A stretch of 64,000 nucleotides of DNA from the NCBI GenBank assembly GCA_043826565.1, contig JBDRPX010000003.1, positions 81,293 to 145,292 of the forward strand, read 5' to 3'. The DNA comes from Candidatus Omnitrophota bacterium. Its GTDB lineage: Bacteria > Omnitrophota > Gorgyraeia > B26-G9. Made by a program: the position numbers and the translations under genes. The notes under the pieces are model-generated. The model was not told the DNA's origin. It saw nothing but the letters and a program-made list of their open reading frames with translations, and did not search any database. Numbering within the stretch: the first letter of the stretch is position 1; each line of letters opens with the position of its first letter. This document shows positions 1 to 64,000 of the stretch, one piece after another.

Positions 1-1
1 T

Positions 2-3000
2 AAAAATAATGATTTACCGGGGATAATCTATGAGAACTTGCAGCAAGGCAGTCTTTTATTACAGAATTCTCCCAACAGTAATTTAATTCGGGCTTTGCGG
101 GTTGAGGTGAATAATTGTGAAGAGTTTTTTGATCCGAATCGCTACAAGATTTTTAATACCGCAATACACATATTTGAAGATAAACAGGAACAGGATGAAT
201 TTAGGGCTGAAAAGAATAAACAGCTGCTTTGCTTAAGACAATTAGAAGAAGGCAATTTACGTTTGTCTTTTGAAGACAATTCGGTGCATTTATTTTGGAA
301 AGGAGTTCAGCTTACGTCAAAGCAGGGTTTGCATACAGCGTTGATGTTAAATAATGAGTGGTTTGATTCTAGTAAATGTGAATGGAAAGTTGAGAGGATT
401 AACGATCAGTGTATATATATTAATATAGATTGGCGTCCTTTGCCGATAAAACAGACCTGGCAGGTGAATTTGATAAACGGCTATTCGTTTAGATGGCAGG
501 TTATTAATCATTTGAAAGATAACCGGGATGATCTGGTTAAGATTAAGACCTTGGGAGTGGTACTGCGTGCGGATTATCAAAAGTGGTTTGGCGGATATGA
601 GACTGGGGATTTCCCGAATAGTTTTGACCGCTGGCAGGAAATGATCAGTGATGTGCCGGATGGCGCGGTAGGAGTAAAACAATGTGCGGCATATCCGGCG
701 GTTATGCTTAAAAACGTTGCCGATAATCGCGCTGGGCTTATTGTTCAGAACGGCGATAATACTTCCGGATCCCGTCATTTGCAGGCTGTACAGGATGAGA
801 ATGATGGTAATTTCGCGCAGGAAATTTCAATTATCGAAGATGCTCAACAGGTAGATGACTATGTCCAGAAGCGAATGAATAATGAGATCATGCGTAATGG
901 TATCGGAATGGAACATTTGAAACTGCTTGCAGATAAGCAGAAGATCCGGGTCTTTTGGCAGGAGAAAGAACTAACTACGGATATCGGTTTGCATACGGCA
1001 ATACATTCTAGCGGATGCTGGTATGATTCCGGGAAAATGAAATGGCTGGTAAAAAAAATCACGGAAAAAAATCTGCAGATAACCGTGGATTTTAGTCCTT
1101 TTCCGGCGGTGCAGGTGTGGGATCTTTCGCTCGAGGGTAAAGATACTATAGATTGGGATGTTGAAATGGAGCTGAAAAATCCGGTGGAAATCGAAGAGCG
1201 TAAGGCCGGGATTATCCTGAATGGTGAATATACCCGCTGGTTTAATTCTTTCGAAGAGGGGATGTTTCCTGAAAAATTTGGTTTTTGGCACGATATCGTA
1301 CGTAATCGGGATGGGGAAACTTTCGGGACATATCCGCATAAAGATTTGCCGGGAGTTATGTTTTCCATCGATGCGAGCCATTTATCTCTTATCCAGAATG
1401 CTGATGAAAATATTAAAGGCAGAGTTTTGCAGGCGCAGATAGTCGAGGCAGAACAGACAAAGCAATATCCCGCCAAAAAGTTCTCTTGTTTTAAAGGGAA
1501 AATTAAGTTAGTAAAGGACGAAGGGGATATCGCGATATATAAACAAAACGCGCATCCGTTATTAGCCAAAGCAGAGGCTGTGTACATATATGGAGATTCT
1601 GCTGGTCTGCATGACCGGATTACCGGGGTTAAGGAATTTGATAAAAAGATTGAAATAATTGATGAGCTAAGAACTAAGGGGCAGGAGGTCCGGGTCGCGA
1701 TCGGCGTATCCCGCTACAATTTTTTTAAGCTTAACGAGATCGGACAGTTTGTGGCGGATAAGCTGGGGTATCCCCTAGATATGCGTTCGGTGCAGCTAAA
1801 TATATTTCCGTTAAAGAGACTGCGGAGAAATTTTATTGAATATTTAGATGAGTTAAAAAAATTACTTGGACAAATAGGGAATGTGGAATTGGTTCTTGCG
1901 GATAATGAACTGTTTGAATTGATCACTGCTGTTTGTTCTCAGGCGGATAGCGGGAATGAACGCCAATTACTGCGTTTGCTGGGGGTTATTAGTGAGCATG
2001 CGTTTATCGGCCCGCAGATTATTGTTATCGACCCCTTTCATCGCTGTAATGCCAACTGCGTGCATTGCTGGGTACATACTCCGGGAGTATTTCATCCGGA
2101 AGAGTTTTATGATATAAAACTAGATTTTGACCGGTTTAAATCAATTGCCGATGATCTGAGTGAGTTGCTGGTTGATCTGATCATCTTTCAAGGCGACGGA
2201 GAACCGTTATTGTATGATAAATTTTTTGATATGGTTCGATATGCCCGCAAAAAAGGCATCAAAGTGTCTTTTTTTACAAATGGGATTCTTCTGAATAAAG
2301 AGATTGCCAGGGAAGTTATTGATTTAGGGGTAGAGGAGATCTTTTGCAGTCTTCCGGCGGGAATTCCGGAGACGTTTGGAAAGATTAATACAAAACAAAA
2401 GCCGGAGATTTTAACGAAAATATTGGAAAATCTAAAATATCTTTCTGCTCTTAAGAAACAAGCCGGCAAAGAAAATCCCCGCTTGATCATGACTCATGTA
2501 ATTCATACGATGAATGCCCGAGAGCTTATGGCTATGGCTAAAAATGATATTGATATCGGGGCGGATATTGTTCGATTCTATCTTGTGCGCTTAGATGAAA
2601 ATATCGAATTCTTGAAATTAAAACCGGAAGATATAAAGGCAGTTCAGGATATTCTCCCTGAGATCAAAGAATTGTTTGAGAAAAATAATATTAAATTTCT
2701 TGATACAACCGAATTTCAATTGAATAATTTTGAGCAGGAAACCGGATCATGGTCTAAGAATGTATTTTTGGAAAATGGATGTACTTTGGGATGGAATTTC
2801 TGTTTAATCCCTGCTTCCGGAGAGGTTAGCTTTTGCTGTCACCTAAGAACGGTTGGTTTTTTGAATAAAAGTACATTTAAAGAGATATGGATTTCGCCGG
2901 AATATGACCGGTTTCGTTATCAGGCGAAGTTTTTAAATCAAAATAAAGATGCTAAGTTTCTTAACGGACATCCTTTGTTTGATGACTTCTGTGAGCATTG

Positions 3001-3079
3001 TGATACTCACCAGGTGATCAGGGATGTTTGGGATCAGTTTAAGCTTTATAATTTGGAAAGGTTTTTTCTTAAGAAATGA
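2..3079 (+). CDS. 5'-partial radical SAM/SPASM protein: two copies of a ~130-aa repeat domain N-terminal, rSAM core and C-terminal SPASM-like Cys cluster
   Basis: Frame is open to the window edge (ORF track starts at TTG 38, no upstream stop). CxxxCxxC motif 'HRCNANCVHC'. C-terminal 'CLIPASGEVSFCCH...DDFCEHCD' Cys cluster. Two internal repeats (~258-640 and ~940-1300) with conserved 'L(R)L.F....V.LFW...LT...GLHTA....W(Y/F)DS...W'. Confidence 0.7.
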   Translation, partial: KNNDLPGIIYENLQQGSLLLQNSPNSNLIRALRVEVNNCEEFFDPNRYKIFNTAIHIFEDKQEQDEFRAEKNKQLLCLRQLEEGNLRLSFEDNSVHLFWKGVQLTSKQGLHTALMLNNEWFDSSKCEWKVERINDQCIYINIDWRPLPIKQTWQVNLINGYSFRWQVINHLKDNRDDLVKIKTLGVVLRADYQKWFGGYETGDFPNSFDRWQEMISDVPDGAVGVKQCAAYPAVMLKNVADNRAGLIVQNGDNTSGSRHLQAVQDENDGNFAQEISIIEDAQQVDDYVQKRMNNEIMRNGIGMEHLKLLADKQKIRVFWQEKELTTDIGLHTAIHSSGCWYDSGKMKWLVKKITEKNLQITVDFSPFPAVQVWDLSLEGKDTIDWDVEMELKNPVEIEERKAGIILNGEYTRWFNSFEEGMFPEKFGFWHDIVRNRDGETFGTYPHKDLPGVMFSIDASHLSLIQNADENIKGRVLQAQIVEAEQTKQYPAKKFSCFKGKIKLVKDEGDIAIYKQNAHPLLAKAEAVYIYGDSAGLHDRITGVKEFDKKIEIIDELRTKGQEVRVAIGVSRYNFFKLNEIGQFVADKLGYPLDMRSVQLNIFPLKRLRRNFIEYLDELKKLLGQIGNVELVLADNELFELITAVCSQADSGNERQLLRLLGVISEHAFIGPQIIVIDPFHRCNANCVHCWVHTPGVFHPEEFYDIKLDFDRFKSIADDLSELLVDLIIFQGDGEPLLYDKFFDMVRYARKKGIKVSFFTNGILLNKEIAREVIDLGVEEIFCSLPAGIPETFGKINTKQKPEILTKILENLKYLSALKKQAGKENPRLIMTHVIHTMNARELMAMAKNDIDIGADIVRFYLVRLDENIEFLKLKPEDIKAVQDILPEIKELFEKNNIKFLDTTEFQLNNFEQETGSWSKNVFLENGCTLGWNFCLIPASGEVSFCCHLRTVGFLNKSTFKEIWISPEYDRFRYQAKFLNQNKDAKFLNGHPLFDDFCEHCDTHQVIRDVWDQFKLYNLERFFLKK
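258..640 (+). other. Copy 1 of unrecognised ~130-aa repeat domain (protein-level repeat)
   Basis: 'LRLSFEDNSVHLFWKGVQLTSKQGLHTALMLNNEWFDSSKCEWKVE...YQKWFGGYETGDFP' aligns with the three other copies at 940-1300, 5765-6130 and 7790-8160. Confidence 0.6.
940..1300 (+). other. Copy 2 of the repeat domain
   Basis: 'KIRVFWQEKELTTDIGLHTAIHSSGCWYDSGKMKWLVKK...YTRWFNSFEEGMFP'. Confidence 0.6.
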
Positions 3080-4062
3080 AGATTAAAATTGGCTGGCTAA
3101 AGAATAATACGAGATACAAACTTACTATAAAAGGAATCACACTGCTTTTTTTAAGCGGTGTTTTAGTCTCTTTTTTGATCGGTGAATTAATGGTGAGATT
3201 TTTTGTATCGTTTCCGATAAATAGAGAATATTTAAGGTTTGAATGTTTGGGGTATAAATTGATAAGTCAGAAGGCTAGAGATGCTCAGTTATTTTGGAAA
3301 CCGATTCCGGAATTTCGCGGCGAGTCATATCAGGAAAAAAAGGAAGACGGAGTTTTTCGGATCATTTGCATTGGAGATTCGGTAACGCAAAGTCATGGGA
3401 TAGACGGGTTCCCTCTGCCGAGGGAAAATACTTATGTTTTTTATTTGGAGAAGCTGTTAGAAAGTGGTTATGAAAATAAAAAATTTGAAGTGATTAATGC
3501 TGGGGTAGGAGGTTATAGCTCTTTACAGGGGGTGAGATATTTAGAAGGTAAATTGATCAAATATAACCCGGATTTAGTGATTAGCTGGTTTGGTATTAAT
3601 GACCGGGGACAGGCAGTATTTTATAATGATAAGCAACAGAAGCTGCCGCTTAAGGAAAGCTTAGAGAAAACAGGGGGAAGCAAATTATATAAATTTATAA
3701 AAAATTATTTTCTCATTATGCAGTATATGCCACGCGTATCTTACGGTGATTATTATGAAAATTGTGAGCAGATGCTGAAGTTATCTAAGAAAAATTATTT
3801 TGATATAGTATTTATTACTCCTTTTGAGGCTGATGTTCACGGCTCGTTAATATATTTAAATGATTATAAAGAAGCCTTGGAAAAACTAGCGGATAATTAT
3901 GATTCGACAGTATTAGATGTGCCCCCGTTTTTTAAATACAAGGCAAAGAATATGTTTATTGATTCTTGTCATCCGGACAAAGAAGGTAATACTGTTGTGG
4001 CCGAAACGATTTATACACTACTTAAAGAATCTGGTGTTTTTGATAAAATAAACTCCAATTGA
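3076..4062 (+). CDS. SGNH/GDSL-family hydrolase with N-terminal TM anchor
   Basis: Block I 'ICIGDSVTQS'. 'VINAGVGGYSS' (Gly block). C-terminal 'DSCHPDKEGNTVVAE' (DxxH catalytic block). ATGA overlap with upstream gene. Confidence 0.65.
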   Translation: MKIKIGWLKNNTRYKLTIKGITLLFLSGVLVSFLIGELMVRFFVSFPINREYLRFECLGYKLISQKARDAQLFWKPIPEFRGESYQEKKEDGVFRIICIGDSVTQSHGIDGFPLPRENTYVFYLEKLLESGYENKKFEVINAGVGGYSSLQGVRYLEGKLIKYNPDLVISWFGINDRGQAVFYNDKQQKLPLKESLEKTGGSKLYKFIKNYFLIMQYMPRVSYGDYYENCEQMLKLSKKNYFDIVFITPFEADVHGSLIYLNDYKEALEKLADNYDSTVLDVPPFFKYKAKNMFIDSCHPDKEGNTVVAETIYTLLKESGVFDKINSN

Positions 4063-4091
4063 TGCCCCAATGAACAAATAGGAAAATAAAG

Positions 4092-7000
4092 ATGAGAATA
4101 GTATTAGTAAATATACCGTGGAAAAAAGGAACCCGCTGGGGGGTCCGGGCCGGGTCCCGGTGGCCGCACATAAAGGACCGGACGGAAGATAATTATCTGG
4201 CTTTTCCGTTTTATTTGGCTTACGCCGCGGCTTTATTAAAGAAAAATAAATTTGAGGTGTTTATTATTGACGCAATTGCCGAACGGTTATCTTACAAAGA
4301 TTTTTTCCAAAAAGTAATTTCTTTAAAACCTGATTTACTTGTTGCCGAAACTTCGACTGTTTCTCTTAAGCATGACCTGAATTTTCTTTTGCGCTTAAAA
4401 GGCCTTGCCGAGGTTGCGATATGCGGGCCGGATGTGCACATCGCGGATCCCAAGTTTTTGCAGGAAACAAGTCAGGTTGACTATGTGCTTTTTGGCGAGT
4501 ATGAAGCTACCTTGCTGGAACTGGCGCAGACTTTAAGGGGGAACTATTGCAAAACGCCCATCTGCGGCGTTTCTTCCTCATTCGCTTGTGCGACGTCCGA
4601 CGAAAAGGACGCCTCCTCGCTCATTCGTCGAGGCCTTGCATCTGAACATTTTTCAATAGTCCCCGGAGACAGAAAATTGTTGGATAAAATTGACGGTCTG
4701 ATTTTTCGGGATAAAGGGAGGATTATTAAAAATAAGCCGCGTCCTTTAATTTCTGATCTTGATTGGCTTCCTTGGCCGATGCGCAAACAGCTTCCCATTA
4801 AACGTTATAATGATGCTCCGGGAGATATCCCGATTCCTTGTGCTTCGATGTGGGCCAGCCGGGGATGTCCGTTTAGGTGTTCTTTTTGCTTATGGCCGCA
4901 AGTAATGTATAACGGGAACAGCTATCGTACCAGAGATGTGAAGTCTGTTGTTGATGAGATGGAATATCTGATTAAGAAACTTGGCTTTAAATCAATTTAT
5001 TTTGATGATGATACGTGGAATATCGGAGAAGATCGGATTTACGCTTTTTGCGAAGAACTTAATAAAAGGGAATTGAATATCCCCTGGGCAATTATGGCCC
5101 GGGCCGAACTGATGGATGAAGCATTACTTGAAGCAATGCGTAAAGCAGGTTTATTTGCCGTTAAATACGGGATAGAGTCTTCTTCTCAGGAGATTTTGGA
5201 TAAGCTTGGCAAAGGTCTTGATCTGAAAAAAGCCGAAGAGGTAATTAAATACACAAAGTATTTAGGGATTAGAACGCATCTTACTTTTACATTCGGTTTG
5301 CCCGGAGAAACTCAACAATCAATACAAGATACAATCAATTATGCTCTTAAACTTAATCCTACATCAGTACAGTTTTCTATAGCCACTCCCTTTCCCGGAA
5401 CAAGGTTTTATGAAGAGATGGAAAAAAAAGGATACCTTTTAACCAAAGATCTGGAAAAATTTGACGGTAACCACAGCAGTGTGATCCGCACGGAGCATTT
5501 ATCAGGTAAACAGCTGCAAAAAGCTAAAAAAACAGCCTATGCCGAGTGGGATAAGCATTATCAATTGAAAAATAAAAAACTTTTTTTCAAGAATAAACCT
5601 TTAAAAGTAAAATTGATGAGTTCTTTAGTTGAACAGGGCGTGGTGCTTACGGCAATAAAAATTCTCAGATTTATAATCAGAAGAGTCTTTTTTTTTCCGT
5701 TACGGGTCAAACAGCTTTTTACCCGAAAGCTGTGGATTATTGAGGAGATTGTTGGGACAAGAGACTTAAGGCTTAAATTTGGAGAAGGCCGGGTTAAAGT
5801 TTTTTGGAAGGATAAAGAGATCAGTAAAGATGTCGGGTTGACGACTTCTTTACATTATGGGGATTGCTGGTTTGATTCAACCCAGGCGAATTGGAAGCTG
5901 GAAAAACAATCAGGGGATAAGATAAAAGTAAAATTAAAGTGGGACGAAGTCCCGGTCCGCCAGGAATGGGATATCGAGATTATTGAAGACCGGCAAATTA
6001 AGTGGGTAAGTACTCTGCAGGTGGAAAAAAGTGTGCAGTTACTTGAGTATAAGGCCGGGATAATGGTGTCGGATAGCTATACCAAGTGGAGAGATGATTT
6101 AGGAATTGGTAAATTCCCAAAGATTTCCGGGTGGGAGGAAATTGAATTATATAACTCCAATAGTGCGGTTTTAAGAGTAATCGCGGATGAAGGCAAAGGC
6201 GGAAAAACGGATCTTCCAGAACTGGAAATGCGCTCAGCTTGTGATTTAGAAAATAATACTTATCCGCAGATACAAAATACCGATTGTAAGATAAATGCCA
6301 GAATATTGCAGATGCGGAAATTGAAGATCGCCCAATTTACCCCGGGAGATTATAAGTATTTTGATTTGGAAATTGTAATAGAGAATAAGCAATTGGTTCC
6401 TCAGACCATAGATAAGTATAAGAAAAGAGTGCCGCTTCAATTTATAAAGGAACAGATATCGGCGGGCGGATTCTTCCCGGTTTTAATGAAAATATTAAAG
6501 CACTTACATCCCCGGCGATTAAGTGATTATTATTTGGATATTATCGGGGTTCTTGACGGCAGTTACGCGTATAAAGGCCCGTCTTTTGTTCAGATAGACC
6601 TTACCAATGATTGTAATAATGATTGCATCGGATGTTGGTGTAATTCGCCGCTTTTAGGTGATAAAAAAATCGACGATACGGTTAAACGCCAGACATTACC
6701 ATTTGAAACTGTAAAAAAGACTATTGATGAGCTAGCGGGAATGGGAACGAAGGAGATTTATTTTGCCGGAGGCGGAGAGCCGTTTATGCATCCAGAGATA
6801 TTGCCTATTCTCGAACATGTGAAAAAACGGAGATTGGGTTGTTATATAAATACAAATTTTACCCTGGTTAATGAGGATGTTGTAAAACGGTTAGCCGAAT
6901 TGAAAGTGGATAATCTGATTGTAAGTGTCTGGGCGGGTACTCCGGAAACTTATTGCTTGACCCATCCGAATAAATCCGAAGGCATGTTTTATCAGATTAA

Positions 7001-8423
7001 GGGCATGCTCAGGCTGCTGAGCACGCTTAAACAGGGCGTTCCGAATATTAATATTTATAATGTGATTTCCAATTTAAATTATCATGAGCTTGAGGAAATG
7101 GTTGAGTTTGCCGTAGATGCTCATGCTGATTCTTTGGAATTTACCGTAATTGATACTATCCCTAATGCTACAGACTCTCTTCTTTTAAGCGACCAACAGA
7201 GAAAAATAGTTTTAGAAAGTTGTCAAAGAATTCAGAAGAGATTGGAAGAGGATTTGAAAGGAAAAATAAAGGTTTTGCAATTTGAACAGTTTGTCCGCCG
7301 GATTGATACCCGGGATGCCCAAGAAGCAAAATACGATAAAAATATCCTGGAACAGATGCCGTGCTATATCGGATGGCTATTTGCCCGGATATTAGCTGAC
7401 GGAAATGTCAATTTTTGTCTTAAAAGCCATCGTATCCCGGTGGGGAATATTTACGCGCAGGATTTTTCTGATATATGGAACAGTCAGCGGCAGCAGGAAT
7501 TCCGAAAACGATCTTTATGCGCAGATAAGAATGACGTGTTTTTTTCTTTTATCGGAAATGATCCAAATGTAAAGGTGGGGTGCTTTAAAAGCTGTGATGA
7601 TTTAGCGCGTAATGTGAGGATGCATAAGAAGCTTCAGTCTCTTACGTTTTGGGAATTAAAATTTTTAAGCCGTGTTTTATTTTTCAAGAAGCTGCAGAAA
7701 GCTTTCCGCAATAAGAAATTAGGCCAGGTAATTCGCTCTCAGATAAAAAAACGTCAATTAACCGCGGGCAAACACTTATCCCGCGGAGATTTAAGGCTGG
7801 AGAGCCATAGCGATGGGATCAAACTATATTGGGCCGATAGACAATTAACCGAGAGTGTGGGGCTCAATAGTTCCGTATGTATATTTGGATTATGGTATGA
7901 CTCATCGAAGGCAGAATGGGAAATCAAGAAACACACCGATACTGAGATTATTATAAAAAACGTCTGGCATAAAATTCCTATCGCGCAAAACTGGGAATTG
8001 AAGGTAAAGCAAGGGAATGTGGTTAGCTGGAATATTAATTTGTCTGTTGAGTCTAAAATTGAGATAGAAGAGACTAAAACAAGTATAATGCTTTCATCGG
8101 ATTACCGTAAGTGGCAGACGCAGAAGGAACAGGGGAAGTTTCCTTTGCTTTCCTTTTGGAATGAAGCGGATATTAATGATTTATCAGTTAAGAATGTCGG
8201 GGTAGCCAGAAGTAAGGGGAAAGGGGGCTTTCGCCCGGGGATAGATCTTAATTTTTCAGATATGTCCGGGGATACGCGTCCTCAGATACAAAATGCGGAT
8301 AAAAGTATTAATGCCCGGATTATTTCCGCCCGGTGTGTTGAGAATAATGGTGGAAAAGTATTTTTGCCTGGGGAATATAAAATTTTTTCCGGGGAAATAG
8401 TGATAAGGTCTGACGATGTCTAA
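4092..8423 (+). CDS. 1443-aa multidomain fusion: B12-binding domain + rSAM, repeat domain, second rSAM with SPASM-like cluster, repeat domain
   Basis: N-terminal 'MRIVLVNIPW...GSRWP...FEVFIIDA' (B12/Rossmann-like). First CxxxCxxC 'CPFRCSFC'. Second CxxxCxxC 'NDCNNDCIGCW' with 'FAGGGEPF'. Downstream Cys cluster 'MPCYIGW...NFCLKSH'. Repeat copies at ~5765-6130 and ~7790-8160. Confidence 0.75.
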   Translation: MRIVLVNIPWKKGTRWGVRAGSRWPHIKDRTEDNYLAFPFYLAYAAALLKKNKFEVFIIDAIAERLSYKDFFQKVISLKPDLLVAETSTVSLKHDLNFLLRLKGLAEVAICGPDVHIADPKFLQETSQVDYVLFGEYEATLLELAQTLRGNYCKTPICGVSSSFACATSDEKDASSLIRRGLASEHFSIVPGDRKLLDKIDGLIFRDKGRIIKNKPRPLISDLDWLPWPMRKQLPIKRYNDAPGDIPIPCASMWASRGCPFRCSFCLWPQVMYNGNSYRTRDVKSVVDEMEYLIKKLGFKSIYFDDDTWNIGEDRIYAFCEELNKRELNIPWAIMARAELMDEALLEAMRKAGLFAVKYGIESSSQEILDKLGKGLDLKKAEEVIKYTKYLGIRTHLTFTFGLPGETQQSIQDTINYALKLNPTSVQFSIATPFPGTRFYEEMEKKGYLLTKDLEKFDGNHSSVIRTEHLSGKQLQKAKKTAYAEWDKHYQLKNKKLFFKNKPLKVKLMSSLVEQGVVLTAIKILRFIIRRVFFFPLRVKQLFTRKLWIIEEIVGTRDLRLKFGEGRVKVFWKDKEISKDVGLTTSLHYGDCWFDSTQANWKLEKQSGDKIKVKLKWDEVPVRQEWDIEIIEDRQIKWVSTLQVEKSVQLLEYKAGIMVSDSYTKWRDDLGIGKFPKISGWEEIELYNSNSAVLRVIADEGKGGKTDLPELEMRSACDLENNTYPQIQNTDCKINARILQMRKLKIAQFTPGDYKYFDLEIVIENKQLVPQTIDKYKKRVPLQFIKEQISAGGFFPVLMKILKHLHPRRLSDYYLDIIGVLDGSYAYKGPSFVQIDLTNDCNNDCIGCWCNSPLLGDKKIDDTVKRQTLPFETVKKTIDELAGMGTKEIYFAGGGEPFMHPEILPILEHVKKRRLGCYINTNFTLVNEDVVKRLAELKVDNLIVSVWAGTPETYCLTHPNKSEGMFYQIKGMLRLLSTLKQGVPNINIYNVISNLNYHELEEMVEFAVDAHADSLEFTVIDTIPNATDSLLLSDQQRKIVLESCQRIQKRLEEDLKGKIKVLQFEQFVRRIDTRDAQEAKYDKNILEQMPCYIGWLFARILADGNVNFCLKSHRIPVGNIYAQDFSDIWNSQRQQEFRKRSLCADKNDVFFSFIGNDPNVKVGCFKSCDDLARNVRMHKKLQSLTFWELKFLSRVLFFKKLQKAFRNKKLGQVIRSQIKKRQLTAGKHLSRGDLRLESHSDGIKLYWADRQLTESVGLNSSVCIFGLWYDSSKAEWEIKKHTDTEIIIKNVWHKIPIAQNWELKVKQGNVVSWNINLSVESKIEIEETKTSIMLSSDYRKWQTQKEQGKFPLLSFWNEADINDLSVKNVGVARSKGKGGFRPGIDLNFSDMSGDTRPQIQNADKSINARIISARCVENNGGKVFLPGEYKIFSGEIVIRSDDV
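4560..4660 (+). repeat. GC-rich ~100-bp in-frame insert within the B12-domain region, with internal inverted repeat (cgacgaa/ttcgtcg) and direct repeat (ctcattcg)
   Basis: Local GC is far above surroundings. Encodes 'CGVSSSFACATSDEKDASSLIRRGLASEHFS' between 'KTPI' and 'IVPGDRK...GLIFRDKGRII'. The equivalent loop in the other seven B12-rSAM paralogs here is short. Confidence 0.4.
5765..6130 (+). other. Copy 3 of the repeat domain
   Basis: 'LRLKFGEGRVKVFWKDKEISKDVGLTTSLHYGDCWFDSTQANWKLEK...YTKWRDDLGIGKFP'. Confidence 0.6.
7790..8160 (+). other. Copy 4 of the repeat domain
   Basis: 'LRLESHSDGIKLYWADRQLTESVGLNSSVCIFGLWYDSSKAEWEIKK...YRKWQTQKEQGKFP'. Confidence 0.6.
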
Positions 8424-10068
8424 AATAATAATTATTAGCAGTCCTCCCTGGGGAATTGTAATGCCGCCGTTAGGTATGGCTTATCTTGCCACTTATCTTA
8501 AATCTAAAGGGATTGTTCCGGAAATATATGATTTAAATTTGCAGTTGTATGAACAAGCGGATCAACAGCAAGAGCATTTTTGGGATTTGGATACGATCAA
8601 TAAATTTTTGCCTGTGGATATTGCTCATAATTTGTTTGCTGCTTTTGAAGATACTTTAGGGGATGTTGTAAAAAAGCTTGTTAATTATGATATTGTTGGT
8701 TTTTCCGCGAATAATCTTATTAGTACAACTTTTGCCGGTATTATGGGTACTCAAATAAAAAATATTTCGCCGAAGACTAAAATCATTTTAGGCGGTCCGG
8801 GATGTTTTCATAGTTGGGATCGGAAAGCTGTACCAAAAGATGCGGTTGATTTCTTTATTATCGGGGAAGGGGAAGAGGCCTTATATCGGCTGATTATGGC
8901 CATAGATGAAGGTGACGAACAGCGAGAAATTCCCGGGGTGATTTGTTGCGCGGCCGGAGATAGAAAAAGATTTTATCCGCCGGAGCCGGTAAAAAATCTG
9001 GATGTCATTCCGTTTCCGACATTCGAAGAATTTGATGTAAGTAAGTACAGTTATGGAAAAAAATACCGGCCGCTGCCGATGCTTACCAGCCGGGGCTGTA
9101 TTAATCAATGCGCGTATTGTATAGACTGTTATATGTCCGCACCTTTTCGGGCCCGGAGCCCGGAACAGGTAGTTTCTCAAATAAGCTATTATAAAAAACA
9201 TTACGGGATAACTCATGTTGAGTTTAATGATTTATTATGTAATGGTAATTTAATCCGGCTGGAAAAACTTTGTGATCAATTGATCGAGGCGGAACTTAAT
9301 ATAAATTGGATTAGTTATGCGGCAATAAGAAGAAAAATGAATTCTCAGTTGCTTGAGAAAATGAGAAAAGCCGGATGTACATCTTTATGTTTTGGGGTTG
9401 AAAGCGGTTCGGATAGTGTATTAGCGCGAATGAATAAGCATTATATAAGAGCCGAGGCTAGTGCCTTGCTTAAAAAAACCCATGAGGCAGGAATTACCGC
9501 ACGCCTTAATTTAATTGTCGGTTTCCCCGGGGAAACCGAAGAGAATTTTCAGCAGACACTTGATTTTATTAAGGATAATATGGCATCTATCAGTCAGGTA
9601 ACAAATGTCTCGTCTTTTGTGCTTATGCCCGGATCGGATATCGGGATTTATCCTTACCGGTTTGGGGTGAAGTTTTTAGATCCGCTTGATCCCGGAATTT
9701 GGACAGATGAATTCGGGCTTACTCAGCAGGAGCGCAATAACCGGGTGGCTCGGGCCTGCCGGTTACTGGAAGAATTAAATATTCCTAACCTGATTATCAA
9801 TTATCAAAGCAAGACTCAAGACGCAAGACTCAAGACGCAAGACTCAAGACTCAAGACGCAAGACTCAAGACCCAAGACTCAAGACGCAAGACCCAAGACG
9901 CAAGACGCAAAACTCAAGACTCAAGTTGTTGTCAGAACATTTAATCGTGATAGATTAGTAAGTAAGATAATAAAGCTTATTTTTCTGTTTGTTTTTAGCT
10001 TAATTATTGATATTTATCTATTTTTATTAAAAAAAATCAGAGGTTCGATCATATTTCCGGGAAACTGA
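8416..10068 (+). CDS. B12-binding-domain radical SAM protein with C-terminal heptad low-complexity tail and TM helix
   Basis: N-terminal 'IIISSPPWGIVMPPLGMAYLATYLKSKG' (B12 domain). 'LTSRGCINQCAYCIDC' CxxxCxxC. C-terminal 'KTQDARLKTQDSRLKTQDSRPKTQDARPKTQDAKLKTQ' then hydrophobic 'IIKLIFLFVFSLIIDIYLFLL'. Confidence 0.8.
   Translation: MSKIIIISSPPWGIVMPPLGMAYLATYLKSKGIVPEIYDLNLQLYEQADQQQEHFWDLDTINKFLPVDIAHNLFAAFEDTLGDVVKKLVNYDIVGFSANNLISTTFAGIMGTQIKNISPKTKIILGGPGCFHSWDRKAVPKDAVDFFIIGEGEEALYRLIMAIDEGDEQREIPGVICCAAGDRKRFYPPEPVKNLDVIPFPTFEEFDVSKYSYGKKYRPLPMLTSRGCINQCAYCIDCYMSAPFRARSPEQVVSQISYYKKHYGITHVEFNDLLCNGNLIRLEKLCDQLIEAELNINWISYAAIRRKMNSQLLEKMRKAGCTSLCFGVESGSDSVLARMNKHYIRAEASALLKKTHEAGITARLNLIVGFPGETEENFQQTLDFIKDNMASISQVTNVSSFVLMPGSDIGIYPYRFGVKFLDPLDPGIWTDEFGLTQQERNNRVARACRLLEELNIPNLIINYQSKTQDARLKTQDSRLKTQDSRPKTQDARPKTQDAKLKTQVVVRTFNRDRLVSKIIKLIFLFVFSLIIDIYLFLLKKIRGSIIFPGN
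9810..9925 (+). repeat. Tandem 7-bp repeat (caagacN) x ~16 inside the coding sequence
   Basis: Read directly: caagact caagacg caagact caagacg caagact caagact caagacg ... Unit length 7 is not a multiple of 3, giving a 7-aa protein periodicity. Confidence 0.9.
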
Positions 10069-10166
10069 ACAACAGAAGACAGAGGTCAGAATATGAAGAA
10101 TGAAATTTTTTATTATCTGTCATCTGTCATCTGTTTTCTGTCTTCAAACTTCTGTGGGGTACAGCA
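10069..10166 (+). repeat. Intergenic element: inverted repeat gaagacag...ctgtcttc flanking a 7-bp tandem repeat (tctgtNN x4); potential long RNA hairpin
   Basis: 'cagaagacagaggtcag...tctgtcatctgtcatctgttttctgtcttc'; gaagacag is the exact reverse complement of ctgtcttc. Confidence 0.6.
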
Positions 10167-10170
10167 ATGA
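10093..10170 (+). CDS. Candidate small ORF, 25 aa: MKNEIFYYLSSVICFLSSNFCGVQQ
   Basis: ATG preceded by GAGGT 6 nt upstream. Stop TGA overlaps the ATG of the next gene (ATGA coupling). 3 Cys, hydrophobic. Lies within the heptamer/hairpin element, so it may be non-coding. Confidence 0.3.
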   Translation: MKNEIFYYLSSVICFLSSNFCGVQQ

Positions 10171-11321
10171 ATATTCTAATGGTTCATCCGCATGATGTAT
10201 TCTCCCAAGAAGAGCCGTGGACGGTTCGGATCAAGAATATTGCCGCGGAATTTAAAAAAAAACATCATCAGGTAAAAATTGTTTACTTCCCTCTGAGATT
10301 TCCAGCACATCAACAGGAGTTTTCGGTAGAAGGAGTTGAGTATATTCCCTTGAGCCGCCGTTTAGGCATACGTTTGTATATTCGTAATATTAAGAAAATG
10401 ATCGAACTCTGCGGCTGGGCTGATATTGTGCACTTTCAGAAGTGTTTTTATTATGCGGCATTGCCGGCATTAATCGGTGCGTTTATAAAACATAAGCCGG
10501 TGCATTATGATTGGGATGATTGGGAAATTAAAATTTTCCATTACAGTTGCTCTCAGCCATGGCTTGTCGGTACATTTCTGGCGGCTTTGGAAAGGTTTAT
10601 GCCGGCAATTTGCGATAGCGTTTCTGTTTCCAGTTATCGTTTGCGGGAAGAATGTATCCGTTATGGAGTGGCTCCGGAGAGAATAGCCATGGCTCCGGTA
10701 GGAGCTGATTTAAAATTATTTCATCCGGAAGTTTCCGGGGTGCGCGTACGTGAACGGTTTAATATTGAAGGGCCATTGGTGATTTATCTCGGACAGCTTC
10801 ATGGAGGCCAGTATGTTGAGCAATTTATTAAAGCTTCCAAGATAGTTCTAAATAAATCATGGCCGGTTAAATTCATGATCGTCGGAGACGGATATAGACT
10901 AAAGGAGTTAAAGGATATGGCTGACAAACTGGACTTAACTGATAAATTAATATTTACCGGTCCGGTTCCGCATCGGGAGGCTCCGTTATATTTGGCTGCT
11001 GCGGATATCGCGGTAGCCTGTTTTGAGGATAATGATATTACCCGGTGTAAAAGTCCTCTGAAAATCGCCGAATATTTGGCCAGTGGAAAACCTATTGTGG
11101 CCAGTAATGTAGGAGAAGTTAAACGAATGCTTGGTGGCGCCGGGGTTGTAACTTTACCTGGCGATGTGCAAAATCTTGCCGAGGGAATTACAAAGCTTCT
11201 CGATGATGAGCTGTTACGGAAACGTTTGAGAGTAAAAGCCAGAGCAAGGGCGGAAGAAATTTATAATTGGGCGATTACTTCAGAAAATTTGCTTAATATT
11301 TATAGTAAGCATTTTATTTAA
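10167..11321 (+). CDS. GT4-family glycosyltransferase
   Basis: C-terminal 'KIAEYLASGKPIVASNVGEV' (GT4 E-x7-E region), 384 aa GT-B-like length. Confidence 0.65.
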   Translation: MNILMVHPHDVFSQEEPWTVRIKNIAAEFKKKHHQVKIVYFPLRFPAHQQEFSVEGVEYIPLSRRLGIRLYIRNIKKMIELCGWADIVHFQKCFYYAALPALIGAFIKHKPVHYDWDDWEIKIFHYSCSQPWLVGTFLAALERFMPAICDSVSVSSYRLREECIRYGVAPERIAMAPVGADLKLFHPEVSGVRVRERFNIEGPLVIYLGQLHGGQYVEQFIKASKIVLNKSWPVKFMIVGDGYRLKELKDMADKLDLTDKLIFTGPVPHREAPLYLAAADIAVACFEDNDITRCKSPLKIAEYLASGKPIVASNVGEVKRMLGGAGVVTLPGDVQNLAEGITKLLDDELLRKRLRVKARARAEEIYNWAITSENLLNIYSKHFI

Positions 11322-11346
11322 AAGATAAAGTATAAAATTAGCGATT

Positions 11347-12138
11347 ATGGAAAAAATTAAATTTGAGAATAAAAAATTTTTAAAAGTGATGTTTTTTTTA
11401 GGCAGTATTGCTTTATTTGTAATTTTTTGTTATTTCAAAGCAGAAGGGAGAAGCTCCTTTTTGTGTTCCTCAGCAATGGCGCATATGCAGGTGGATGGAT
11501 TGGATGCCAGCACTATTCTTAAAAAAGGAATAAATGATTTTTTTTCTGATGGGATTGCCTATAATCCAGATGTCGATAGACGAATAGAAGAAGATTATTT
11601 TGCTCAGAATAGGATTTATAACGGCGACTTTTCTGACGAATTAGCACACTGGAGCACCATAAATTCTAGTAATAGTTATCCAAAAAATAGAAATCTTTTT
11701 ATTGTTTCTCAGGAAGAATGTGTATCCGAGCCATATAGTATTAAAATATGTGCAAATGAACATCCCTGCTCATTGTTTTATGTTAAAAATGCCCGGGTTA
11801 ATATTATAAGTCCCCCGGGGAATTACAGAGCGGTACCGGAAGCCTGGCTAGGCGTAATTCCAGGAGAAATGATTGATTTTAGTTGTTACTATAAAGGGAT
11901 CGGGCCGACAATTTATATTAATATAACAACGCGAGCTGGATTTATGAGGAATTTAAAAAAAATTATAATTAAAGAAATTGCTAAGGATTGGCAGGAGTGC
12001 CGAATTAGTGTTCAAATCCCTAAAGACGGCAGGGCTATTTCATTTGAAATCCAAGTTGGTTCTATTTTGCCAAATTCTGTAATGTATTTAGATGATATTT
12101 TAATTTCGAGCCGGAGGCTTATTGATGATAAAAGATAA
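11347..12138 (+). CDS. Membrane-anchored protein with CBM4/9-like (carbohydrate-binding, beta-sandwich) domain; paralog of 15913..16668
   Basis: N-terminal TM 'FLGSIALFVIFCYF'. 'YNGDFSDELAHW' resembles the CBM_4_9 'NG(D/G)FE...W' start. 'SEPYSIKICA' and 'AWLGVIPGEMI' are conserved with the paralog ('SAPYSLKIES', 'NWLGVLPGAKI'). Confidence 0.45.
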   Translation: MEKIKFENKKFLKVMFFLGSIALFVIFCYFKAEGRSSFLCSSAMAHMQVDGLDASTILKKGINDFFSDGIAYNPDVDRRIEEDYFAQNRIYNGDFSDELAHWSTINSSNSYPKNRNLFIVSQEECVSEPYSIKICANEHPCSLFYVKNARVNIISPPGNYRAVPEAWLGVIPGEMIDFSCYYKGIGPTIYINITTRAGFMRNLKKIIIKEIAKDWQECRISVQIPKDGRAISFEIQVGSILPNSVMYLDDILISSRRLIDDKR

Positions 12139-13225
12139 ACGAATGTATGGGATTTGTTTGTTTTTACTAATTATTTTTCACTTGATAAATATTTCCTTGT
12201 GGTATAACAAAAAAATATGGCCTGCCGGCAAGGATTACTCTTATCACTTACAGAGAACATGTACATTTATGAAGGAAGTTGAAAGGCATAAAGACTGGAG
12301 ACAATTTGTTTTTATTGATAAAACGGATTATCCGCCATTTTATTATTGGACCGGGGCTGTTTTGGGGCTATCTTTTAGAACATATAATGTTTTGTTTTTT
12401 AATTCAGCATTCTATTTAGTTGTGCTTTTGGTTTCGGTTTATGGGATAGGAAGGGAGTTGATGAATATCGAGACAGGATGCTTTTCTGCGATAATTTGCT
12501 CTTTTTCCCCGTTTATTTATAATTCTTCTATACAATTTAATTTAGAACTTGCAACGGCGGCATTAGTCAGCCTGATCGTGTGCATGATTGTGTTAAGCCG
12601 AGGATTTAGTCGTGGTTTTTATACTTTTCTGATGGGAGTAGCCTTAGTGATGGGAGGATATACGCGGCAGATGGTTTTTATTTTTGTTGCGGGGCCTGTT
12701 TTGATGGGCATAATTAAGCTTTGTTGTAATAAAAATCTGGATATGTATTTAAAATTAAAGAGATTAGCTTGTCTGGGCATAGTGCTGGGGATATCTTTTG
12801 GCTGTTTGCTGCCGTATTATCATGTTGTTCGATGGACACATCCGATGATTCAAAAAATAAATTTGACTGGATGGGCTCAGGGGGGTAATGTATTTTCTTT
12901 TGAGCATTTGATTTATTACATCAGGGTCATTCCACAGCAAATAGGGTGGGTGTATACTATTGTTTTTGGGCTAAGCCTAGTGGTTTTTCTAAAGGCAGAT
13001 GTAAGTAAAAGACAAATTATTTTTTCATGGAGTATCCCATCGTTATTGATTTTTTCGCTTTTTTTGTTAAAATTCCCCGAATTAACAATAGCAAATATTC
13101 CAGCAATGGCTTTAATTATAGCTTATGCGGTGTGTCTGATAAAACCTTTGTTTTTAAAAAATGGAGTAGCAGTTTTAATTTTAATATTAAGTATGTGTAA
13201 TTATTTTAGGAGTTTCCCATGGTAA
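12122..13225 (+). CDS. Polytopic membrane protein, GT-C-like glycosyltransferase (short form)
   Basis: 367 aa, many hydrophobic segments. 'DYPPFYYW' loop motif is shared with 16670..18355 ('DYPPFFYF'). Overlaps and is coupled to the upstream CBM-like gene. Confidence 0.45.
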   Translation: MMIKDKRMYGICLFLLIIFHLINISLWYNKKIWPAGKDYSYHLQRTCTFMKEVERHKDWRQFVFIDKTDYPPFYYWTGAVLGLSFRTYNVLFFNSAFYLVVLLVSVYGIGRELMNIETGCFSAIICSFSPFIYNSSIQFNLELATAALVSLIVCMIVLSRGFSRGFYTFLMGVALVMGGYTRQMVFIFVAGPVLMGIIKLCCNKNLDMYLKLKRLACLGIVLGISFGCLLPYYHVVRWTHPMIQKINLTGWAQGGNVFSFEHLIYYIRVIPQQIGWVYTIVFGLSLVVFLKADVSKRQIIFSWSIPSLLIFSLFLLKFPELTIANIPAMALIIAYAVCLIKPLFLKNGVAVLILILSMCNYFRSFPW

Positions 13226-14166
13226 AAAAAATATCAATAATAGTACCTGTTTTTAATGAGAGGGATAACTTGGCGGAGTTGAATAAAAAACTAGTCAGTG
13301 TTTTATCGAGATTGGATATGGAGAATGAAATAATTTATGTGGATGATGGTAGTAATGACGGTAGTGCGGATATCTTGAATGAGATACCTGATAAGTATAA
13401 TAATGTTAGAGTTATAACTTTAGCGAAAAATTTCGGGCAGACCCAGGCGATTTCTGCAGGGGTGGACAATTCAGACGGCGATGTTATCATTACTATTGAT
13501 GCTGATCTTCAAAATGATCCGGAAGATATCCCGGCTTTATTAGCTAAACTTAAAGAGGGCTATGATATGGTCAGCGGCTGGAGAGTGAATCGTCAAGATA
13601 ATTTATTGTTTAAAAAGATACCCTCGGCTATTGCTAATCGCATAAGTTCTTTATTGACGAATGTTAATGTCCATGATTTGGGATGTACATTAAAAGTTTA
13701 TAAACGCACAGTATTAGAAGATATTGATTATTATGGTGAAATCCATAGATTTTTGCCGGTTTTTGCGGCTATGCACGGAGCGACGATTGCGGAAATTCCC
13801 GTAAAACATCATAAGAGAAAAAATGGGAAGTCAAAGTACGGGTTATCAAGAATTTATAAAGTAATTCTTGATATGTTTACGATCATGTTTATGTGGAAAT
13901 TTTTAACCAGGCCGGTATATCTTTTCGGAGGCCTGGGAATGATTTCTTTGGGGTTTGCTTCTTTTACGGCTTTGTTTGTTGTAATTAGAAAAATGTTTTT
14001 CGGCGGGGTTTGGGTAAGTCCGCTTTTATTTCTTTTTGTTGTATTTTCTACAATGGGAATTCAGTTTATTCTTATGGGGGTTCTCGGAGAACTTATTATC
14101 CGGCTCTATTATGGTGCGCGTGACCAAAAACGATATAAGATTAAAAGAGTAGAGAGTAGCAAGTAG
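13219..14166 (+). CDS. GT2 polyprenyl-phosphate sugar synthase (ArnC/GtrB/DPM1-like) with C-terminal TM helices
   Basis: 'ISIIVPVFNERDNL'. 'YVDDGSNDGS'. 'TIDADLQNDPEDIP'. 'VSGWR'. Two C-terminal hydrophobic helices. Confidence 0.8.
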   Translation: MVKKISIIVPVFNERDNLAELNKKLVSVLSRLDMENEIIYVDDGSNDGSADILNEIPDKYNNVRVITLAKNFGQTQAISAGVDNSDGDVIITIDADLQNDPEDIPALLAKLKEGYDMVSGWRVNRQDNLLFKKIPSAIANRISSLLTNVNVHDLGCTLKVYKRTVLEDIDYYGEIHRFLPVFAAMHGATIAEIPVKHHKRKNGKSKYGLSRIYKVILDMFTIMFMWKFLTRPVYLFGGLGMISLGFASFTALFVVIRKMFFGGVWVSPLLFLFVVFSTMGIQFILMGVLGELIIRLYYGARDQKRYKIKRVESSK

Positions 14167-14193
14167 AGAGAAGAAAAAATAAAAGATGTTTTA

Positions 14194-14227
14194 ACTTGGG
14201 ACTTGAGACTTGTGGCTTGAGACTGGA
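14194..14227 (+). repeat. Intergenic 7-bp tandem repeat (acttgNg x ~4.5)
   Basis: 'acttggg acttgag acttgtg gcttgag actgg' between the stop at 14166 and the start at 14233. Confidence 0.7.
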
Positions 14228-14232
14228 ATTAA

Positions 14233-15909
14233 ATGAATATATTGGGAATTTGTGATAGTCAGGATGCCGGAGCTGTGTTTATCTGTGACGGCGGTAAAGA
14301 TATTACTGCGGTTAATGAGGAACGTTTGTCGCGGATAAAATTATGCGGAGGATTTCCGGAAAAATCAATCAAGGAGATTTTGCGGATTAAAAAAATTGAT
14401 CCGCAGAAGATTGATCAGGTGGTTTTAGCTTCTAAGATGACGCCATCATTTTTATTAAGAAGTTTTCGTAATGTGCACGCTCGGTTGCGGGGAAATAATA
14501 AGCAATTCAGTTTTTTACTTTCCCTTTACATTCTCTACCAGATGATTGCCCGCAAAACTATAATTTTAGCTAAAATTGAGGAATATTTGTCACGGATTTA
14601 TTTAAAAGCGCGCTTAAAAAAACTGGGAATAAAAAGTAAAGTCAGTGTAATCGATCACCATACCGCGCATGCCTATGCAGCATATAGTACATCAGGATAT
14701 GAACAGGCACTGATTATTACTATCGATGGATTGGGAGATGGCCTTTCTTTTACTGTTAGTATCGGCAAACAAGGCCGGGTTACCAGGATTTTTGAGCAGA
14801 ACGCATTAAATGACATAACCTTGTACTATTCCAGATTAACGGACTTTCTGGGGTTTAAACCTATTCAGGATGAAGGAAAAGTAATGGGATTGGCCGGATA
14901 TTCGAGTAATTATTTCTATCTTCTTCAAGCTCAAAAACTCCTTAAAGTAAAGTCCGGACGATTTCGTTCGAAAAACATATTTTCTCAAGATAAAAAAATA
15001 TATAAGCAGTTAAAAGGTAAAAGCCCTCAGGATATCGCGGCTTCATTTCAAGTTCATGTTGAGCAAGTGCTGAGTGAAATTGTTGATTATTGGGTGGATA
15101 AAACAAAAATAAGCGATGTTGCCTTAGGCGGCGGATTTTTTGCTAATATTAAAGTCAACCAAAAGATCGCGGAATTAAAAAATGTGAACAGTGTTTACGT
15201 CTATCCTCATATGGGAGATGGAGGAATAGCTTTAGGAGCAATATTCGCGGTTATGCAAGTGAAGCCGTTTCGTTTAAAAAATGTTTTCTGGGGACCGTCA
15301 TATTCTCAGCAGGACATAGAGGATGTTCTTAAAAAAAATGGTGTTCGGTATGAAAGGGTAAACAATATAGAAAATCGCATAGCTGAGCTTATCAGCCAAG
15401 GAAAGATCGTGGCGCGTTTTTGCGGAGCAATGGAATATGGACCTCGCGCATTAGGAAATCGTTCTGTTTTAGCTCCGGCTACAGATAAGGATGTGGTGAT
15501 GAAGCTTAATCAAAAACTTGGGCGGGATATGTTTATGCCTTTTGCTCCGGTTGTTTTAGCAGATAAGATTCACGAGTGTTGTCTGAATGTAGAAAAAGCT
15601 ATTTATTCTGCCAATTTTATGAATGTGAGTTTTTCTTGCACGGAATACTTTAAAAAATTATGTCCGGCCGTGGTTCACACTGACGGAACAACTCGTCCCC
15701 AATGTGTTTTTGAGGAAAATAATTTTAAGTTGTTTAAAATTTTAAATAAATATCAGAAGATAACCAAGATTCCGGCAATGATTAATACCAGCTTTAATAC
15801 TCATGAGGAGCCAATTGTGTGTTCTCCGGAAGATGCTTTGAGATCATTTAAGATGGCGAAGCTTGAATATTTAGCGATGGAGAACTTTTTAATAAAAGGA
15901 GACTATTAA
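14233..15909 (+). CDS. Carbamoyltransferase (NodU/CmcH family)
   Basis: N-terminal 'MNILGICDSQDAGAVFICDGGKDITAVNEERLSRIK' matches the family's 'ILG...HD..A.L..DG.I.AA.EER..R.K' start. 558 aa. 'HH.AHA' motif 'DHHTAHAYAAY'. Confidence 0.7.
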   Translation: MNILGICDSQDAGAVFICDGGKDITAVNEERLSRIKLCGGFPEKSIKEILRIKKIDPQKIDQVVLASKMTPSFLLRSFRNVHARLRGNNKQFSFLLSLYILYQMIARKTIILAKIEEYLSRIYLKARLKKLGIKSKVSVIDHHTAHAYAAYSTSGYEQALIITIDGLGDGLSFTVSIGKQGRVTRIFEQNALNDITLYYSRLTDFLGFKPIQDEGKVMGLAGYSSNYFYLLQAQKLLKVKSGRFRSKNIFSQDKKIYKQLKGKSPQDIAASFQVHVEQVLSEIVDYWVDKTKISDVALGGGFFANIKVNQKIAELKNVNSVYVYPHMGDGGIALGAIFAVMQVKPFRLKNVFWGPSYSQQDIEDVLKKNGVRYERVNNIENRIAELISQGKIVARFCGAMEYGPRALGNRSVLAPATDKDVVMKLNQKLGRDMFMPFAPVVLADKIHECCLNVEKAIYSANFMNVSFSCTEYFKKLCPAVVHTDGTTRPQCVFEENNFKLFKILNKYQKITKIPAMINTSFNTHEEPIVCSPEDALRSFKMAKLEYLAMENFLIKGDY

Positions 15910-15912
15910 TAT

Positions 15913-16668
15913 ATGAATAAAAAATTACTTCAATGGTTTTTTACGGAAGAGAAGATAAAGGAACAGACAATTAATGCAAATGATGAATGCGTAGAATTAC
16001 ATCCCGTCCAGGTTATTTCTTTAATTATTGTTACTATAGTTTTTGTTTTTGGGGTTCTTTTATCGGAAAACAGATGGCCCATGAAAGTGGAAACATTGCC
16101 CTCGACTCCGCAGGAAAAGATTGAAACGAAAATAGAGAAAAATTATTTTGTGAATAGGGAGGACATTATAAACGGTGATTTTTCAAAAAAAATGGCATAT
16201 TGGGCAACCGCAGACGGCGGAACTATTTTTAGTGATTCAAAAAGCAGGATGGTTACTTGTGATAAGGATTATGTGTCTGCTCCGTATAGTTTAAAAATTG
16301 AATCCATTGTTCCGGCTAATCGGGTCTATTACATTAAAAAACCTCAGGAGAAAAAAATACAAAACCCTTATGGGTTTGAGGAATGTTCTAATTGGCTGGG
16401 GGTTTTACCTGGGGCAAAAATTAATGCTAGTCTTTGGTATAAGGGGAGCGTGATAACAGTTTATCTGCAATATATTAATAAGAATGGTAAATGGAAAACC
16501 CTGGATAAAATTGTCGGTCCGGTAACTGATGAATGGAAAAAACTTGAACTGGAAAAAATTGCGCCTGCAGATTGCCGGGCTATCTGCATAGAAATAACGT
16601 TAAATCAGGCCCAAGGAATGCCGTTACCGGCTGTCCTAATTGATGATGTTAGTTTAAAAGTTAAATAA
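15913..16668 (+). CDS. Membrane-anchored CBM4/9-like domain protein; paralog of 11347..12138
   Basis: TM 'VISLIIVTIVFVFGVLL'. 'INGDFSKKMAYW'. Confidence 0.45.
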   Translation: MNKKLLQWFFTEEKIKEQTINANDECVELHPVQVISLIIVTIVFVFGVLLSENRWPMKVETLPSTPQEKIETKIEKNYFVNREDIINGDFSKKMAYWATADGGTIFSDSKSRMVTCDKDYVSAPYSLKIESIVPANRVYYIKKPQEKKIQNPYGFEECSNWLGVLPGAKINASLWYKGSVITVYLQYINKNGKWKTLDKIVGPVTDEWKKLELEKIAPADCRAICIEITLNQAQGMPLPAVLIDDVSLKVK

Positions 16669-16669
16669 T

Positions 16670-18355
16670 ATGAGAAAAAAAGTTATTTTTATAATTCTTC
16701 TGATTATTATATTATTTCATGTGGGGAATAATATAAGGTATTTATCTTTATGTCCGTTAGCTGAGGGGAAAGACAGTTATGCTCATGTGTATATATTTAT
16801 GGGGTTTTTACACTTGATTTCAACAGGTCAAGATGAGTTATGCTCCATTACTAGGACGAACTGGATAAAAAGTATAAGCGATATTTCAGCGGATTATCCA
16901 CCATTTTTTTATTTTGTTGCTTTGTTAATGCAGCTAATGGGGAGCTTTATAATAAATAATGGTGCTTTGTTTACTTCGACACTGGCATTTGCTGTTTTAT
17001 TATTTAGTGTTTATAAATTAGGTTCTATTAGGGATGAACAAACGGGTGCTTTAGCCGCACTAATATGTTCTTTATACCCGATTATATTTGTGAGCTCTCG
17101 TCATTTTAATATTGAAATGACACTTGCGGCAATGGTTAGTCTTGGGGTATGGATTTTATATAAAACAGATTTTTTTGAAAACCGAATCTTTTCAATTTGT
17201 CTGGGGGTGATTGTTGGGCTAGGCATGCTTACAAAACAAACATTTTTTATGTATCTTTTAGGGCCGTTTTCTTTTATGTGTTTATTAAGTTTAAAAAAGG
17301 ATACAGAGAAGTGTGTTTCTTTGCGCAAGGAGAATATCCTGAGAGCACTTACTGTAGCTGCGGCTTTGGCAGCCCTTTTTTATCTTAATAAAAATATGTG
17401 GGTTAGTATGATTAACCGGTCACAGTTTTCCGGAGGAGCACTAGGAGATAATTTATTATCTTGGGGACACATTTTTTACTATATTCGCTCTCTAGAGACT
17501 CTTTTAGAACCAGTTTTCTTAGTTGTTTTTATACTATCTTTATTTATGATAAGAAAATCTAAAGAGTTTTTTTTACAGATATTGATGCTGTGGTTAATTG
17601 TTCCATTTTGCTTATTTATGTTTTTCAAACTAAAGTATGCGGAATATGCAATTGCTTATTTGCCCGCAATGGCTCTTATCTCAGCGCAGGGGATATTAAG
17701 TATTAATAATAAACTTTCGAGAAATTTAATAATAGTATTTATTGTAGTGGCGGGTTTATCTAATTTTTTTATGATTAGTAACGGCCGGAAAACGTTTTTC
17801 TATGCAAGATGCTACGCGGAGAATCCAATAGTCAACATAATAGATCATGAAAAATTTCAGGATACCAAAGATGCTGCTACTTTTGAAAAAGTAGCGAAAC
17901 AAATAGGTAATTCTAATGTGCTTGTTGGAGTTTTTTACGATGATGCCGGAGGTAAATTCCCCGCGTATTTAATTAGGAAAGTTTTCGCTCATAGTGCAAA
18001 AAAATCAAAGATTATTGACTTTTTTAATTGTGTGCCGGGATTCTTTGACTCTCTGGAATTGTTTGATATTATGATTTTTGTGACATGCTCTGAAAAGGAC
18101 TGGATAGATAAGGAGTCTTTTAGATATTTTATTGAAAAAGTTAATAAAGTGAATTTTAGTAAACTTTACTTATCTGAAGATAAAAATGTTTTCCAGCAGC
18201 AAATTGTAGGTATGAATAGGGTGCAGATTCCGGTAAAAGATTTAGAAAGATTAATTACTATGAAAGATGAGAATTTCACGAAACTGTATTCTATGGAATT
18301 TGATGATGGGATTGCTCAAAAAGTGTACATATATAAGAGGGTAGAGAGAAGATGA
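16670..18355 (+). CDS. Polytopic membrane protein, GT-C-like glycosyltransferase
   Basis: 561 aa, more than 10 hydrophobic segments, 'DYPPFFYF' loop, large C-terminal soluble domain. Immediately follows the CBM-like gene (2-nt gap). Confidence 0.5.
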   Translation: MRKKVIFIILLIIILFHVGNNIRYLSLCPLAEGKDSYAHVYIFMGFLHLISTGQDELCSITRTNWIKSISDISADYPPFFYFVALLMQLMGSFIINNGALFTSTLAFAVLLFSVYKLGSIRDEQTGALAALICSLYPIIFVSSRHFNIEMTLAAMVSLGVWILYKTDFFENRIFSICLGVIVGLGMLTKQTFFMYLLGPFSFMCLLSLKKDTEKCVSLRKENILRALTVAAALAALFYLNKNMWVSMINRSQFSGGALGDNLLSWGHIFYYIRSLETLLEPVFLVVFILSLFMIRKSKEFFLQILMLWLIVPFCLFMFFKLKYAEYAIAYLPAMALISAQGILSINNKLSRNLIIVFIVVAGLSNFFMISNGRKTFFYARCYAENPIVNIIDHEKFQDTKDAATFEKVAKQIGNSNVLVGVFYDDAGGKFPAYLIRKVFAHSAKKSKIIDFFNCVPGFFDSLELFDIMIFVTCSEKDWIDKESFRYFIEKVNKVNFSKLYLSEDKNVFQQQIVGMNRVQIPVKDLERLITMKDENFTKLYSMEFDDGIAQKVYIYKRVERR

Positions 18356-19407
18356 ACGCATTGCTTTCTCAGGCAAATAATCTATTTGTTTTTTCTAAAT
18401 TATTTTCTGCTTCACATATTATAAATAAAATGTTTAATATTCCGATCACCGTGAATATGCTGATCACTTCTAAGTGCAATCTGCATTGTGGGATTTGCTC
18501 GGCTCGGGATATGCTGGATACAGATACGGATCTTACCTATGAGCAGATAGGGGAATTTATTAATACGATATTCAAATGCTCCCCGGCAGTATTTATCGGC
18601 GGAGGTGAGCCTTTTTTAAGGAAAGATATCTTTGATATCCTTGAGTGCTTAAAAAAAAACCGGCTTAAGTATGGGATTGTTACTAATGGGACAGTGCTGA
18701 ATCAGAAGAAAATTGACCGCTTGTTTACGGTTACCCCCGAGGTTTTGATATTTTCGATATACGGCCCGAAAGTGCTTCATGAGTCAATGACCGGTATGCC
18801 CGATTCTTTTGATCGGATTTCGGATAATATAAAATATGCGGTAAAAAAGAATAAAACAAAGATAATTTTGAATTGTGTTATCAATGAAAGCAACTATGAA
18901 CATCTTGAGGAATGTATATTGCTGGGGCAGGAGTTTGGCGTTGCCCAGGTCCGTTTTGAACATCTTATTTTTGTAACGGAGAAAGAATATGAAGCGCATA
19001 TTTCTGTATGTAAGGATAAATTTTCTGAAGAAGAATGTAAGCTTACGACCAATGTGCAGAATATCGATAACCCGGAAATGGGACAGGTATTAAAAGATGA
19101 GATTTTTCGTTTGCAAAAGAAATTCAGAAAATTTGTTTTATTTAAACCATATCTTAATAAAAATGAATTGTCGGGGTGGTATAATGACGGTTTTAAATTT
19201 AATCGGAATTGTTCATTCATCAGGCACTCTGTTTTTATTAAACACAACGGAGATATTATCCCCTGTCAGTTTTTATCAAATTATGTTTTAGGAAATATAA
19301 AAAAAAATGATCTCATTGAAACCTGGCGGGGAAGAAAAAAGAAACAATTTGATGCGGTGCTTAAGAAAGGTATTTTGCCCGGATGTGTGCGGTGCTGTAA
19401 ACTTTAG
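18352..19407 (+). CDS. Radical SAM protein with SPASM/twitch C-terminal Cys cluster
   Basis: 'ITSKCNLHCGICS' CxxxCxxC. 'GGGEPFL'. C-terminal 'CSFIRH...GDIIPCQF...LPGCVRCC'. Confidence 0.8.
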   Translation: MNALLSQANNLFVFSKLFSASHIINKMFNIPITVNMLITSKCNLHCGICSARDMLDTDTDLTYEQIGEFINTIFKCSPAVFIGGGEPFLRKDIFDILECLKKNRLKYGIVTNGTVLNQKKIDRLFTVTPEVLIFSIYGPKVLHESMTGMPDSFDRISDNIKYAVKKNKTKIILNCVINESNYEHLEECILLGQEFGVAQVRFEHLIFVTEKEYEAHISVCKDKFSEEECKLTTNVQNIDNPEMGQVLKDEIFRLQKKFRKFVLFKPYLNKNELSGWYNDGFKFNRNCSFIRHSVFIKHNGDIIPCQFLSNYVLGNIKKNDLIETWRGRKKKQFDAVLKKGILPGCVRCCKL

Positions 19408-19432
19408 CTTTGTCTGCCGTAGGCAGACAAAG
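19408..19432 (+). terminator. Perfect 11-bp stem / 3-nt loop hairpin directly after the stop codon (no U-tract)
   Basis: ctttgtctgcc-gta-ggcagacaaag. Followed by 'gagtagagagtagc', which also occurs at 14147. Confidence 0.4.
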
Positions 19433-19472
19433 AGCAGCGAGTAGAGAGTAGCTAGAAAAGAGAAAAGCAGAG

Positions 19473-20021
19473 ATGTTATTAGACAAAAGTTATAAGAAAT
19501 TAAAAGAAATATTTCAGGCGCATATGCTGGTAAAAGCAGATACGAGAATTCTGGATATCGGCTGCGGACGGAGAGGGAATTTTGCTTGTCTTCCCCGAGA
19601 GGTATATACGGGAATAGATGTAGAGCTTAACAAAAAAAACAGAGATGACGGTAATTATTTTCTAATGGATGCAAAAAAGCTTGTTTTTGAAGATAAATAT
19701 TTCGATTATATGATCTCGACCAGCTTTTTTCATCATCTTTCCGACGCGGAATGCGCAGCTGTTTGTGAACAGATAAAAGCTAAGCTGAAAGCCGACGGGA
19801 CAGTGGTAATTGCTGATGGAATATATCCGGAATCAAAACTTAATATTCCCGGGTGGCTGATTCGTTCTCTTGACCGGGGAAGGTATGTTAGACGCAGAAA
19901 TTCGTTTAGGAATATGTTTTTAAAGGACTTTGTTATCGAAAAGGAATATTATTTTGTCGATAAGATTTTCGCTTATAGTGTATTGATATTAAAAAATAAA
20001 AGTATGGATAATGAAAATTAA
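19473..20021 (+). CDS. Class I SAM-dependent methyltransferase (small)
   Basis: Motif I 'ILDIGCGRRGN'. 182 aa. 'TVVIADG' (motif II/III-like). Confidence 0.6.
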   Translation: MLLDKSYKKLKEIFQAHMLVKADTRILDIGCGRRGNFACLPREVYTGIDVELNKKNRDDGNYFLMDAKKLVFEDKYFDYMISTSFFHHLSDAECAAVCEQIKAKLKADGTVVIADGIYPESKLNIPGWLIRSLDRGRYVRRRNSFRNMFLKDFVIEKEYYFVDKIFAYSVLILKNKSMDNEN

Positions 20022-21426
20022 CAGCAAAAATATTAAAAAGATAACCATTGCCGCCGTGATCGTCTGTGCGGTACTTATTCGGCTGCTATTTTTGATGTCT
20101 TCGGATAACTTTCATGGTATTGCCGCAGGGAAGGTTATTGAAGCACAAAGATTAATTAATAATCCTTTAGATGCGAGAAGATGGATTTCGCCAGCTCACG
20201 GTCCGGTACATATGTATCTGATTGCTATTGCTTTGAAATTATTTGGACATCCTTTACTGGTACCGCGTTTGCTTAGTTTGCTTCTGGGCTGTCTCTCAAT
20301 ATGGTTTTATTATGGTTTCTTAAGGATAGTATTTAATGATGAAGTAGCCATGACTTCTGCGGCAATCGCGGCTTTTTTCCCTTTGCATATTATCTATAGT
20401 GTTTTATCTACCGCGGAAACAGCATTTTTAGGATTTCTTTTTGCCGGTTTATTTGTTTTTTTTAAATATCGGCATTCAGATAATGACACCGGGATCTTTT
20501 GGGCAGCGATATTGTTGGGTATGGCGAGTATGTGCCGTTTTGAAGGCGGATTATTTATTATCCTAATCTCAGTATTCCTTTTTAAAAAATGGAAAAGGGC
20601 TCTTTTTTTCTTTGCCAGTGCTTCCATTTTCCCGCTGGTATGGATAATATCCAATTATGTTTTTTTTGGTGATTTTTTCTATTTTCTTAATGCCAGTGAT
20701 GCTGTGGTAGCCAGGGAGTTTGGCGGATTAAATCTTTTTGGGGGAGAGATTACTTTCATGAGAAAATTGCTTTACTGGCCCTTATTGCTCAATAGTTATT
20801 TTGGGATAGTGATATTTATTTTAGGTTTTTGCGGACTGATCTATTATGGCCATAGGAAAGGCTATCGCTGCATTACTTTTTTATTTGCTGTTGTGCTTGT
20901 GTTTTTTTCGTTTAAAACCGTGAAGGAGCAATTAGCCTTACAGCCGCGTTATGGTATGAGCCTGGGATTTTTATTTCTTCCGTTTTTCAGCCTTTTCTTT
21001 TTGGATATTTTTAAACGTTTTTCTTTTAAGAAGTTTTTTGCCGTTGTATTCTTTGTTTGTCTGATTTTTCGCGGTGCCTATGTAAGTTTTGTTAGTTTAC
21101 CGCACACTCCGGAGTGGGTTAAACAGGTCGCATTGTTTTTGCATGATAATATCGATCAGGAAAGTAATGATGCCGTGTATTTGGATATCGATAATAATGA
21201 TTTTAAAGAACCGATTAAAATCCTTTCGGATATCGGGGTGGAAAGATTTGTTGATTTTGAAGGATATGGAAGCCATGTAGAACTGCTTAGTCCTTCAGAT
21301 CAAGAAAAAGTACGGTATATAGTTCTTGTTGCCAAGGAAAAAGAACTCCTAAATCTTAAAGAGATCTTCCGGATAGAAGATTGTAAGGTGTATGAAATTA
21401 ATAAAACAGAAAGAAACGGTGCTTAA
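20011..21426 (+). CDS. GT-C fold membrane glycosyltransferase (ArnT/PMT-like, family 39/83-like)
   Basis: 471 aa polytopic. Periplasmic-loop 'PAHGPVHMYL'. Paralogous to 21392..22933 ('HGIAAG' near the N-terminus in both). Confidence 0.55.
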   Translation: MKINSKNIKKITIAAVIVCAVLIRLLFLMSSDNFHGIAAGKVIEAQRLINNPLDARRWISPAHGPVHMYLIAIALKLFGHPLLVPRLLSLLLGCLSIWFYYGFLRIVFNDEVAMTSAAIAAFFPLHIIYSVLSTAETAFLGFLFAGLFVFFKYRHSDNDTGIFWAAILLGMASMCRFEGGLFIILISVFLFKKWKRALFFFASASIFPLVWIISNYVFFGDFFYFLNASDAVVAREFGGLNLFGGEITFMRKLLYWPLLLNSYFGIVIFILGFCGLIYYGHRKGYRCITFLFAVVLVFFSFKTVKEQLALQPRYGMSLGFLFLPFFSLFFLDIFKRFSFKKFFAVVFFVCLIFRGAYVSFVSLPHTPEWVKQVALFLHDNIDQESNDAVYLDIDNNDFKEPIKILSDIGVERFVDFEGYGSHVELLSPSDQEKVRYIVLVAKEKELLNLKEIFRIEDCKVYEINKTERNGA

Positions 21427-22933
21427 AATAATGAAACTATGGATTAAGCAGAATAAAGATTTGCTGATTATGTTCTCACTATTTGCGCTGAGTTTTACTC
21501 TGAGAAGTCTACTGTTGATTAATACCGATGATTCTCATGGTATTGCTGCCGGCCGTGCTCTTATTGCCGATTGTTTTTTAAAAAATCCGTTAGACTGGAA
21601 AATTTTGTTTAATCCGGTACATCCTCCGCTGCATTTGCTTTCCTTGGTTTGCGGGCTGAGAATATACGATGATCCTTTATTAGTTCCTCGTGTCATTAGT
21701 CTGCTTTGGGGGAGTTTATTTGTTTTTCCGTTTTTTTATTTTGTTAAAGAATCGTTTAATCGGCGTATTGCCGCTTTTTCCGGTATTGCTGTTGCTTTAT
21801 ACTCGGAACATATTGTTTATAGTATTATCGGTACTTCGGAGACGATGTTTAATTTTTTATTGTTCTCCGGGTTAGCACTATATTGTTTGTTCAAAAAAAA
21901 ATCGAGTATAAAGATGCTGTTTTTTTCTGCGGTGTGCATCGGACTTTCTTGTTTATGCCGGTATGAAGGGATATTATTCATACCAATAATTGCTTTTTTT
22001 CTAAGGGATAAACCAAAGGATCTGGGTTTATTTTTGTTTATTTCAATTATTCCCGTAGGAGTGTGGTCTTTTATAAACTTAAATATTAGCGGTAATCCGA
22101 TCACTTTTCTTAGCACAAACGATATTACGGTGCCTTTGCAGTATAATTGGCTCAGGAGCGGAGGTTTAGATATTTCCTTGATATATAAGCTCTTATTCTG
22201 GCCGCGATGCTTGATTGATACGATGGGAATTCTTATGTTTGTATTTGGTATCGCCGGAGTCTGCTTGTGTGTGTGTGTGCGTAAAAAAGTTTTTCCTTCA
22301 GTGTTATTTTTACTATTGTTTCTAATTTTTGTAATTAGAACGGTCCAGGAACAATTATATCTCCAGCCAAGATATTCAATAATTTTGGGGCTTATGCTTA
22401 TTCCGTTTAGTTTGTTTGCTTTTTTTGCGGGAGTTCGATACTTAAAACAGGAGAAATTAGTAATATTGGTCTGGATTCTGCTGGGGGCGATGATTGCACC
22501 CATCGGAGAAAGGGTATTGGCGGAACCTCTTTATGTGCCGGAATTTGTAAAAGATATTGGTAAATATGTCGGAGATAATTTTTCGGGAAATGGTCATATT
22601 CTGGTAGATCATTGCGGAGATGAGAATTTCCGGGAACCGATAAAATTATGGAGTAAAATCAATCCTTGTTATTTTATTATTCCTCCTTATGAATATGCCA
22701 GTGATGGAAGCAGGGTAGTGGTAGATTCAAGACGTTTTTTTGAAGTATTGCATGATTATCGTGTTTCTATGCTTGTCTATTCATCTGGCGGAGGGCTGGG
22801 TAGACTGCTTAATTTTGAAAAGGACAAAAAGAATTATCTTAAAGAGGGGTTTTTGTTTAAATTAGATTTTGCGCGCGGGCCCTATGATGTATATACAGTT
22901 AAAGAGGTATCGGATAATGATCAGGATATGTAG
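21392..22933 (+). CDS. GT-C fold membrane glycosyltransferase (ArnT/PMT-like); the start may instead be ATG 21431
   Basis: 513 aa polytopic. 'DDSHGIAAGRAL'. 'NPVHPPLHLL'. Contains (TG)7 at 22266-22279. Confidence 0.55.
   Translation: MKLIKQKETVLKIMKLWIKQNKDLLIMFSLFALSFTLRSLLLINTDDSHGIAAGRALIADCFLKNPLDWKILFNPVHPPLHLLSLVCGLRIYDDPLLVPRVISLLWGSLFVFPFFYFVKESFNRRIAAFSGIAVALYSEHIVYSIIGTSETMFNFLLFSGLALYCLFKKKSSIKMLFFSAVCIGLSCLCRYEGILFIPIIAFFLRDKPKDLGLFLFISIIPVGVWSFINLNISGNPITFLSTNDITVPLQYNWLRSGGLDISLIYKLLFWPRCLIDTMGILMFVFGIAGVCLCVCVRKKVFPSVLFLLLFLIFVIRTVQEQLYLQPRYSIILGLMLIPFSLFAFFAGVRYLKQEKLVILVWILLGAMIAPIGERVLAEPLYVPEFVKDIGKYVGDNFSGNGHILVDHCGDENFREPIKLWSKINPCYFIIPPYEYASDGSRVVVDSRRFFEVLHDYRVSMLVYSSGGGLGRLLNFEKDKKNYLKEGFLFKLDFARGPYDVYTVKEVSDNDQDM
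22266..22279 (+). repeat. (TG)7 dinucleotide simple sequence repeat inside the coding sequence
   Basis: 'cttgtgtgtgtgtgtgcg' encodes 'CVCVCVR'. Confidence 0.9.
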
Positions 22934-24146
22934 AGCAAGAGTATTATTTTCCCGGAGTATGCTGGCTGCTTTCTTAACCGGTTCTTTTAAAGGTGAGAGA
23001 GCTAAAGTAAGGGTGATAAAACAGTTTGAAGATAACTTTGCCCTATATCTGGGGGTAAAATATGCTGTAGCTGTTTCTTCCGGGAAAATTGCCTTGTATA
23101 TCTGTTTAAAAATATTGAAAGCAAAAGACAAAGATGAGATTATTCTTCCCTCATATACAGTTCCGGAAGTCGTGGATGTTATTATTGCTTGCGGGTTACG
23201 TCCGGTATTTGTAGATATAAGTTTAGAGCACGGGACAATGAACGCTGAGTTAGTTGAAAAAATGATCGGAGAACGAACAAAGTTTATCTTAATGACGCAT
23301 ATGTATGGGAACCCTTGTAATATTGAGGCAATTTTGCAACTAAGCCAAAAGTATGACCTGACGGTTATTGAGGATGCGGCCCAGGCTTGCGGAACTGAGT
23401 ATCAGGGGAAGAAAGCCGGTACGTTTGGCAAATTGGGATATTTTAGTTTTGGTATTTTGAAAAATCTTAATACTCTTGGCGGCGGCATGATCGTTACCGA
23501 TGATGAAGTATTAGCCGGTTCCATAAGGACATATATAAGTGATTTTAAGCCAATCCGAAAATTTGAACTTATGAAACGGTTTGTTACGGCCTTAAGTTTA
23601 TCAATGGCAACTCATCCGATAGTTTTCTCTTTATTGGTTTATCCGGCCATGTATTTTTCCGGATATGGACGTAAAAATAATGCGGATAATTTTCTAAAAC
23701 AGCCTTTATTAACACCGGAGAAAGTCGAGGAACTGAAAATGCTTTATTCCGGGGAACAGGCCGCGATGGGATTAGTCCAGATATTATATCTGGATGCGCT
23801 CAATAGTAAGAAGATTGAGAATGCGGATATATTAAATCGCTATCTCTGCGGGCATGATAAAATTAGGATTTTTCAGGAAAATCAGGGCCGGAGGAATATA
23901 TATCTTAATTATGTAATAATGGTTAAAGGCAGAGATGAATTAATTAAGCATCTTTTTTGTAAAGGTATTGACCTCAGTCCGGGGTTTGTTGTCTCTTGTG
24001 CTCATTTGCAACGGTTTAGAGAGTTTTTCAATGATTGCCCAAACAGCAAAGCATTGGAAGATAACAACCTTTATATACCAATATATTCTCCGCTTAAAAA
24101 AAATCATATGTTACGTATTTCTGAGGGGATTAGAACGTGGGGATGA
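22917..24146 (+). CDS. DegT/DnrJ/EryC1/StrS-family PLP-dependent sugar aminotransferase
   Basis: 'YLGVKYAVAVSSGKIALYICL'. 'IEDAAQACG'. Lys in 'FSFGILKNLNTLGGGM' is at the PLP-lysine position. Start chosen at ATG 22917 (AAGAGG 9 nt upstream); the ORF track extends to TTG 22869. Confidence 0.7.
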   Translation: MIRICRARVLFSRSMLAAFLTGSFKGERAKVRVIKQFEDNFALYLGVKYAVAVSSGKIALYICLKILKAKDKDEIILPSYTVPEVVDVIIACGLRPVFVDISLEHGTMNAELVEKMIGERTKFILMTHMYGNPCNIEAILQLSQKYDLTVIEDAAQACGTEYQGKKAGTFGKLGYFSFGILKNLNTLGGGMIVTDDEVLAGSIRTYISDFKPIRKFELMKRFVTALSLSMATHPIVFSLLVYPAMYFSGYGRKNNADNFLKQPLLTPEKVEELKMLYSGEQAAMGLVQILYLDALNSKKIENADILNRYLCGHDKIRIFQENQGRRNIYLNYVIMVKGRDELIKHLFCKGIDLSPGFVVSCAHLQRFREFFNDCPNSKALEDNNLYIPIYSPLKKNHMLRISEGIRTWG

Positions 24147-25549
24147 GAAAGATTAAACAGGAAAATACATTGTATGAATTATTACTGCAGAATAATAATG
24201 CTGTTGCTGTGGGGATATTTTTGTCCGCGTTTTTTATCCGGCTAGGAGCAATACTGTTTCTTGATAATTTTCAAGGGCCGGAGCCGATGCTTAATCTGAT
24301 TACGTCACTCCATGTTTTTTATGATCCGTCGCTATCGGGTAATATTAATTTTTTACATTTACCGTTTTATCTCTACTCCCTGGCTTTGGCAGTTTCCTTA
24401 GGCGCAGAACAACTCGTTGTCGCGAGATTTATGAGCTTGTTGTTCGGATGTTTATCGGTGGTTTTCTTTTATTATTTAGTTAGATTGTTATTTGATAATA
24501 AACGGGCATTACTTTCGGCGGTATTCTTATGCTGTTTTCCGACGCATATTATTAAGAGTATTATCACGGTGCCTGATGTTATCGGATTGTGTTTGATTGC
24601 CGGGGGCTTGTGCTTTGCTTTAGAAAAGAAAATCATTTTCTCCGCGGGGTTATGCGGGCTGGCCTGCGGCTATTATTATCTGGCCTGGATTTGCTTTCCG
24701 GTTATTAGTGTGTTTATTTTGTTAAGGAAAAACTTGGCTAAGAGTATTAATATAAAAGACTTTTTATTGTTTTTGGCAATTACTGTTGTTGTCCCGCTTC
24801 TCTGGTTACTGCTTTTAAGAGGAGAGTATGGAAATGATTTTCTTTTTTTACATAACTTATTTACGGAAAAGTCAGTTTTAAAATATATATATGCGTTTAT
24901 GATTAATGCCCGCAAGATCAGCTGCCTTATAACAGAGAATTTAACGATTTTAGGAGTCGGCTTGGGGGTGATTGGAATGGGCTTTAATATCTTAAAGCGT
25001 AAACATTATGAATCGGTTTTGTTTCTGGGGATGATATTTTTGTGCCTATGTATCGGGATGTTTCATCCGGATATTCCGATTCTTAAGCCGGGAGCGTTTT
25101 TTCTGTCGATGTTTATGATCCCTTTTGTTATTGAGGGCGCGATTTGCTTGGTTGATCGGGTTAGAATTAAAAGCAAGGGGTTGAGAAGTTTATTGTTTAT
25201 CTGCTTATTATTGGTAATTTTTTTACAGGGAGCCCAGACAAAGACAATGATCCCAAAAGAGATTAAACAAGCTAGTAAGTGGTTAAAAGAGAATGTTAGT
25301 CAAAATGATATTATTTTTATCGAAAAAGACGATGTTGGTTATTACAGTACAGTGATTATGCTTAGTGGTTTGCCGCAGGGCAATTTTTATCATTTGGACA
25401 GGGACCACCACATAACCCCGGCGCATTATGGTTTTGATGAATGCGCGTATCTTGTTGTTTTTGATAACTTAAATTTCTGGAAAGTAAAAGGAGCAGTTAA
25501 TCGCGGAATGAGTTTTGGTATGTGTGTAATATTTGAGGTTAATAAATAA
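24137..25549 (+). CDS. Polytopic membrane protein, GT-C-like
   Basis: 470 aa with ~12 hydrophobic segments. N-terminal 'AVGIFLSAFFIRLGAILFL' is similar to the 20011/21392 architecture. Confidence 0.45.
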   Translation: MGMRKIKQENTLYELLLQNNNAVAVGIFLSAFFIRLGAILFLDNFQGPEPMLNLITSLHVFYDPSLSGNINFLHLPFYLYSLALAVSLGAEQLVVARFMSLLFGCLSVVFFYYLVRLLFDNKRALLSAVFLCCFPTHIIKSIITVPDVIGLCLIAGGLCFALEKKIIFSAGLCGLACGYYYLAWICFPVISVFILLRKNLAKSINIKDFLLFLAITVVVPLLWLLLLRGEYGNDFLFLHNLFTEKSVLKYIYAFMINARKISCLITENLTILGVGLGVIGMGFNILKRKHYESVLFLGMIFLCLCIGMFHPDIPILKPGAFFLSMFMIPFVIEGAICLVDRVRIKSKGLRSLLFICLLLVIFLQGAQTKTMIPKEIKQASKWLKENVSQNDIIFIEKDDVGYYSTVIMLSGLPQGNFYHLDRDHHITPAHYGFDECAYLVVFDNLNFWKVKGAVNRGMSFGMCVIFEVNK

Positions 25550-26652
25550 TGAAAAAGATTATTTTTATAACTCGTGAAAGTGCGGATATGCCGGCAGTGA
25601 GAATTCGCTGTTATGGATTTGCCGGTTATTTGCAAAAAGCGGGATTCCTGGCAGAAATTTTTTCTTATGCGGATGATCTGGGCGCAAAGACTGGTAAAGA
25701 GGAACATTTTCTTCGTGTGCGGGATAAAGTGAGATTGAATATTATGGCTTTTACCCGTCTTGTCCGGGAAGAGGAAGCAATTATTTTTTTGCAGCGGTTT
25801 AATTATCATTCGTTTGCTCCGCTTCTGATTAAATTCCTGAAAAAAACGCCATTGATTTTTGATTTAGATGATTGGGAAGCACGGGAAAAAACAAAATACT
25901 ACTTAGGCGATATCCCCAATTCTAAAGCCGAGCTGGGCATGCGCATTGTCGCTAAACATAGCCGGTTGTGTATCGGTGCGAGCAAATTTCTCGTTGATTT
26001 TTTGTCCGGATATAATGAGAATGTCAGCTATATTCCTACTGGAGTTGATACTGGTGTTTTTGTGCCTCAGGGCAATGGTTTGCCAAAAAATAAGATAATC
26101 TTATCCTGGCTGGGGACAATGCACCGGCTGGATAATGTGGAAAATATAAAATTTTTAGTTAAATGTTTTGAACAAGTAAGCCAAAGCCGGGATAATGTTC
26201 GGCTGGAAATTACCGGAGACGGGTTGTATAAAGAGCAGGTGCGGAAAATAGTAGAGTTATCCAATAATAAACATATTGTACTTAACTCCTGGATAAAACC
26301 CGGCAATATCCCGCAATATATGCAAAAGGTCGATATCGGAGTTATGCCGCTTATTCAAAATACAAAATTCAATAAAGCTAAGAGTCCGACGCGGCTTTTT
26401 GAATATATGGCAATGGGAAAACCGGTGGTTGTCAGTAATATCGGTGAATGTTCAAATATTATTAAAAATAACCATAATGGTATTGTAACTGATTCAAAAG
26501 ATGATTTTATCACCGGGATGAAAAGGCTTATAGAAAATAGAATTCTTTGCAAGACGATAGGTTCTAATGCCCGGAAAACGGTAGAGAAAGAATATTCTTG
26601 GGAAATTTTAGGTAAAAGATTAGTAGAAGCAATAAATAAGATAAACCTGTAG
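25549..26652 (+). CDS. GT4-family glycosyltransferase
   Basis: 'RLFEYMAMGKPVVVSNIGE' E-x7-E region. 367 aa. Confidence 0.65.
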   Translation: MKKIIFITRESADMPAVRIRCYGFAGYLQKAGFLAEIFSYADDLGAKTGKEEHFLRVRDKVRLNIMAFTRLVREEEAIIFLQRFNYHSFAPLLIKFLKKTPLIFDLDDWEAREKTKYYLGDIPNSKAELGMRIVAKHSRLCIGASKFLVDFLSGYNENVSYIPTGVDTGVFVPQGNGLPKNKIILSWLGTMHRLDNVENIKFLVKCFEQVSQSRDNVRLEITGDGLYKEQVRKIVELSNNKHIVLNSWIKPGNIPQYMQKVDIGVMPLIQNTKFNKAKSPTRLFEYMAMGKPVVVSNIGECSNIIKNNHNGIVTDSKDDFITGMKRLIENRILCKTIGSNARKTVEKEYSWEILGKRLVEAINKINL

Positions 26653-26673
26653 GGACAGGCCTTGTGCCTGTCC
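26653..26673 (+). terminator. Intergenic GC-rich hairpin (8-bp stem, 5-nt loop) directly after the stop
   Basis: ggacaggc-cttgt-gcctgtcc, flanked by a gggaca direct repeat. Confidence 0.35.
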
Positions 26674-26685
26674 GGGACAAAAATT

Positions 26686-28152
26686 ATGAAAATTGTTATT
26701 GCGAATTCCATAGGTGTAGATAAAAACGGATATTACATAATCCATTCTCCCAGTAGGTGGTCAGAAGGAGTGAAAAACAAGCATCATTGGTTTGCTTATT
26801 ATCCCTGGGAGCTGGCTTATCTATCCGGCTTACTTAAAAGAGAAACAAAGCATGATGTTCGTTTTTTGGACGGATGCCTGGAAAAATTGGATCTTAGAGA
26901 ATATTATAAGCGGATTACAGCTCAGAAACCGGATATTTTAGTAATGGAAAGCGCGACCAGAATGATTGATGAAAATATCCGCTTAGCTGTTGATATTAAG
27001 AAGGCTTTAGGCACAAAATTGATTTTTGTCGGGCAGCATGCAAGTGTATTTCCGGAACAGTTAATAGAAAAAGGAATAGATTATGTGTGTGTAGGTGAGT
27101 ATGAATATACAGTACTTGAAATCGTGCAGGGTAAACTAAAAAATAATATTCCGGGCCTTTATCCGAATGAGCGCAGGCCTTTGCTGGATATAAACGATTT
27201 GCCGTGGCCGGAAGACGAGGATGTTAGCCGGCTCGATTATGCTCGTCCGGGAGAACCAAGCTCGGAATTTATGGAAATCCAGATGTATGGTTCCCGGGGA
27301 TGTCCGATGACATGTAATTTTTGTGTCGCCCGGCATATTTACTATAATCAGCCTAATTGGCGTCCCCGTAAGGTTAAGGATATTATTGCTGAGATCAAGT
27401 ATCTTAAAACTAAATACCCGGCTATGGAAGGAGTATTTTTTGATGAAGAAGCCCATAATGGAAAGAAGGAATTTTTACTGGAATTATGTAGTGGGATACT
27501 TGCCGCGGGATTAGAAGGGTTGCATTATGAAGCAATGTGTGATGTCCGTTTTCTGGACCGGCAAGTTTTAGCGGCAATGCAAAAGGCCGGTTATTATAAG
27601 ATTCGAGTGGGAATTGAAACTGCGAGTGAAAATATAATGCGGGGAATTAATAAAATAATTGATATAAATATTCTTCGGCAGCGTTTGTCCGAAGCTAAGG
27701 AATTAGGGATTAAGACGTATGGAACATTTACCTTTGGGGCTTTAGGTTCAACGGAAAAAGAAGATACTAAGACTATTGTATTGATTAAAGATCTTATTGA
27801 AAATAATCTTTTAGATAATCTGCAGGTTTCTATTTGTACTCCTGCGCCGGGTACGCCATTTTTTGATATTGCTCAAAAAGAAAATTTCTTACGCCGGGAT
27901 TTAGGCTTTGCTGAATATGACGGCGGTAATTTTTCCGTAGTTAACTATCCGGGTTATGACTGCAAAAAAATTCAAGCTATGAAAAATAAGGCTGTGGCCA
28001 CCAGAGATCATTTCTTTTTAAAGTCAAAGATAAAGAACCGGAAATTTTCTGATTGGAGTATTGATATATACCAGCGCTATGGGATAATCGGATTTTTTGC
28101 TAAGGCCTGGCGCAGATTGCTTAGGGAATTGAGGTATCAGATATGGAGGTAA
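26686..28152 (+). CDS. B12-binding-domain radical SAM protein
   Basis: Start re-assigned to ATG 26686 ('MKIVIANSIG'), because the ORF-track start lies inside the hairpin. 'QMYGSRGCPMTCNFC' CxxxCxxC. Confidence 0.75.
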   Translation: MKIVIANSIGVDKNGYYIIHSPSRWSEGVKNKHHWFAYYPWELAYLSGLLKRETKHDVRFLDGCLEKLDLREYYKRITAQKPDILVMESATRMIDENIRLAVDIKKALGTKLIFVGQHASVFPEQLIEKGIDYVCVGEYEYTVLEIVQGKLKNNIPGLYPNERRPLLDINDLPWPEDEDVSRLDYARPGEPSSEFMEIQMYGSRGCPMTCNFCVARHIYYNQPNWRPRKVKDIIAEIKYLKTKYPAMEGVFFDEEAHNGKKEFLLELCSGILAAGLEGLHYEAMCDVRFLDRQVLAAMQKAGYYKIRVGIETASENIMRGINKIIDINILRQRLSEAKELGIKTYGTFTFGALGSTEKEDTKTIVLIKDLIENNLLDNLQVSICTPAPGTPFFDIAQKENFLRRDLGFAEYDGGNFSVVNYPGYDCKKIQAMKNKAVATRDHFFLKSKIKNRKFSDWSIDIYQRYGIIGFFAKAWRRLLRELRYQIWR

Positions 28153-29024
28153 GTGTAATTATCGTAACCTGGAATGCCGAGAAGTTTATCAAAGATTGTC
28201 TGGAATCTGTTTTTAGTCAAAGTGTTCGGGGTATTGAGATAATTGTTGTTGATAACGGATCATCTGACGGAACTCTGAGAATACTTAAAGGCTATTTGCC
28301 GCGGTTGCAGCTTATTGAAAACAAAGAGAATAAGGGGTTTTGCGAGGCTAATAATCAGGGGTTTAATAAGGCTGCCGGGCATTATATAATGACATTAAAC
28401 AGTGATATCGCACTTGATAAAGATTATATTAAGCACTTAATTGATTCTTTAAGATTACGCAAGGAAGTCGGCATGGTCCAGGGAAAATTTCTGCGTATGG
28501 ATAAGACAACAATTGACAGCTTAGGCTTGAGTCTTTCTCCGGCAATCCGATTATATAATATTGCCGAAGGCCGGCCGGATGGGCCTCAATTTAAGAAAGA
28601 AAAAGAAATATTCGGGCCTTGTGCGGCGGCGGCATTATATAAAAGAGAACTTGTCGAGGATGTCAGTTATGCCGGGGAATTTTTTGACAATAATTTTTTC
28701 TATCTTGTCGAGGATTTTGATGTTGCCTGGCGGGCAAGAAGAAAAGGATGGAAAGCAATGTATGTTCCCCAGGCTATATGTTATCATTATCGTAGTAGTG
28801 CCGCGCATCCTTCGGTTTTTAAGCAATATCTTTCCTTTCGCAATAGATATTTTTTGCTTATAAAGAATGCGGGCATAAAAACATTACTTATGGGGATCCC
28901 TTACTTTTTAGTTTATGATTTACCTCGAGTGTTGTTTTTGCTTTTTAAAAATCCTTATACAATAAAGGCGTTAGCGGAAATCAAGGGGCTTTGGCCGGAA
29001 TTATTAAAGCGGCGCCGTCAATAA
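28143..29024 (+). CDS. GT2-family glycosyltransferase
   Basis: 'VSVIIVTWNAEKFIKDCLESV'. 'VVDNGSSDGT'. 'MTLNSDIAL' (DxD-like region). Confidence 0.7.
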   Translation: MEVSVIIVTWNAEKFIKDCLESVFSQSVRGIEIIVVDNGSSDGTLRILKGYLPRLQLIENKENKGFCEANNQGFNKAAGHYIMTLNSDIALDKDYIKHLIDSLRLRKEVGMVQGKFLRMDKTTIDSLGLSLSPAIRLYNIAEGRPDGPQFKKEKEIFGPCAAAALYKRELVEDVSYAGEFFDNNFFYLVEDFDVAWRARRKGWKAMYVPQAICYHYRSSAAHPSVFKQYLSFRNRYFLLIKNAGIKTLLMGIPYFLVYDLPRVLFLLFKNPYTIKALAEIKGLWPELLKRRRQ

Positions 29025-29036
29025 CGGAAATTAAAA

Positions 29037-30137
29037 ATGAAAAATATTACGAGAAGAGAATTTTTAAAAAATACCATAGGCTGGGGAGCAACATTAGCAT
29101 ATGCGCAGGCTTTACCGTCTTTTTTATATGCTGATAGCGATCCCAGTACGGTAGCGATTGCCAAAGGTGGGGATGTGACCAAAGTTACGGAACAGGCTTT
29201 AATGAATATCGGCGGAATGTCTGCAGTGGTAAATCCGGGGCAAAGAGTATTTATAAAACCGAATTATATTGCCGGTGGTTTTATGGGGCATGATCCGGTA
29301 TTATCCGGAGAGATCCCGCATCCGGAAGTAGTCGCAGCTTGTGCCAGAGAATGTGTGAAAGCCGGGGCGAAACAGGTTATTATCGGGGAATGGTTTGAGC
29401 GCCCGTTAACTATTGAATGGGGAGGTAAACCGGGAAAATCCGGGGCTCAGATAGAAAAGCTTATAGAAAAAATTAATAAAAAATTTGGGCAAAAGGTAGC
29501 GCTTGTTGATCTTAGAAAGCATACTGGTTCATTTTTATATGTTCCTTCGCAGACTAAGCTTGGTTGGCTGGCTATTCCTAATCTGGTTGCGGAAGCTGAT
29601 GTGATTATTTCCGTAGCGGTACTAAAGACACATCATTATCCCATACCGGTTACTTTTGGTATGAAAAATTTTGTGGGGATCATGCCGTCTATATTATACG
29701 GAGAACCACGCATGAAACTTCATGAAGCCGGGATAAGCGAGGTTGTCGTGGATATAACTAAAGGGATTAGGCCCAAACTTACGGTACTTAGCGGAGTTTA
29801 TGGCATGGAGGGAGAAGGTGTGGTGGTCTCATTTGGCGGGGAGCCGGTTGATATTGCTCAACGGATCGGCGGGTGCTTAGTGATTGCCGGGTGTGATCCC
29901 ATAGCTACAGATGCTACGGCAACGCGTCTTATTACAAAGAACTGGCATCCTCGGCCGAAAGATGAAGATCTGGGGGTCCCCTGGTATGTGAAACATCTGC
30001 GGTTAGGGCATCAGCAGGGACTCGGACAGATAAGAAAGTCGAAAATTATTGTTAAAGGTCAAAGTCTTGATCAAGTAGCTATGGATTGGAAGATGCCTAA
30101 GAATAATACTTATCCGGAATTGCCCGGGTTTGTTTGA
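29037..30137 (+). CDS. DUF362-like domain protein with Tat signal peptide
   Basis: 'MKNITRREFLKNTIGWGATLAYAQA' (twin-arginine RREFLK). The rest resembles DUF362 (recalled from memory; not verified). Confidence 0.45.
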   Translation: MKNITRREFLKNTIGWGATLAYAQALPSFLYADSDPSTVAIAKGGDVTKVTEQALMNIGGMSAVVNPGQRVFIKPNYIAGGFMGHDPVLSGEIPHPEVVAACARECVKAGAKQVIIGEWFERPLTIEWGGKPGKSGAQIEKLIEKINKKFGQKVALVDLRKHTGSFLYVPSQTKLGWLAIPNLVAEADVIISVAVLKTHHYPIPVTFGMKNFVGIMPSILYGEPRMKLHEAGISEVVVDITKGIRPKLTVLSGVYGMEGEGVVVSFGGEPVDIAQRIGGCLVIAGCDPIATDATATRLITKNWHPRPKDEDLGVPWYVKHLRLGHQQGLGQIRKSKIIVKGQSLDQVAMDWKMPKNNTYPELPGFV

Positions 30138-30219
30138 AATATTAAAAGCTTTTCAGTTCGCAAACTGCTGTGCTAATATAATTGTTTGCAATGTGTTAAT
30201 AAAGAAGTGAGTATTTTAT

Positions 30220-30771
30220 ATGAAAATTTTTAGGGCAAGTATTATTGCATTGTTTTTGGTTTTGCTGGCAGTTTCCGGGACTTTAGCCGAGCCGCAAAGC
30301 TATTCCTTTGCGGCAATCAAGGCTAATGGGGCTTGGGATAAAGCGAAGATAGATGATCGGGAAGCTATTATTACAGATAAAGCCAAAGCAAATGCATATA
30401 TTAAAATTGAAGTTCCCCAAGACGGTATTTATCAATTGTATATAGGTTTGTATCATAACTGGAGGAAGTTTTGCCCTTATTTATATGTTGAGGCTGTAGA
30501 TAGTAATCGTAAAAAGTTTTCCGGATATGTCTACTCAGAGCCGCGTTGGTATATGGAAAAAGGTCAGGGCAGATGGGAATTCCGTTCGCCCAGCGCGACC
30601 CCTTTTTGGCGGCTGACAAAAGGGGAAATGAAGATAAAATTTTGGCTGGTAGCGATGAATTCATGTTGGGAGCATAAAGAAGTGGAAGTTGAAGATCTCG
30701 TGGCTGTGGATGAATTTGTCTTAATACCGTTTAACGAAAATACAAGAATACAATATAATATAATAAGATAG
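30220..30771 (+). CDS. Secreted hypothetical protein (183 aa)
   Basis: Signal peptide 'MKIFRASIIALFLVLLAVSGTLAEP'. No recognisable motifs. Confidence 0.4.
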   Translation: MKIFRASIIALFLVLLAVSGTLAEPQSYSFAAIKANGAWDKAKIDDREAIITDKAKANAYIKIEVPQDGIYQLYIGLYHNWRKFCPYLYVEAVDSNRKKFSGYVYSEPRWYMEKGQGRWEFRSPSATPFWRLTKGEMKIKFWLVAMNSCWEHKEVEVEDLVAVDEFVLIPFNENTRIQYNIIR

Positions 30772-30782
30772 GTTACTGATTT

Positions 30783-32183
30783 ATGCGTATTGCACTGGTA
30801 TTTCCAAATTACGGACATAAAGTATTCTCTGAAAATCTTAAATTTGTGGATGAGGAATTTTGTCTTGCCCCGCCAATAATATTAGCCTATATCGCGGCTA
30901 TTCTCGAGAGGCATGGGCACGAAGTAATGCTTCTGGATATTCGTGCGCTTGCTTTAACTAAAGAAGAAGCGTTGAAGAAAATCAGAGAGTTTAACCCGGA
31001 AATGCTTGGGTTCAGGGCCGAAACATATCATTTTTACGATGCCCTGGCCTTGATAAAATATCTGAAAGCTAATCTTAAAATACCTGTTTTTACCGGAGGA
31101 GTCAATATGACATTGTATCCCCGGGAGACCATAGAACATGAGGAGATAGATTATGGGATAATCGGGGAAGCAATTGAATCTTTGCCCAAAATGATCAGAG
31201 CTCTGGGAAGAAGAGAACAATTAAAGGGGATTCCGGGAGTTGTCTATAAAAGTAAAACCGGAGGGATTATTATTAATCCGGCATCTAATGAATTGGCGGA
31301 TTTTAATGAATATCCTTTTCCGGCAAGGCATCTTCTTCCTAATGAAAAATACTATTCTTTTATATCTCAGAGAAAAAACTTTACTTTGATGCTTAAGAGT
31401 ACCGGATGTCCTTTTAAGTGCAGTTTTTGTGCTATCCCGAATGCCTACAGATTTCGTTCGCCGCAGAGTGTAATTAAAGAAATAGAAGTTTGCTATAATG
31501 ATTTTAACATAAGAGAGATAGATTTTTTTGACGCGGTATTTTTTATGCCTCGGGAAAGCGTGCGGGAGTTATTTAGCCTTCTTAAAGAACGCAAACTAGA
31601 CTTGGAATGGTCTTGCCGTTCGCGGGTAGACATTGTTGATGAGGTAATTTTGAAAGAGGCCGCGGAAGCCGGGTGCCGGCAGATTTATTTTGGGATTGAA
31701 TCGGTAGATCAGAATGTTCTTAATAGCATAAATAAGAATGTCAGCCCGGATATGGTCAAACGTACGATTAACTTATCCCGGGATTATGGGATAAAAACTA
31801 TGGGGTTTTTCATGGTCGGGAATGAAAAAGATACTGCTGAGAGCGTAAGGAAAAGCATAAAATTCGCTAAAGACCTCAAACTTGATTTTGTCCAGGTTTG
31901 TAAGACAATCGCTAAGCCGGGAACGGAATTGCATAAACAGGTTAATGCCGCGACCGGTATAGATTTTTGGCAGAGACATCTACAGCAAGCTCCCCTTACC
32001 GAACGCCTGCCGGCGCCGTGGAGCAGTTTGACGGAAGAAAAAAAGACTTCTTTGACTAAAGAGTTTTATTTTAGGTTTTATTTCCGTCCGATAATTATTT
32101 GGAAAATTCTTTTAAGGTTAAAGTCATTTAGCGAGTTTAAAAGGTATTGTCGGGCGGCACTTAAATTTTTGAGGTTTTTATGA
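30783..32183 (+). CDS. B12-binding-domain radical SAM protein
   Basis: 'MRIALVFPNYGH...APPIILAYIAAILERHGHEVMLLD'. 'LKSTGCPFKCSFCAIP'. Confidence 0.8.
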   Translation: MRIALVFPNYGHKVFSENLKFVDEEFCLAPPIILAYIAAILERHGHEVMLLDIRALALTKEEALKKIREFNPEMLGFRAETYHFYDALALIKYLKANLKIPVFTGGVNMTLYPRETIEHEEIDYGIIGEAIESLPKMIRALGRREQLKGIPGVVYKSKTGGIIINPASNELADFNEYPFPARHLLPNEKYYSFISQRKNFTLMLKSTGCPFKCSFCAIPNAYRFRSPQSVIKEIEVCYNDFNIREIDFFDAVFFMPRESVRELFSLLKERKLDLEWSCRSRVDIVDEVILKEAAEAGCRQIYFGIESVDQNVLNSINKNVSPDMVKRTINLSRDYGIKTMGFFMVGNEKDTAESVRKSIKFAKDLKLDFVQVCKTIAKPGTELHKQVNAATGIDFWQRHLQQAPLTERLPAPWSSLTEEKKTSLTKEFYFRFYFRPIIIWKILLRLKSFSEFKRYCRAALKFLRFL

Positions 32184-33163
32184 AGGTAAAAGACAAATTT
32201 TTGTGTTTAGCCGCAATTGTTAAATGCCGGGTATTTGGTAAAGCCATACCTTTAGCTGTGCGTTTGCAGCTTACGAACCGATGTACTCTGCAGTGCAAAT
32301 ATTGCAAACTATGGCAGACGGAATCAAAAGAGTTGAATACGGCGGAAGTTTTTTCTTTATTAGATGAATTAGCAAAATTAGGCACGAAGAGAATATCTTT
32401 TAGCGGAGGAGAGCCTTTATTGAGAGAGGATATTGCCGAGATTTTTCGCTATGCGGGAACTAAGGGGATGTATTCGGAAATGAACTGTAATGGAACTTTG
32501 GTTAGCCGGAATATCGAAAAACTCACAGATCTGGATTTTCTTAAACTTAGCTTAGATGGGCCCCCGGAAGTTCATGATTTTTTAAGGGGGAAGGGCTCTT
32601 ATGAAAAAGTTATCGAGGCTGCGGATATCTGTAAAAAAAAGGGGATTAGGTTTGGGTTTGCGACAACATTGACAAAATATAATATTGATAAATTAGATGA
32701 GATTTTAGCAATAGCTAAAAAATATGAGACGATTGCTGCGTTTCAGCCGATTAAAAAGCTCTATAGAGGAATATCGGATATTTCGGAACTCTCCCCGGGG
32801 GAAAAAGAATTTAAAATAGCGATAGAGAGATTAATTATTACAAAACGTTCGGGAAACAAAAATATTAGAAACTCTTTGCGCGGTTTGCAGCATATATATG
32901 ATTGGCCAAGATATGAAAAACTAAGATGCTGGGCCGGCAAGATATTCTGCATAATTGAAGCTAATGGAGATGTGATGCCCTGTGACCGGATAAGTTACAA
33001 TAGTAAACTGCCGAATTGCTTGGAACCCGATATGAAGCAGGCTTGGGCAATACTTCCTGCGGTGGTTTGTTCCGGCTGCGGTTTTTGCGGTTCTCTGGAA
33101 TTGAATTACTTAATGTCTTTTAAACCGGGGATATTAGGATCAATAAGAAAGATCTTGGGTTAA
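32180..33163 (+). CDS. Radical SAM/SPASM protein
   Basis: 'LQLTNRCTLQCKYCKLW'. 'SFSGGEPLL'. C-terminal 'CWAGKIFC...MPCDR...CSGCGFCG'. Confidence 0.8.
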   Translation: MKVKDKFLCLAAIVKCRVFGKAIPLAVRLQLTNRCTLQCKYCKLWQTESKELNTAEVFSLLDELAKLGTKRISFSGGEPLLREDIAEIFRYAGTKGMYSEMNCNGTLVSRNIEKLTDLDFLKLSLDGPPEVHDFLRGKGSYEKVIEAADICKKKGIRFGFATTLTKYNIDKLDEILAIAKKYETIAAFQPIKKLYRGISDISELSPGEKEFKIAIERLIITKRSGNKNIRNSLRGLQHIYDWPRYEKLRCWAGKIFCIIEANGDVMPCDRISYNSKLPNCLEPDMKQAWAILPAVVCSGCGFCGSLELNYLMSFKPGILGSIRKILG

Positions 33164-33177
33164 ATATTCCGGCAAGA

Positions 33178-34215
33178 TTGAGAATAAAAAAGATGAACAT
33201 GATGTTATTGAATAAGCTGTCTTTGGGACTGAAAACAGTTAAAGCCAGACTAACCAATGAGAGAATTCCTCTAGTAGTAAGTTTTGCCGTTACTTACCGA
33301 TGTAATCGGCATTGTCAGTATTGTAATTGGCCTACTGCAGATTGTGAGGAACTTAGTTTTCATCAGGCAAAGGAAGTTCTGGATAAGCTGGTTATTTTGG
33401 GGGTTAAGAGGCTGCAATTTACCGGGGGAGAACCGTTTTTAAGAAAGGACATGGCTGAGCTAATAAGTCACGCTAAAAATAAAAATATAAATATATTTGT
33501 TTGCGTGAATTCCAACGGTAAGGGGGTTCCTGAAGCATTAGAGAGAATCAAAGCTGTTGATATGGTGTGCTTAAGTATCGAAGGCCCGGAGGAAGTTCAT
33601 GATGCTATCCGGGGTAAGGGGTCTTATCAGGAAGTAATCTGTGCGGCGCAGGCGGTGCGTAAGAACAAGATCAGGCTCAAATTTACGTCTACGTTGAATA
33701 AGTTAAATATAAGTAGTGTTGAATATCTGCTTGGTTTTGCGCGGCGTTTTGATACTAAGGTTAGTTTTCAGATACTGGATACTTACTGCTTGGGGAGTAA
33801 GCAGGAAAATCCTTTATTGCCTAATTCCCTGGAAGTGAAACGTGTTTTGCAGGATTTGCTGAGATTTAAAGGTGATCCTGACTATGGCCGGTTCATTGGT
33901 AATTCCCGGATTGGTTTATTGAATTTGCAGGGCAGAAAGGCACAGTCATTTTCTCGCTGCGCGTCAGGACGAGTGCTTTTTCGGGTTACCCCTAACGGTT
34001 ATATGTATCCTTGTGCGGCGGCAACATTTAAAGGCAGTGGATTGGAAAATTACGCTATTGATCTTGCGCATACCGATGTTAAAGAAGTGAAAGATAAATT
34101 GCGGGCTTTTCACTATACTGATTTATCGTGCCGGTGTGCTTGTACGAACAGAATCGAGGTTAATTTACTCTGGAATTTTAATATCGGTTCATTGATCGAT
34201 ATCATTGGTTTGTAG
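33178..34215 (+). CDS. Radical SAM/SPASM protein
   Basis: 'VTYRCNRHCQYCNWP'. 'FTGGEPFL'. C-terminal 'CASGRV...YPCAAA...LSCRCACT'. Confidence 0.8.
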   Translation: MRIKKMNMMLLNKLSLGLKTVKARLTNERIPLVVSFAVTYRCNRHCQYCNWPTADCEELSFHQAKEVLDKLVILGVKRLQFTGGEPFLRKDMAELISHAKNKNINIFVCVNSNGKGVPEALERIKAVDMVCLSIEGPEEVHDAIRGKGSYQEVICAAQAVRKNKIRLKFTSTLNKLNISSVEYLLGFARRFDTKVSFQILDTYCLGSKQENPLLPNSLEVKRVLQDLLRFKGDPDYGRFIGNSRIGLLNLQGRKAQSFSRCASGRVLFRVTPNGYMYPCAAATFKGSGLENYAIDLAHTDVKEVKDKLRAFHYTDLSCRCACTNRIEVNLLWNFNIGSLIDIIGL

Positions 34216-34221
34216 GCCGAA

Positions 34222-35790
34222 TTGTTGTTTTTTAAAATGGGGAAAAATATATCTATGCCTAAAAAACAGATAAATGTCGTATTATTAAGCATTCTTCTAC
34301 TTGCTTTTGTTGTCCGGGTATTCAAGCTTGATATTACAGGTTTTTGGCTAGTAGAAGCAAAAATTGTAAGTTTTGCCAAACACAGCTGGAGTGAGTTGTT
34401 TGGATTTACTTTGATGTATCGTCCGGTTTATTTGCTGCTGGCAAAGCTATGGATAGGAGTAGTTGGCACAAAAGAGGTGATGGTCCGTTTACTGCCGGTT
34501 ATTTTAGGGACTGGTACTGTGGCGGCTATTTATTTATTAGCTAAGGAACTGTGGAACAAGAATGCCGGGGTTTTTGCGGCGTTTATTATGGCGGTATCTT
34601 GCGTACACGTTGTTTTTGCCCGGGAAGCAAGAGCCGATTTTATCTTAATGACTTTACTGGTTATGTTTTCTCAGTTAATGATGCTTCGTATTTTTAAAAA
34701 AGACAGGTTAAACGAGTACTTTTATCTTTTTTTTATTAATGTGCTTATTTTGTTCACTAATCCTTACGGTGTTTTTTGGATCATAACCCAGCAGGTTTGC
34801 TATTTTGTTTATTCTAAAAAAAATGATAATAAACGATGGCTGCTTACTACAACTATAATATCTTTTGTTATTATATTATGGTATTTTTTTGTGCTTTCAT
34901 ATTCTCCGGAGATAGGTATTAGCTGGTTTAAATCTCCGGCGGTTAAAGACATTTTTAATACGTATGAGGCTTTTTCTTGCGGCGGAGCAAAATTAAAAGG
35001 CACCGGTTTTGCTTCATTGCCCGGGGCATTTAATATGGTTATCCCGCGAATCTTAATGTTGGTGTATACATTATGTTTTGTTGGGGAAGTGTTCTTTTCT
35101 TCTGTAAATTATAAAAAAAATATGCTGATTTGCTGGCTTGTCATACCCATAGTTTTGGCTTATGGGTATTCTCGGATTTTTACACCTATATATATGTACA
35201 GATATCTTCTTTTTGCTTCCCCGGCGTATTATTTGCTGGTAGCCAGATTTTTAACCACCTTAAGATTAAAATTACGTTCTGTTTTTATAATAATAATTGT
35301 ACTTCTTTCTTTTTTTACATTAAGTAACATTTATAAGATTGACAAAGAACAAGCAAAAGGATTTAGGGAAGGGATTGCCTTTCTGAAGGAAAATATCAAA
35401 GAAGGAGATACTATTATTATTTGTCCGGCTGAGATGTTGACTGTTTTTATGTACTATTACGATTATGATAATCCGAAAATTTTAGGTCGCATTGATGACG
35501 AGCTTGGATTGAAAACTAAGGAAGAATGGGTTCTTGATTTTTTCTATAAAGGGAATCGTATCATTGGTATTCCGTTTAGTTTGCTGGAGGATTTTTCGCA
35601 AGATTATGATTTTGAATCGCTCTCATTCGCTCAGGAGAGCAATATTTGGTTTGTAAATAGCCCGGATTGGCCATTGAATGAAAATGCTGTTTTCTTAGCA
35701 CAGTTTTTTAAGAATAGATATATAACAAAGGAAGACCGGTTTTTTGATTATCATGGTTTTTATATAAAACATTTAACTTTAGATGAGTAA
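34222..35790 (+). CDS. Polytopic membrane protein, GT-C-like (family 39-like)
   Basis: 522 aa with ~12 hydrophobic segments plus a C-terminal soluble domain. Confidence 0.45.
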   Translation: MLFFKMGKNISMPKKQINVVLLSILLLAFVVRVFKLDITGFWLVEAKIVSFAKHSWSELFGFTLMYRPVYLLLAKLWIGVVGTKEVMVRLLPVILGTGTVAAIYLLAKELWNKNAGVFAAFIMAVSCVHVVFAREARADFILMTLLVMFSQLMMLRIFKKDRLNEYFYLFFINVLILFTNPYGVFWIITQQVCYFVYSKKNDNKRWLLTTTIISFVIILWYFFVLSYSPEIGISWFKSPAVKDIFNTYEAFSCGGAKLKGTGFASLPGAFNMVIPRILMLVYTLCFVGEVFFSSVNYKKNMLICWLVIPIVLAYGYSRIFTPIYMYRYLLFASPAYYLLVARFLTTLRLKLRSVFIIIIVLLSFFTLSNIYKIDKEQAKGFREGIAFLKENIKEGDTIIICPAEMLTVFMYYYDYDNPKILGRIDDELGLKTKEEWVLDFFYKGNRIIGIPFSLLEDFSQDYDFESLSFAQESNIWFVNSPDWPLNENAVFLAQFFKNRYITKEDRFFDYHGFYIKHLTLDE

Positions 35791-35812
35791 AATAAAGGGA
35801 TATTAAGTTTCT

Positions 35813-37717
35813 ATGTGTGGAATTTGTGGTAAATATTATTTTGACCCATCGCGCCGGGTTGAGCAGGGTTTATTATTAAAAATGATGAAGAAACTATACC
35901 GCCGCGGGCCGGATGAGCAGGGGGTTATTATAGAGGCGAATGCCGGGCTTGCTTGTCAGAGATTAAGGATTATCGATAGGCTGAATGGACAGCAGGCAGT
36001 TTTGAATGAAGATAAAACAGTCTGGGCTGTATTTAACGGAGAAATATATAATTATCAGGAATTAAGAAATGATCTTTTGAATAAAGGGCATGTTTTAAAA
36101 ACAAAATGTGATTCGGAAATTATCCCGCATATGTTTGAGGAATACGGCCCGGCTTTTGTGGAAAAGCTCAATGGAATGTTTGCTATTGCGGTTTATGACC
36201 GTAACCAGAATACAATTATTCTGGCCCGGGATAGAACAGGGATAAAACCTTTATATTATGCGCTTATCGGCAATGCTCTTGTTTTTGCTTCCAGCCTTAA
36301 AACTTTATTGGTTGATAAAGATATCCCCAAGGAACTTGATGCGGTGGGATTGGATTATTATTTTTCGCATAATTTTTTCCCGGGTGAGTATACTCCGGTA
36401 GCGAAAATCAAAAAATTACTTCCCGGCCATTTTTTGGTTTGTAATTCTAAAGAGATAAAAATAAAAAAGTATTGGGAACTTAATTATAAACAAAAATCGA
36501 AAAAGCTTAAGGATATTGATTATATTAAAGAATTTAATTCAGTATTTAATGCCGTGGTAAAAAGTCAGCTTGAAGCCGAGGTTCCGGTGGGGTTATTTCT
36601 TAGCGGCGGAATTGATTCCGGAGGATTGGCGGAATATGTTTCTCGGCTTAAGACTTCTTTAAAAACATTTAGTGTGGGCTTTCAGGAAGGTACGTTTGAT
36701 GAACGAAAATATGCCGGGATCATTGCGTCTCAGATGGAGACAGAGCATGAGCATACGGTAATTCCTGACTCATTGCCGGTACTGATGGAAAGAATTAGTG
36801 ATGCTTTGGATATCCCTTTGGGGGAAGGGGCATTTGTCCCGTTGTTTGTTTTGTCTGAATTTGCGAAAAAAAAAGTTGGAGTAGTTCTTTCCGGAGAAGG
36901 CGCAGATGAACTTTTTGGCGGCTATGATACATATATAGCTGATATCCTGGCGGAGTATTTTAGAAAGTTGCCTCCGGTAATCAGGCAAAAGTGGCTTAAA
37001 TCATTGGTGCGGCGTTTGCCCCTGGATTATCGCTGGATGAGTGTTCGTTTTAAACTGGATTTGTTTAGCCAGGGGGTACAGGATAGAGTTCAGCCGGCGC
37101 ATTATTATTGGCGTTTATTATGGACACCAGATGAAAAATCTTCTTTGTATTCTGATATTTTTAGCCAAAAACTTCGGGAAACCGGCGCTTTAGCGGCAGC
37201 CGATTTTTTTTGCCGGACATATGATTATTTAGGGAATAGGCACTATCTGGAAAAAGCAATGTTTTATGATACAAAGATTGTTTTACCGGATGATATGCTG
37301 CAGAAAGTTGATCTGGCAAGTATGTATCATTCATTAGAGGTGCGTGTTCCTTATCTGGACAACCGGATAATTGATTTTTCTTTAGGCTTGCCGCTGAGTA
37401 TGAAAATAAGCAAATTAAAGAAAAAAGTTTTTCTTAAAGAAGCTTTTAAAGAATATTTACCAAAACAAATTATACAACGGCCTAAGCATGGTTTAAGTGT
37501 TCCGGTGGAAAAATGGCTGCGGTTTGATTTGCACGATTTCACCGGCGATGTCTTGAGTACTGCCAATGCTGGAGATGAAAATGTTATAAATAAGAAATAT
37601 TTATTGAAAATTTTCAGGGAACATGTGCAGGGAGCCGCGGATCATGGTAGAAAGCTTTGGAATATATTAATGTTTCGTTTGTGGTTAGATAGTTGTAGGA
37701 AAGAGAACTTATTGTAA
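35813..37717 (+). CDS. asnB: Asparagine synthase (glutamine-hydrolysing) family amidotransferase
   Basis: N-terminal 'MCGICG' (Cys2 nucleophile, Ntn glutaminase domain). PP-loop 'FLSGGIDSGG'. 634 aa. Confidence 0.85.
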   Translation: MCGICGKYYFDPSRRVEQGLLLKMMKKLYRRGPDEQGVIIEANAGLACQRLRIIDRLNGQQAVLNEDKTVWAVFNGEIYNYQELRNDLLNKGHVLKTKCDSEIIPHMFEEYGPAFVEKLNGMFAIAVYDRNQNTIILARDRTGIKPLYYALIGNALVFASSLKTLLVDKDIPKELDAVGLDYYFSHNFFPGEYTPVAKIKKLLPGHFLVCNSKEIKIKKYWELNYKQKSKKLKDIDYIKEFNSVFNAVVKSQLEAEVPVGLFLSGGIDSGGLAEYVSRLKTSLKTFSVGFQEGTFDERKYAGIIASQMETEHEHTVIPDSLPVLMERISDALDIPLGEGAFVPLFVLSEFAKKKVGVVLSGEGADELFGGYDTYIADILAEYFRKLPPVIRQKWLKSLVRRLPLDYRWMSVRFKLDLFSQGVQDRVQPAHYYWRLLWTPDEKSSLYSDIFSQKLRETGALAAADFFCRTYDYLGNRHYLEKAMFYDTKIVLPDDMLQKVDLASMYHSLEVRVPYLDNRIIDFSLGLPLSMKISKLKKKVFLKEAFKEYLPKQIIQRPKHGLSVPVEKWLRFDLHDFTGDVLSTANAGDENVINKKYLLKIFREHVQGAADHGRKLWNILMFRLWLDSCRKENLL

Positions 37718-37733
37718 TAGATGAAAGTATATT

Positions 37734-38741
37734 ATGCAAAATTTTGCGATTAAGTTTTTATATGAGTTGTTAAAAGTTAAAATTACCGGTAAAGCTAAGC
37801 CTTTACTGGCAACTTTTTCCTTAACTGCAAGGTGTAATTGCAGTTGTGAATATTGCGATTTGCTTAGCAAAGGGACTTCCCAGGAGCTTAGTACCGCAGA
37901 GATTATGGATATTATTGCTGAATTAAGGCAATCCGGAACAATGTATATCCATTTTAGCGGAGGAGAGCCTTTATTGCGTACTGATTTTGAGGAAATTACC
38001 GGATATGCTAAATCTTTGGGAATGATTGTTTCCTGTTCAACTAATGCTGTAATGCTGGCAGAACGTGTTCCTGAACTTAAAAAAAATATTGATAAGATAA
38101 ATATTAATTTTGACGGGACAGAGCAGGTATGTGAAAGAATCAAGGGTAAGGGAGCATACAAAAAAATCATTTTTGCTTTAGAAGCTTTACGTAATTCCGG
38201 AATTAAAACGGTTTTGTCAGTTGTCTTGACTAAGTTTAATACTAATAATACATGTTTAGAACATATTTTAAATATCGCCGAAGAATATAGCACAAATGTT
38301 ATTTTTCAGCCGGCAATCAATTTTTCGGATGGTACGCCTTCAGCGATCGCTCCGGAGCCTAAAGATTATCAGGAATTTTTAAAAGAGGTTCTAAGAAAAA
38401 AAATGTCCGGTCAAAAACAGCGCATATTGAATTCTGTTGTTGGGCTGAAGTATCTGCAATTCTGGCCGTCGGAAGATGTGAAATTAAATTGTCCGGCCGG
38501 AAAAATATACTGCCGGATCCGTTCTGACGGAGCATTAAGTTTGTGTGGATTAAAGTCGGGGAAATTTTTTCTTAAAAAAAATATTTCAAAAGACGAAATG
38601 CCTGATGATTTAAAAAAATTACAGATATTTAAAGAGTTTTGCCCGTTTTGTTGGTGTGCGGTCCGGGTGGAATTGTCACAGATATGGGGATTGAGTTTAG
38701 GATCAATGATAAATACTTATCAATGTCAAAGTAAAAAGTAA
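37734..38741 (+). CDS. Radical SAM/SPASM protein
   Basis: 'LTARCNCSCEYCDL'. 'HFSGGEPLL'. C-terminal 'CPAGKIYC...LSLCGL...FCPFCWCAV'. Confidence 0.8.
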   Translation: MQNFAIKFLYELLKVKITGKAKPLLATFSLTARCNCSCEYCDLLSKGTSQELSTAEIMDIIAELRQSGTMYIHFSGGEPLLRTDFEEITGYAKSLGMIVSCSTNAVMLAERVPELKKNIDKININFDGTEQVCERIKGKGAYKKIIFALEALRNSGIKTVLSVVLTKFNTNNTCLEHILNIAEEYSTNVIFQPAINFSDGTPSAIAPEPKDYQEFLKEVLRKKMSGQKQRILNSVVGLKYLQFWPSEDVKLNCPAGKIYCRIRSDGALSLCGLKSGKFFLKKNISKDEMPDDLKKLQIFKEFCPFCWCAVRVELSQIWGLSLGSMINTYQCQSKK

Positions 38742-38794
38742 ACTGAGTCTTGTCCTATCGGGGGTTTATAACTGCGGGGTATTGATGAAAAACG

Positions 38795-39643
38795 GTGAAA
38801 ATATTCATGATCAGGCTTAAAAATATACTATGCTGTATTATCTGCTTTATTTTTTGCGGGGCAGTTTATCTGCTTGCCGGGGAAACATCACAATCCTTGG
38901 AAGCATTTCGTCTTTGTGATTGGAAGATCGGCCAATTTGCGGAATATCAGATATTAAGTATGGAAAATGAAGGAGTAGAAAATCGATATCGTATTTATAT
39001 TGTGGGGGAAGAGGAACACGAGAGTAAGAAATTCTTTTGGTTAATGCTTGAAATATTTAATGTTGATAAAAGAGAGGTTGCCTTTAAGGTTTTAACCGAA
39101 CCCTATGATTCAGAATCATTTTTGAAAAATACCGCATCATATATTTCCCAAGGGTTTCTCTATTTATTGCGTAATTCACGAAGGGTTATTATTGTTTTAG
39201 AAAATAATTCAGAGTATGAAATTTCCCCGCTTAAATTTTTTGAACAGCCGGATATCCTGGATAAGACTGTTTATGAAAGATCGCCGTGTGAGATAGGTAA
39301 TGTTGATTATTCAAACATGTTGATCGGCAGTGAAAAAGAAGAAATTAAACTCCCGGCCGGGATATTTGATTGTTATCGTTTTTCGATTGAGACTGATCGG
39401 GAAAAATCCTATGCGGATGAGGGGTTTGATCTGTGGCGGTCTTCAAAAGTGCCGTTTTTAGGTATTGTTAAGATGGAGTTTTCCAAAACAAAATTCAATG
39501 AAAAAAGAAGAAATGAATATAGTTTACAAGTGCAGGAGGGGAATTGGCTGAAACGTTTATCTAAAATATTTTTGAAAAGAAATGTTCCGGGAGGGGATCG
39601 GGAAGATGTGCATACAATCCGATTAATAAATTATCAGAATTAA
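38795..39643 (+). CDS. Secreted/anchored hypothetical protein; paralog of 44865..45734
   Basis: Signal/anchor 'ILCCIICFIFCGAVYLLAG'. 'CDWKIGQFAEYQI...FFWLMLEIF' matches 'CPWKVGQSVEYQI...FFWIRFDIF'. 'DLWRS.KVPFLGIVKMEFSKTK' is conserved in both. Confidence 0.5.
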   Translation: MKIFMIRLKNILCCIICFIFCGAVYLLAGETSQSLEAFRLCDWKIGQFAEYQILSMENEGVENRYRIYIVGEEEHESKKFFWLMLEIFNVDKREVAFKVLTEPYDSESFLKNTASYISQGFLYLLRNSRRVIIVLENNSEYEISPLKFFEQPDILDKTVYERSPCEIGNVDYSNMLIGSEKEEIKLPAGIFDCYRFSIETDREKSYADEGFDLWRSSKVPFLGIVKMEFSKTKFNEKRRNEYSLQVQEGNWLKRLSKIFLKRNVPGGDREDVHTIRLINYQN

Positions 39644-39681
39644 TGGATGGAAAGAACGGCTGATTTTAAAAGGGGCATAAA

Positions 39682-41511
39682 TTGATAAGAGGATGTTTGA
39701 ATAGAATTAAACGTATAAGTAAACAGGAACTAATTGCGCTAATAGTAATTTTCTGCGCTATCGCGGTCTATACATTGCCATTGTTTTTGCGGCTGGATAA
39801 GGCTTTGACTTTAACGAATAAAAACTGTATTACGGCGTGGTATCGTACATATAATCTTAGTTTTTTTACATATACGAGTATTCTTACGGAAAAAAATTTT
39901 CCTTTTTGGTGCCCTTTTCGGGAGGGTGGATTTTACTGGACCATCTATCCTTCAGAATTATCCTGCAATTTTTTCTCACCATTGATGTTGTTTTTTGGCC
40001 TTGTCAAAGGCTTAAATCTCAGCTGGTACCTGCTGTATTTTGCCGGTGCTTTTTCAATGTTCTACTTGACGAGAAAGGTCTTGAAATATAGTTTATTCGG
40101 GGCTATTTATTCGGCGATTGTTTTTTCTATGTGCGGCTATTTTGCTTTTATGCAGGGGCTGGGTTTCTGGACAAAAGAGACGATGCTTCTGCCGCTGTTG
40201 GTGGCTTTTTCCTTGAAGTCAAAATTTGATAATAGATATATTTTTTTTACGGCAATAATGCTGGCATTGCTCGTGCCTAGTCTTTTGTTTTTTCCAATAA
40301 TTATTCTGTTTCTTTTGATGATCGCATGTTCAGATTCGGTAATAATAGAAAATAAAAAAGTTTTGTTTAAAAAAAGAAGTCTTGTTTGTCTCGGAGCGAG
40401 TTTGGTTTTAGCCGTATGTTTTTCGGCTTTTAAAATTTTACCGGTAGCGGAATTACTTAAAAAAGATATGTTGATTAGCGGGCCGGTTTACGAATTAGCT
40501 ATTGAACAGGCAAATACCTGGAAATTGTTTTTCCGGCATATGTTTATTCCGGAAAATTCAAATGTGGGAACCATGTATATTGGATATTTACCTGTTTTTT
40601 TAATGATGCTGGCTTTTATTCTTGAATTTAAGCGCAACCGAAAATGGATATTAATTTTAATTTTATTCATTATTTTATCATTTGGACCTAATTCATGGAT
40701 AGACCTGAATTATTTTTTATGGAAGGTGCCTTTTTTTAAATCAATACGTGAGGTCTCAAAATACTATACTCTGCTCATTGTTTTTTTAATCAGCTTAACC
40801 AGCGGAAGTTTTTTTTGTTATTTTAAAAATAAAAAAACAGGAAAATACGCAAATAGTTTATTTGGGTTTTTAATTTTATTGACTTTTTTAGACCTGTTTT
40901 GGGCAAATTTCGGTTATTTTAATATTTATAACGACAGTTTAAAGCTGGAAAAGCATAAAGATTTTATAGCTCATGTAAAGGCGATCAATATTCATAAAGG
41001 GGACGAGGGGCCGATTGAGCCATTAAGGCTTGCGCTATTCCAAAATGGATATGGATTAGTTAATGCGCAGTACGACCGGTTTACCAACTACTTTAAAGAA
41101 TCTTTTACTAAGCCTAAGTATTTAATAATGCCTGAATATGTGTTCATGATGCCCAGTACAAAAATGTTTATCCTGAGGAATCCGGATTATGCCGGAGAAG
41201 CTTATTTTCTTAATAAAAGGGGGCAGGTAAGGAATTTACATATAAATTCAAGGGGAATTAATGCTGAGGTAGAAGTTTTAGAACCGGATATTCTGTTAAT
41301 AAATCAGAAATTTGCCGACGGATGGAAAACTAATTTCGGTAAAATTAAAAGTTACCAGGGGATCATTGCTGTAGAGTTTAAAGAAAGTGGCAATTATAGT
41401 CTGCGGCTGCAGTTTGTGCCAATTTCTTTTTTTGCGGGATTTGCGATCAGCATAATTTCTTTAGCCATAGCATTATTTGTCTTTTGGCGCTGGCGTTTTA
41501 ACTTGTTTTAA
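39682..41511 (+). CDS. Large polytopic membrane protein (609 aa), possibly GT-C/YfhO-like; paralog of 45727..47583
   Basis: TTG start. More than 12 hydrophobic segments. 'FPFWCPFREGG', 'YSAIVFSMCGYF' and 'YFTKPKYLIMPEYVFMMPS' are conserved with the paralog. Confidence 0.4.
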   Translation: MIRGCLNRIKRISKQELIALIVIFCAIAVYTLPLFLRLDKALTLTNKNCITAWYRTYNLSFFTYTSILTEKNFPFWCPFREGGFYWTIYPSELSCNFFSPLMLFFGLVKGLNLSWYLLYFAGAFSMFYLTRKVLKYSLFGAIYSAIVFSMCGYFAFMQGLGFWTKETMLLPLLVAFSLKSKFDNRYIFFTAIMLALLVPSLLFFPIIILFLLMIACSDSVIIENKKVLFKKRSLVCLGASLVLAVCFSAFKILPVAELLKKDMLISGPVYELAIEQANTWKLFFRHMFIPENSNVGTMYIGYLPVFLMMLAFILEFKRNRKWILILILFIILSFGPNSWIDLNYFLWKVPFFKSIREVSKYYTLLIVFLISLTSGSFFCYFKNKKTGKYANSLFGFLILLTFLDLFWANFGYFNIYNDSLKLEKHKDFIAHVKAINIHKGDEGPIEPLRLALFQNGYGLVNAQYDRFTNYFKESFTKPKYLIMPEYVFMMPSTKMFILRNPDYAGEAYFLNKRGQVRNLHINSRGINAEVEVLEPDILLINQKFADGWKTNFGKIKSYQGIIAVEFKESGNYSLRLQFVPISFFAGFAISIISLAIALFVFWRWRFNLF

Positions 41512-41541
41512 AGCGGCAGATACGATAGGCTAATCATTTTG

Positions 41542-42558
41542 TTATGTAAATAATGATTTTAAATAGAATGAGAAGCCTTCAATGCTGCATTTTTCGCAAA
41601 GAGGGGATAATTGCCGGTTTTCTTTAAGTTTTTGTCTGAATTCTATGTATTGGGGGCTGTTCCAAATCACAGAAATTTTTTGATCATTGATATTTCCCAA
41701 AGCATATTCACCTTCCATATCAAAGCAGCATGGCGCAACTGTCCCATCCCAGAAAATCACACTGGATATCCAAGGATGCATACAGGATGGTTTAGTGAAA
41801 TTATTTTTATAATAGGAGCGGATATATTTTTTATTTTTCGGCAAGTAGTTTTCCCGGGGCGGCATATGCAGGGAGTTTATACGGACTTTTTTTAGTAATA
41901 TTTTATCTACTTTTAAATCCTTAGCGATTTTTTTAAAATGACTGATCTCATTTTCTGTTTCGCGCATCAGTAAAAGCTGTAATACAATATGCGGCTTGCG
42001 CAATCTATCGCGGGAAGTGGTCAATATCCTGATATTTTCCAGAACTTTTTTAAAGTCACCGGATCTTTTATAATTCGCATAAGAGGCGGGTGTTGCGCAA
42101 TCAAGAGAAATGAGTATCTCATCAGCACCGCTATCTATGATGTTTTTGATTGTTTCCGGACTTGGGAAATTGCCATTGGTGCTCAATTTTACGAATATGT
42201 TTTTGCTTTTAGCATAGGAGATCATTTTGAAGATTTCCGGGTTTAAGAAAGGCTCCCCCAGATTATATAAAGCTAAATAGAATATTGTTTTTTCTAATTC
42301 ATCGAGAATAAGCTTAAATGTATTAAAATCCATATTACCGGGTGTTCTTTTTAATTCGCCTTGTCCAATAGCACATAATGAACATTTTAGATTGCAATGA
42401 TTAGTGGGTTCGATTTGTACTAATATCGGGAGGCTTTTAAGTTCTGGGCTTTTTTGCAGATAAGAAAAAAGTGCTTTTAAAATAAACTTAAATCTTTGTT
42501 TATGAAATACTGCTTCGAGAAGTGTTGTATACTTAGATAATTTTATCAGCAATTTCAT
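41542..42558 (-). CDS. Radical SAM/SPASM protein (minus strand)
   Basis: 'IEPTNHCNLKCSLCAIG'. 'LYNLGEPFL'. C-terminal 'CMHPWISS...GTVAPCCFD...CEKCS'. Confidence 0.8.
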   Translation of the reverse strand: MKLLIKLSKYTTLLEAVFHKQRFKFILKALFSYLQKSPELKSLPILVQIEPTNHCNLKCSLCAIGQGELKRTPGNMDFNTFKLILDELEKTIFYLALYNLGEPFLNPEIFKMISYAKSKNIFVKLSTNGNFPSPETIKNIIDSGADEILISLDCATPASYANYKRSGDFKKVLENIRILTTSRDRLRKPHIVLQLLLMRETENEISHFKKIAKDLKVDKILLKKVRINSLHMPPRENYLPKNKKYIRSYYKNNFTKPSCMHPWISSVIFWDGTVAPCCFDMEGEYALGNINDQKISVIWNSPQYIEFRQKLKENRQLSPLCEKCSIEGFSFYLKSLFT

Positions 42559-42756
42559 TTTGTCGGCCTATTTTAAAAATCACGCGAAAGGTTTTATAAT
42601 TAGAATTATAGCAGAATAAGCGAACTAAACAAGAAAAATGCGAGGTTTATATTTAACTGCAGACATGTAATATTATTTTATCGCAGGTCGGCGTATATGT
42701 TATAATAAAAGCATAAAAATTGTCCGGTTAACCAGATTTTGAAAGTTAAAGGTTGA
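42559..42756. promoter_or_regulatory. Divergent intergenic region (198 bp), probably bidirectional promoters for 41542(-) and 42757(+)
   Basis: AT-rich. 'gtatatgttataataaaag' contains a TATAAT-like -10 for the + strand. Head-to-head gene arrangement. Confidence 0.35.
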
Positions 42757-43464
42757 ATGAATAGTAAAAAGATTGCGATTATGCAGCCGGGGTATTTGCC
42801 CTGGCTGGGGTTTTTTGAATTAATGCTTCGTTGTGATCTGTTTGTTTTTCTTGACGATGTCCAGTATACGGTAAGAGACTGGCGTAATCGGAATAAGATC
42901 AGAACAAAACAGGGGTGGCAGTGGCTTAGTGTTCCGGTGCTGCATAAGGGCCGGAGGCAGCAATTAATAAAAGATGTGCAGATAAATGACGCGTTGCCCT
43001 GGAAAAATAAGCATTTAAAGGCGATGGAGATTAATTATCGTAAATCCCGTTTTTTTCCTGATTATTTTCCCGGGATTGAAAAGATATTTGCGATGGATTT
43101 GCCCGGATTATGTGATCTAAACATAGAGTTAATTGTTTTTCTAAAGGAATGCTTAAAAATAGATACTCCGGGAATACGTTCATCATCGTTGACTCTTAAG
43201 GCCGGAAAAAATGAGCGGATTATTGATATTTGCCAGCAGCTTAATGCCGGTGAATTATATGACAGCCAGGCGGCATCTGAGTTTCTTGAAGGTGCATTAT
43301 TTGCTAAAAAAGGTATCAAAATAGAATTTCAGAAGTATAACCATCCTGAATATAAGCAGTTATACCCCCCGTTTATACCCTACTTATCAGTTATAGACCT
43401 ACTGTTTAATTATGGCCCGCAGAGCCGGAAAATTATTAGTTTCGGCGGCAAAAATCAAAATTAA
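42757..43464 (+). CDS. WbqC-like family protein (glycan-cluster associated, function unknown)
   Basis: 'KIAIMQPGYLPWLGFFELM...FLDDVQY...RNRNKIRT' matches the characteristic WbqC N-terminus (from memory). Confidence 0.6.
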   Translation: MNSKKIAIMQPGYLPWLGFFELMLRCDLFVFLDDVQYTVRDWRNRNKIRTKQGWQWLSVPVLHKGRRQQLIKDVQINDALPWKNKHLKAMEINYRKSRFFPDYFPGIEKIFAMDLPGLCDLNIELIVFLKECLKIDTPGIRSSSLTLKAGKNERIIDICQQLNAGELYDSQAASEFLEGALFAKKGIKIEFQKYNHPEYKQLYPPFIPYLSVIDLLFNYGPQSRKIISFGGKNQN

Positions 43465-43471
43465 ACCATTT

Positions 43472-44584
43472 TTATTGGGGCTTATCTGTAAAGTAAAATT
43501 CCTTAGAGTTATTAAAGAAATTAAATAGTATAGTAGCCTTCATTTTTTCACCCTGCTCATTAAGATGGCAATGATCGGAAAACCACGAATCATCAAAAAG
43601 TGACGGCTCCGGTATTATAAAAGGAATTTCATGTAGTTCGGAGAGCTCCTTCATAATTTGATAGTTTTTCTTAAGCGCTAAAGCACCCGGTTTCGCTAGA
43701 CCTTTCAGAACTTCGTTATTTTGCAATAAAAAATCTTCCTTAGCACTTAAAAAACCGAAGAGAACAACTTTTGTGCCATTGCTTTTAGCCAGTTTGATTA
43801 TCGTATCTAAATTGCGCCTAAATCCTTCGCAATTGTTTTGGTTTACCCGCTCTAGAGCTTTTTTACTGTCAATTAACTTTAAATCATAGGGTTGTGATTG
43901 GTATACCGTTGGGGTTGAGTTAAGCCAGTTGGCGTAGATTAATTTAATAAAGCTGCTTACGGAAAGTAATGTCCGTTCAAATCGACGCGGGATAATACCG
44001 CTTCCGTGAGCACGAAAGTGGGTATATTCAGGGGAGTAATTTTCAAAGAATAACGGAATGATATCATTTCCGCCGGTATGAATAATAAGAATATCCAGGT
44101 TGAGATATTGATGCCGAAAGACGTATGATGCGAGTAATTCAGCTGTTGTTGCATAGTTTAGTCCGGCATTTATAGTTTCAATATTCGGGTTTATTTTTTC
44201 TCTTAACATATCTCCGAGTTGGGAAATCCAAGTGTCATTGGGATTTTTTATGTAAGGGTACATGTCTGTTGTGGAGCCGCCAAGTGCAAGTATCCGTATT
44301 GACGAATCTGATTTTTTTTGATCAAATTCTTTGCCTCGATATCCTTGAGAATTGTTTTGCTGGAAGCCATCGGCATAATAATTTCTAGTATTTTGATAAA
44401 GAAGATATGGATGCGGTTCAATTGAGTATGGGCTGCTGGGGGCGTTTCCCAAATAAATATCGACCAGGTTTTTCCCATTGTTTAAAGAGGGAGGTAAGTG
44501 CGCATAGATATATCCAGATACCAGTTCAAGCAGTAAGAGGGAAACAAGGATTAATCCAACGTTTTTAATTTTTTTATTTATCAA
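43472..44584 (-). CDS. SGNH-hydrolase-like protein with N-terminal TM anchor (minus strand)
   Basis: 'RILALGGSTTDMYP' (block I variant). 'IIHTGGNDI'. 'DHCHLNEQGEKMKA' (DxxH). Same architecture as 3076..4062. Confidence 0.55.
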   Translation of the reverse strand: MINKKIKNVGLILVSLLLLELVSGYIYAHLPPSLNNGKNLVDIYLGNAPSSPYSIEPHPYLLYQNTRNYYADGFQQNNSQGYRGKEFDQKKSDSSIRILALGGSTTDMYPYIKNPNDTWISQLGDMLREKINPNIETINAGLNYATTAELLASYVFRHQYLNLDILIIHTGGNDIIPLFFENYSPEYTHFRAHGSGIIPRRFERTLLSVSSFIKLIYANWLNSTPTVYQSQPYDLKLIDSKKALERVNQNNCEGFRRNLDTIIKLAKSNGTKVVLFGFLSAKEDFLLQNNEVLKGLAKPGALALKKNYQIMKELSELHEIPFIIPEPSLFDDSWFSDHCHLNEQGEKMKATILFNFFNNSKEFYFTDKPQ

Positions 44585-44741
44585 TTCAGAGCCATCTTTT
44601 TCTAATGCGAATGAGTTTTTAAAGATAATGTTTAATTTGTTACTAAAGTAGCATTAATTGAGGCAATTATCAAGAGAAAATTTTGTTTAGTGTGGGAAAC
44701 TGTCTATTGATCTTTCCGGAGAGTCTTAAAAATCATAAGTC

Positions 44742-44770
44742 TTGACTTTTATTGATCTTGCATATAAAAT
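44742..44770 (+). promoter_or_regulatory. Sigma70-like promoter candidate for the downstream + strand block
   Basis: TTGACT (44742-44747), 17-nt spacer, TAAAAT (44765-44770). Lies in the 280-bp AT-rich divergent region upstream of 44865. Confidence 0.4.
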
Positions 44771-44864
44771 AAACATTAATATTGCCGCAGAGTTTTAGGT
44801 GAGTTTTAGTAAATCATTACTTATCTTAACATAAGATGGGTATTATCCTTAGGCTAGCCTTTTA

Positions 44865-45734
44865 ATGAAAAAAAAGTCTATAAATAAATCACTATTCCTC
44901 TTATCGTTTGCCGCATTTTTTCTTCTTTTTACTTCCCCCAACTGTTTTTCTGAGGAAAGTGAAGGGTCTTTTTCTCTTTGTCCCTGGAAAGTGGGGCAAT
45001 CTGTTGAATATCAGATTATGGGATATGATGATTCCGGCAGAGAGAATAGTTATAGATTGGCTATTGTAGGAAAAGAAATAGTTGATAATAAAGATTTTTT
45101 TTGGATAAGGTTTGATATATTTAGTTTTCAGAGTAGAAAAATAAGTTTTATGGCCTTAGTGCCGCCATATGACCGCGCGGATTTTTCCGAGCATTATAAC
45201 TTGTATATCCGGGAGGGGCTGTTTTTTTTGCTTAAACGGGCGGAGAAGATCATGGTCATACTGGATGATGATTCCTGCTACGAATTATCTGCTTCTGAAA
45301 TTTCTCAAGAAATACCTTTTTTAAACGATTCTTTTTATAATACGCTGCCGGGGATAAATAACGAAGTTGACTATTCAAAGTTAAAAATTTTTGATAAAAA
45401 GGAAAAAGTTGCTACTCCGGAAGGTGAGTTCTATTGCTATCGATTTAGCAGTCAAACTAATAAATATGAATCTGCTTCAAAAGAAGGGATGGATTTATGG
45501 CGGTCTCCGGATGTCCCCTTTTTAGGGATAGTAAAAATGGAGTTTTCCAAAACTAAAAATATTGCGAAAATAGATCAGGTTTTTCAATGTGAATCATCCG
45601 AAGGCAGCTGGTTAAGAAAGCTGTATCTCAGATTTTTTTTGAAAAAAGTTCCCCGCGAGCGGATTTTTGAAGATACGTTCTTTATGCAATTAATTGATTA
45701 TCAGAGAGAAGAGAGATTAATCGCTGATGAGTGA
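44865..45734 (+). CDS. Secreted hypothetical protein; paralog of 38795..39643
   Basis: Signal peptide 'LFLLSFAAFFLLFTSPNCFS'. See paralog alignment at 38795..39643. Confidence 0.5.
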   Translation: MKKKSINKSLFLLSFAAFFLLFTSPNCFSEESEGSFSLCPWKVGQSVEYQIMGYDDSGRENSYRLAIVGKEIVDNKDFFWIRFDIFSFQSRKISFMALVPPYDRADFSEHYNLYIREGLFFLLKRAEKIMVILDDDSCYELSASEISQEIPFLNDSFYNTLPGINNEVDYSKLKIFDKKEKVATPEGEFYCYRFSSQTNKYESASKEGMDLWRSPDVPFLGIVKMEFSKTKNIAKIDQVFQCESSEGSWLRKLYLRFFLKKVPRERIFEDTFFMQLIDYQREERLIADE

Positions 45735-47583
45735 AGGCCAAAGAAAGCATTTTTTTCATAAGTTAAATAAAGATCATTGGGCAATTCTAGCTATTATTAT
45801 TGCTATTGGGATATATACTTTTCCTCTTCTTTTGAAGCTTAATAAATCATTTGTGTTTTATCAGAAAAATTGCATAAATTCTTGGTACGACTTATATTGG
45901 AACGGATTTTTTTACAGGAATTCAATATTGACGAATCATGAATTTCCTCTTTGGAGTGCTTTTCGGGAAGGAGGATGTTTTGGGGCCGGAATGCCGGCGG
46001 AGATTTCGCTTAATCCTTTTTCTCTATTTATCTTATTGGGAGGTGTAGTTAAGGGACTCAATTTTAGCTGGTATATTTTATATTTTGGAGGGGCATTGTC
46101 AATGTACTATCTGACAAGATGCGTTCTTAAATATAATGTTTTTGGGGCTGCTTATTCAGCTATAGTTTTTTCCATGAATGGTTTTTTTCCCGAAAAGCAG
46201 CTGGATGCTTTTATATATGCGAGAGAAACTATATTATTGCCGCTGATTATGGTTTTTTTTCTAAAAGCGATAAATGATAATCGGTATATAGTTTTTACGG
46301 GTTTAATGCTGGCATTGTTTTTTATCCAAACAGCCTTATATTTCTGCGTAATTGTATTATTTCTATTTGTGTTTGCCATATTGAATTCTTTTCGAATAAG
46401 TGATGGTAAAATCAGGCTAACTAAAAGGCATCTTATCGTGTTTTTTGCCAGTCTTTTTTTTGCTCTACTGATTTCCGCCGGTAAATTATTCCCGCTTTTG
46501 GAAGTAATGAATTTTAATGTCGGTTTAAATGATTTTAAAGAAGCAGCGATAGTTTCTCAGGCCAATACAATCCCGATATTAATGCAACGTCTTTTTGCCC
46601 CCGGAAACTCCGGGCCTGCGGAGATGTATATAGGGTATTGGCCTGTTGGATTATGTCTAATTACGGGAATAGTTGCGTATAAGCGGCTATGGAGCTGGTT
46701 TTTTGTGCTTTTCGTGTTTATTCTGCTATCTTTTGGGAATAATGCAGTTTTTAATCTGCACAAATTAGTTAGTCATGTGCCGGGATTTAAAGCGATTATC
46801 GAAGTCGCGAAATACTACGGACTTATAATTGTTTTTACTATCAGTGTCATTAGCGGAGCTTTTTTCGGGCTGATAAAAAAGCCTCTTTTGAGAACGCTTA
46901 AGGTGCTTATTATAATTATTCCGTTATTATTTACTTATGGAGATCTATTGTGGGCTAATAGCGGTTATTTTAATTATTATACCGGGCAGCTTCCGGAAAT
47001 AATTGATCAGGGAGATTTCTTTCAAGTTAGATCAGTAGGTGTGCCGCAAGATGATGAGGGAACACAATCGGCGATATTGCCGGCATTATATTCTAAAGGT
47101 ATTGGATTAATCAACGCTGGGTACTTTTCTAAAGAACGTGTCGAGAAGGATAAAATATTGAAATTTTTTGATGAGAAGAAAATAATCCCGAAATATTTCA
47201 TATTGCCAAAGTATGTATTTCTAATGCCGAGTACAGATATGTTTGCTCTCCCGAATAAAAATTATATGGGTGAGGCCTGGTTTATGTCCGGATATAACAC
47301 GGTTACTGATTTTTCCATAAAGACTAATTCTATAAGAATAAAAGTGAATATTAAAAGTGCCGATCGATTAATAATTAATCAAAATTATTCAAGATGGTGG
47401 AAGTCAGCAGGGTATAAAGTTACTGACTATAATGGGAAACTTAGTGTATTTTTGGATAAGCCGGGGGAGTCTGATGTGGATTTGCGTTTTATTCCCTGGA
47501 ATTTTTATATCGGCTTGGTTGTTTCCCTGGGCACTGTATTATGTTCTGTAGGGTGGCTGAAAAAATATCGGGTAAATAGATGA
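45727..47583 (+). CDS. Large polytopic membrane protein (618 aa), paralog of 39682..41511
   Basis: 'IGIYTFPLLLKL...NCINSWYDLY...FPLWSAFREGG...YSAIVFSMNGFF'. Confidence 0.4.
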   Translation: MSEGQRKHFFHKLNKDHWAILAIIIAIGIYTFPLLLKLNKSFVFYQKNCINSWYDLYWNGFFYRNSILTNHEFPLWSAFREGGCFGAGMPAEISLNPFSLFILLGGVVKGLNFSWYILYFGGALSMYYLTRCVLKYNVFGAAYSAIVFSMNGFFPEKQLDAFIYARETILLPLIMVFFLKAINDNRYIVFTGLMLALFFIQTALYFCVIVLFLFVFAILNSFRISDGKIRLTKRHLIVFFASLFFALLISAGKLFPLLEVMNFNVGLNDFKEAAIVSQANTIPILMQRLFAPGNSGPAEMYIGYWPVGLCLITGIVAYKRLWSWFFVLFVFILLSFGNNAVFNLHKLVSHVPGFKAIIEVAKYYGLIIVFTISVISGAFFGLIKKPLLRTLKVLIIIIPLLFTYGDLLWANSGYFNYYTGQLPEIIDQGDFFQVRSVGVPQDDEGTQSAILPALYSKGIGLINAGYFSKERVEKDKILKFFDEKKIIPKYFILPKYVFLMPSTDMFALPNKNYMGEAWFMSGYNTVTDFSIKTNSIRIKVNIKSADRLIINQNYSRWWKSAGYKVTDYNGKLSVFLDKPGESDVDLRFIPWNFYIGLVVSLGTVLCSVGWLKKYRVNR

Positions 47584-49109
47584 ATATAAAATTCATACAT
47601 TCAGAGTTACAGGCATTGGGCATAGAATATGTTGCCGCAGTATTGAAGAAACATGGCCATTCTGTAGAGCTTATCGTTGACCCATATTTTCCTTTTTTAT
47701 CTAAAGCGGGAAAGTTTCTTAAAAGAATCAGCGGTTGGCAGCAAAAACTCATTCGCAAAGTAATTGACGGGAATCCGGATCTAATAGCTTTTTCTGTGAC
47801 AAGTTATAACCTGGAATGGGCTTATCATATTGCCGCGGAATTGAAGAAGAATTCCTCTGTGCCGATTGTCTTTGGCGGGGTACAGGCTACACTTGTTCCC
47901 GAGGTAATTTTAACTCAGTCGGCGGCGGATTTTGTTATCTTGGGCGAGGGTGAATATGCGATGCTGGAACTCCTCCAGAGTTTTAAGACAGGGCAAGAGT
48001 ATTCAAATATCGCTAATCTATGCTATCTTAATGAGGGCAAAATCGAGACCAATTCATTGCGGCCTTTGATTGAGAATCTTGATACTTTACCTTTTCCCGA
48101 TAAAGACCTTGTTCCTTTATGGCTAAACAGAGGTTTGTATAGAATCGTAACGGGACGGGGATGCCCGGGGAGATGTACTTATTGCTGTGCTCCGATACAA
48201 GCAGATATCTATAAAGACAAAGGTGATTTTATCCGACGGCGTTCCCCGGAAAATGTAATTGCCGAGCTTAAACAGGCAAAAGTAAAATATCAGATTAAAC
48301 GCGTTCTTTTTGAGGATGATCTATTTACTTATGATAAGAATTGGCTGAGGATTTTTTCTCGACAATATAAAAAAGAAATCAATATCCCTTGTTTTATCCA
48401 TGCTACGCCTAAAAGTATTGATGATGATATTGTGAGCTTTTTAAAAAATATGTCCTGTTATTCTGTGGAGCTGGGAGTGCAAAGCCTTAAGCGGGATATA
48501 AGAGAAAAATTTCTAAAACGATACTATACCAATGACCAGATTGAAAAGACAATAATTTTGCTTAAGGGTAAAGGGATTAATTGTATTTGCGATAATATCG
48601 TGGGATTGCCGGAGGAACAAGAAGCTGATTTAGCAAGTATGGTTGAGTATTATAATAAATTGCGTCCGGGAAAAATTGAATTATTGCGGTTAGAATATTA
48701 TCCCAAAGCAGAAATTATTGAATTCTCAAGCTTAAGTAAAGATGAACTTGATAGAATAAATTTAGGAGAATTGGTGGTTTCTTCAAGGTGGCATACCCCC
48801 AAGATAAATAAAATGATGCTTCTTATCGGCTTAAGTTATATATTACCCAAGAAGATTATTTCGTATATGCTTCATAATCAAGTGTATAATCTTTTTTACC
48901 CATTTAATGATTATAATCACATTAATGAAACAATTTTTTACCTGGGTGCTTTATTAAAACGGAATAGAAAAAAAGTTTTTATTTCTTTTCGGGCAGATGT
49001 GTTTTATAAACTAAAATACATTTTTACGAAGTCTTTTAATTATAAACATTCTAAGGTTGGCGTTCGAGAGGAAAAACAAATGCTCGAATCAAACTATGTT
49101 AAGGTGTGA
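47580..49109 (+). CDS. B12-binding-domain radical SAM protein
   Basis: 'ALGIEYVAAVLKKHGHSVELIVDP'. 'IVTGRGCPGRCTYCCAP'. Confidence 0.8.
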   Translation: MNIKFIHSELQALGIEYVAAVLKKHGHSVELIVDPYFPFLSKAGKFLKRISGWQQKLIRKVIDGNPDLIAFSVTSYNLEWAYHIAAELKKNSSVPIVFGGVQATLVPEVILTQSAADFVILGEGEYAMLELLQSFKTGQEYSNIANLCYLNEGKIETNSLRPLIENLDTLPFPDKDLVPLWLNRGLYRIVTGRGCPGRCTYCCAPIQADIYKDKGDFIRRRSPENVIAELKQAKVKYQIKRVLFEDDLFTYDKNWLRIFSRQYKKEINIPCFIHATPKSIDDDIVSFLKNMSCYSVELGVQSLKRDIREKFLKRYYTNDQIEKTIILLKGKGINCICDNIVGLPEEQEADLASMVEYYNKLRPGKIELLRLEYYPKAEIIEFSSLSKDELDRINLGELVVSSRWHTPKINKMMLLIGLSYILPKKIISYMLHNQVYNLFYPFNDYNHINETIFYLGALLKRNRKKVFISFRADVFYKLKYIFTKSFNYKHSKVGVREEKQMLESNYVKV

Positions 49110-49113
49110 AAAT

Positions 49114-50178
49114 ATGCGGATAAAGTCATTCAATAATATAATTTCAAATATTGGAAAAGTTGCTTCCGCAAAATTCTTCGGGAGGATTAGGCCGTTATCA
49201 GTTGTATTTTTTCTGACTTACCGCTGCAATTTAAATTGTAAATATTGCGGACAAAGCCATGACTTAGGCAATAGCTATTCAGAGAGCAGTGAGTTGTCTG
49301 TAAAGGAAATTGAGCGTGTTTTTATTGCCTTAAAAACGGCAAAAGTAGACAAAATAAATCTTTCCGGAGGGGAGCCCTTAATAAGAAGTGATTTGGCCCA
49401 GATAATCAGTGCGGCACGTTCTCAAGGGCTTAGTATCAGTCTATCGACAAATGGTATTCTGCTGCCGGAAAGAGTTGATTTGTTAAAGGATTTAAATTTA
49501 ATCGTGTTGAGTTTAGATGGAAAAGCACAAGCCCACGATTTTATGCGTGGAGATAGTTCTCATAAGACAGCGTTGAAGGCGATTGAGGTCTCTTCCGCCA
49601 AGAACATACCGATTCTTTTATCGTGTGTGATCAGTAACAAAACAACTGCGCAGGATATTGATTTCGTGCTTGATATCTGTAATCACTATAATGCCAGGTG
49701 TGTTTTTCAGCCGGTATTGGATCGGGGGTTTTTTCGCGAAAGCTGGCAGATATGTCCGGAAATAAGCAAAAATAAGCCAAAAGTTGAGAGGGCCAGAGAA
49801 ATAATCGATTATATTAGAAAGCACAAATACTTTGGTAAAGTAATTGGGAATATGTATTGGTATAATTCAATTTGCGAATTTTATAAAAGACAACTCGATC
49901 CTAAACAGAAAAAATATCCCTGTATGGGCGGCCGGCTTTTTCTGGCAATTTCTCCCGATGGGAGTGTTATTTCTTGCGGCCCTCGAGCTCAGAAAATTTT
50001 TGATTGCAAGGCCCATCAGGAAGGTTTCAATAAAAGCTTAAAAGGAAAGATTCCGCAGATCAATTGTGAAGGCTGTTTTTGCTATTCTTATATATTAATG
50101 AATTCATTAGCAAAGTTTAATTTTGAAACGATAAAAGCATATCTTGCGCATAAACACATTGATTTTTTAAAAAATTGA
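49114..50178 (+). CDS. Radical SAM/SPASM protein
   Basis: Start placed at ATG 49114 (AAGGTG 8 nt upstream); the ORF track begins earlier, overlapping by 53 nt. 'LTYRCNLNCKYCGQS'. 'NLSGGEPLI'. C-terminal 'CMGGRLF...VISCGP...CEGCFC'. Confidence 0.75.
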   Translation: MRIKSFNNIISNIGKVASAKFFGRIRPLSVVFFLTYRCNLNCKYCGQSHDLGNSYSESSELSVKEIERVFIALKTAKVDKINLSGGEPLIRSDLAQIISAARSQGLSISLSTNGILLPERVDLLKDLNLIVLSLDGKAQAHDFMRGDSSHKTALKAIEVSSAKNIPILLSCVISNKTTAQDIDFVLDICNHYNARCVFQPVLDRGFFRESWQICPEISKNKPKVERAREIIDYIRKHKYFGKVIGNMYWYNSICEFYKRQLDPKQKKYPCMGGRLFLAISPDGSVISCGPRAQKIFDCKAHQEGFNKSLKGKIPQINCEGCFCYSYILMNSLAKFNFETIKAYLAHKHIDFLKN

Positions 50179-50196
50179 AATTTAAAGAGGCAGTTA

Positions 50197-51534
50197 ATGT
50201 TATTGGATAATGATAGAATCATAAGAAAAACTAAAAGTATTTGTCCGGAATGTCACAAGCAGCTGGAAGCGTATATTATCGAAAGAACCAATGAAATACT
50301 ATTAATTAAAAGTTGTCCGGTCCACGGTGATTATAAAGCTGTTTACTCGCGTTCCCCGGGTTCTTATAGGTCATTTCAAGAAGCATACATTCCGCTGATG
50401 TGCCGGAAGCAGGCTGATTCAGAAATAGAGGTAGTTTTGACCTACAAGTGTAATATGACTTGCCCGATATGTTATTGGGGAAAACATAAAGATATGTTCA
50501 TAGATATCGAACCAACATTTGATGAATTGGCACAATTGGTAAAAACTGATAGTAAAAGGATATGGCGCTTTACATTTACCGGAGGAGAACCGACATTAAG
50601 AAGTGATTTACCGCAGATTATTAGAATGTTCAAAAAACACGGCCGGGGAATAAGTATTAATACTAATGGGATCAAATTAGCTGATCCTGTTTATGCGCAG
50701 CAGTTGAAAGATACGGGGATCGACAGAGTAAATATCCAATTAGACGGGTTTGATCAAGAAATGGAAATTGAGTTCCGAGGAGAGAATTATTTACCTTTAA
50801 AATTTAAAGCCTTGGACAATTTAAAGAAGCTTCAAATTCCTACGGGAATTAATGCGGTTATTTCCCGGGACATGGGCGAAACACAGATTAATAATTTGCT
50901 GAATTTCGCAATTGAAAATAAATCTGTAAAATCACTCACCTGGTTAACCTTAGTTTGTCCGGGGAAAGAGAAGAAAGATTCATTGCCTAAGTATATTATG
51001 GCCGATGAAGTGCTTGATCTTATTGAAAAGCAAACCGCGGGAAAACTGTCCAAGCAAAATTTTTTAATTTTAAGAAAATTTTATTTGATCACGTCTTTAT
51101 TTTTTAATCGAGGAAGCTGCCGTTATAGTCATATGTATATTTTGTTTAGAAAAAATAATAGTTATGAAGGAATAGACCACTATCTTAATCTGGCATCAAT
51201 AAATTGTCATTTGGATACATGCTATGAGTTACATAAAAAAAATAAAATTTTGGGCTGGTTATTTTTTGTTTTTTGTTTGCCGTTTATTTGTTTGTATAAT
51301 TCGAACTCATTTGGTTTGTTAAAAGAATTTTTTGCGAGCGGGATCTCCTTTTTTATGGGGAATAATAGCTATCTAAAACCGGCTAATTTATTATACTTAA
51401 GAGTAATCACAATTTGCGATGTCCATAACTTTGATGAGGTAGGGGGGCAATGTGCGTTTGGGATTGCGTTAAAGGATAAGGACAAATTGTATAAAGATAA
51501 AATAAGGAATGTAAATATTAAAATTTCCAAATAA
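50197..51534 (+). CDS. Zinc-ribbon/rubredoxin-like N-terminus + radical SAM protein, paralog 1 of 5
   Basis: 'RKTKSICPECHK...IKSCPVHG' (CxxC...CPxH). 'LTYKCNMTCPICYWG' CxxxCxxC. 'FTGGEPTLRSDL'. Three conserved C-terminal Cys ('GSCRY','TICD','GQC'). Confidence 0.6.
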   Translation: MLLDNDRIIRKTKSICPECHKQLEAYIIERTNEILLIKSCPVHGDYKAVYSRSPGSYRSFQEAYIPLMCRKQADSEIEVVLTYKCNMTCPICYWGKHKDMFIDIEPTFDELAQLVKTDSKRIWRFTFTGGEPTLRSDLPQIIRMFKKHGRGISINTNGIKLADPVYAQQLKDTGIDRVNIQLDGFDQEMEIEFRGENYLPLKFKALDNLKKLQIPTGINAVISRDMGETQINNLLNFAIENKSVKSLTWLTLVCPGKEKKDSLPKYIMADEVLDLIEKQTAGKLSKQNFLILRKFYLITSLFFNRGSCRYSHMYILFRKNNSYEGIDHYLNLASINCHLDTCYELHKKNKILGWLFFVFCLPFICLYNSNSFGLLKEFFASGISFFMGNNSYLKPANLLYLRVITICDVHNFDEVGGQCAFGIALKDKDKLYKDKIRNVNIKISK

Positions 51535-51583
51535 TCGAGGAATATCTTTGTGATTGAAAATATGACGAAAACGAGGAGTTTTC

Positions 51584-52951
51584 ATGATAAATATTAATGA
51601 GAATGCCAGCACAAAAATTACCCGAAAAACAATGGGAGTGTGTGATGTTTGCGGGGAAAAAGTGCAAGCTTATATAACGGAGACGGACAAGGACATTTTT
51701 TTCTGCAAATCGTGCGTGAATCATGGCGATAAACAGGTGCGGATATCCAGAAAAAAATATTATAATGATCTCGAACAATTTTATTTCCCATTGATAGAAA
51801 AAAAACCGCAGTGCAGCGTGGAAATGGTAGAATTAGTGGTTACGTTCAAGTGTAATATTAGTTGCCCTATTTGCTACCTGGGAGATTTTAAAAAAAAGTT
51901 AAATGATTTTGATCCGACGCTTGAGGAAATTAATGATTTCGCGAAAGGATGTTCTTATCCGGCATTAGTCATCTCCGGAGGAGAAGCTACTTGCCGGGAA
52001 GATCTCCCGGAGATTATCGCGATATTAAAACGTTATGGAAAAACAGTTAGTCTTAATACTAACGGCATTAAATTAGCAGATTTCAACTATGCCCTTAAAT
52101 TGAAAACAGCCGGTATTGACAGGATCAATATCCAATTCACCGGATTTGACCGTGAGGCGGAAAAGGCGTTAAGAGGGGCTGATTATAATCCCGCTAAGCT
52201 GAAGGCGATTAAGAACTTAGAAAAGTTGAAAATATCGACAGGTTTAAATGCGCTGATCGTCGGGGAGGTAAATGAGGAGCAGATCGGTGGAATAATTGAT
52301 TTTGGGGTAAAAAGTGAATTTGTGAAAATGGTGAATCTAAGTGTGCTGATTTTCGTGGGGTATACTAAGAATTACCCGCAATCAAATTATTTAATGCCGG
52401 ATGACATTATTCAGCTGGCAGAAAAACAGACTAAAGGAATGATTGTTACTCAAAATGTCTATATTTTTAAAAAACTGGAAATAGTTGTATCTTCTTTTTT
52501 AAATAAAAATACTTGTTTGTACCATCAAGGATACTTGTTGGTGGTAAAAGGGGGGGCGGCGGAACCGATCGATGCGTATATAAACTTAAGAAAAATCGAA
52601 CCCTATTTAAATATGTATCAAAAAATTTATTTGCAGAATATTTTATTTGCAAAATTATACCTGTTGCTTGTTTTTCCGATCGCGTTATTGATTAATGCAA
52701 AATTTTTTAAAATATGCGGAAATTTATTTAATTATGTGTTTTCTTATTTTTTTAACAGAAAATATTTTTTAGAATCATCTTTATTGAAAACAATTGTATT
52801 TTCTGTCGAATGTGATAATTACCGCAAAGATTATGCTATGTACGGTAAAAATTGTCCCTGCAAGGCTGTTTTTTTTGTAAAACGCAATGGAACAAATTTT
52901 GAAAAACATGCGCAGCCAGTAGAGGATACTTACTGGTTTTTATGGCGCTGA
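51584..52951 (+). CDS. Zinc-ribbon + radical SAM protein, paralog 2 of 5
   Basis: 'RKTMGVCDVCGEK...CKSCVNHG'. 'VTFKCNISCPICYLG'. 'ISGGEATCREDL'. Confidence 0.6.
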   Translation: MININENASTKITRKTMGVCDVCGEKVQAYITETDKDIFFCKSCVNHGDKQVRISRKKYYNDLEQFYFPLIEKKPQCSVEMVELVVTFKCNISCPICYLGDFKKKLNDFDPTLEEINDFAKGCSYPALVISGGEATCREDLPEIIAILKRYGKTVSLNTNGIKLADFNYALKLKTAGIDRINIQFTGFDREAEKALRGADYNPAKLKAIKNLEKLKISTGLNALIVGEVNEEQIGGIIDFGVKSEFVKMVNLSVLIFVGYTKNYPQSNYLMPDDIIQLAEKQTKGMIVTQNVYIFKKLEIVVSSFLNKNTCLYHQGYLLVVKGGAAEPIDAYINLRKIEPYLNMYQKIYLQNILFAKLYLLLVFPIALLINAKFFKICGNLFNYVFSYFFNRKYFLESSLLKTIVFSVECDNYRKDYAMYGKNCPCKAVFFVKRNGTNFEKHAQPVEDTYWFLWR

Positions 52952-52981
52952 TTAAAAAATTATAATTACGGAGGGTGATGC

Positions 52982-54562
52982 GTGAAAAAGATCTTATTTG
53001 TACGATGTCCGAAGCATATGTGGCCATGGGTTAATGAGTCAGATAATTTTCTATTACCTTTAGGCCTGCCGATTTTAGCCGCGGCGATCAGAGAGAAGAT
53101 TAAAAACAGAGTTGAAGTGAAAATTATTGATTGCCCTCCGCTTAAAATCGGCTGGAAAAGTCTGGCGGATTTGATTAAAAAGGAAAATCCTGATTTTGTC
53201 GGAGCCGGAGAGGAAGCTCTTTATCAGCATGAAGCGATCAGATTATTTGAGCTTACCAAGCAAATCAACCCCAGGATAATAAATATCGCCGGAGGACACT
53301 ATTTTTCCTGGATGGTTGAGGATAGTTTAAAGAACTACCCAATTGATATTATCGTTAAATTTGAAGCAGAAGAGACGATCGTGGAACTTTTGGAAGCTTT
53401 GCTGGAAAAAAAGGATTTAGCGGCGGTTAAAGGTATTGCCTTTAAAAAAGACGGCCGGGTAATTACAACCCCGCCGCGGCCGATTATCTGCAACCTTGAT
53501 TTAATTCCGATTCCCGCATATGATTTAATGCCCATGCGTAAGTATGGTGATAAAGCTATTTTTTGGCCGGAAAGCGCGACTATTGAAGGCAGCCGCGGAT
53601 GTATAGATACATGCAGTTATTGTTCTTTATGGACTTTTTGGGGGAAGCATAATGATACGGATAATAAGCAGGATAAGATCGGCGCGACTCCTTTTTATCG
53701 GCAAAAGAGCGTGGGGCGGGTAATGCAGGAGATAGAGATTTTGTATGAGAAATATAACCGCAGACTGCTGCTATGGGCAGACCCTACTTTTAATGTGAAC
53801 CCTGCGTGGACAGAGGAACTTTGCGATGAGATCCTGAAGCGAAATTATAAATTAGAACATTGGGTTTTTTTGCGTACTGACTTTGCTTTGCGTGATGCAA
53901 AATCCGGATTACTGGATAAAATGGTTAGGGCCGGGATTGTGCATCCTCTCTTTGGCGTAGAGAGAGCTACGGCTGATGAATGGGAAAAGTTATCTAAACA
54001 TGGACAAAAAAGTGATGAAATAAAAGAATTGTTTCATTTAATGCGGGATAAATACCCTCAGGTTTTTCGTCAGGCGACATTTGTTACCTGCCTGCCTTTT
54101 GATAATGAAAAGACAATGATGGATTTAGCCAAATATGCTGTAGAAATAGACTGTGATTTTCCTGTGTTTCATCCGGTAACTCCGGTTCCCGGAACATATC
54201 TTTATGAGGAAGTCATCGCTAAAGAATACCTGGAAGAAAAAGATCTAAAAGAGGCCTATTGGGAATATCCATTGTTAAAAAATATCCATGGGCTCTCCCG
54301 AACCGATTTAGCGCGATTGAACAGGAAAGCCCAGTTATATTGTATATTAGGAAATTTTAAGACGATGTTAAAAGGTGTTTTTTCTAAATATCCGAGTAAA
54401 AGATTCCGGTATCGGGAAGTCTTAAGAGTCCTTTTTCTGAAATCATTTCAAATGCTGTCTCTGAAGATAAAAGAGATATTTTTTAAACCGACGGATCTGG
54501 AAAAGAAGATTCCCCAGTCTCTGTTTTTTATAATGGAAAAACCTAAATGGTATGATAAGTAA
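52982..54562 (+). CDS. B12-binding-domain radical SAM protein
   Basis: 'LPLGLPILAAAIREKIKNRVEVKIIDC'. 'TIEGSRGCIDTCSYCSLW'. Confidence 0.75.
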   Translation: MKKILFVRCPKHMWPWVNESDNFLLPLGLPILAAAIREKIKNRVEVKIIDCPPLKIGWKSLADLIKKENPDFVGAGEEALYQHEAIRLFELTKQINPRIINIAGGHYFSWMVEDSLKNYPIDIIVKFEAEETIVELLEALLEKKDLAAVKGIAFKKDGRVITTPPRPIICNLDLIPIPAYDLMPMRKYGDKAIFWPESATIEGSRGCIDTCSYCSLWTFWGKHNDTDNKQDKIGATPFYRQKSVGRVMQEIEILYEKYNRRLLLWADPTFNVNPAWTEELCDEILKRNYKLEHWVFLRTDFALRDAKSGLLDKMVRAGIVHPLFGVERATADEWEKLSKHGQKSDEIKELFHLMRDKYPQVFRQATFVTCLPFDNEKTMMDLAKYAVEIDCDFPVFHPVTPVPGTYLYEEVIAKEYLEEKDLKEAYWEYPLLKNIHGLSRTDLARLNRKAQLYCILGNFKTMLKGVFSKYPSKRFRYREVLRVLFLKSFQMLSLKIKEIFFKPTDLEKKIPQSLFFIMEKPKWYDK

Positions 54563-54587
54563 TTAAACATGGAAAGTAAGGAGATTT

Positions 54588-55949
54588 GTGTCAACAATAA
54601 TCCGTAAGACTAAGAGTAGATGTCTTAAATGCGGTTCGATTGTCCCGGCAGCGGTGATTAAAAAAGAAGGAAAAGTTTTTCTCGAAAAAAACTGTCCGGA
54701 GCATAATTTTACCAGTTTGCTTATTTCTGATAATGCGAGTTCCTATGAAGACTTAGAAAGATATTATTTTACGGTAATGCCGGATAACGCTCGACAGGAG
54801 TCTATTGAAATTGCCGTGACTTTTCGTTGTAATATGGATTGTCCGATATGCGCTTGGGGTACTAATTATCGGGCTAGTATGAATAATGCCGGAGACCCTT
54901 CTCTATTAGAAATAAGAGAGTTTTTAAAAACAAATGATACGCCTGTTGTAAGATTGTCCGGAGGGGAAGCTACTTGCCGTGAGGATTTAACTGAGGTTAT
55001 CCGCATGGTTAAAAAGATGGGGAAAGCCGTAGGAATATCTACCAATGGCTTGAAGATTGCTGATTTTGATTATCTTAAGCAATTAAAAGAAGCCGGGTTA
55101 GATGAAATCTATCTTACCCTTGATGGATTTGATCCTGACGTTGAAAAATTTATGCGCGCTAAGGATTATTTGCCGTTTAAAATGCGTGCGTTAGACAATT
55201 TAAAAAAACTTAATATTATAACCGGTTTAAACATGCGGATATTAAAGGGGATCAATGAGGCGGAAATTCCTAAAATTATCGATTATGTGGCAAAAAATAG
55301 TTTTATTAAATTACTAAATATCGGAACTGTTAATTGGGCGGGAAATGCATCGTCTTGGTCATTGGATAAGTACTTGATGCCGGATCAGCTTATCGATATA
55401 GTTGTTGATACCTCATCGGGAAAGCTAAATAGAAATGCTATTCGGACATTTCAAAAATTATTGCTTGCCGTAAATTCTTTTTTTTCGAAAAGATGGTGTT
55501 TTTATGATGCCGGAAATTTTTTGATTATACGTCAAAATGGTCAATATGAATCATTGGAAAAGCATTTAGATCTACAGGCTCTTGAGAAAGTTCTTAATCG
55601 GTATGCTGTTTTTTATGAACGTAATGTTTTATTGGCAAAATTATACCTTATTTTTGCGGGAATAGGCAGTATTCGTTTTATAAAGTCCAAACTGTTTTTT
55701 AAGGAGATATTGGTTAAGGGGTTAGGATTTATTTCGGGAAACCGGGACTTTTTAAAAACTGACTCATTTTTGTTTTTACTTATGCATACTGCTTGTGACA
55801 GCTATAAGATTGATTATGGGGTATCAAAAAATTGCATGACTACATTTGCTTTTAAAGGAACAGATGGAATACTGCGTGTGCAGGGAAATGCAGCACAAGT
55901 CTGTGAAAGTCTTTCTGATATGGGGCATTGTTCTCGGAATGATAAGTAA
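54588..55949 (+). CDS. Zinc-ribbon + radical SAM protein, paralog 3 of 5
   Basis: 'RKTKSRCLKCGSIVPAAVIKKEGKVFLEKNCPEHNF'. 'VTFRCNMDCPICAWG'. 'LSGGEATCREDL'. Confidence 0.6.
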   Translation: MSTIIRKTKSRCLKCGSIVPAAVIKKEGKVFLEKNCPEHNFTSLLISDNASSYEDLERYYFTVMPDNARQESIEIAVTFRCNMDCPICAWGTNYRASMNNAGDPSLLEIREFLKTNDTPVVRLSGGEATCREDLTEVIRMVKKMGKAVGISTNGLKIADFDYLKQLKEAGLDEIYLTLDGFDPDVEKFMRAKDYLPFKMRALDNLKKLNIITGLNMRILKGINEAEIPKIIDYVAKNSFIKLLNIGTVNWAGNASSWSLDKYLMPDQLIDIVVDTSSGKLNRNAIRTFQKLLLAVNSFFSKRWCFYDAGNFLIIRQNGQYESLEKHLDLQALEKVLNRYAVFYERNVLLAKLYLIFAGIGSIRFIKSKLFFKEILVKGLGFISGNRDFLKTDSFLFLLMHTACDSYKIDYGVSKNCMTTFAFKGTDGILRVQGNAAQVCESLSDMGHCSRNDK

Positions 55950-55972
55950 TTGAATAAGGGAAGTTAGCTTTT

Positions 55973-57325
55973 ATGGAGAAAAAAATAATTCGTAAGACGA
56001 AAAGCCGGTGTCTTAAGTGCGGTTCGATTGTCCCGGCAGCGGTGATTGAAAAAGAAGGGAAAGTCTATCTTGAAAAAAAATGTCCGGAGCATAATTTTAC
56101 CAGTTTGCTTATTTCCGATAACTCCGATTTATATAGAGACCTGGAGAACTTTTATTTTTCAGTTATGCCTGATAACTTGAAATCATGGGCCAGAGAGATA
56201 GATCTTACTTTTCGCTGCAATATGAATTGCCCGATATGTGCTTGTGATCGTAAGTTTAGAGCTGCCAAGGCTTGTTTTGAACCAACAATAGAGGAAATTA
56301 AATATTTTTTAGAAAAAAGTAAAATCCCGGTATTTAAATTATCCGGAGGGGAACCTACTTGCCGGGAGGATTTGCTGGAAATTATCAGGTTAGTGAAAAG
56401 TTTCAAGAAAACCATTGTGATTAATACTAATGGTTTGAAGTTATCCGATCTTGAGTATGTGCGAAATTTAAAGCAAGCGGGTGTTGATAGTATCAATATG
56501 TCCTTCGATGGGTTTGATGAAAAAGTCGAGAAGTACTTTCGCGGGAAAAATTATCTGCCGGATAAAATAAGAGCTTTAAATAATTTAAGGCAACTGGATA
56601 TTCCGACTGGGTTGAATATTACGATTGCTAAAGGTATTAATGAAACAGAAATTCCTAAAATTATCGACTATGCCGCAAAAAATAAAAATATAAAAATGCT
56701 GAGTTTTGGAACATTCAGTTTTATGGGAAATGCCCGGAATTGGGATTTTAGCTGCTATCTTATGCCGGATCAGCTTAAAAATTTAATTGTTGAGAAGACA
56801 AATGGAAAAATTAGTCAGAATAGTATAAGGATATTTCAGAAGTTATTTATTGGAATGAATTCATTTTTTTTCCAGAAATTCTGCTTGTATGATTCCGGAT
56901 CAACGATAATATTTCGTGAAAAAGGTGATTATACGTCGTTAGATAGACATATAAACCTTAAACCGATAGAAAAACATCTTGATAAATATGCTCTAATTTT
57001 TAAATACAGTCCAATTTTAGCAAGAGCATTTTTGACTATCGTTGGAATTTTCAGCTTAAGGGAAATTAGGTCAGGGCTGCTGGCCAGGGAACTATTTTCA
57101 CGCGGAATAAGTTTTTTTAATAAAAACAGTAAGTATTTAAGGACAAAATCTCTTATATATATAAATATTAATACAATTTGTGATAATTATAAAATTGATT
57201 ACAAAATTGCGAAAAACTGTATGTATGGATTAGTGTTTAAGAGCAGCGACAATATATTGAAACTGAGAGGCACCGGCTCGGAGATTTGTGAAAAAATTTT
57301 AAATTCAGAAATTAGTGAATTTTAA
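55973..57325 (+). CDS. Zinc-ribbon + radical SAM protein, paralog 4 of 5
   Basis: First 45 aa nearly identical to paralog 3 ('RKTKSRCLKCGSIVPAAVIEKEGKVYLEKKCPEHNFTSLLISDN'). 'LTFRCNMNCPICAC'. Confidence 0.6.
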   Translation: MEKKIIRKTKSRCLKCGSIVPAAVIEKEGKVYLEKKCPEHNFTSLLISDNSDLYRDLENFYFSVMPDNLKSWAREIDLTFRCNMNCPICACDRKFRAAKACFEPTIEEIKYFLEKSKIPVFKLSGGEPTCREDLLEIIRLVKSFKKTIVINTNGLKLSDLEYVRNLKQAGVDSINMSFDGFDEKVEKYFRGKNYLPDKIRALNNLRQLDIPTGLNITIAKGINETEIPKIIDYAAKNKNIKMLSFGTFSFMGNARNWDFSCYLMPDQLKNLIVEKTNGKISQNSIRIFQKLFIGMNSFFFQKFCLYDSGSTIIFREKGDYTSLDRHINLKPIEKHLDKYALIFKYSPILARAFLTIVGIFSLREIRSGLLARELFSRGISFFNKNSKYLRTKSLIYININTICDNYKIDYKIAKNCMYGLVFKSSDNILKLRGTGSEICEKILNSEISEF

Positions 57326-57359
57326 ATTAGTTCTTATGCGGCTATAAAAGGAAAGAAAA

Positions 57360-58430
57360 ATGAAATCTCAAAAAAATAGGATTGAACATTCATTTCCGTG
57401 CATTGGAAAAGCAGAGCAATCGGGTATTCTTGCGGTAATTAAAAGCAGTTTTTTAGCAGAAGGTGCTCAGGTCGAGTGTTTTGAAAAGGAGATGTGTCGG
57501 TATATAGGGTGTGATTATGCTATCGCGGCCAGTACCGGGACTTCGGCCTTGCATCTGGCTCTTTTAGCTTTAGAAGTTGGCAAAGGGGATGAGGTGATTC
57601 TTCCTAATTATGTTTGCCGTTCGGTACTAAATGCTGTGCAGTATTGCCAAGCTACGCCGGTATTGTGTGATGTTCAAACGAAAACATACAATATTTCCCT
57701 GGATGAGGTTAAGGAAAAAGTCAATGGCCGGACAAAGGCAATTATTGTCGCGCATATGTTTGGTTGTCCTGTTCCGGTGGACAAATTGAGAATAAAAGGT
57801 ATTCCGATAATAGAAGATTGTGCGCAAAGCATTGGAGCGCAATACAAGGGGAAGAAGGTTGGCAGCTTAGGAGATATTGCAGTTTTTTCTTTTGAGGGAA
57901 CAAAAACTATTACTACCGGAGAGGGTGGAATGGTAGCGACAAGCTCTAAAAAACTTTGCAAAAAATTAAAATCCTTAAAAGAACCGTATGCGAATGATTG
58001 TATGCCCAAGTATACTTATCGGATGAGCAGTCTGCAAGCGGCGGTTGGCCGAATTCAATTAAAGAGGCTGCCGGGATTTATCAAAAAACGCCGCCAGATT
58101 GCGCGGCAATATGCTAAGGCATTTGCTTTAGATGGGGTAGAGCTTCCGGTTGCCCCTCAGGATATGATGCCTACTTTTCACCGGTTTATGCTGGATGTTA
58201 GAGAAATTAATATTGATTGTTTTTTACCGGCATGCTGGAAGAAGAAGGTTATGGTTAAGCGTCCGATAAAACCGTACCTGCTTAATCAGTATTTAGGTAT
58301 TTCAAGTAAATTATTTCCGAACTCAGAATATATTATGAAGCATTGCGTTTCTGTGCCGATATATCCGTCTTTAAAGAAAAATGAGGTTACAAGAATAATT
58401 AAAGTTGTTTGCGGAGAACTAAAAAAATAG
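57360..58430 (+). CDS. DegT/DnrJ/EryC1-family PLP-dependent aminotransferase
   Basis: 'DYAIAASTGTSALHLALLAL'. 'IIEDCAQSIGAQYKGKKVGSLGD'. 'FSFEGTKTITTGEGGMV' (PLP Lys). Confidence 0.75.
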   Translation: MKSQKNRIEHSFPCIGKAEQSGILAVIKSSFLAEGAQVECFEKEMCRYIGCDYAIAASTGTSALHLALLALEVGKGDEVILPNYVCRSVLNAVQYCQATPVLCDVQTKTYNISLDEVKEKVNGRTKAIIVAHMFGCPVPVDKLRIKGIPIIEDCAQSIGAQYKGKKVGSLGDIAVFSFEGTKTITTGEGGMVATSSKKLCKKLKSLKEPYANDCMPKYTYRMSSLQAAVGRIQLKRLPGFIKKRRQIARQYAKAFALDGVELPVAPQDMMPTFHRFMLDVREINIDCFLPACWKKKVMVKRPIKPYLLNQYLGISSKLFPNSEYIMKHCVSVPIYPSLKKNEVTRIIKVVCGELKK

Positions 58431-58431
58431 A

Positions 58432-59379
58432 ATGATGAAATACGGATTTCGTAATAAAAGAGAAGAATTATTTCCGCTGATGCTGGTGTTGGAAATAACC
58501 AATGTCTGCAATTACCGGTGTATACATTGTCCTTATCCGGAGATTTCGAAGCATAAGGACTATAAACCAAAATTCATGGATTGGACTGTTTACCAAAAGA
58601 TTGTTGATGAAACTGCCGGGTTTAAAGATACAATTTTCCGGTTTGTTTGTGATGGAGAGCCGATGATGCATCCTGATTTCTTGCGAATGGTAGAATATGT
58701 CAAAGTAAAAAATATTTCACCGGTATGTGTTACGACAAACGGTTATTTTCTTTCCGAATATGCGGCTAAGAAATTAATCGACTGCGGTTGTGATATTATT
58801 GAAGTGAGTCTTGATGCTCTATATAGAGAATCTTATGATCGGGTGAGGGCCGGTGGTGATTTTGATCGGGTTGTGGCCCAGACAAAACAATTAATCAAGA
58901 TAAGAGATACTTCTGCTAAGGATTTGAAAATTATGGTAAGTGCCATAGATCAGCCTTTAGCAGATGGTGAATTGGAAGCGTTTAAACAGTATTGGCAGGA
59001 AAAGGCAGACAAGGTAATTATCAGAAAGTTTACCAGCATTGGGGGGCTTGTGGATAGCAATGTGGAGAATGAACAAAGTTCCCAGGACGGGAAGAGATGG
59101 CCTTGTCCTTTGCTCTGGCGCAGGCTTTTCGTTAATGTTGACGGCTATGCAGAATTTTGTGTTGACGATTGGCTGGATGAGTCAATTATCGGGGATCTTA
59201 GGAGAGATGATATTTCCAGTATTTGGAAAAGTGACTTTTATCAAAATTTAAGAAATTTACATAACTCCGGATGCTTTGAAGAGGTAAAAAAATGTGCGGA
59301 ATGCTGTGACTGGACAGCACGGACTTGGGATTACGATTATTTTCACGCAATTAAAGAAATTTTTACGCCGAGTATTTAG
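58432..59379 (+). CDS. Radical SAM/SPASM protein
   Basis: 'LEITNVCNYRCIHCPYP'. 'CDGEPMMH'. C-terminal 'WPCPLLW...FCVDDW...CAECCD'. Confidence 0.8.
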   Translation: MMKYGFRNKREELFPLMLVLEITNVCNYRCIHCPYPEISKHKDYKPKFMDWTVYQKIVDETAGFKDTIFRFVCDGEPMMHPDFLRMVEYVKVKNISPVCVTTNGYFLSEYAAKKLIDCGCDIIEVSLDALYRESYDRVRAGGDFDRVVAQTKQLIKIRDTSAKDLKIMVSAIDQPLADGELEAFKQYWQEKADKVIIRKFTSIGGLVDSNVENEQSSQDGKRWPCPLLWRRLFVNVDGYAEFCVDDWLDESIIGDLRRDDISSIWKSDFYQNLRNLHNSGCFEEVKKCAECCDWTARTWDYDYFHAIKEIFTPSI

Positions 59380-59393
59380 GGAAGAAGTTTAAA

Positions 59394-60743
59394 ATGAAAA
59401 TTATAGATAGAACACTGGGGATGTGCCCGAAATGTATGGTTTGGGTAAAAAGTCAGGTTATTGATCGCGATGGGGAAGTTTTTTTGCAGAAAATTTGTCC
59501 GGAACACGGGATGACAGAAATGCTTTTGTGCAAAGACGCGGCACACTTTAGCAGCTTAAGGGATTTTTATTTTAAAACTCATAACAAAATATTTTCTCAA
59601 ACACGGTATCTTTGTTTTTTGACTCCCCAGTGCAATCTTTCCTGTCCGATATGTTTCCTTGATCCTCATTCCGGGCATAGACAAGATGTTAATATTGAAG
59701 ATCTGAGAGTGAAGTTAAAAGACAATAAGCAGGAGTTGATTTTATTTGGCGCTGAACCTGCTTGCCGGGATGATTTATTTGAAGTGATTGCTTATTTGCG
59801 AGAAAGGCAACACTCGGTCAGTTTTTATACAAACGGGATAAGATTAGCGGATTATCGTTACTGTGAAAAAATCAAGGAGGCAAAAATAGACAAGGTTTAT
59901 CTGCAGTTTGACGGATTTGATGATAAAGTATATGAGATTCTGCGGGGCAAGAAGCTTGTGGATATAAAATCAAAGGTTTTGGATAATTTAAAACAATTAA
60001 ACCTTCCGGTTGTTTTGGATGTTACTGTGGTCAAGGGACTGAATGATGATGAGGTAGGTAAAGTGTTTGATTTTTCTATGGCTAATGATTTTATTCGGGC
60101 GGTTAATCTTATCGCTTATGTGCGTTCCGGGGGCGGAGGCGATTATCTAAGTGAGTGTTCAACAATGCCTGATGATATTATTGAGTATATGTCTAAATAT
60201 ACGGGGGGGAGGATTTCCCGGGAAAAGATCAGGGTTTTTCAGAAGCTTTTATATGTTTATATGGCATTTTTAAAAAGAAGAACATGCTTTTATATTCAGT
60301 ATTTCTGGGTTTATCGATGCGCTGATGGTAAATATATAACTCTTAATGAGATCCTGGATTTTACTGTTTTGGAAAAAGTGTTAGACAGATATCTGTCAAT
60401 AGACATAAGGATGGGTAGACTGCTGGCGATATTGTACTTAAGTTTATCATTACCTCGCCTGATTTTTGCAGTGAAAAATATTCGTCTTTTTTTTGAATTG
60501 ATTAAGATGGCGTTTGCGCATAGCTTTAATAAAGGTGAGTACGCCAGTAAAAGCAGTAAATTTTTACAGTTAATTTTTACTACTGCCTGTGATCCGCATA
60601 AATCGGATATGAAAATTGTCGAACGCTGTCACGTCGGGATTATCTATAAAAATGGGCAGGGGAACCTTAATGTTGATGATGAGAACGGCAGATATTTATT
60701 AAATCAGGAAATACTTAGCAAGCAGAAAGCGGGAATAGTATAA
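59394..60743 (+). CDS. Zinc-ribbon + radical SAM protein, paralog 5 of 5
   Basis: 'RTLGMCPKCMVWV...QKICPEHG'. 'LTPQCNLSCPICFLD'. C-terminal conserved Cys 'RTCFY','TACDPH','ERCH'. Confidence 0.6.
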   Translation: MKIIDRTLGMCPKCMVWVKSQVIDRDGEVFLQKICPEHGMTEMLLCKDAAHFSSLRDFYFKTHNKIFSQTRYLCFLTPQCNLSCPICFLDPHSGHRQDVNIEDLRVKLKDNKQELILFGAEPACRDDLFEVIAYLRERQHSVSFYTNGIRLADYRYCEKIKEAKIDKVYLQFDGFDDKVYEILRGKKLVDIKSKVLDNLKQLNLPVVLDVTVVKGLNDDEVGKVFDFSMANDFIRAVNLIAYVRSGGGGDYLSECSTMPDDIIEYMSKYTGGRISREKIRVFQKLLYVYMAFLKRRTCFYIQYFWVYRCADGKYITLNEILDFTVLEKVLDRYLSIDIRMGRLLAILYLSLSLPRLIFAVKNIRLFFELIKMAFAHSFNKGEYASKSSKFLQLIFTTACDPHKSDMKIVERCHVGIIYKNGQGNLNVDDENGRYLLNQEILSKQKAGIV

Positions 60744-62323
60744 TGCGCGTTGGTTTTGTTTATTCCGAAATGGAAACTTTAGGGATCGAGCATTTGTCGA
60801 GTTTTCTTAAAAAGCAGGGGCATCAAACCCGGCTCTTTTTTGATCCGCAATTATTTATGGATACTATTTCCAGCCGTCCGGTACTTAATAAGATATTAGG
60901 ATATCGGGATCATTTACTTAAACAGATTGATGAATTCAAACCGGATATCCTCGCGTTTTCTGTGCTGAGTACTAATAATCATTGGGCAAAATTATTTGCT
61001 AAAGAGATAAAAATACATACGGATATTCCCATAGTATTCGGGGGGATACATCCTACTTTGGCTCCGGAGGAAGTTATTAAGCTTGGTTTTGTTGACCATG
61101 TTATTGTTGGCGAAGGGGAAGAAGCCTTATGCGAGCTTGTGGAAAATCTTAATAATCTCAAAAATCTTAGCGAGATTAAGAATGTCTGGACAAAAATCAA
61201 TGGCAAAATCGTCCGTAATCCGGTACGGCCGCTGATTGAAGATCTTGATTCGCTACCTTTCCCGGATAAGGAAATGTTTTATCAGGTCATGCCTTATTTA
61301 AGTAAACATTATACGATAGTTACCGGACGGGGGTGTCCGTATTCATGTACTTTTTGTTCAAACCACGCTTTACGGAATATAAGCAATAGTGATAAACATT
61401 TTTTAAGAAGAAGGTCTCCGGAGAATGTTATTGCCGAATTGAACCAAGCAAAAAGTAAGTACCAGGTAAAAGATATTTTCTTTGATGATAGTACTTTTAC
61501 CTATGATAAAAAATGGTTAAAACGTTTTTCGGACCTTTACCGCGGACATATTAATCTGAATTGTTTCTGCTGGGTGCATCCTTCAGAGATAGATGAGGAA
61601 ACAGTCGGATATCTTAAGAACATGAATTGCCGGGCCGTGGAAATGGGGGTGGAGAGCACGAACCCTCAAATCCGGGAAAAATGGCTGCATCGATATTACT
61701 CTAATGAGCAGGTTGCCCGGGCGCTGAGGTTATTTAAAAAACATAAGATTTTTTGCGTAGTTGATAATATTATCGGGTTGCCGGAAGAGAAAATATCCGA
61801 TTTAGAAGACATGGTAAGCTTTTACAATGAGATCAGGCCGGAAAAGGTTTATGTGTTTGAATTGCGTCCATTTCCTAATACTCAGATGTATGAGATGAGT
61901 AAAGAATATGCAGCTATTCATAATAATGACCGGGATGACCTTAGGCCGTTTACTTTGTCGGTATACCGGAACAAAGTTTTTAAACAAATTATAATGCTGA
62001 CGCTGATGATTGAGTTCCTGCCCAAAAAAGCCATAAGTTTTTTATTACGCAAAAAGCTGTACAGATTTTTGCCGGCATTTGACGTTTATAATTTTCTGGA
62101 AATAGTGCCTTTTTTTCTTAATTTTTTAAAAAGAGAAAAACGTTGGTTTCCTATTCGCGGAACAAGACACCGGTACATATTCTTCGGATTGAAAATTCTT
62201 AAAAACTATTTTTCTGGCAATTCCCCGGGGGAAGACTGTAAAAACAGTATTCCTTTAAAAGAAAATAGCGTTGATATTGTGTTGCCGGAGAAAACAAAAG
62301 AAGAGGTTCTGATTAATAACTGA
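60743..62323 (+). CDS. B12-binding-domain radical SAM protein
   Basis: 'LGIEHLSSFLKKQGHQTRLFFDPQLF'. 'IVTGRGCPYSCTFCSNH'. Confidence 0.8.
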   Translation: MRVGFVYSEMETLGIEHLSSFLKKQGHQTRLFFDPQLFMDTISSRPVLNKILGYRDHLLKQIDEFKPDILAFSVLSTNNHWAKLFAKEIKIHTDIPIVFGGIHPTLAPEEVIKLGFVDHVIVGEGEEALCELVENLNNLKNLSEIKNVWTKINGKIVRNPVRPLIEDLDSLPFPDKEMFYQVMPYLSKHYTIVTGRGCPYSCTFCSNHALRNISNSDKHFLRRRSPENVIAELNQAKSKYQVKDIFFDDSTFTYDKKWLKRFSDLYRGHINLNCFCWVHPSEIDEETVGYLKNMNCRAVEMGVESTNPQIREKWLHRYYSNEQVARALRLFKKHKIFCVVDNIIGLPEEKISDLEDMVSFYNEIRPEKVYVFELRPFPNTQMYEMSKEYAAIHNNDRDDLRPFTLSVYRNKVFKQIIMLTLMIEFLPKKAISFLLRKKLYRFLPAFDVYNFLEIVPFFLNFLKREKRWFPIRGTRHRYIFFGLKILKNYFSGNSPGEDCKNSIPLKENSVDIVLPEKTKEEVLINN

Positions 62324-63882
62324 TGAAGATTGCTTTTATAAATAATGCAAATGAAAGTTTGGGGATTGAATATCTCTCAGCTGCTTTAAAACAGCAGGGA
62401 CATCAGGTGAGAGTATTCATTGATCCGCAATTATTTAATGATGAAAATATAAGGTTTTCTGTGTTAGAAAAGATTTTTGACTATCGTTGGGAATTAGTCA
62501 AAGACGTGGTTGATTTTGCTCCGGATCTGATTGGATTTTCCGTGGTAAGTGATTTTTATAAATGGGCCTGCTCAGTAGCCGCTCAAATAAAATTCTGTTA
62601 TGAAAAACCAATTATATTCGGCGGTATCCATCCGACATCTTTACCGGAACAAGTGCTCAGAAATAATTTTGTGGACATGGTATGTGTCGGAGAAGGCGAA
62701 GCTGCCCTGGTAGAAGTTGTTGCGTGTCTAGAGCGGGGAGAATGGCCGGAAAAAATCGAAAATATCTGGACCAAAAAAAACGGTGCGATAATTAAAAATA
62801 AGGTAAGACCGTTAGTAAGTGACCTGAACTTGCTTCCGTATCCGGATAAGGAATTGTTTTATAAAGAGAGCCGGCATTATGAGAAAGGGTATTTTACAAT
62901 GGCGGCGCGCGGGTGTCTTTATGCCTGTTCATATTGTCACCATTCATATTTAAAAAAGATGTATAATGGCGCTTCGTACTATCGCTGCCGAAGCGTGGAA
63001 AATGTGATCAAAGAACTGGAAAGAAATTTTATCAGGCATAAACATAAAATTATTCGTTTTTCAGATGATATTTTTCCGTTTGAAAAGCAATGGCTGAGAG
63101 AGTTTGCTGCAAAATTCCCGAAACGGATCAATGCTCCGTATATCTGTTATCTGCATCCGCATACAACAGATCAAGAGACGGTGTCTTTGCTTAAAAAAAG
63201 CGGTTGTCGGGAAGTACAGCTGGGAGTACAGACGCTTTACGCGAATACCCAAAAAGAAATACTAAATCGCCATGTTGCCCAAAAAAGGTGGGAAGAACTT
63301 ATTTTGCTTTTAAGAAAATCAAAGATAAGGATCACTGCGGAAAATATTATTGGGATTCCGCATCAGAGTGAGGAGGAAATAAAAGATCTGGTCCGGTTTT
63401 ACTGTAAGAATAAAGTAGATAGAATACATGTTTTTTGGCTGAGATATTATCCCCGGACGAAAATCACCGAGCAGTTTAAACCGGAGCAGTTTGACGGACA
63501 GGGGCTGCAGACAAATACTTTTACGCAAGGAGGCGATGTTTATAGCAAGCAGTTAAGTAAATTGCGGGTATTATTCGTTTTGCTTAATTTTCTTCCGCCC
63601 GGAGTGATATATTTTATCCTTGAAAAGAAAATTTATAAATACACTTGGCCGGTTTCATTATTTCTGCTGGATTTAATATCGAATATTTTCAGCGGTTCTT
63701 ATGCGGATAAGATAACAAGACAAAGAGAATTTCAGCGTTATTTAATTTATATAAAAAGAAGTTTAGGAGCATATAATGAAAGAGTTTGGGGTTTCCTTAG
63801 TGATGCCTGTTTTAAACGAACAGGAGATCATTGCCGAGACCATCAGAATATTTTTAAAAGACTTATCCGGTCTTTTCGATAA
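62323..63882 (+). CDS. B12-binding-domain radical SAM protein (close paralog of 60743..62323)
   Basis: 'LGIEYLSAALKQQGHQVRVFIDPQLF'. 'TMAARGCLYACSYCHHS'. Confidence 0.8.
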   Translation: MKIAFINNANESLGIEYLSAALKQQGHQVRVFIDPQLFNDENIRFSVLEKIFDYRWELVKDVVDFAPDLIGFSVVSDFYKWACSVAAQIKFCYEKPIIFGGIHPTSLPEQVLRNNFVDMVCVGEGEAALVEVVACLERGEWPEKIENIWTKKNGAIIKNKVRPLVSDLNLLPYPDKELFYKESRHYEKGYFTMAARGCLYACSYCHHSYLKKMYNGASYYRCRSVENVIKELERNFIRHKHKIIRFSDDIFPFEKQWLREFAAKFPKRINAPYICYLHPHTTDQETVSLLKKSGCREVQLGVQTLYANTQKEILNRHVAQKRWEELILLLRKSKIRITAENIIGIPHQSEEEIKDLVRFYCKNKVDRIHVFWLRYYPRTKITEQFKPEQFDGQGLQTNTFTQGGDVYSKQLSKLRVLFVLLNFLPPGVIYFILEKKIYKYTWPVSLFLLDLISNIFSGSYADKITRQREFQRYLIYIKRSLGAYNERVWGFLSDACFKRTGDHCRDHQNIFKRLIRSFR

Positions 63883-64000
63883 ATATGAATTAATTATCGT
63901 AAATGACGCAAGTACGGATAAAACACAGTCTATTGTTGAGCAATTGGTCTCAGAATGCCCGGATAAGCTAAAACTGATAAATAACAGCCGGAATCTGGGA
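63776..64000 (+). CDS. 3'-partial GT2 polyprenyl-phosphate sugar synthase-like glycosyltransferase (runs off window end)
   Basis: Not in the ORF track (no stop within the window). My translation from ATG 63776: 'MKEFGVSLVMPVLNEQEII...YELIIVNDASTDKT...INNSRNLG', the classic DPM1/ArnC-type N-terminus. Confidence 0.6.
   Translation, partial: MKEFGVSLVMPVLNEQEIIAETIRIFLKDLSGLFDKYELIIVNDASTDKTQSIVEQLVSECPDKLKLINNSRNLG

Follow-up and report, generated by a model that had tools for sequence, protein, structure and literature searches.

A putative two-component GT-C glycosylation module present as two anciently split copies in a predicted glycan locus of an uncultured Omnitrophota bacterium

Introduction

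CsbB, GtcA and YfhO constitute three-component systems of Firmicutes (B. subtilis, S. aureus, L. monocytogenes) that decorate LTA or WTA with GlcNAc (PMC8035078, PMC5836110). In Gram-negative bacteria, ArnC/ArnT and GtrA/GtrB/Gtr(type) modify lipid A or O-antigen at the periplasmic face: a cytoplasmic GT2 enzyme loads polyprenyl phosphate, and a GT-C enzyme transfers the residue to a lipid-anchored envelope acceptor. Large GT-C enzymes such as AftD and S. aureus YfhO possess built-in acceptor-binding domains, and a review raises the possibility that small GT-C enzymes depend on a second protein for acceptor binding (PMC8035078). The superfamily of LolA, LolB, RseB and MucB, together with DUF3108, comprises open beta half-barrels with acyl chains or LPS as ligands.

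Here, we analyze a stretch of 64,000 nt (referred to in its entirety as the window) of contig JBDRPX010000003.1, assembly GCA_043826565.1, from the uncultured Candidatus Omnitrophota bacterium. It encodes two small exported proteins, S1 and S2, and two membrane proteins, Y1 and Y2, with one S and one Y forming a module. We arrive at the verdict that S-Y is probably a new form of multi-component GT-C glycosylation system.

Results and discussion

Two homologous modules

Module 1 consists of S1 (38795..39643, plus strand, 282 aa) and Y1 (39682..41511, plus strand, 609 aa), module 2 of S2 (44865..45734, plus strand, 289 aa) and Y2 (45727..47583, plus strand, 618 aa), the stop codon of S2 overlapping the start of Y2 by 8 nt. 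In the NCBI gene calls, S1 (278 aa) and Y1 (604 aa) lack 4-5 residues of the mechanical ORFs. Both modules are collinear on the same strand and separated by only 3.3 kb. A first-pass annotation had taken them for paralogs, and pairwise alignment bears this out as true homology, well past compositional similarity: S1 and S2 are 40% identical over 253 aa (E 3e-66), Y1 and Y2 41% identical over 589 aa (E 1e-142). At the DNA level, some stretches still show 71-81% identity, all at an offset that stays at ~6045-6064 nt.

The S proteins have the open beta half-barrel fold of the LolA/LolB/RseB-like superfamily and thus that of the lipid carriers and sensors LolA, LolB, RseB and LppX. In S1 the half-barrel follows an N-terminal signal or anchor helix, and the S proteins are Sec-exported, beta-rich and LolA/RseB-like. 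Pfam detects them barely or not at all. S1 gave no match at E <= 0.01, S2 matched DUF3108 weakly and below threshold (E 1.5e-4, 22.1 bits against a cut-off of 26), and similarly weak matches to DUF3108 and DUF3108_like were obtained for 10 and 5 of 35 family members, respectively; no curated-family threshold (DUF3108, LolA etc.) was reached and no PDB sequence was matched. Compared with LolA, LolB, RseB and MucB, S has extra helices at its C-terminus (234-260) and a signature motif of its own, DLWRSxxVPFLGIVKMEFSKT, and it is genetically tied to a GT-C enzyme rather than to Lol or sigma-E components. Judging from the fold, the cavity of the barrel is a putative binding site for a lipid or an acyl chain.

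The Y proteins are GT-C fold proteins with borderline membership in the Pfam family YfhO. Their polytopic membrane core has GT-C architecture; Y1 spans the membrane with ~13 TM helices and, toward its C-terminus, carries a beta domain in the periplasm (~415-578) before the terminal TM helix (581-608). Y1 exceeds the gathering threshold of YfhO (PF09586; 33.3 bits, threshold 28.5), and 6 of the 13 clade members match this family. Y1 aligns only to positions 66-317 (TM core) of the 835 profile positions, and the full-length YfhO architecture is not present. With a clade profile, 987 cluster representatives were retrieved at E < 1e-30; the majority of the 150 best were ~600 aa long. By these measures, the Y clade is a distinct short subfamily. 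The PDB holds neither a structure of the YfhO family nor a close sequence relative of Y. Half-barrels like that of S also bind ligands other than lipids, and Y2 had no match of its own in the Pfam scan, which makes the family and fold assignments weaker than they appear.

A loop-1 Asp ('DW' motif, position 52 of Y1) is present in ~80% of 128 family relatives. It is missing in most of the Y clade, being Ala in Y1 and Ser in Y2, so that catalysis would depend on a putative substitute, E81 of the FREGG motif. This clade-specific Glu resides in the same loop 1, and the two residues almost exclude each other: of 130 sequences, 104 contain the Asp alone, 18 the Glu alone, 6 both and 2 neither. The pattern suggests that the acid has been relocated and that catalysis has not been lost. 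The other family-invariant residues, i.e., P74, G82-G83, K251, Y503-G-E506, N541-Q542 and W548, are kept in both copies, and the invariant motifs of Y2 (FREGG, Y-x-G-E, NQNY..W) are intact.

Linkage of S and Y

In all 17 distinct loci examined, S is located immediately upstream of Y, and the two proteins co-diverge, their distance matrices being correlated (r = 0.69, Mantel 0/5000). Moreover, the two occur as single-ORF Y-S fusions, one encoded in L006 (7374-8555, minus strand; related loci are given by number), where it adjoins the canonical pair, and the other the 900-aa protein P0093, which keeps an Asp-type loop. In both fusions, a TM segment in the linker returns the S domain to the periplasmic side. 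Adjacency, co-divergence and fusion support a functional partnership of S and Y. The first-pass annotation had guessed that the large protein is GT-C/YfhO-like and the small secreted one its periplasmic partner, and these observations, along with the folds, speak in favor of that guess.

The surroundings are, by gene content, a glycan locus. They encode GT1, GT2 and GT4 enzymes, DegT aminotransferases, a carbamoyltransferase, an AsnS-like amidotransferase and seven PMT_2 GT-C proteins. The nearest ArnC-like GT2 (13219-14166) lies ~25 kb upstream and aligns with ArnC along its entire length (236 bits); homologs of it immediately precede S-Y in L015 and WbqC-S-Y in L010. Behind module 2 come B12-radical SAM enzymes with matches to lipid-biosynthesis families and five radical SAM enzymes of the Tes/TrsS-like kind, and none of these matches reaches its family cut-off.

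Comparison with described systems

S-Y has in common with CsbB/GtcA/YfhO a YfhO-like GT-C protein and the presumed use of a C55-P-sugar from a GT2 enzyme of the CsbB/ArnC/GtrB type (PMC8035078, PMC5836110). The window encodes a GT2 of this type, and one immediately precedes S-Y in L015. The differences are considerable: Y has only ~610 aa, Y1 matches no more than the TM core of the 835-position Pfam profile and Y2 none of it, an obligate gene for a LolA-like exported partner has not been described for YfhO systems, and the loop-1 Asp of the family is replaced by the downstream Glu. In addition, no Pfam match to a GtrA/GtcA-like flippase was found among the window proteins scanned, which, with the ArnC-like GT2 ~25 kb away, makes the setting an imperfect one for a three-component system. 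The host belongs to a PVC-related uncultured phylum, in which teichoic acids are generally not expected.

The resemblance to the ArnC/ArnT and Gtr systems lies in the division of labor between GT2 and GT-C enzymes and extends to the ArnC-like protein and the DegT (ArnB-like) aminotransferases of the locus. However, Y is only ~8-11% identical to ArnT and has a different periplasmic domain, and the ArnT and GtrC enzymes work without a LolA-like partner. When compared with the large GT-C enzymes of the AftD type, the S-Y pair and the Y-S fusion fit the proposal that acceptor binding is outsourced (PMC8035078). In S-Y, the place of a carbohydrate-binding module is taken by a LolA-like accessory domain on a protein of its own; fusion to the enzyme is confined to one side branch, that of P0093 and the L006 ORF.

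Origin of the two modules

As judged from sequence divergence and trees, the two copies are anciently split out-paralogs. Between the modules, pS reaches 0.73-0.75 and is saturated, dN is ~0.59 and nucleotide identity 52%. In neighbour-joining trees of 15 sequences, Y1 and Y2 were sisters in 0/100 bootstraps; Y2 grouped with the L004 protein in 100/100, and Y1 fell within the group of L001, L003, L006 and L007 in 99/100, so that each copy sided with proteins of other Omnitrophota. S1 and S2 were sisters in 2/100, and the S tree places S1 poorly (9/100 for the clade that Y1 supports). While Y1 and Y2 share 41% identity, their closest relatives in other genomes reach 52-58% and, with the L004 protein for Y2, 51%; the closest relative of S2 is likewise the S protein of L004 (46-49%). 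The copies resemble each other (40%/37% identity) to the same degree as modules from different genomes do at the median. Neither the saturated synonymous divergence nor the fact that the copies are not each other's closest relatives fits a recent tandem duplication.

Each module is embedded in a conserved block of its own. The module-1 block has the order AsnS - rSAM - S - Y and recurs in L001, L002, L003, L006 and L007. Its radical SAM enzyme (MoaA/PqqE-like, 335 aa; 37734..38741, plus strand; Pfam Radical_SAM E 1.7e-25), encoded directly upstream of S1-Y1, has orthologs of 38-39% identity directly upstream of S-Y in L001, L006 and L007 and is a 31% paralog of 49057-50178. The latter belongs to the module-2 block, WbqC - S - Y - B12-rSAM - rSAM, which recurs in L004/L005 and L016; the order WbqC-S-Y is also present in L010, L012 and L022. 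The downstream partners in this block are a B12-binding radical SAM protein (47580-49109, plus strand) and a second radical SAM protein (49057-50178, plus strand), both assigned by Pfam, for which L004/L005 and L016 show the same order and identities of 52-54% and 36-39%. In L016, which contains one module only, the left flank corresponds to window positions 24137-30771 and the right flank to position 42757 onward.

We consider it probable on the whole that the locus contains two old out-paralogs of a lineage-restricted S-Y module, each in its own sub-operon, whose products act as complexes in GT-C glycosylation. The two-module state may have arisen by ancient duplication and loss in most lineages, or by lateral acquisition of one block. 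The second route, as an explanation in its own right, departs from the favored one in origin only, not in function: starting from one S-Y module per locus in the ancestor, this lineage would have gained the entire block WbqC-S2-Y2-B12-rSAM-rSAM from a different Omnitrophota lineage, through recombination into its homologous surface-glycan locus, and the copies would be xenologs. We grant this a real chance, somewhat short of an even one. A single canonical module is present in 10/10 GTDB species representatives and 5/5 metagenome loci, a count that could be too low since the genomes compared are mostly incomplete MAGs, and no second canonical S-Y pair occurs within the fetched DNA of 17 other loci; on the count of single modules, one gain is more parsimonious than many losses. 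Furthermore, S-Y pairs are ~35-45% identical between genomes and their flanking enzymes 55-68%, which fits cassette-like exchange in a surface-glycan locus, and glycosyltransferase genes for LPS and capsule are reportedly abundant in hypervariable loci of Omnitrophota (10.64898/2026.06.07.730766). On the other hand, block 2 is free of compositional anomaly, and L006 with its fused Y-S gene beside the canonical pair shows that multi-module states occur elsewhere too. Downstream of block 2, the array of Tes/TrsS-like radical SAM genes is syntenic with L016 and L022, where it lies behind their only module, so that block 2 could equally be the ancestral one.

Proposed function

S and Y are translated jointly, with no more than ~40 nt of gap or overlap between the genes, and probably act as a complex at the periplasmic face of the inner membrane. 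Y is predicted to take its sugar from a polyprenyl-phosphate-linked donor, the product of an ArnC/CsbB-like GT2 (13219-14166, for example), and to transfer it to an envelope glycan or glycolipid, while S may offer a hydrophobic pocket for the lipid moiety of that donor or of an acceptor anchored by a lipid. Most likely, the two copies represent two different decoration steps that differ in donor or acceptor specificity, both within what would be a single, very large pathway in which radical SAM enzymes abound. A bolder formulation is that S-Y is an undescribed two-subunit GT-C class. Its LolA-like subunit would bind lipid and present the lipid-linked donor or acceptor to a short catalytic subunit of the YfhO type, whose acid would have migrated within loop 1 ('DW' Asp to FREGG Glu), and each paralog would attach a different residue to an envelope glycolipid or glycan that is heavily tailored by radical SAM enzymes and peculiar to Omnitrophota. 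This we offer as a speculation that is rather unlikely to be right in every part.

It is improbable, in our view, that Y is no glycosyltransferase but a scaffold or lipid handler, with S carrying an unusual lipid, the product of the neighboring radical SAM enzymes, through the periplasm. This idea draws on the loop-1 Asp missing in Y1, Y2 and most of the clade, on the lipid carrier/sensor fold of S and on the radical SAM genes behind module 2. It has to contend with E81, which appears exactly where the Asp has been lost, with the retention of all remaining family-invariant residues in Y1 and Y2, with the surrounding glycan locus and with the Asp-type loop retained in the fusion P0093.

The stretch between the modules

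The first-pass annotation had noted that the only strand switches fall between the modules, and throughout the 64 kb this proved correct: the sole real minus-strand genes are located there, all remaining minus-strand ORFs of at least 150 aa being nested within plus-strand genes. The identities given to the three genes in between were also borne out by Pfam. The radical SAM/SPASM gene (41542..42558, minus strand, convergent with Y1; SPASM 9e-19, Radical_SAM 3e-16) has relatives that come immediately 3' of Y on the plus strand, one in L022 (34% identity over 314 aa) and one in L010 (33%). The WbqC-like gene (42757..43464, plus strand; WbqC E 3.4e-78) has homologs of 55-61% identity in L004, L010, L015, L016 and L022 and of 37% in L012. 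With the exception of the L015 copy, these reside directly upstream of S on the same strand, making WbqC the usual upstream neighbor of module-2 type S-Y; a 44-aa WbqC remnant precedes the module-1 type block in L001. WbqC is a conserved neighbor and not foreign cargo.

Two divergent intergenic regions separate these genes on the ORF map. The first (42559..42756, between rSAM/SPASM and WbqC) contains promoter-like matches at 42572-42600 (plus) and 42731-42702 (minus), which are consensus matches and nothing more. The second (280 bp, 44585..44864) does contain the previously noted TTGACT-17-TAAAAT element at 44742-44770 (10/12 matches). Such matches are barely enriched, with 43 found against 33.6 +/- 5.7 in shuffles, and the element is therefore a candidate promoter of the S2-Y2 operon, not evidence of one.

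The earlier proposal of a lineage-specific tandem S-Y duplication with a foreign cassette (rSAM/SPASM, WbqC, GDSL) inserted into it, or of a duplication around that cassette, is largely refuted and has very little probability left: collinearity, the 3.3-kb distance, the confined strand switches and the lack of a second canonical pair within the fetched DNA of the 17 other loci fit it, yet the copies have closer relatives elsewhere and are saturated at synonymous sites, and WbqC and a relative of rSAM/SPASM adjoin S-Y in other loci. Nor does the stretch look like an island. GC, GC3 and GC3 skew of the minus-strand genes match the surroundings, and searches around the in-between genes revealed no flanking repeats, tRNA genes or mobility ORFs. 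Coding-strand GC3 skew is -0.21 for rSAM/SPASM, matching the plus-strand bias, and the gene for the 370-aa SGNH/GDSL hydrolase (43472..44584, minus strand; Lipase_GDSL_2 E 2.9e-9), with a GC of 0.372 and a skew of -0.25, is likewise equilibrated to the local strand bias. It is the only one of the genes in between for which tblastn found no counterpart in related loci (no match at E <= 1e-4 in 25 loci). The stretch is the junction of two conserved blocks, which also holds one inverted conserved neighbor, rSAM/SPASM, and one lineage-specific gene, that for the GDSL hydrolase.

Gene content of the locus

The window carries about 47 genes in one co-directional array, and in an ORF map of all 64 kb the credible genes lie on the plus strand with the sole exceptions of those at 41542-42558 and 43472-44584. 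About 25 of the encoded proteins are radical SAM enzymes of B12-binding, SPASM and Zn-ribbon Tes/TrsS-like types, seven are PMT_2 GT-C proteins, and there are also several GT1/GT2/GT4 enzymes, two DegT aminotransferases, a carbamoyltransferase, an AsnS-like amidotransferase and a DUF362 protein. A GT2 enzyme (13219-14166) aligns along its full length with ArnC (undecaprenyl-phosphate 4-deoxy-4-formamido-L-arabinose transferase) at 236 bits, which is below the equivalog cut-off, and also matches PgfS; this enzyme probably supplies the nine GT-C proteins of the window with polyprenyl-P-sugar donors. Judged by this combination of radical SAM, GT-C, GT1/GT2/GT4, ArnC-like, DegT and similar genes, the window reads as a very large locus for the tailoring of an envelope glycan or glycolipid. 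Large parts of it are syntenic in other Omnitrophota (loci L016, L017, L021 and L022). tRNA genes were not found in the 64 kb. Strand asymmetry is very strong and uniform: in nearly all 1-kb bins the plus-strand GC skew lies between about +0.15 and +0.33, and the few bins in which it drops to about 0.05-0.11 include 43001-44000, where the minus-strand GDSL gene is located.

Y is a short YfhO-like protein with an apparently shifted acidic residue

Two modules of this locus each consist of a gene for a small exported LolA-like protein (S) followed by a gene for a large membrane protein (Y). The first comprises S1 (38795-39643, plus strand) and Y1 (39682-41511), the second S2 (44865-45734, plus strand) and Y2 (45727-47583); proteins identical to S1 and S2 are on record under locus tags ABII88_00475 and ABII88_00500, respectively. 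Y1 scores above the Pfam YfhO threshold over the TM core only (profile positions 66-317 of 835), and Y2 has no Pfam YfhO match. The structural model of Y1 (pLDDT 87.4, pTM 0.90) has about 13 TM helices and a beta domain on the periplasmic side, and ends in a TM helix. In a profile search, 987 cluster representatives at E < 1e-30, mostly 600 aa in length, define a large subfamily of short YfhO-type enzymes; an Omnitrophota clade inside it has the dedicated LolA-like partner. Searches of PDB sequences with the Y and S profiles gave no matches. To our knowledge, YfhO-type GT-C enzymes have been characterised in Firmicutes only, and we know of no solved structure.

In about 80% of 128 relatives (520-700 aa), an Asp or Glu is present at the position corresponding to residue 52 of Y1, within a 'DW' motif where the first juxtamembrane helix of loop 1 begins. 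The Asp presumably sits where ArnT and PglB keep their catalytic Asp. Relatives with the position-52 acid generally lack one at positions 80-81 (xGGGY). In Y1, Y2 and most members of their clade, the corresponding stretches read KNCxxxWY, without an acid, and F[RY]EGG, with Glu81. When Y1 and Y2 are aligned with the 128 relatives, 104 of the 130 sequences have the Asp only, 18 the Glu only, six both and two neither. The other family-invariant residues, P74, G82-G83, P171, K251, Y503-x-G-E506, N541-Q542 and W548, are kept in both Y1 and Y2. These counts and the intact invariant residues suggest that the catalytic acid was relocated within loop 1 from Asp to Glu and that activity was kept, a testable hypothesis about the active site.

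S and Y are linked and occur as fusions

Exact-protein look-ups together with scans of GTDB genomes and of metagenomes yielded seventeen distinct related loci, which were compared with the window by tblastn. In every locus S lies directly upstream of Y with only small gaps or overlaps (8 nt for S2/Y2, 4 nt for the pairs in L001 and L003), and the distance matrices of the two families are correlated (r = 0.69, Mantel 0/5000). In L006, a single ORF (7374-8555, minus strand), convergent to the canonical S-Y pair of that genome, joins the last 85 Y-profile positions through a linker with a hydrophobic helix to an S domain. Protein P0093, 45% identical to this ORF, is a full-length Y-S fusion of 900 aa (Y at 14-602, S at 680-873) with an Asp-type loop 1. 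The extra TM segment in the fusion linker is predicted to restore the S domain to the periplasmic side, which fits S acting beside the periplasmic domain of Y. Invariant adjacency, correlated distances and Y-S fusion argue that S and Y function together. The suggestion in the first-pass annotation that the large protein may be GT-C/YfhO-like with a secreted partner is upheld and sharpened, on the one hand by the TM-core Pfam match and the model of Y1, on the other by the adjacency, co-divergence and fusion of S and Y.

The model of S1 (pLDDT 89.3) has an N-terminal helix, and the alignment, by inspection, suggests that this region is a Sec signal peptide with AxA-like sites for cleavage. Matches of S to DUF3108 are below threshold. 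The S family comprises 35 clusters among 5.8 billion proteins, and all clusters with an organism name are from Omnitrophota; as far as sampled, the S-Y system appears to be restricted to this group. Next to P0011 in L020 and P0012 in L018, two distant Y relatives of the Asp type, no S-like proteins were found. Since P0093 carries an S domain together with an Asp-type loop 1, the S domain is not strictly confined to the Glu-type clade.

Proposed function of the S-Y system

In the mechanism that we propose, an ArnC/CsbB-like GT2 would load a sugar onto polyprenyl phosphate and, after flipping, Y would move the sugar onto an envelope glycan or glycolipid at the periplasmic face. S, in a complex with Y, would hold the lipid portion of the donor or acceptor, and the two modules would carry out distinct steps. 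This scheme builds on what is shown here, namely the folds of both proteins, their linkage and fusion, and the gene context. Similar multi-component transmembrane glycosylation systems are reviewed in PMC8035078, where it is speculated that small GT-C enzymes may depend on a second protein for substrate binding. S-Y is a concrete test case for this idea of a separate substrate-binding subunit, and would represent a GT-C multi-component glycosylation system that is new in its LolA-like partner and shifted loop-1 acid. That S-Y instead serves as a non-catalytic lipid shuttle is possible but less likely, given the compensating Glu in loop 1, the family-invariant residues that are kept and the glycan-type gene context.

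The two modules are anciently diverged

The paralogy of the two modules, proposed from the sequence at first pass, is real: BLASTP gives 40% identity for S1 and S2 (E 3e-66) and 41% over 589 aa for Y1 and Y2 (E 1e-142). Codon-aligned, the modules share 52% nucleotide identity with a dN of about 0.59 and a pS of 0.73-0.75. As synonymous sites are saturated, the dN/dS ratio is meaningless and the conclusion on age alone is kept. Y1 is closer to proteins of other Omnitrophota (52-58% identity) than to Y2 (41%), and Y2 is 51% identical to P0009 in L004, a different relative from that of Y1. In neighbour-joining trees, Y1 and Y2 were sisters in 0/100 bootstraps and S1 and S2 in 2/100, while Y2 grouped with L004 in 100/100 and Y1 with L001/L003/L006/L007 in 99/100. 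S1 and S2, like Y1 and Y2, are as similar to each other as modules of different genomes are at the median. Saturation, non-sister trees and this level of identity argue for out-paralogs or xenologs and not for a lineage-specific segmental duplication.

Each module also has its own conserved neighbours. Module-1 type S-Y genes end a block of the order B12-rSAM - GT2 - DUF362 - hyp - rSAMs - PMT_2 - AsnS - rSAM - S - Y in L001, L002, L003, L006 and L007. The module-2 type block, WbqC - S - Y - B12-rSAM - rSAM (block 2), is present in L004/L005 and L016, and the order WbqC - S - Y also in L010, L012 and L022. L016, with one module only, corresponds to window 24137-30771 on the left flank and to 42757 onward on the right. 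A WbqC remnant of 44 aa in L001 (7931-8062, equal to 8773-8904 in L009) shares 59% identity with the C-terminus of the WbqC protein at 42757-43464 and sits between AsnS and a radical SAM gene upstream of the S-Y pair; therefore, WbqC probably once belonged to the module-1 type block too. A literature search returned no functional characterisation of WbqC.

The genes between the modules form a junction

Pfam identifies the three genes between the modules as rSAM+SPASM (41542-42558, minus strand), WbqC (42757-43464, plus strand, E 3e-78) and GDSL_2 (43472-44584, minus strand), which confirms the initial assignments as radical SAM/SPASM, WbqC and SGNH hydrolase genes. In both L010 and L022, a relative of the rSAM/SPASM gene (33-34% identity) lies directly after Y and in the same orientation; tblastn found no counterpart of the GDSL gene in any related locus. 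Both minus-strand genes match the adjacent genes in GC and GC3. On the coding strand, the third-position GC skew of the two is -0.21 and -0.25, that of all 45 plus-strand genes +0.32 +/- 0.08. Having thus reached the plus-strand bias, they have long been in their present orientation, and a recent inversion is rejected. Searches for direct and inverted repeats bounding them gave, besides patches of coding homology, only short AT-rich pairs at chance level, and neither mobility ORFs nor a tRNA gene nor any other island signature was found between the modules. The TTGACT-17-TAAAAT motif at 44742-44770, initially read as a promoter of the island's own, is present, but carries little weight as proof of a separate transcription unit because the window holds 43 such sites vs 33.6 +/- 5.7 in shuffled sequences.

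On the best reading, two conserved sub-operons meet in this stretch, with one inverted conserved neighbour and one lineage-specific hydrolase, in a locus that spans at least 64 kb and is rich in radical SAM and GT-C genes. As to how the second module came to lie here, lateral acquisition of block 2 and an ancient S-Y duplication followed by loss are both possible: all other loci are without a second canonical module within the DNA fetched, which favours a single gain, but the composition of the block is native and L006 also has a second, fused system beside its canonical pair. The tempting account of the first-pass annotation, duplication in situ with an inserted cassette, is essentially refuted by the age and trees of the copies, by conserved neighbours elsewhere and by native composition without repeats, tRNA or mobility genes.

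In L018 (5001-8871, Woesearchaeota) and L020 (787-3685), GDSL/SGNH hydrolase genes related to window 3076-4062 come immediately after distant YfhO-like genes of the Asp type; next in L018 are genes for a Wzm/Wzt ABC transporter and an rSAM/SPASM protein. The association of YfhO-like, GDSL and rSAM/SPASM genes thus recurs across domains.

Further modules and radical SAM proteins

A second duplicated module of small protein and GT-C protein is present at 11347-13225 and 15913-18355. Its small proteins (11347-12138 and 15913-16668) are about 255 aa long, TM-anchored and 29% identical with a common 'NGDFS...W' motif of CBM-like appearance; each precedes one of two PMT_2 GT-C proteins (12122-13225 and 16670-18355, 31% identical). 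This second pair suggests that accessory-protein plus GT-C pairs are a recurring design of the locus. The small proteins were rejected as further S relatives, as they do not match the S profile and look like TM-anchored CBM-type domains.

Two radical SAM proteins are unusually long: one of 1013 aa (38-3079) has a 660-aa N-terminal region without Pfam match ahead of rSAM+SPASM, and in one of 1443 aa (4092-8423) B12-binding and rSAM domains are fused to a second rSAM/SPASM unit. Five paralogs of about 450 aa (50197-52951, 54588-57325 and 59394-60743; mutual identity 26-53%) each bear an HMPTM-type zinc ribbon at the N-terminus. In NCBIfam they score best against tetraether lipid synthase Tes and selenoprotein TrsS, at 138-176 bits vs cut-offs of 450-490; equivalog names were rejected for these and for the ladderane-type radical SAM genes, all of which score far under the curated cut-offs. 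In L016, four tandem copies of the Tes/TrsS-like gene come after the single S-Y module.

Follow-up and report, generated by a model that had tools for sequence, protein, structure and literature searches.

A short, undescribed branch of the Tes/GDGT-MAS radical SAM lineage in an Omnitrophota envelope-glycan island

Tes, the SPASM enzyme Gms and the B12 enzymes Gmm and Grs are found clustered in both archaea and bacteria (PMC11214058). The initial annotation of the locus described here had stated that bacterial relatives of Tes join lipid tails; for bacterial Tes homologues this is a hypothesis only (PMC8941075, PMC11868695), and Mss, the bacterial enzyme for which it is proven, is no more than a distant relative of Tes (PMC13159169). 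We found that five genes in the window (the whole 64-kb stretch of DNA analysed) belong to a distinct short branch, not described before, within the Tes/GDGT-MAS radical SAM lineage. This branch is a large uncharacterised family, trimmed relative to the enzymes that fuse lipid tails in archaea.

All five of the ~450-aa paralogs first annotated here were recovered as intact ORFs on the + strand, 445-455 aa long and 25-52% identical to one another:

50197-51534, + strand: paralog 1, 445 aa, a short Tes-like zinc-ribbon radical SAM protein with PF23545 (aa 9-52) and PF04055; C16, C19, C40, H43 (Zn/Fe site); C85, C89, C92 (RS motif); C308, C407, C419 (C-terminal triad)
51584-52951, + strand: paralog 2, 455 aa, PF23545 (aa 14-55) and PF04055; C20, C23, C44, H47; C90, C94, C97; C311, C410, C424
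54588-55949, + strand: paralog 3, 453 aa, GTG start, PF23545 and PF04055; C12, C15, C36, H39; C81, C85, C88; C304, C403, C416
55973-57325, + strand: paralog 4, 450 aa, the copy used for the structure model
59394-60743, + strand: paralog 5, 449 aa, the most divergent copy, 3' of a DegT-SPASM pair; C11, C14, C35, H38; C80, C84, C87; C298, C399, C412

PF23545 (Zn_ribbon_HMPTM) and PF04055 were found in all five. In a five-way alignment, the zinc-ribbon/rubredoxin spacing was exactly C-x2-C-x20-C-x2-H in every copy, each copy had a single CX3CX2C radical SAM motif (C85, C89 and C92 of paralog 1, invariant), and the C-terminal Cys triad (C308, C407 and C419) aligned invariantly, as had been proposed for both Cys sets. 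The consensus motifs written around such residues were less uniform: the N-terminal Cys and His are invariant but paralog 2 reads C-V-N-H rather than C-P-x-H; the Cys of T(A/I)CD is invariant but paralog 2 reads VECD; and paralog 5 has FGAEPACRDDL instead of the 'SGGE' motif. The triad was also invariant in 45 of 45 full-length clade members and retained by 71 of the 119 full-length representatives that are more distant, a retention across the family that is far beyond chance.

The link to archaeal GDGT-MAS/Tes (MJ0619 type), at first only suggested, is real, and extends over the full length of the paralogs. The Pfam zinc ribbon is named after an MJ0619-type protein; in a phmmer search of PDB sequences, GDGT-MAS (7TOL) was by far the best solved-structure match (E=9e-42); and hhalign comparison to 24 validated Tes proteins gave a probability of 100% (E=2e-62, 405 columns). 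Similarly, the AF2 model of paralog 4 (pLDDT 94.3) matched GDGT-MAS in Foldseek with a TM of 0.80, compared to ≤0.44 for the next best match, and 410 of its 450 residues superposed on Tes, including the C-terminal lipid-pocket domain.

Identity as true Tes was rejected on every membership test made: NF045702 (Tes) scores were only 138-176 bits, where the cut-off is 450, the BLAST threshold used in the field for Tes was not reached, and the equivalents of Met439 and Tyr459 are missing. Moreover, the motif of the Tes N-terminal auxiliary [4Fe-4S] cluster ([Fe4S4]N), present in 93-100% of Tes/TrsS relatives, is absent from all five paralogs, and in each of its columns 44 or 45 of the 45 clade members have a gap; because this domain is missing, the paralogs are ~40-60 aa shorter than Tes. 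Judging from the alignments, each paralog is predicted to have three metal sites, compared to four in Tes: an N-terminal rubredoxin-like Cys3His site, the SAM-cleaving [4Fe-4S] cluster and a re-wired C-terminal auxiliary [4Fe-4S] cluster, with the surface N-terminal auxiliary cluster of Tes deleted. The C-terminal site keeps two of the three Cys positions of Tes, one exactly and one approximately, and has lost the third ('PFC') along with the labile Met. Clade C416 aligns with the Tes ligand Cys, and the new invariant Cys, clade C403, aligns three residues past the invariant Tes Met. D404, Y406 and D409 of the clade are common to Tes in the profile alignment. The aligned Cys fall within the Tes C-terminal cluster-binding region, consistent with the initial suggestion that they could ligate an auxiliary cluster. 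The lipid-pocket helical domain is retained and is more hydrophobic than in Tes: the maximum of a 19-residue Kyte-Doolittle window averages 1.88 in the clade and 1.32 in Tes/TrsS, and is ≥1.6 in 36 of 45 clade members, with the peak in the C-terminal helical domain.

Paralogs 3 and 4 are sisters in an NJ tree and, as first noted, near-identical over their first ~45 codons (90% aa, 84-93% nt). The recent duplication read from this did not hold; their overall identity is only 52%, and the near-identical tract is no evidence that the whole gene was duplicated recently. Third-codon-position identity is 73-87% in the N-terminal tract and ~45% elsewhere; likewise, nucleotide identity is ~90% in the tract, including perfectly matching stretches of 30 and 35 nt, compared to ~60% across the remaining gene length. 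The near-identity over the zinc ribbon is therefore described as a gene-conversion tract:

54593-54733, + strand: gene-conversion tract, paralog 3 side (zinc-ribbon codons), with identity to 55981-56121
55981-56121, + strand: gene-conversion tract, paralog 4 side, with identity to the paralog 3 side

Paralog 5 is 25-32% identical to the other four. Orthologs of paralogs 1, 2 and 5 occur in loci of other genomes (numbered with an L): paralog 1 in L005 (11385-12734), paralog 2 in L005 with four lineage-specific copies in L003, and paralog 5 as positional orthologs in L003 and L005, again after DegT-SPASM. These orthologs suggest ancient functional divergence, and anciently diverged paralogs would act on different positions or substrates.

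From 47580 to 63882, genes overlap or are separated by gaps of ≤49 bp. The partners of the paralogs in this run are:

47580-49109, + strand: B12-binding radical SAM protein, PF02310 and PF04055; best NCBIfam match TIGR04072 (119 vs 360 bits); orthologs in L003 and L005
49057-50178, + strand: small radical SAM protein directly upstream of paralog 1, PF04055 and Fer4_12, Cys-rich tail
52982-54562, + strand: B12-binding radical SAM protein (BchE-like), PF02310 and PF04055; best NCBIfam match BchE (165 vs 481 bits)
57360-58430, + strand: DegT/DnrJ/EryC1 sugar-type aminotransferase, PF01041 (E=1e-84), first gene of the DegT-SPASM-ZnR triad
58432-59379, + strand: SPASM radical SAM protein, second triad gene, PF04055 and PF13186; best NCBIfam match spiro-SPASM (111 vs 250 bits)
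60743-62323, + strand: B12-binding radical SAM protein, start overlapping the paralog 5 stop, PF02310 and PF04055; orthologs in L003 and L005
62323-63882, + strand: B12-binding radical SAM protein, PF02310 and PF04055

The interleaving with B12-radical SAM genes (52982, 60743 and 62323, and also 47580), a SPASM gene (58432) and an aminotransferase (57360) was as initially annotated, except that the supposed SPASM gene at 49114 (listed at 49057; its true start is likely the ATG at 49114) gave no SPASM match in Pfam at E≤0.001; its orthologs lie upstream of ZnR genes in L003 and L005. The 47580 gene reached no NCBIfam cut-off, and the DegT protein is PseC/LegC/ArnB-like, under the NCBIfam cut-offs. 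Orthologs of 52982 are strong in L003 (1032 bits) and L005 (846 bits). The DegT-SPASM-ZnR order is kept in L001, L003, L005, L006, L008, L009/L010 (near-identical in gene order and counted once), L011, L013 and L014, while L017 has the SPASM-ZnR pair with no DegT match before it; orthologs of the SPASM gene score 340-438 bits in ten distinct loci (L009/L010 as one). Genes of the 62323 type follow the ZnR genes in 2-4 copies in nearly all related loci, and one protein (P0127) is a B12-rSAM::ZnR-rSAM fusion. The cassette of DegT aminotransferases, SPASM radical SAM and several B12-radical SAM genes, with 2-6 short-form copies, recurs as a conserved unit in at least 10 distinct MAG loci of Omnitrophota type.

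The window as a whole has an unusually high number of radical SAM genes (21) and is rich in envelope-glycan genes (GT-C, GT1 and GT2, also AsnB and a carbamoyltransferase); it has no fatty-acid, ether-lipid or polyprenyl synthesis genes. The short-form family counts 902 representatives at E<1e-30. A relative in L027 is adjoined by the same GT-C, GT2, GT1, AsnB and carbamoyltransferase set and another in L025 by PMT_2 genes; some short-form relatives lie beside KASIII/type III PKS and enoyl-CoA hydratase, some beside a CrtI-like FAD enzyme and some beside PEMT-family lipid methyltransferases. Since these contexts are mixed (glycan-like, lipid-like and ambiguous), the family may be functionally heterogeneous. 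Another pair in the window has homologues that flank short-form ZnR-rSAM genes in distant genomes:

30783-33163, + strand: HpnJ-like B12-rSAM (30783-32183; HpnJ 173 vs 578 bits, full-length alignment) and SPASM rSAM (32180-33163), from Pfam; best matches of the genes adjoining the ZnR gene in L022 and L026

We tentatively favour, at somewhat short of even confidence, a Tes-like radical reaction, either C-H activation or C-C coupling, on envelope glycoconjugates that are hydrophobic and lipid-anchored. SAM would be reductively cleaved to a 5'-deoxyadenosyl radical, which would attack a hydrophobic chain in a Tes-like tunnel and take H from one of its unactivated sp3 carbons; the substrate radical would be parked on, or redox-coupled to, a site-differentiated auxiliary cluster, and a second SAM turnover would yield a C-C, possibly a C-S, bond. 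Both the tunnel and the three-Cys geometry are inferred from alignment only. In Omnitrophota, the enzymes would act with the sugar-type aminotransferases, SPASM and B12 partners of their cassette; as this lies inside a GT-C-rich envelope island, lipid-anchored envelope glycoconjugates are the likely substrates, with glycolipid tails or polyprenyl-linked intermediates as candidates. The hydrophobic helix, the Ile that replaces Tyr459 (4.2 Å from the lipid terminus in Tes) and the lipid-type neighbours of some relatives suggest a hydrophobic substrate or membrane association. Against this reading, most Tes-diagnostic active-site residues differ (the equivalents of Phe106, Met439, His458 and Tyr459), the window is devoid of lipid-synthesis genes of the types named above, contexts of distant relatives are mixed, and the most constant non-radical-SAM partners in Omnitrophota are of the DegT family, known to act on keto-sugars and cyclitols rather than on lipids.

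A purely sugar substrate is a serious rival, if a rather improbable one: the paralogs would modify a soluble intermediate of surface-glycan synthesis, whether a sugar, a nucleotide sugar or a cyclitol (by C-C bond formation, epimerisation, deoxygenation or S insertion), with substrate bound at the free iron of the three-Cys auxiliary cluster as in MoaA and the hydrophobic helix only a membrane anchor. The DegT-SPASM-ZnR and DegT-ZnR orders conserved in many genomes, the PseC/LegC/ArnB/RfbH-like aminotransferases, and the glycan genes in the rest of the island, similar in L025 and L027, fit this proposal, as does the joint loss of Met439 and Tyr459, which implies altered chemistry. After Tes/TrsS, the closest families (MoaA, BlsE, viperin and DesII) are all nucleotide or nucleotide-sugar enzymes, but the MoaA-like scores (62-98 bits) reflect the shared radical SAM core only. 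Moreover, the model retains the whole Tes C-terminal lipid-pocket domain, the Tyr459 position stays hydrophobic, and some family members are found in acyl- or isoprenoid-type contexts without sugar genes.

Membrane-spanning lipid synthesis is possible but, in our judgement, unlikely; the conserved partners are sugar aminotransferases and envelope-glycan genes rather than genes for the synthesis of core lipids. The paralogs would be functional equivalents of Tes that couple core-lipid tails into brGDGT-like or diacid lipids, with the B12 and SPASM neighbours in Grs, Gmm and Gms roles (rings, methyl groups and cross-links). The modelled full-length fold, the kept cluster site and the more hydrophobic pocket are consistent with this, the enzyme classes, by class alone, resemble the archaeal GDGT toolbox, and ElbD and Mss homologues have been reported from some Omnitrophota MAGs. 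However, the paralogs fall outside Tes on all tests, none of the B12 and SPASM partners scores as high as a family cut-off, archaea manage with one Tes whereas 2-6 ancient paralogs are kept here, and the cassette is linked to DegT aminotransferases, WbqC and GT-C/GT1/GT2 rather than to lipid-core genes. Finally, maturation of a ribosomal (RiPP) precursor peptide is very improbable: many partner radical SAM proteins weakly match SPASM peptide-maturase families and in L022 a set of three tandem 78-aa ORFs is found ~6 kb upstream of the gene for a distant relative, but the paralogs lack SPASM/twitch and RRE domains, no free-standing small ORF of ≥25 aa occurs within 47.0-64.0 kb, the gaps between genes from 47580 to 63882 are all ≤49 bp, and protease, transporter and leader-peptide genes are absent from a glycan-like context.

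Compared to Tes/GDGT-MAS (MJ0619; PDB 7TOL, 7TOM; NF045702), the short branch shares the rubredoxin-like domain, with the spacing of the crystallographic Fe site, the MoaA-like radical SAM core, the C-terminal helical and cluster domain, and a conserved D-x-Y-x-x-D ... C segment at the C-terminal cluster. It differs in Met439 (Ser/Asn), Tyr459 (Ile), His458 (Glu) and Phe106 (Ala/Cys/His), in the loss of the 'PFC' Cys and a new invariant Cys (TxCD) at the Met+3 position, in a far more hydrophobic helix (residues ~345-365), and in its 2-6 tandem paralogs in glycan-type islands, compared to the lone Tes gene, located close to lipid genes. TrsS radical SAM (seleno)proteins (NF045646, function unknown) have the same zinc ribbon and radical SAM architecture, are about as distant from the paralogs as Tes (135-164 bits, below the cut-off of 490) and have a Cys before the C-terminal beta-hairpin that aligns with clade C304; unlike the short branch, they retain the [Fe4S4]N CX3CX2C...H motif, the Met and the 'PFC' Cys, often with CC pairs or selenocysteine. 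MoaA (GTP 3',8-cyclase) superposes over ~254 residues, with paralog scores far below its cut-offs (231-325 bits); it lacks the zinc ribbon and differs in its C-terminal domain. Of the two systems compared by description only, Mss is remote from Tes and Gms (GMGT synthase) belongs to the SPASM/twitch enzymes and lacks a rubredoxin domain; like the short branch, both are radical SAM enzymes, and for both it is proposed that an auxiliary cluster helps to join lipid chains through C(sp3)-C(sp3) bonds (PMC13459092).

The initial annotation described five tandem radical SAM (rSAM) proteins sharing an N-terminal zinc ribbon (ZnR), an rSAM motif and a C-terminal set of Cys residues. This architecture was confirmed in five intact open reading frames, which we call paralogs 1-5:

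Zinc-ribbon rSAM paralogs in the window
50197-51534, + strand: paralog 1, 445 aa, intact ORF
51584-52951, + strand: paralog 2, 455 aa, intact ORF
54588-55949, + strand: paralog 3, 453 aa, intact ORF
55973-57325, + strand: paralog 4, 450 aa, intact ORF
59394-60743, + strand: paralog 5, 449 aa, intact ORF

Pairwise identity among the paralogs is 25-52%. Since all genes from 47580 to 63882 lie on the + strand, either overlapping or separated by gaps of at most 49 bp, their arrangement is operon-like. Alignment of the five proteins revealed ten invariant residues (paralog 1 numbering): C16, C19, C40 and H43; C85, C89 and C92; and the C-terminal Cys triad, C308, C407 and C419. All five matched PF23545 (Zn_ribbon_HMPTM, a name derived from MJ0619; E = 7e-8 to 9e-16) and PF04055 (E = 1e-19 to 1e-27), and none had a Pfam match to SPASM (PF13186) at E ≤ 0.1. 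The finer motifs reported initially (C-P-x-H near the N terminus, SGGE and T(A/I)CD) hold except in paralog 2, which has CVNH and VECD, and paralog 5, which has FGAEPA for SGGEPT.

A relationship to the archaeal tetraether synthase Tes (GDGT-MAS, MJ0619-type), which the initial annotation had proposed, is established and reaches through the C-terminal domain, because sequence, structure-model and profile comparisons agree. The top NCBIfam models for the five paralogs were Tes (NF045702; 138-176 bits) and TrsS, a related rSAM (seleno)protein family (NF045646; 135-164 bits), followed by MoaA, and the best PDB sequence match was GDGT-MAS 7TOL (E = 9e-42; residues 7-62 and 74-284). An AlphaFold2 model of paralog 4 (pLDDT 94.3, pTM 0.93) matched 7TOM/7TOL in Foldseek (E = 2e-32, TM 0.80), and in this model the overall Tes fold is present, with rubredoxin, RS core, and C-terminal lipid-pocket and cluster domains. 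Similarly, comparison of a profile from a clade of 45 full-length relatives with one from 24 validated Tes proteins (all NF045702 E ≤ 1e-130) gave a probability of 100% and E = 2e-62 over 405 aligned columns. The C-terminal domain of paralogs 1-5 resembles that of GDGT-MAS, not a SPASM/twitch domain.

The relatives of paralog 4 that align over their full length (about 45; 30-55% identity, coverage at least 92%) come nearly all from Omnitrophota-type MAGs or metagenomes, and beneath them the matches fall off sharply to Tes- and TrsS-type proteins aligned across only 55-83% of the length. In a neighbour-joining phylogeny with Tes homologs, the clade was separate and monophyletic against Tes/TrsS. 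At E < 1e-30, a profile of the five paralogs matched 902 cluster representatives (50% identity); nearly all of the best 150 of these are 430-460 aa long with one CX3CX2C motif (the short form), and the C-terminal Cys triad is kept in 71 of 119 full-length representatives. Because so many representatives were reached and so many keep the triad, the paralogs can be placed in a large, uncharacterised family; a literature search found nothing on the short-form subfamily or on TrsS function. Our scan of a genome collection used one narrow peptide pattern, and its matches, almost only Omnitrophota loci, have little bearing on the wider distribution. Fusion forms also occur among the representatives (P0127, P0175, P0181, P0214 and P0233): P0127 is a B12-rSAM::ZnR-rSAM fusion, and several have N-terminal hemerythrin domains, one of these also joined to a P-type ATPase. 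In addition, a 918-aa ORF at locus L009 (9986-12742) scored 980 bits against the clade profile, and is either two fused tandem ZnR-rSAM genes or a read-through.

We compared the metal sites of the clade with those of GDGT-MAS, whose iron site is C9-x2-C12-x20-C33-x2-H36 (PMC9433317). The same C-x2-C-x20-C-x2-H spacing is found in all five paralogs, with the Cys residues in 45/45 and the His in 44/45 clade members, and the RS CX3CX2C and GGE of Tes are likewise kept (C82, C86, C89, G125 and E127 invariant, paralog 4 numbering). GDGT-MAS also has, besides the RS cluster, an N-terminal auxiliary cluster bound by C73, C77, C80 and a His, and a C-terminal cluster on three Cys with a labile, fully conserved Met439 (PMC9433317). 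The N-terminal site is missing from the clade: the second CX3CX2C of Tes (the [Fe4S4]N motif, ~25 residues ahead of the RS motif) is 93-100% conserved in Tes/TrsS relatives but deleted in the clade (columns gapped in 44-45 of 45), such that a single CX3CX2C is left in every paralog and clade member, compared to two in almost all Tes/TrsS-type relatives.

The C-terminal site differs as well. The Met439 equivalent is Met in 24/24 validated Tes proteins but in 0/45 clade members, where it is Ser or Asn, and the 'PFC' ligand Cys (24/24 Tes) falls in gaps, with no counterpart in the clade. In contrast, the clade keeps the Tes 'RC' ligand Cys (C416 in paralog 4) and, ahead of it, the D-x-Y-x-x-D segment of Tes. 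A clade-specific invariant Cys (C403, in TxCD) lies three residues past the Tes Met position, and C304 precedes the Tes 'HCG' Cys by a few residues, ahead of the same beta-hairpin. Because the RC Cys is kept, C304 is HCG-like and C403 is a new invariant Cys, a three-Cys C-terminal cluster site is likely, with a ligand set unlike that of Tes, and the cluster is probably site-differentiated. About half of the clade has an extra Cys near residue 439. Separately, we noted a Cys in paralog 4 (C130; window positions 56360-56362) immediately after the SAM-binding GGEPT (GGEPTC); 89% of the Omnitrophota clade share it, and Tes/TrsS, like most of the remaining short-form members, have Val or Leu there.

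Active-site residues have also changed. The Tes I-H-Y sequence, in which the His and Tyr459 are each found in 24/24 proteins, has become mostly Glu (30/45) and Ile (29/45) at these two positions in the clade, and where Tes has a Phe after the RS motif the clade has Ala, Cys or His. In GDGT-MAS, Tyr459 sits 4.2 Å from the lipid terminus and is dispensable for Tes activity, and the second lipid pocket is built partly from amphipathic helices of the C-terminal domain (PMC9433317). One helix in the C-terminal helical domain of the clade, around residues 345-365, is strongly hydrophobic, with a mean maximal Kyte-Doolittle value (19-residue window) of 1.88 (≥1.6 in 36/45), compared to an average of 1.32 in Tes/TrsS. 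Judged from sequence, this helix and the apolar Tyr459 equivalent favour a hydrophobic substrate or membrane association.

By the criteria used to assign Tes, the paralogs fall short. Their scores are below the equivalog cut-offs of NF045702 (450 bits, compared to 673 bits for P0051, a validated Tes control) and of TrsS (490 bits), whose long-form [Fe4S4]N motif they also lack, and they miss the MoaA equivalog cut-offs (231-325 bits). Published Tes surveys required BLASTP E < 1e-50 with identity above 20-30% (PMC8941075); the paralogs miss this E-value, the best match to a validated Tes being that of paralog 4 to P0046 (E = 1.9e-43, 30% identity, nr-sized search space), with most pairs at 1e-14 to 1e-36. 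The text of a Black Sea survey lists phyla with Tes homologues without mention of Omnitrophota, which fits this shortfall. Mss, the bacterial membrane-spanning lipid synthase, is described as only a remote relative of Tes (PMC13159169). The comparisons with Tes show that the paralogs are a short branch of their own within this lineage, in which the set of cluster ligands has changed, and that they are not Tes.

The paralogs are old and presumably differ in function: in the neighbour-joining tree, paralogs 1, 2 and 5 each group with orthologs in other genomes; paralogs 3 and 4 form a lineage-specific pair. The near-identical N termini of this pair, taken initially as a sign of recent duplication, correspond to a tract of ~140 nt (54593-54733 and 55981-56121; ~90% nucleotide identity) confined to the zinc-ribbon codons. 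Third-position identity is 73-87% inside this tract, compared to ~45% elsewhere in the two genes, where nucleotide identity is ~60%. Limited to this short tract in genes that have otherwise diverged, the near-identity is gene conversion over the zinc-ribbon codons, and a recent whole-gene duplication was rejected.

The entire 64-kb window is a single + strand island with 21 rSAM genes (22 rSAM domains), six PMT_2-type GT-C glycosyltransferases and YfhO-like membrane proteins, two GT1 and two GT2 glycosyltransferases, a carbamoyltransferase, an AsnB-type amidotransferase, WbqC, two GDSL proteins and two DegT aminotransferases. The neighbours of the paralogs noted initially largely stand: B12-rSAMs at 52982, 60743 and 62323, with another at 47580, DegT at 57360 and a SPASM rSAM at 58432; the rSAM at 49057/49114, also called SPASM, gave no SPASM match in Pfam. 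NCBIfam names no partner gene, all best matches being well under cut-off; the matches to TIGR04072 ('lipid biosynthesis B12 rSAM'), HpnJ, BchE, spiro-SPASM and PseC/LegC are leads, not assignments. No RNA element, for example a cobalamin or SAM riboswitch, was detected over the window with Rfam, and all 2-kb bins have a positive GC skew, between +0.12 and +0.27. Several large ORFs of the window were also noted:

38-3079: 1013-aa ORF with an rSAM/SPASM module in its last ~350 residues; N-terminal ~650 aa without Pfam match
4092-8423: 1443-aa ORF with a B12-binding rSAM module and a second rSAM/SPASM module (two Radical_SAM stretches)
39682-41511: ~610-aa multi-pass membrane protein, weakly YfhO-like
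45727-47583: ~610-aa multi-pass membrane protein without Pfam match, kept just upstream of the cassette in loci L001, L003 and L005

This cassette is conserved in at least 10 distinct Omnitrophota-type loci, in which a DegT (57360-like) is followed by a SPASM rSAM (58432-like) and a ZnR-rSAM, often by a second DegT (22869-like) and a further ZnR-rSAM, and next by 2-4 B12-rSAMs, at times with a MiaB-like rSAM. The genes are tandem paralogs of ancient origin within the short Tes branch, in a conserved DegT/SPASM/B12 cassette of envelope-glycan islands. More distant short-form members, verified with the clade HMM, have varied neighbours:

Neighbours of distant short-form relatives
L021: seven B12-rSAMs, DUF2079, U32 proteins; ambiguous
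L022: rSAM, U32, B12-rSAM; ambiguous
L023 (Undinarchaeales): aminotransferase and rSAM; ambiguous
L025: PMT_2 and SPASM genes; glycan-like
P0282: KASIII/type III PKS, enoyl-CoA hydratase, B12-rSAMs, weak PEMT; lipid-like
L026: CrtI-like FAD enzyme, B12-rSAM, PEMT; lipid-like
L027: PMT_2, GT2, AsnB, carbamoyltransferase, GT1; glycan-like

B12-rSAMs are the constant partner of short-form genes. Another candidate with lipid context (L024/P0326; LGT, PEMT) was rejected as long-form Tes/TrsS-type, with two CX3CX2C motifs and 346 bits to the Tes HMM compared to 203 to the clade HMM. In two distant genomes, the ZnR gene is flanked by homologues of the HpnJ-like B12-rSAM (30783) and SPASM rSAM (32180) of the window (homologues of window 30783-33163 at L022 6979-13301 and L026 5633-10822), which suggests a core of three enzymes whose genes have been separated in the window. 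Peptidase_U32-family genes adjoin short-form relatives on two unrelated contigs (L021 15260-17100; L022 9347-10444); this family includes the O2-independent hydroxylases UbiU and UbiV. L022, from a 7.6-Mb genome, also has three tandem 78-aa ORFs (165-1456) ~6 kb upstream of the short-form relative, which could be repeated small-protein or precursor genes.

We considered what reaction the paralogs might catalyse. Our preferred reading, put forward tentatively and at somewhat below even probability, is that they form C-C (or C-S) bonds on lipid-anchored envelope glycoconjugates by radical chemistry: an unactivated carbon in a hydrophobic chain would lose a hydrogen by a Tes-like radical route, the auxiliary cluster would capture the resulting radical, and the bond would then be made on the glycoconjugate. 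The tight linkage to DegT genes fits instead with tailoring of soluble sugars or cyclitols, the cluster being used as in MoaA, which we regard as rather unlikely. The co-clustering of Tes, Gms and Gmm/Grs-type enzymes in archaea and bacteria (PMC11214058) makes true synthesis of membrane-spanning lipids an attractive idea, but no core-lipid genes lie nearby and every Tes diagnostic (NF045702 cut-off, BLASTP E < 1e-50, [Fe4S4]N, Met439 and Tyr459) fails, making this role unlikely. RiPP maturation was rejected as highly improbable, since the gene spacing around the paralogs leaves no space for a precursor gene.

A bolder reading, which we consider quite unlikely, takes the cassette for a bacterial equivalent of the archaeal tetraether toolbox that works on a glycolipid and yields, in Omnitrophota, an envelope glycolipid not seen before that spans the membrane or is cross-linked. 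If so, the Tes-like paralogs would forge one C(sp3)-C(sp3) link after another (tail-to-tail, macrocyclic or cross-chain), driven by the re-wired auxiliary cluster lacking both the Tes Met ligand and the Tes N-terminal cluster; methyl groups or rings would come from the B12-rSAMs, and aminated or carbocyclic head groups from the SPASM rSAM and DegT pairs.

Omnitrophota is an uncultivated, host-associated phylum, and the 21-rSAM island suggests that it holds unexplored anaerobic chemistry of envelope glycolipids or glycans. Homology-based surveys of tetraether producers miss the short family; because it fails to reach E < 1e-50, their inferences on tetraether or brGDGT producers neither include nor exclude it. 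To our knowledge, Tes/GDGT-MAS is the sole structurally and mechanistically characterised member of this lineage, and its chemistry is very unusual, in that two inert methyl carbons are coupled via a cluster-bound C-S intermediate. Relative to Tes, the cluster complement, active-site residues, gene-copy pattern and genomic setting of the paralogs are new, while the fold, and probably the radical logic, are kept. The short family, with hundreds of 50%-identity clusters, is an overlooked sister of Tes and a natural experiment in which, since the fold is kept, one cluster dropped and the catalytic cluster re-wired, the dispensable parts of Tes can be seen.
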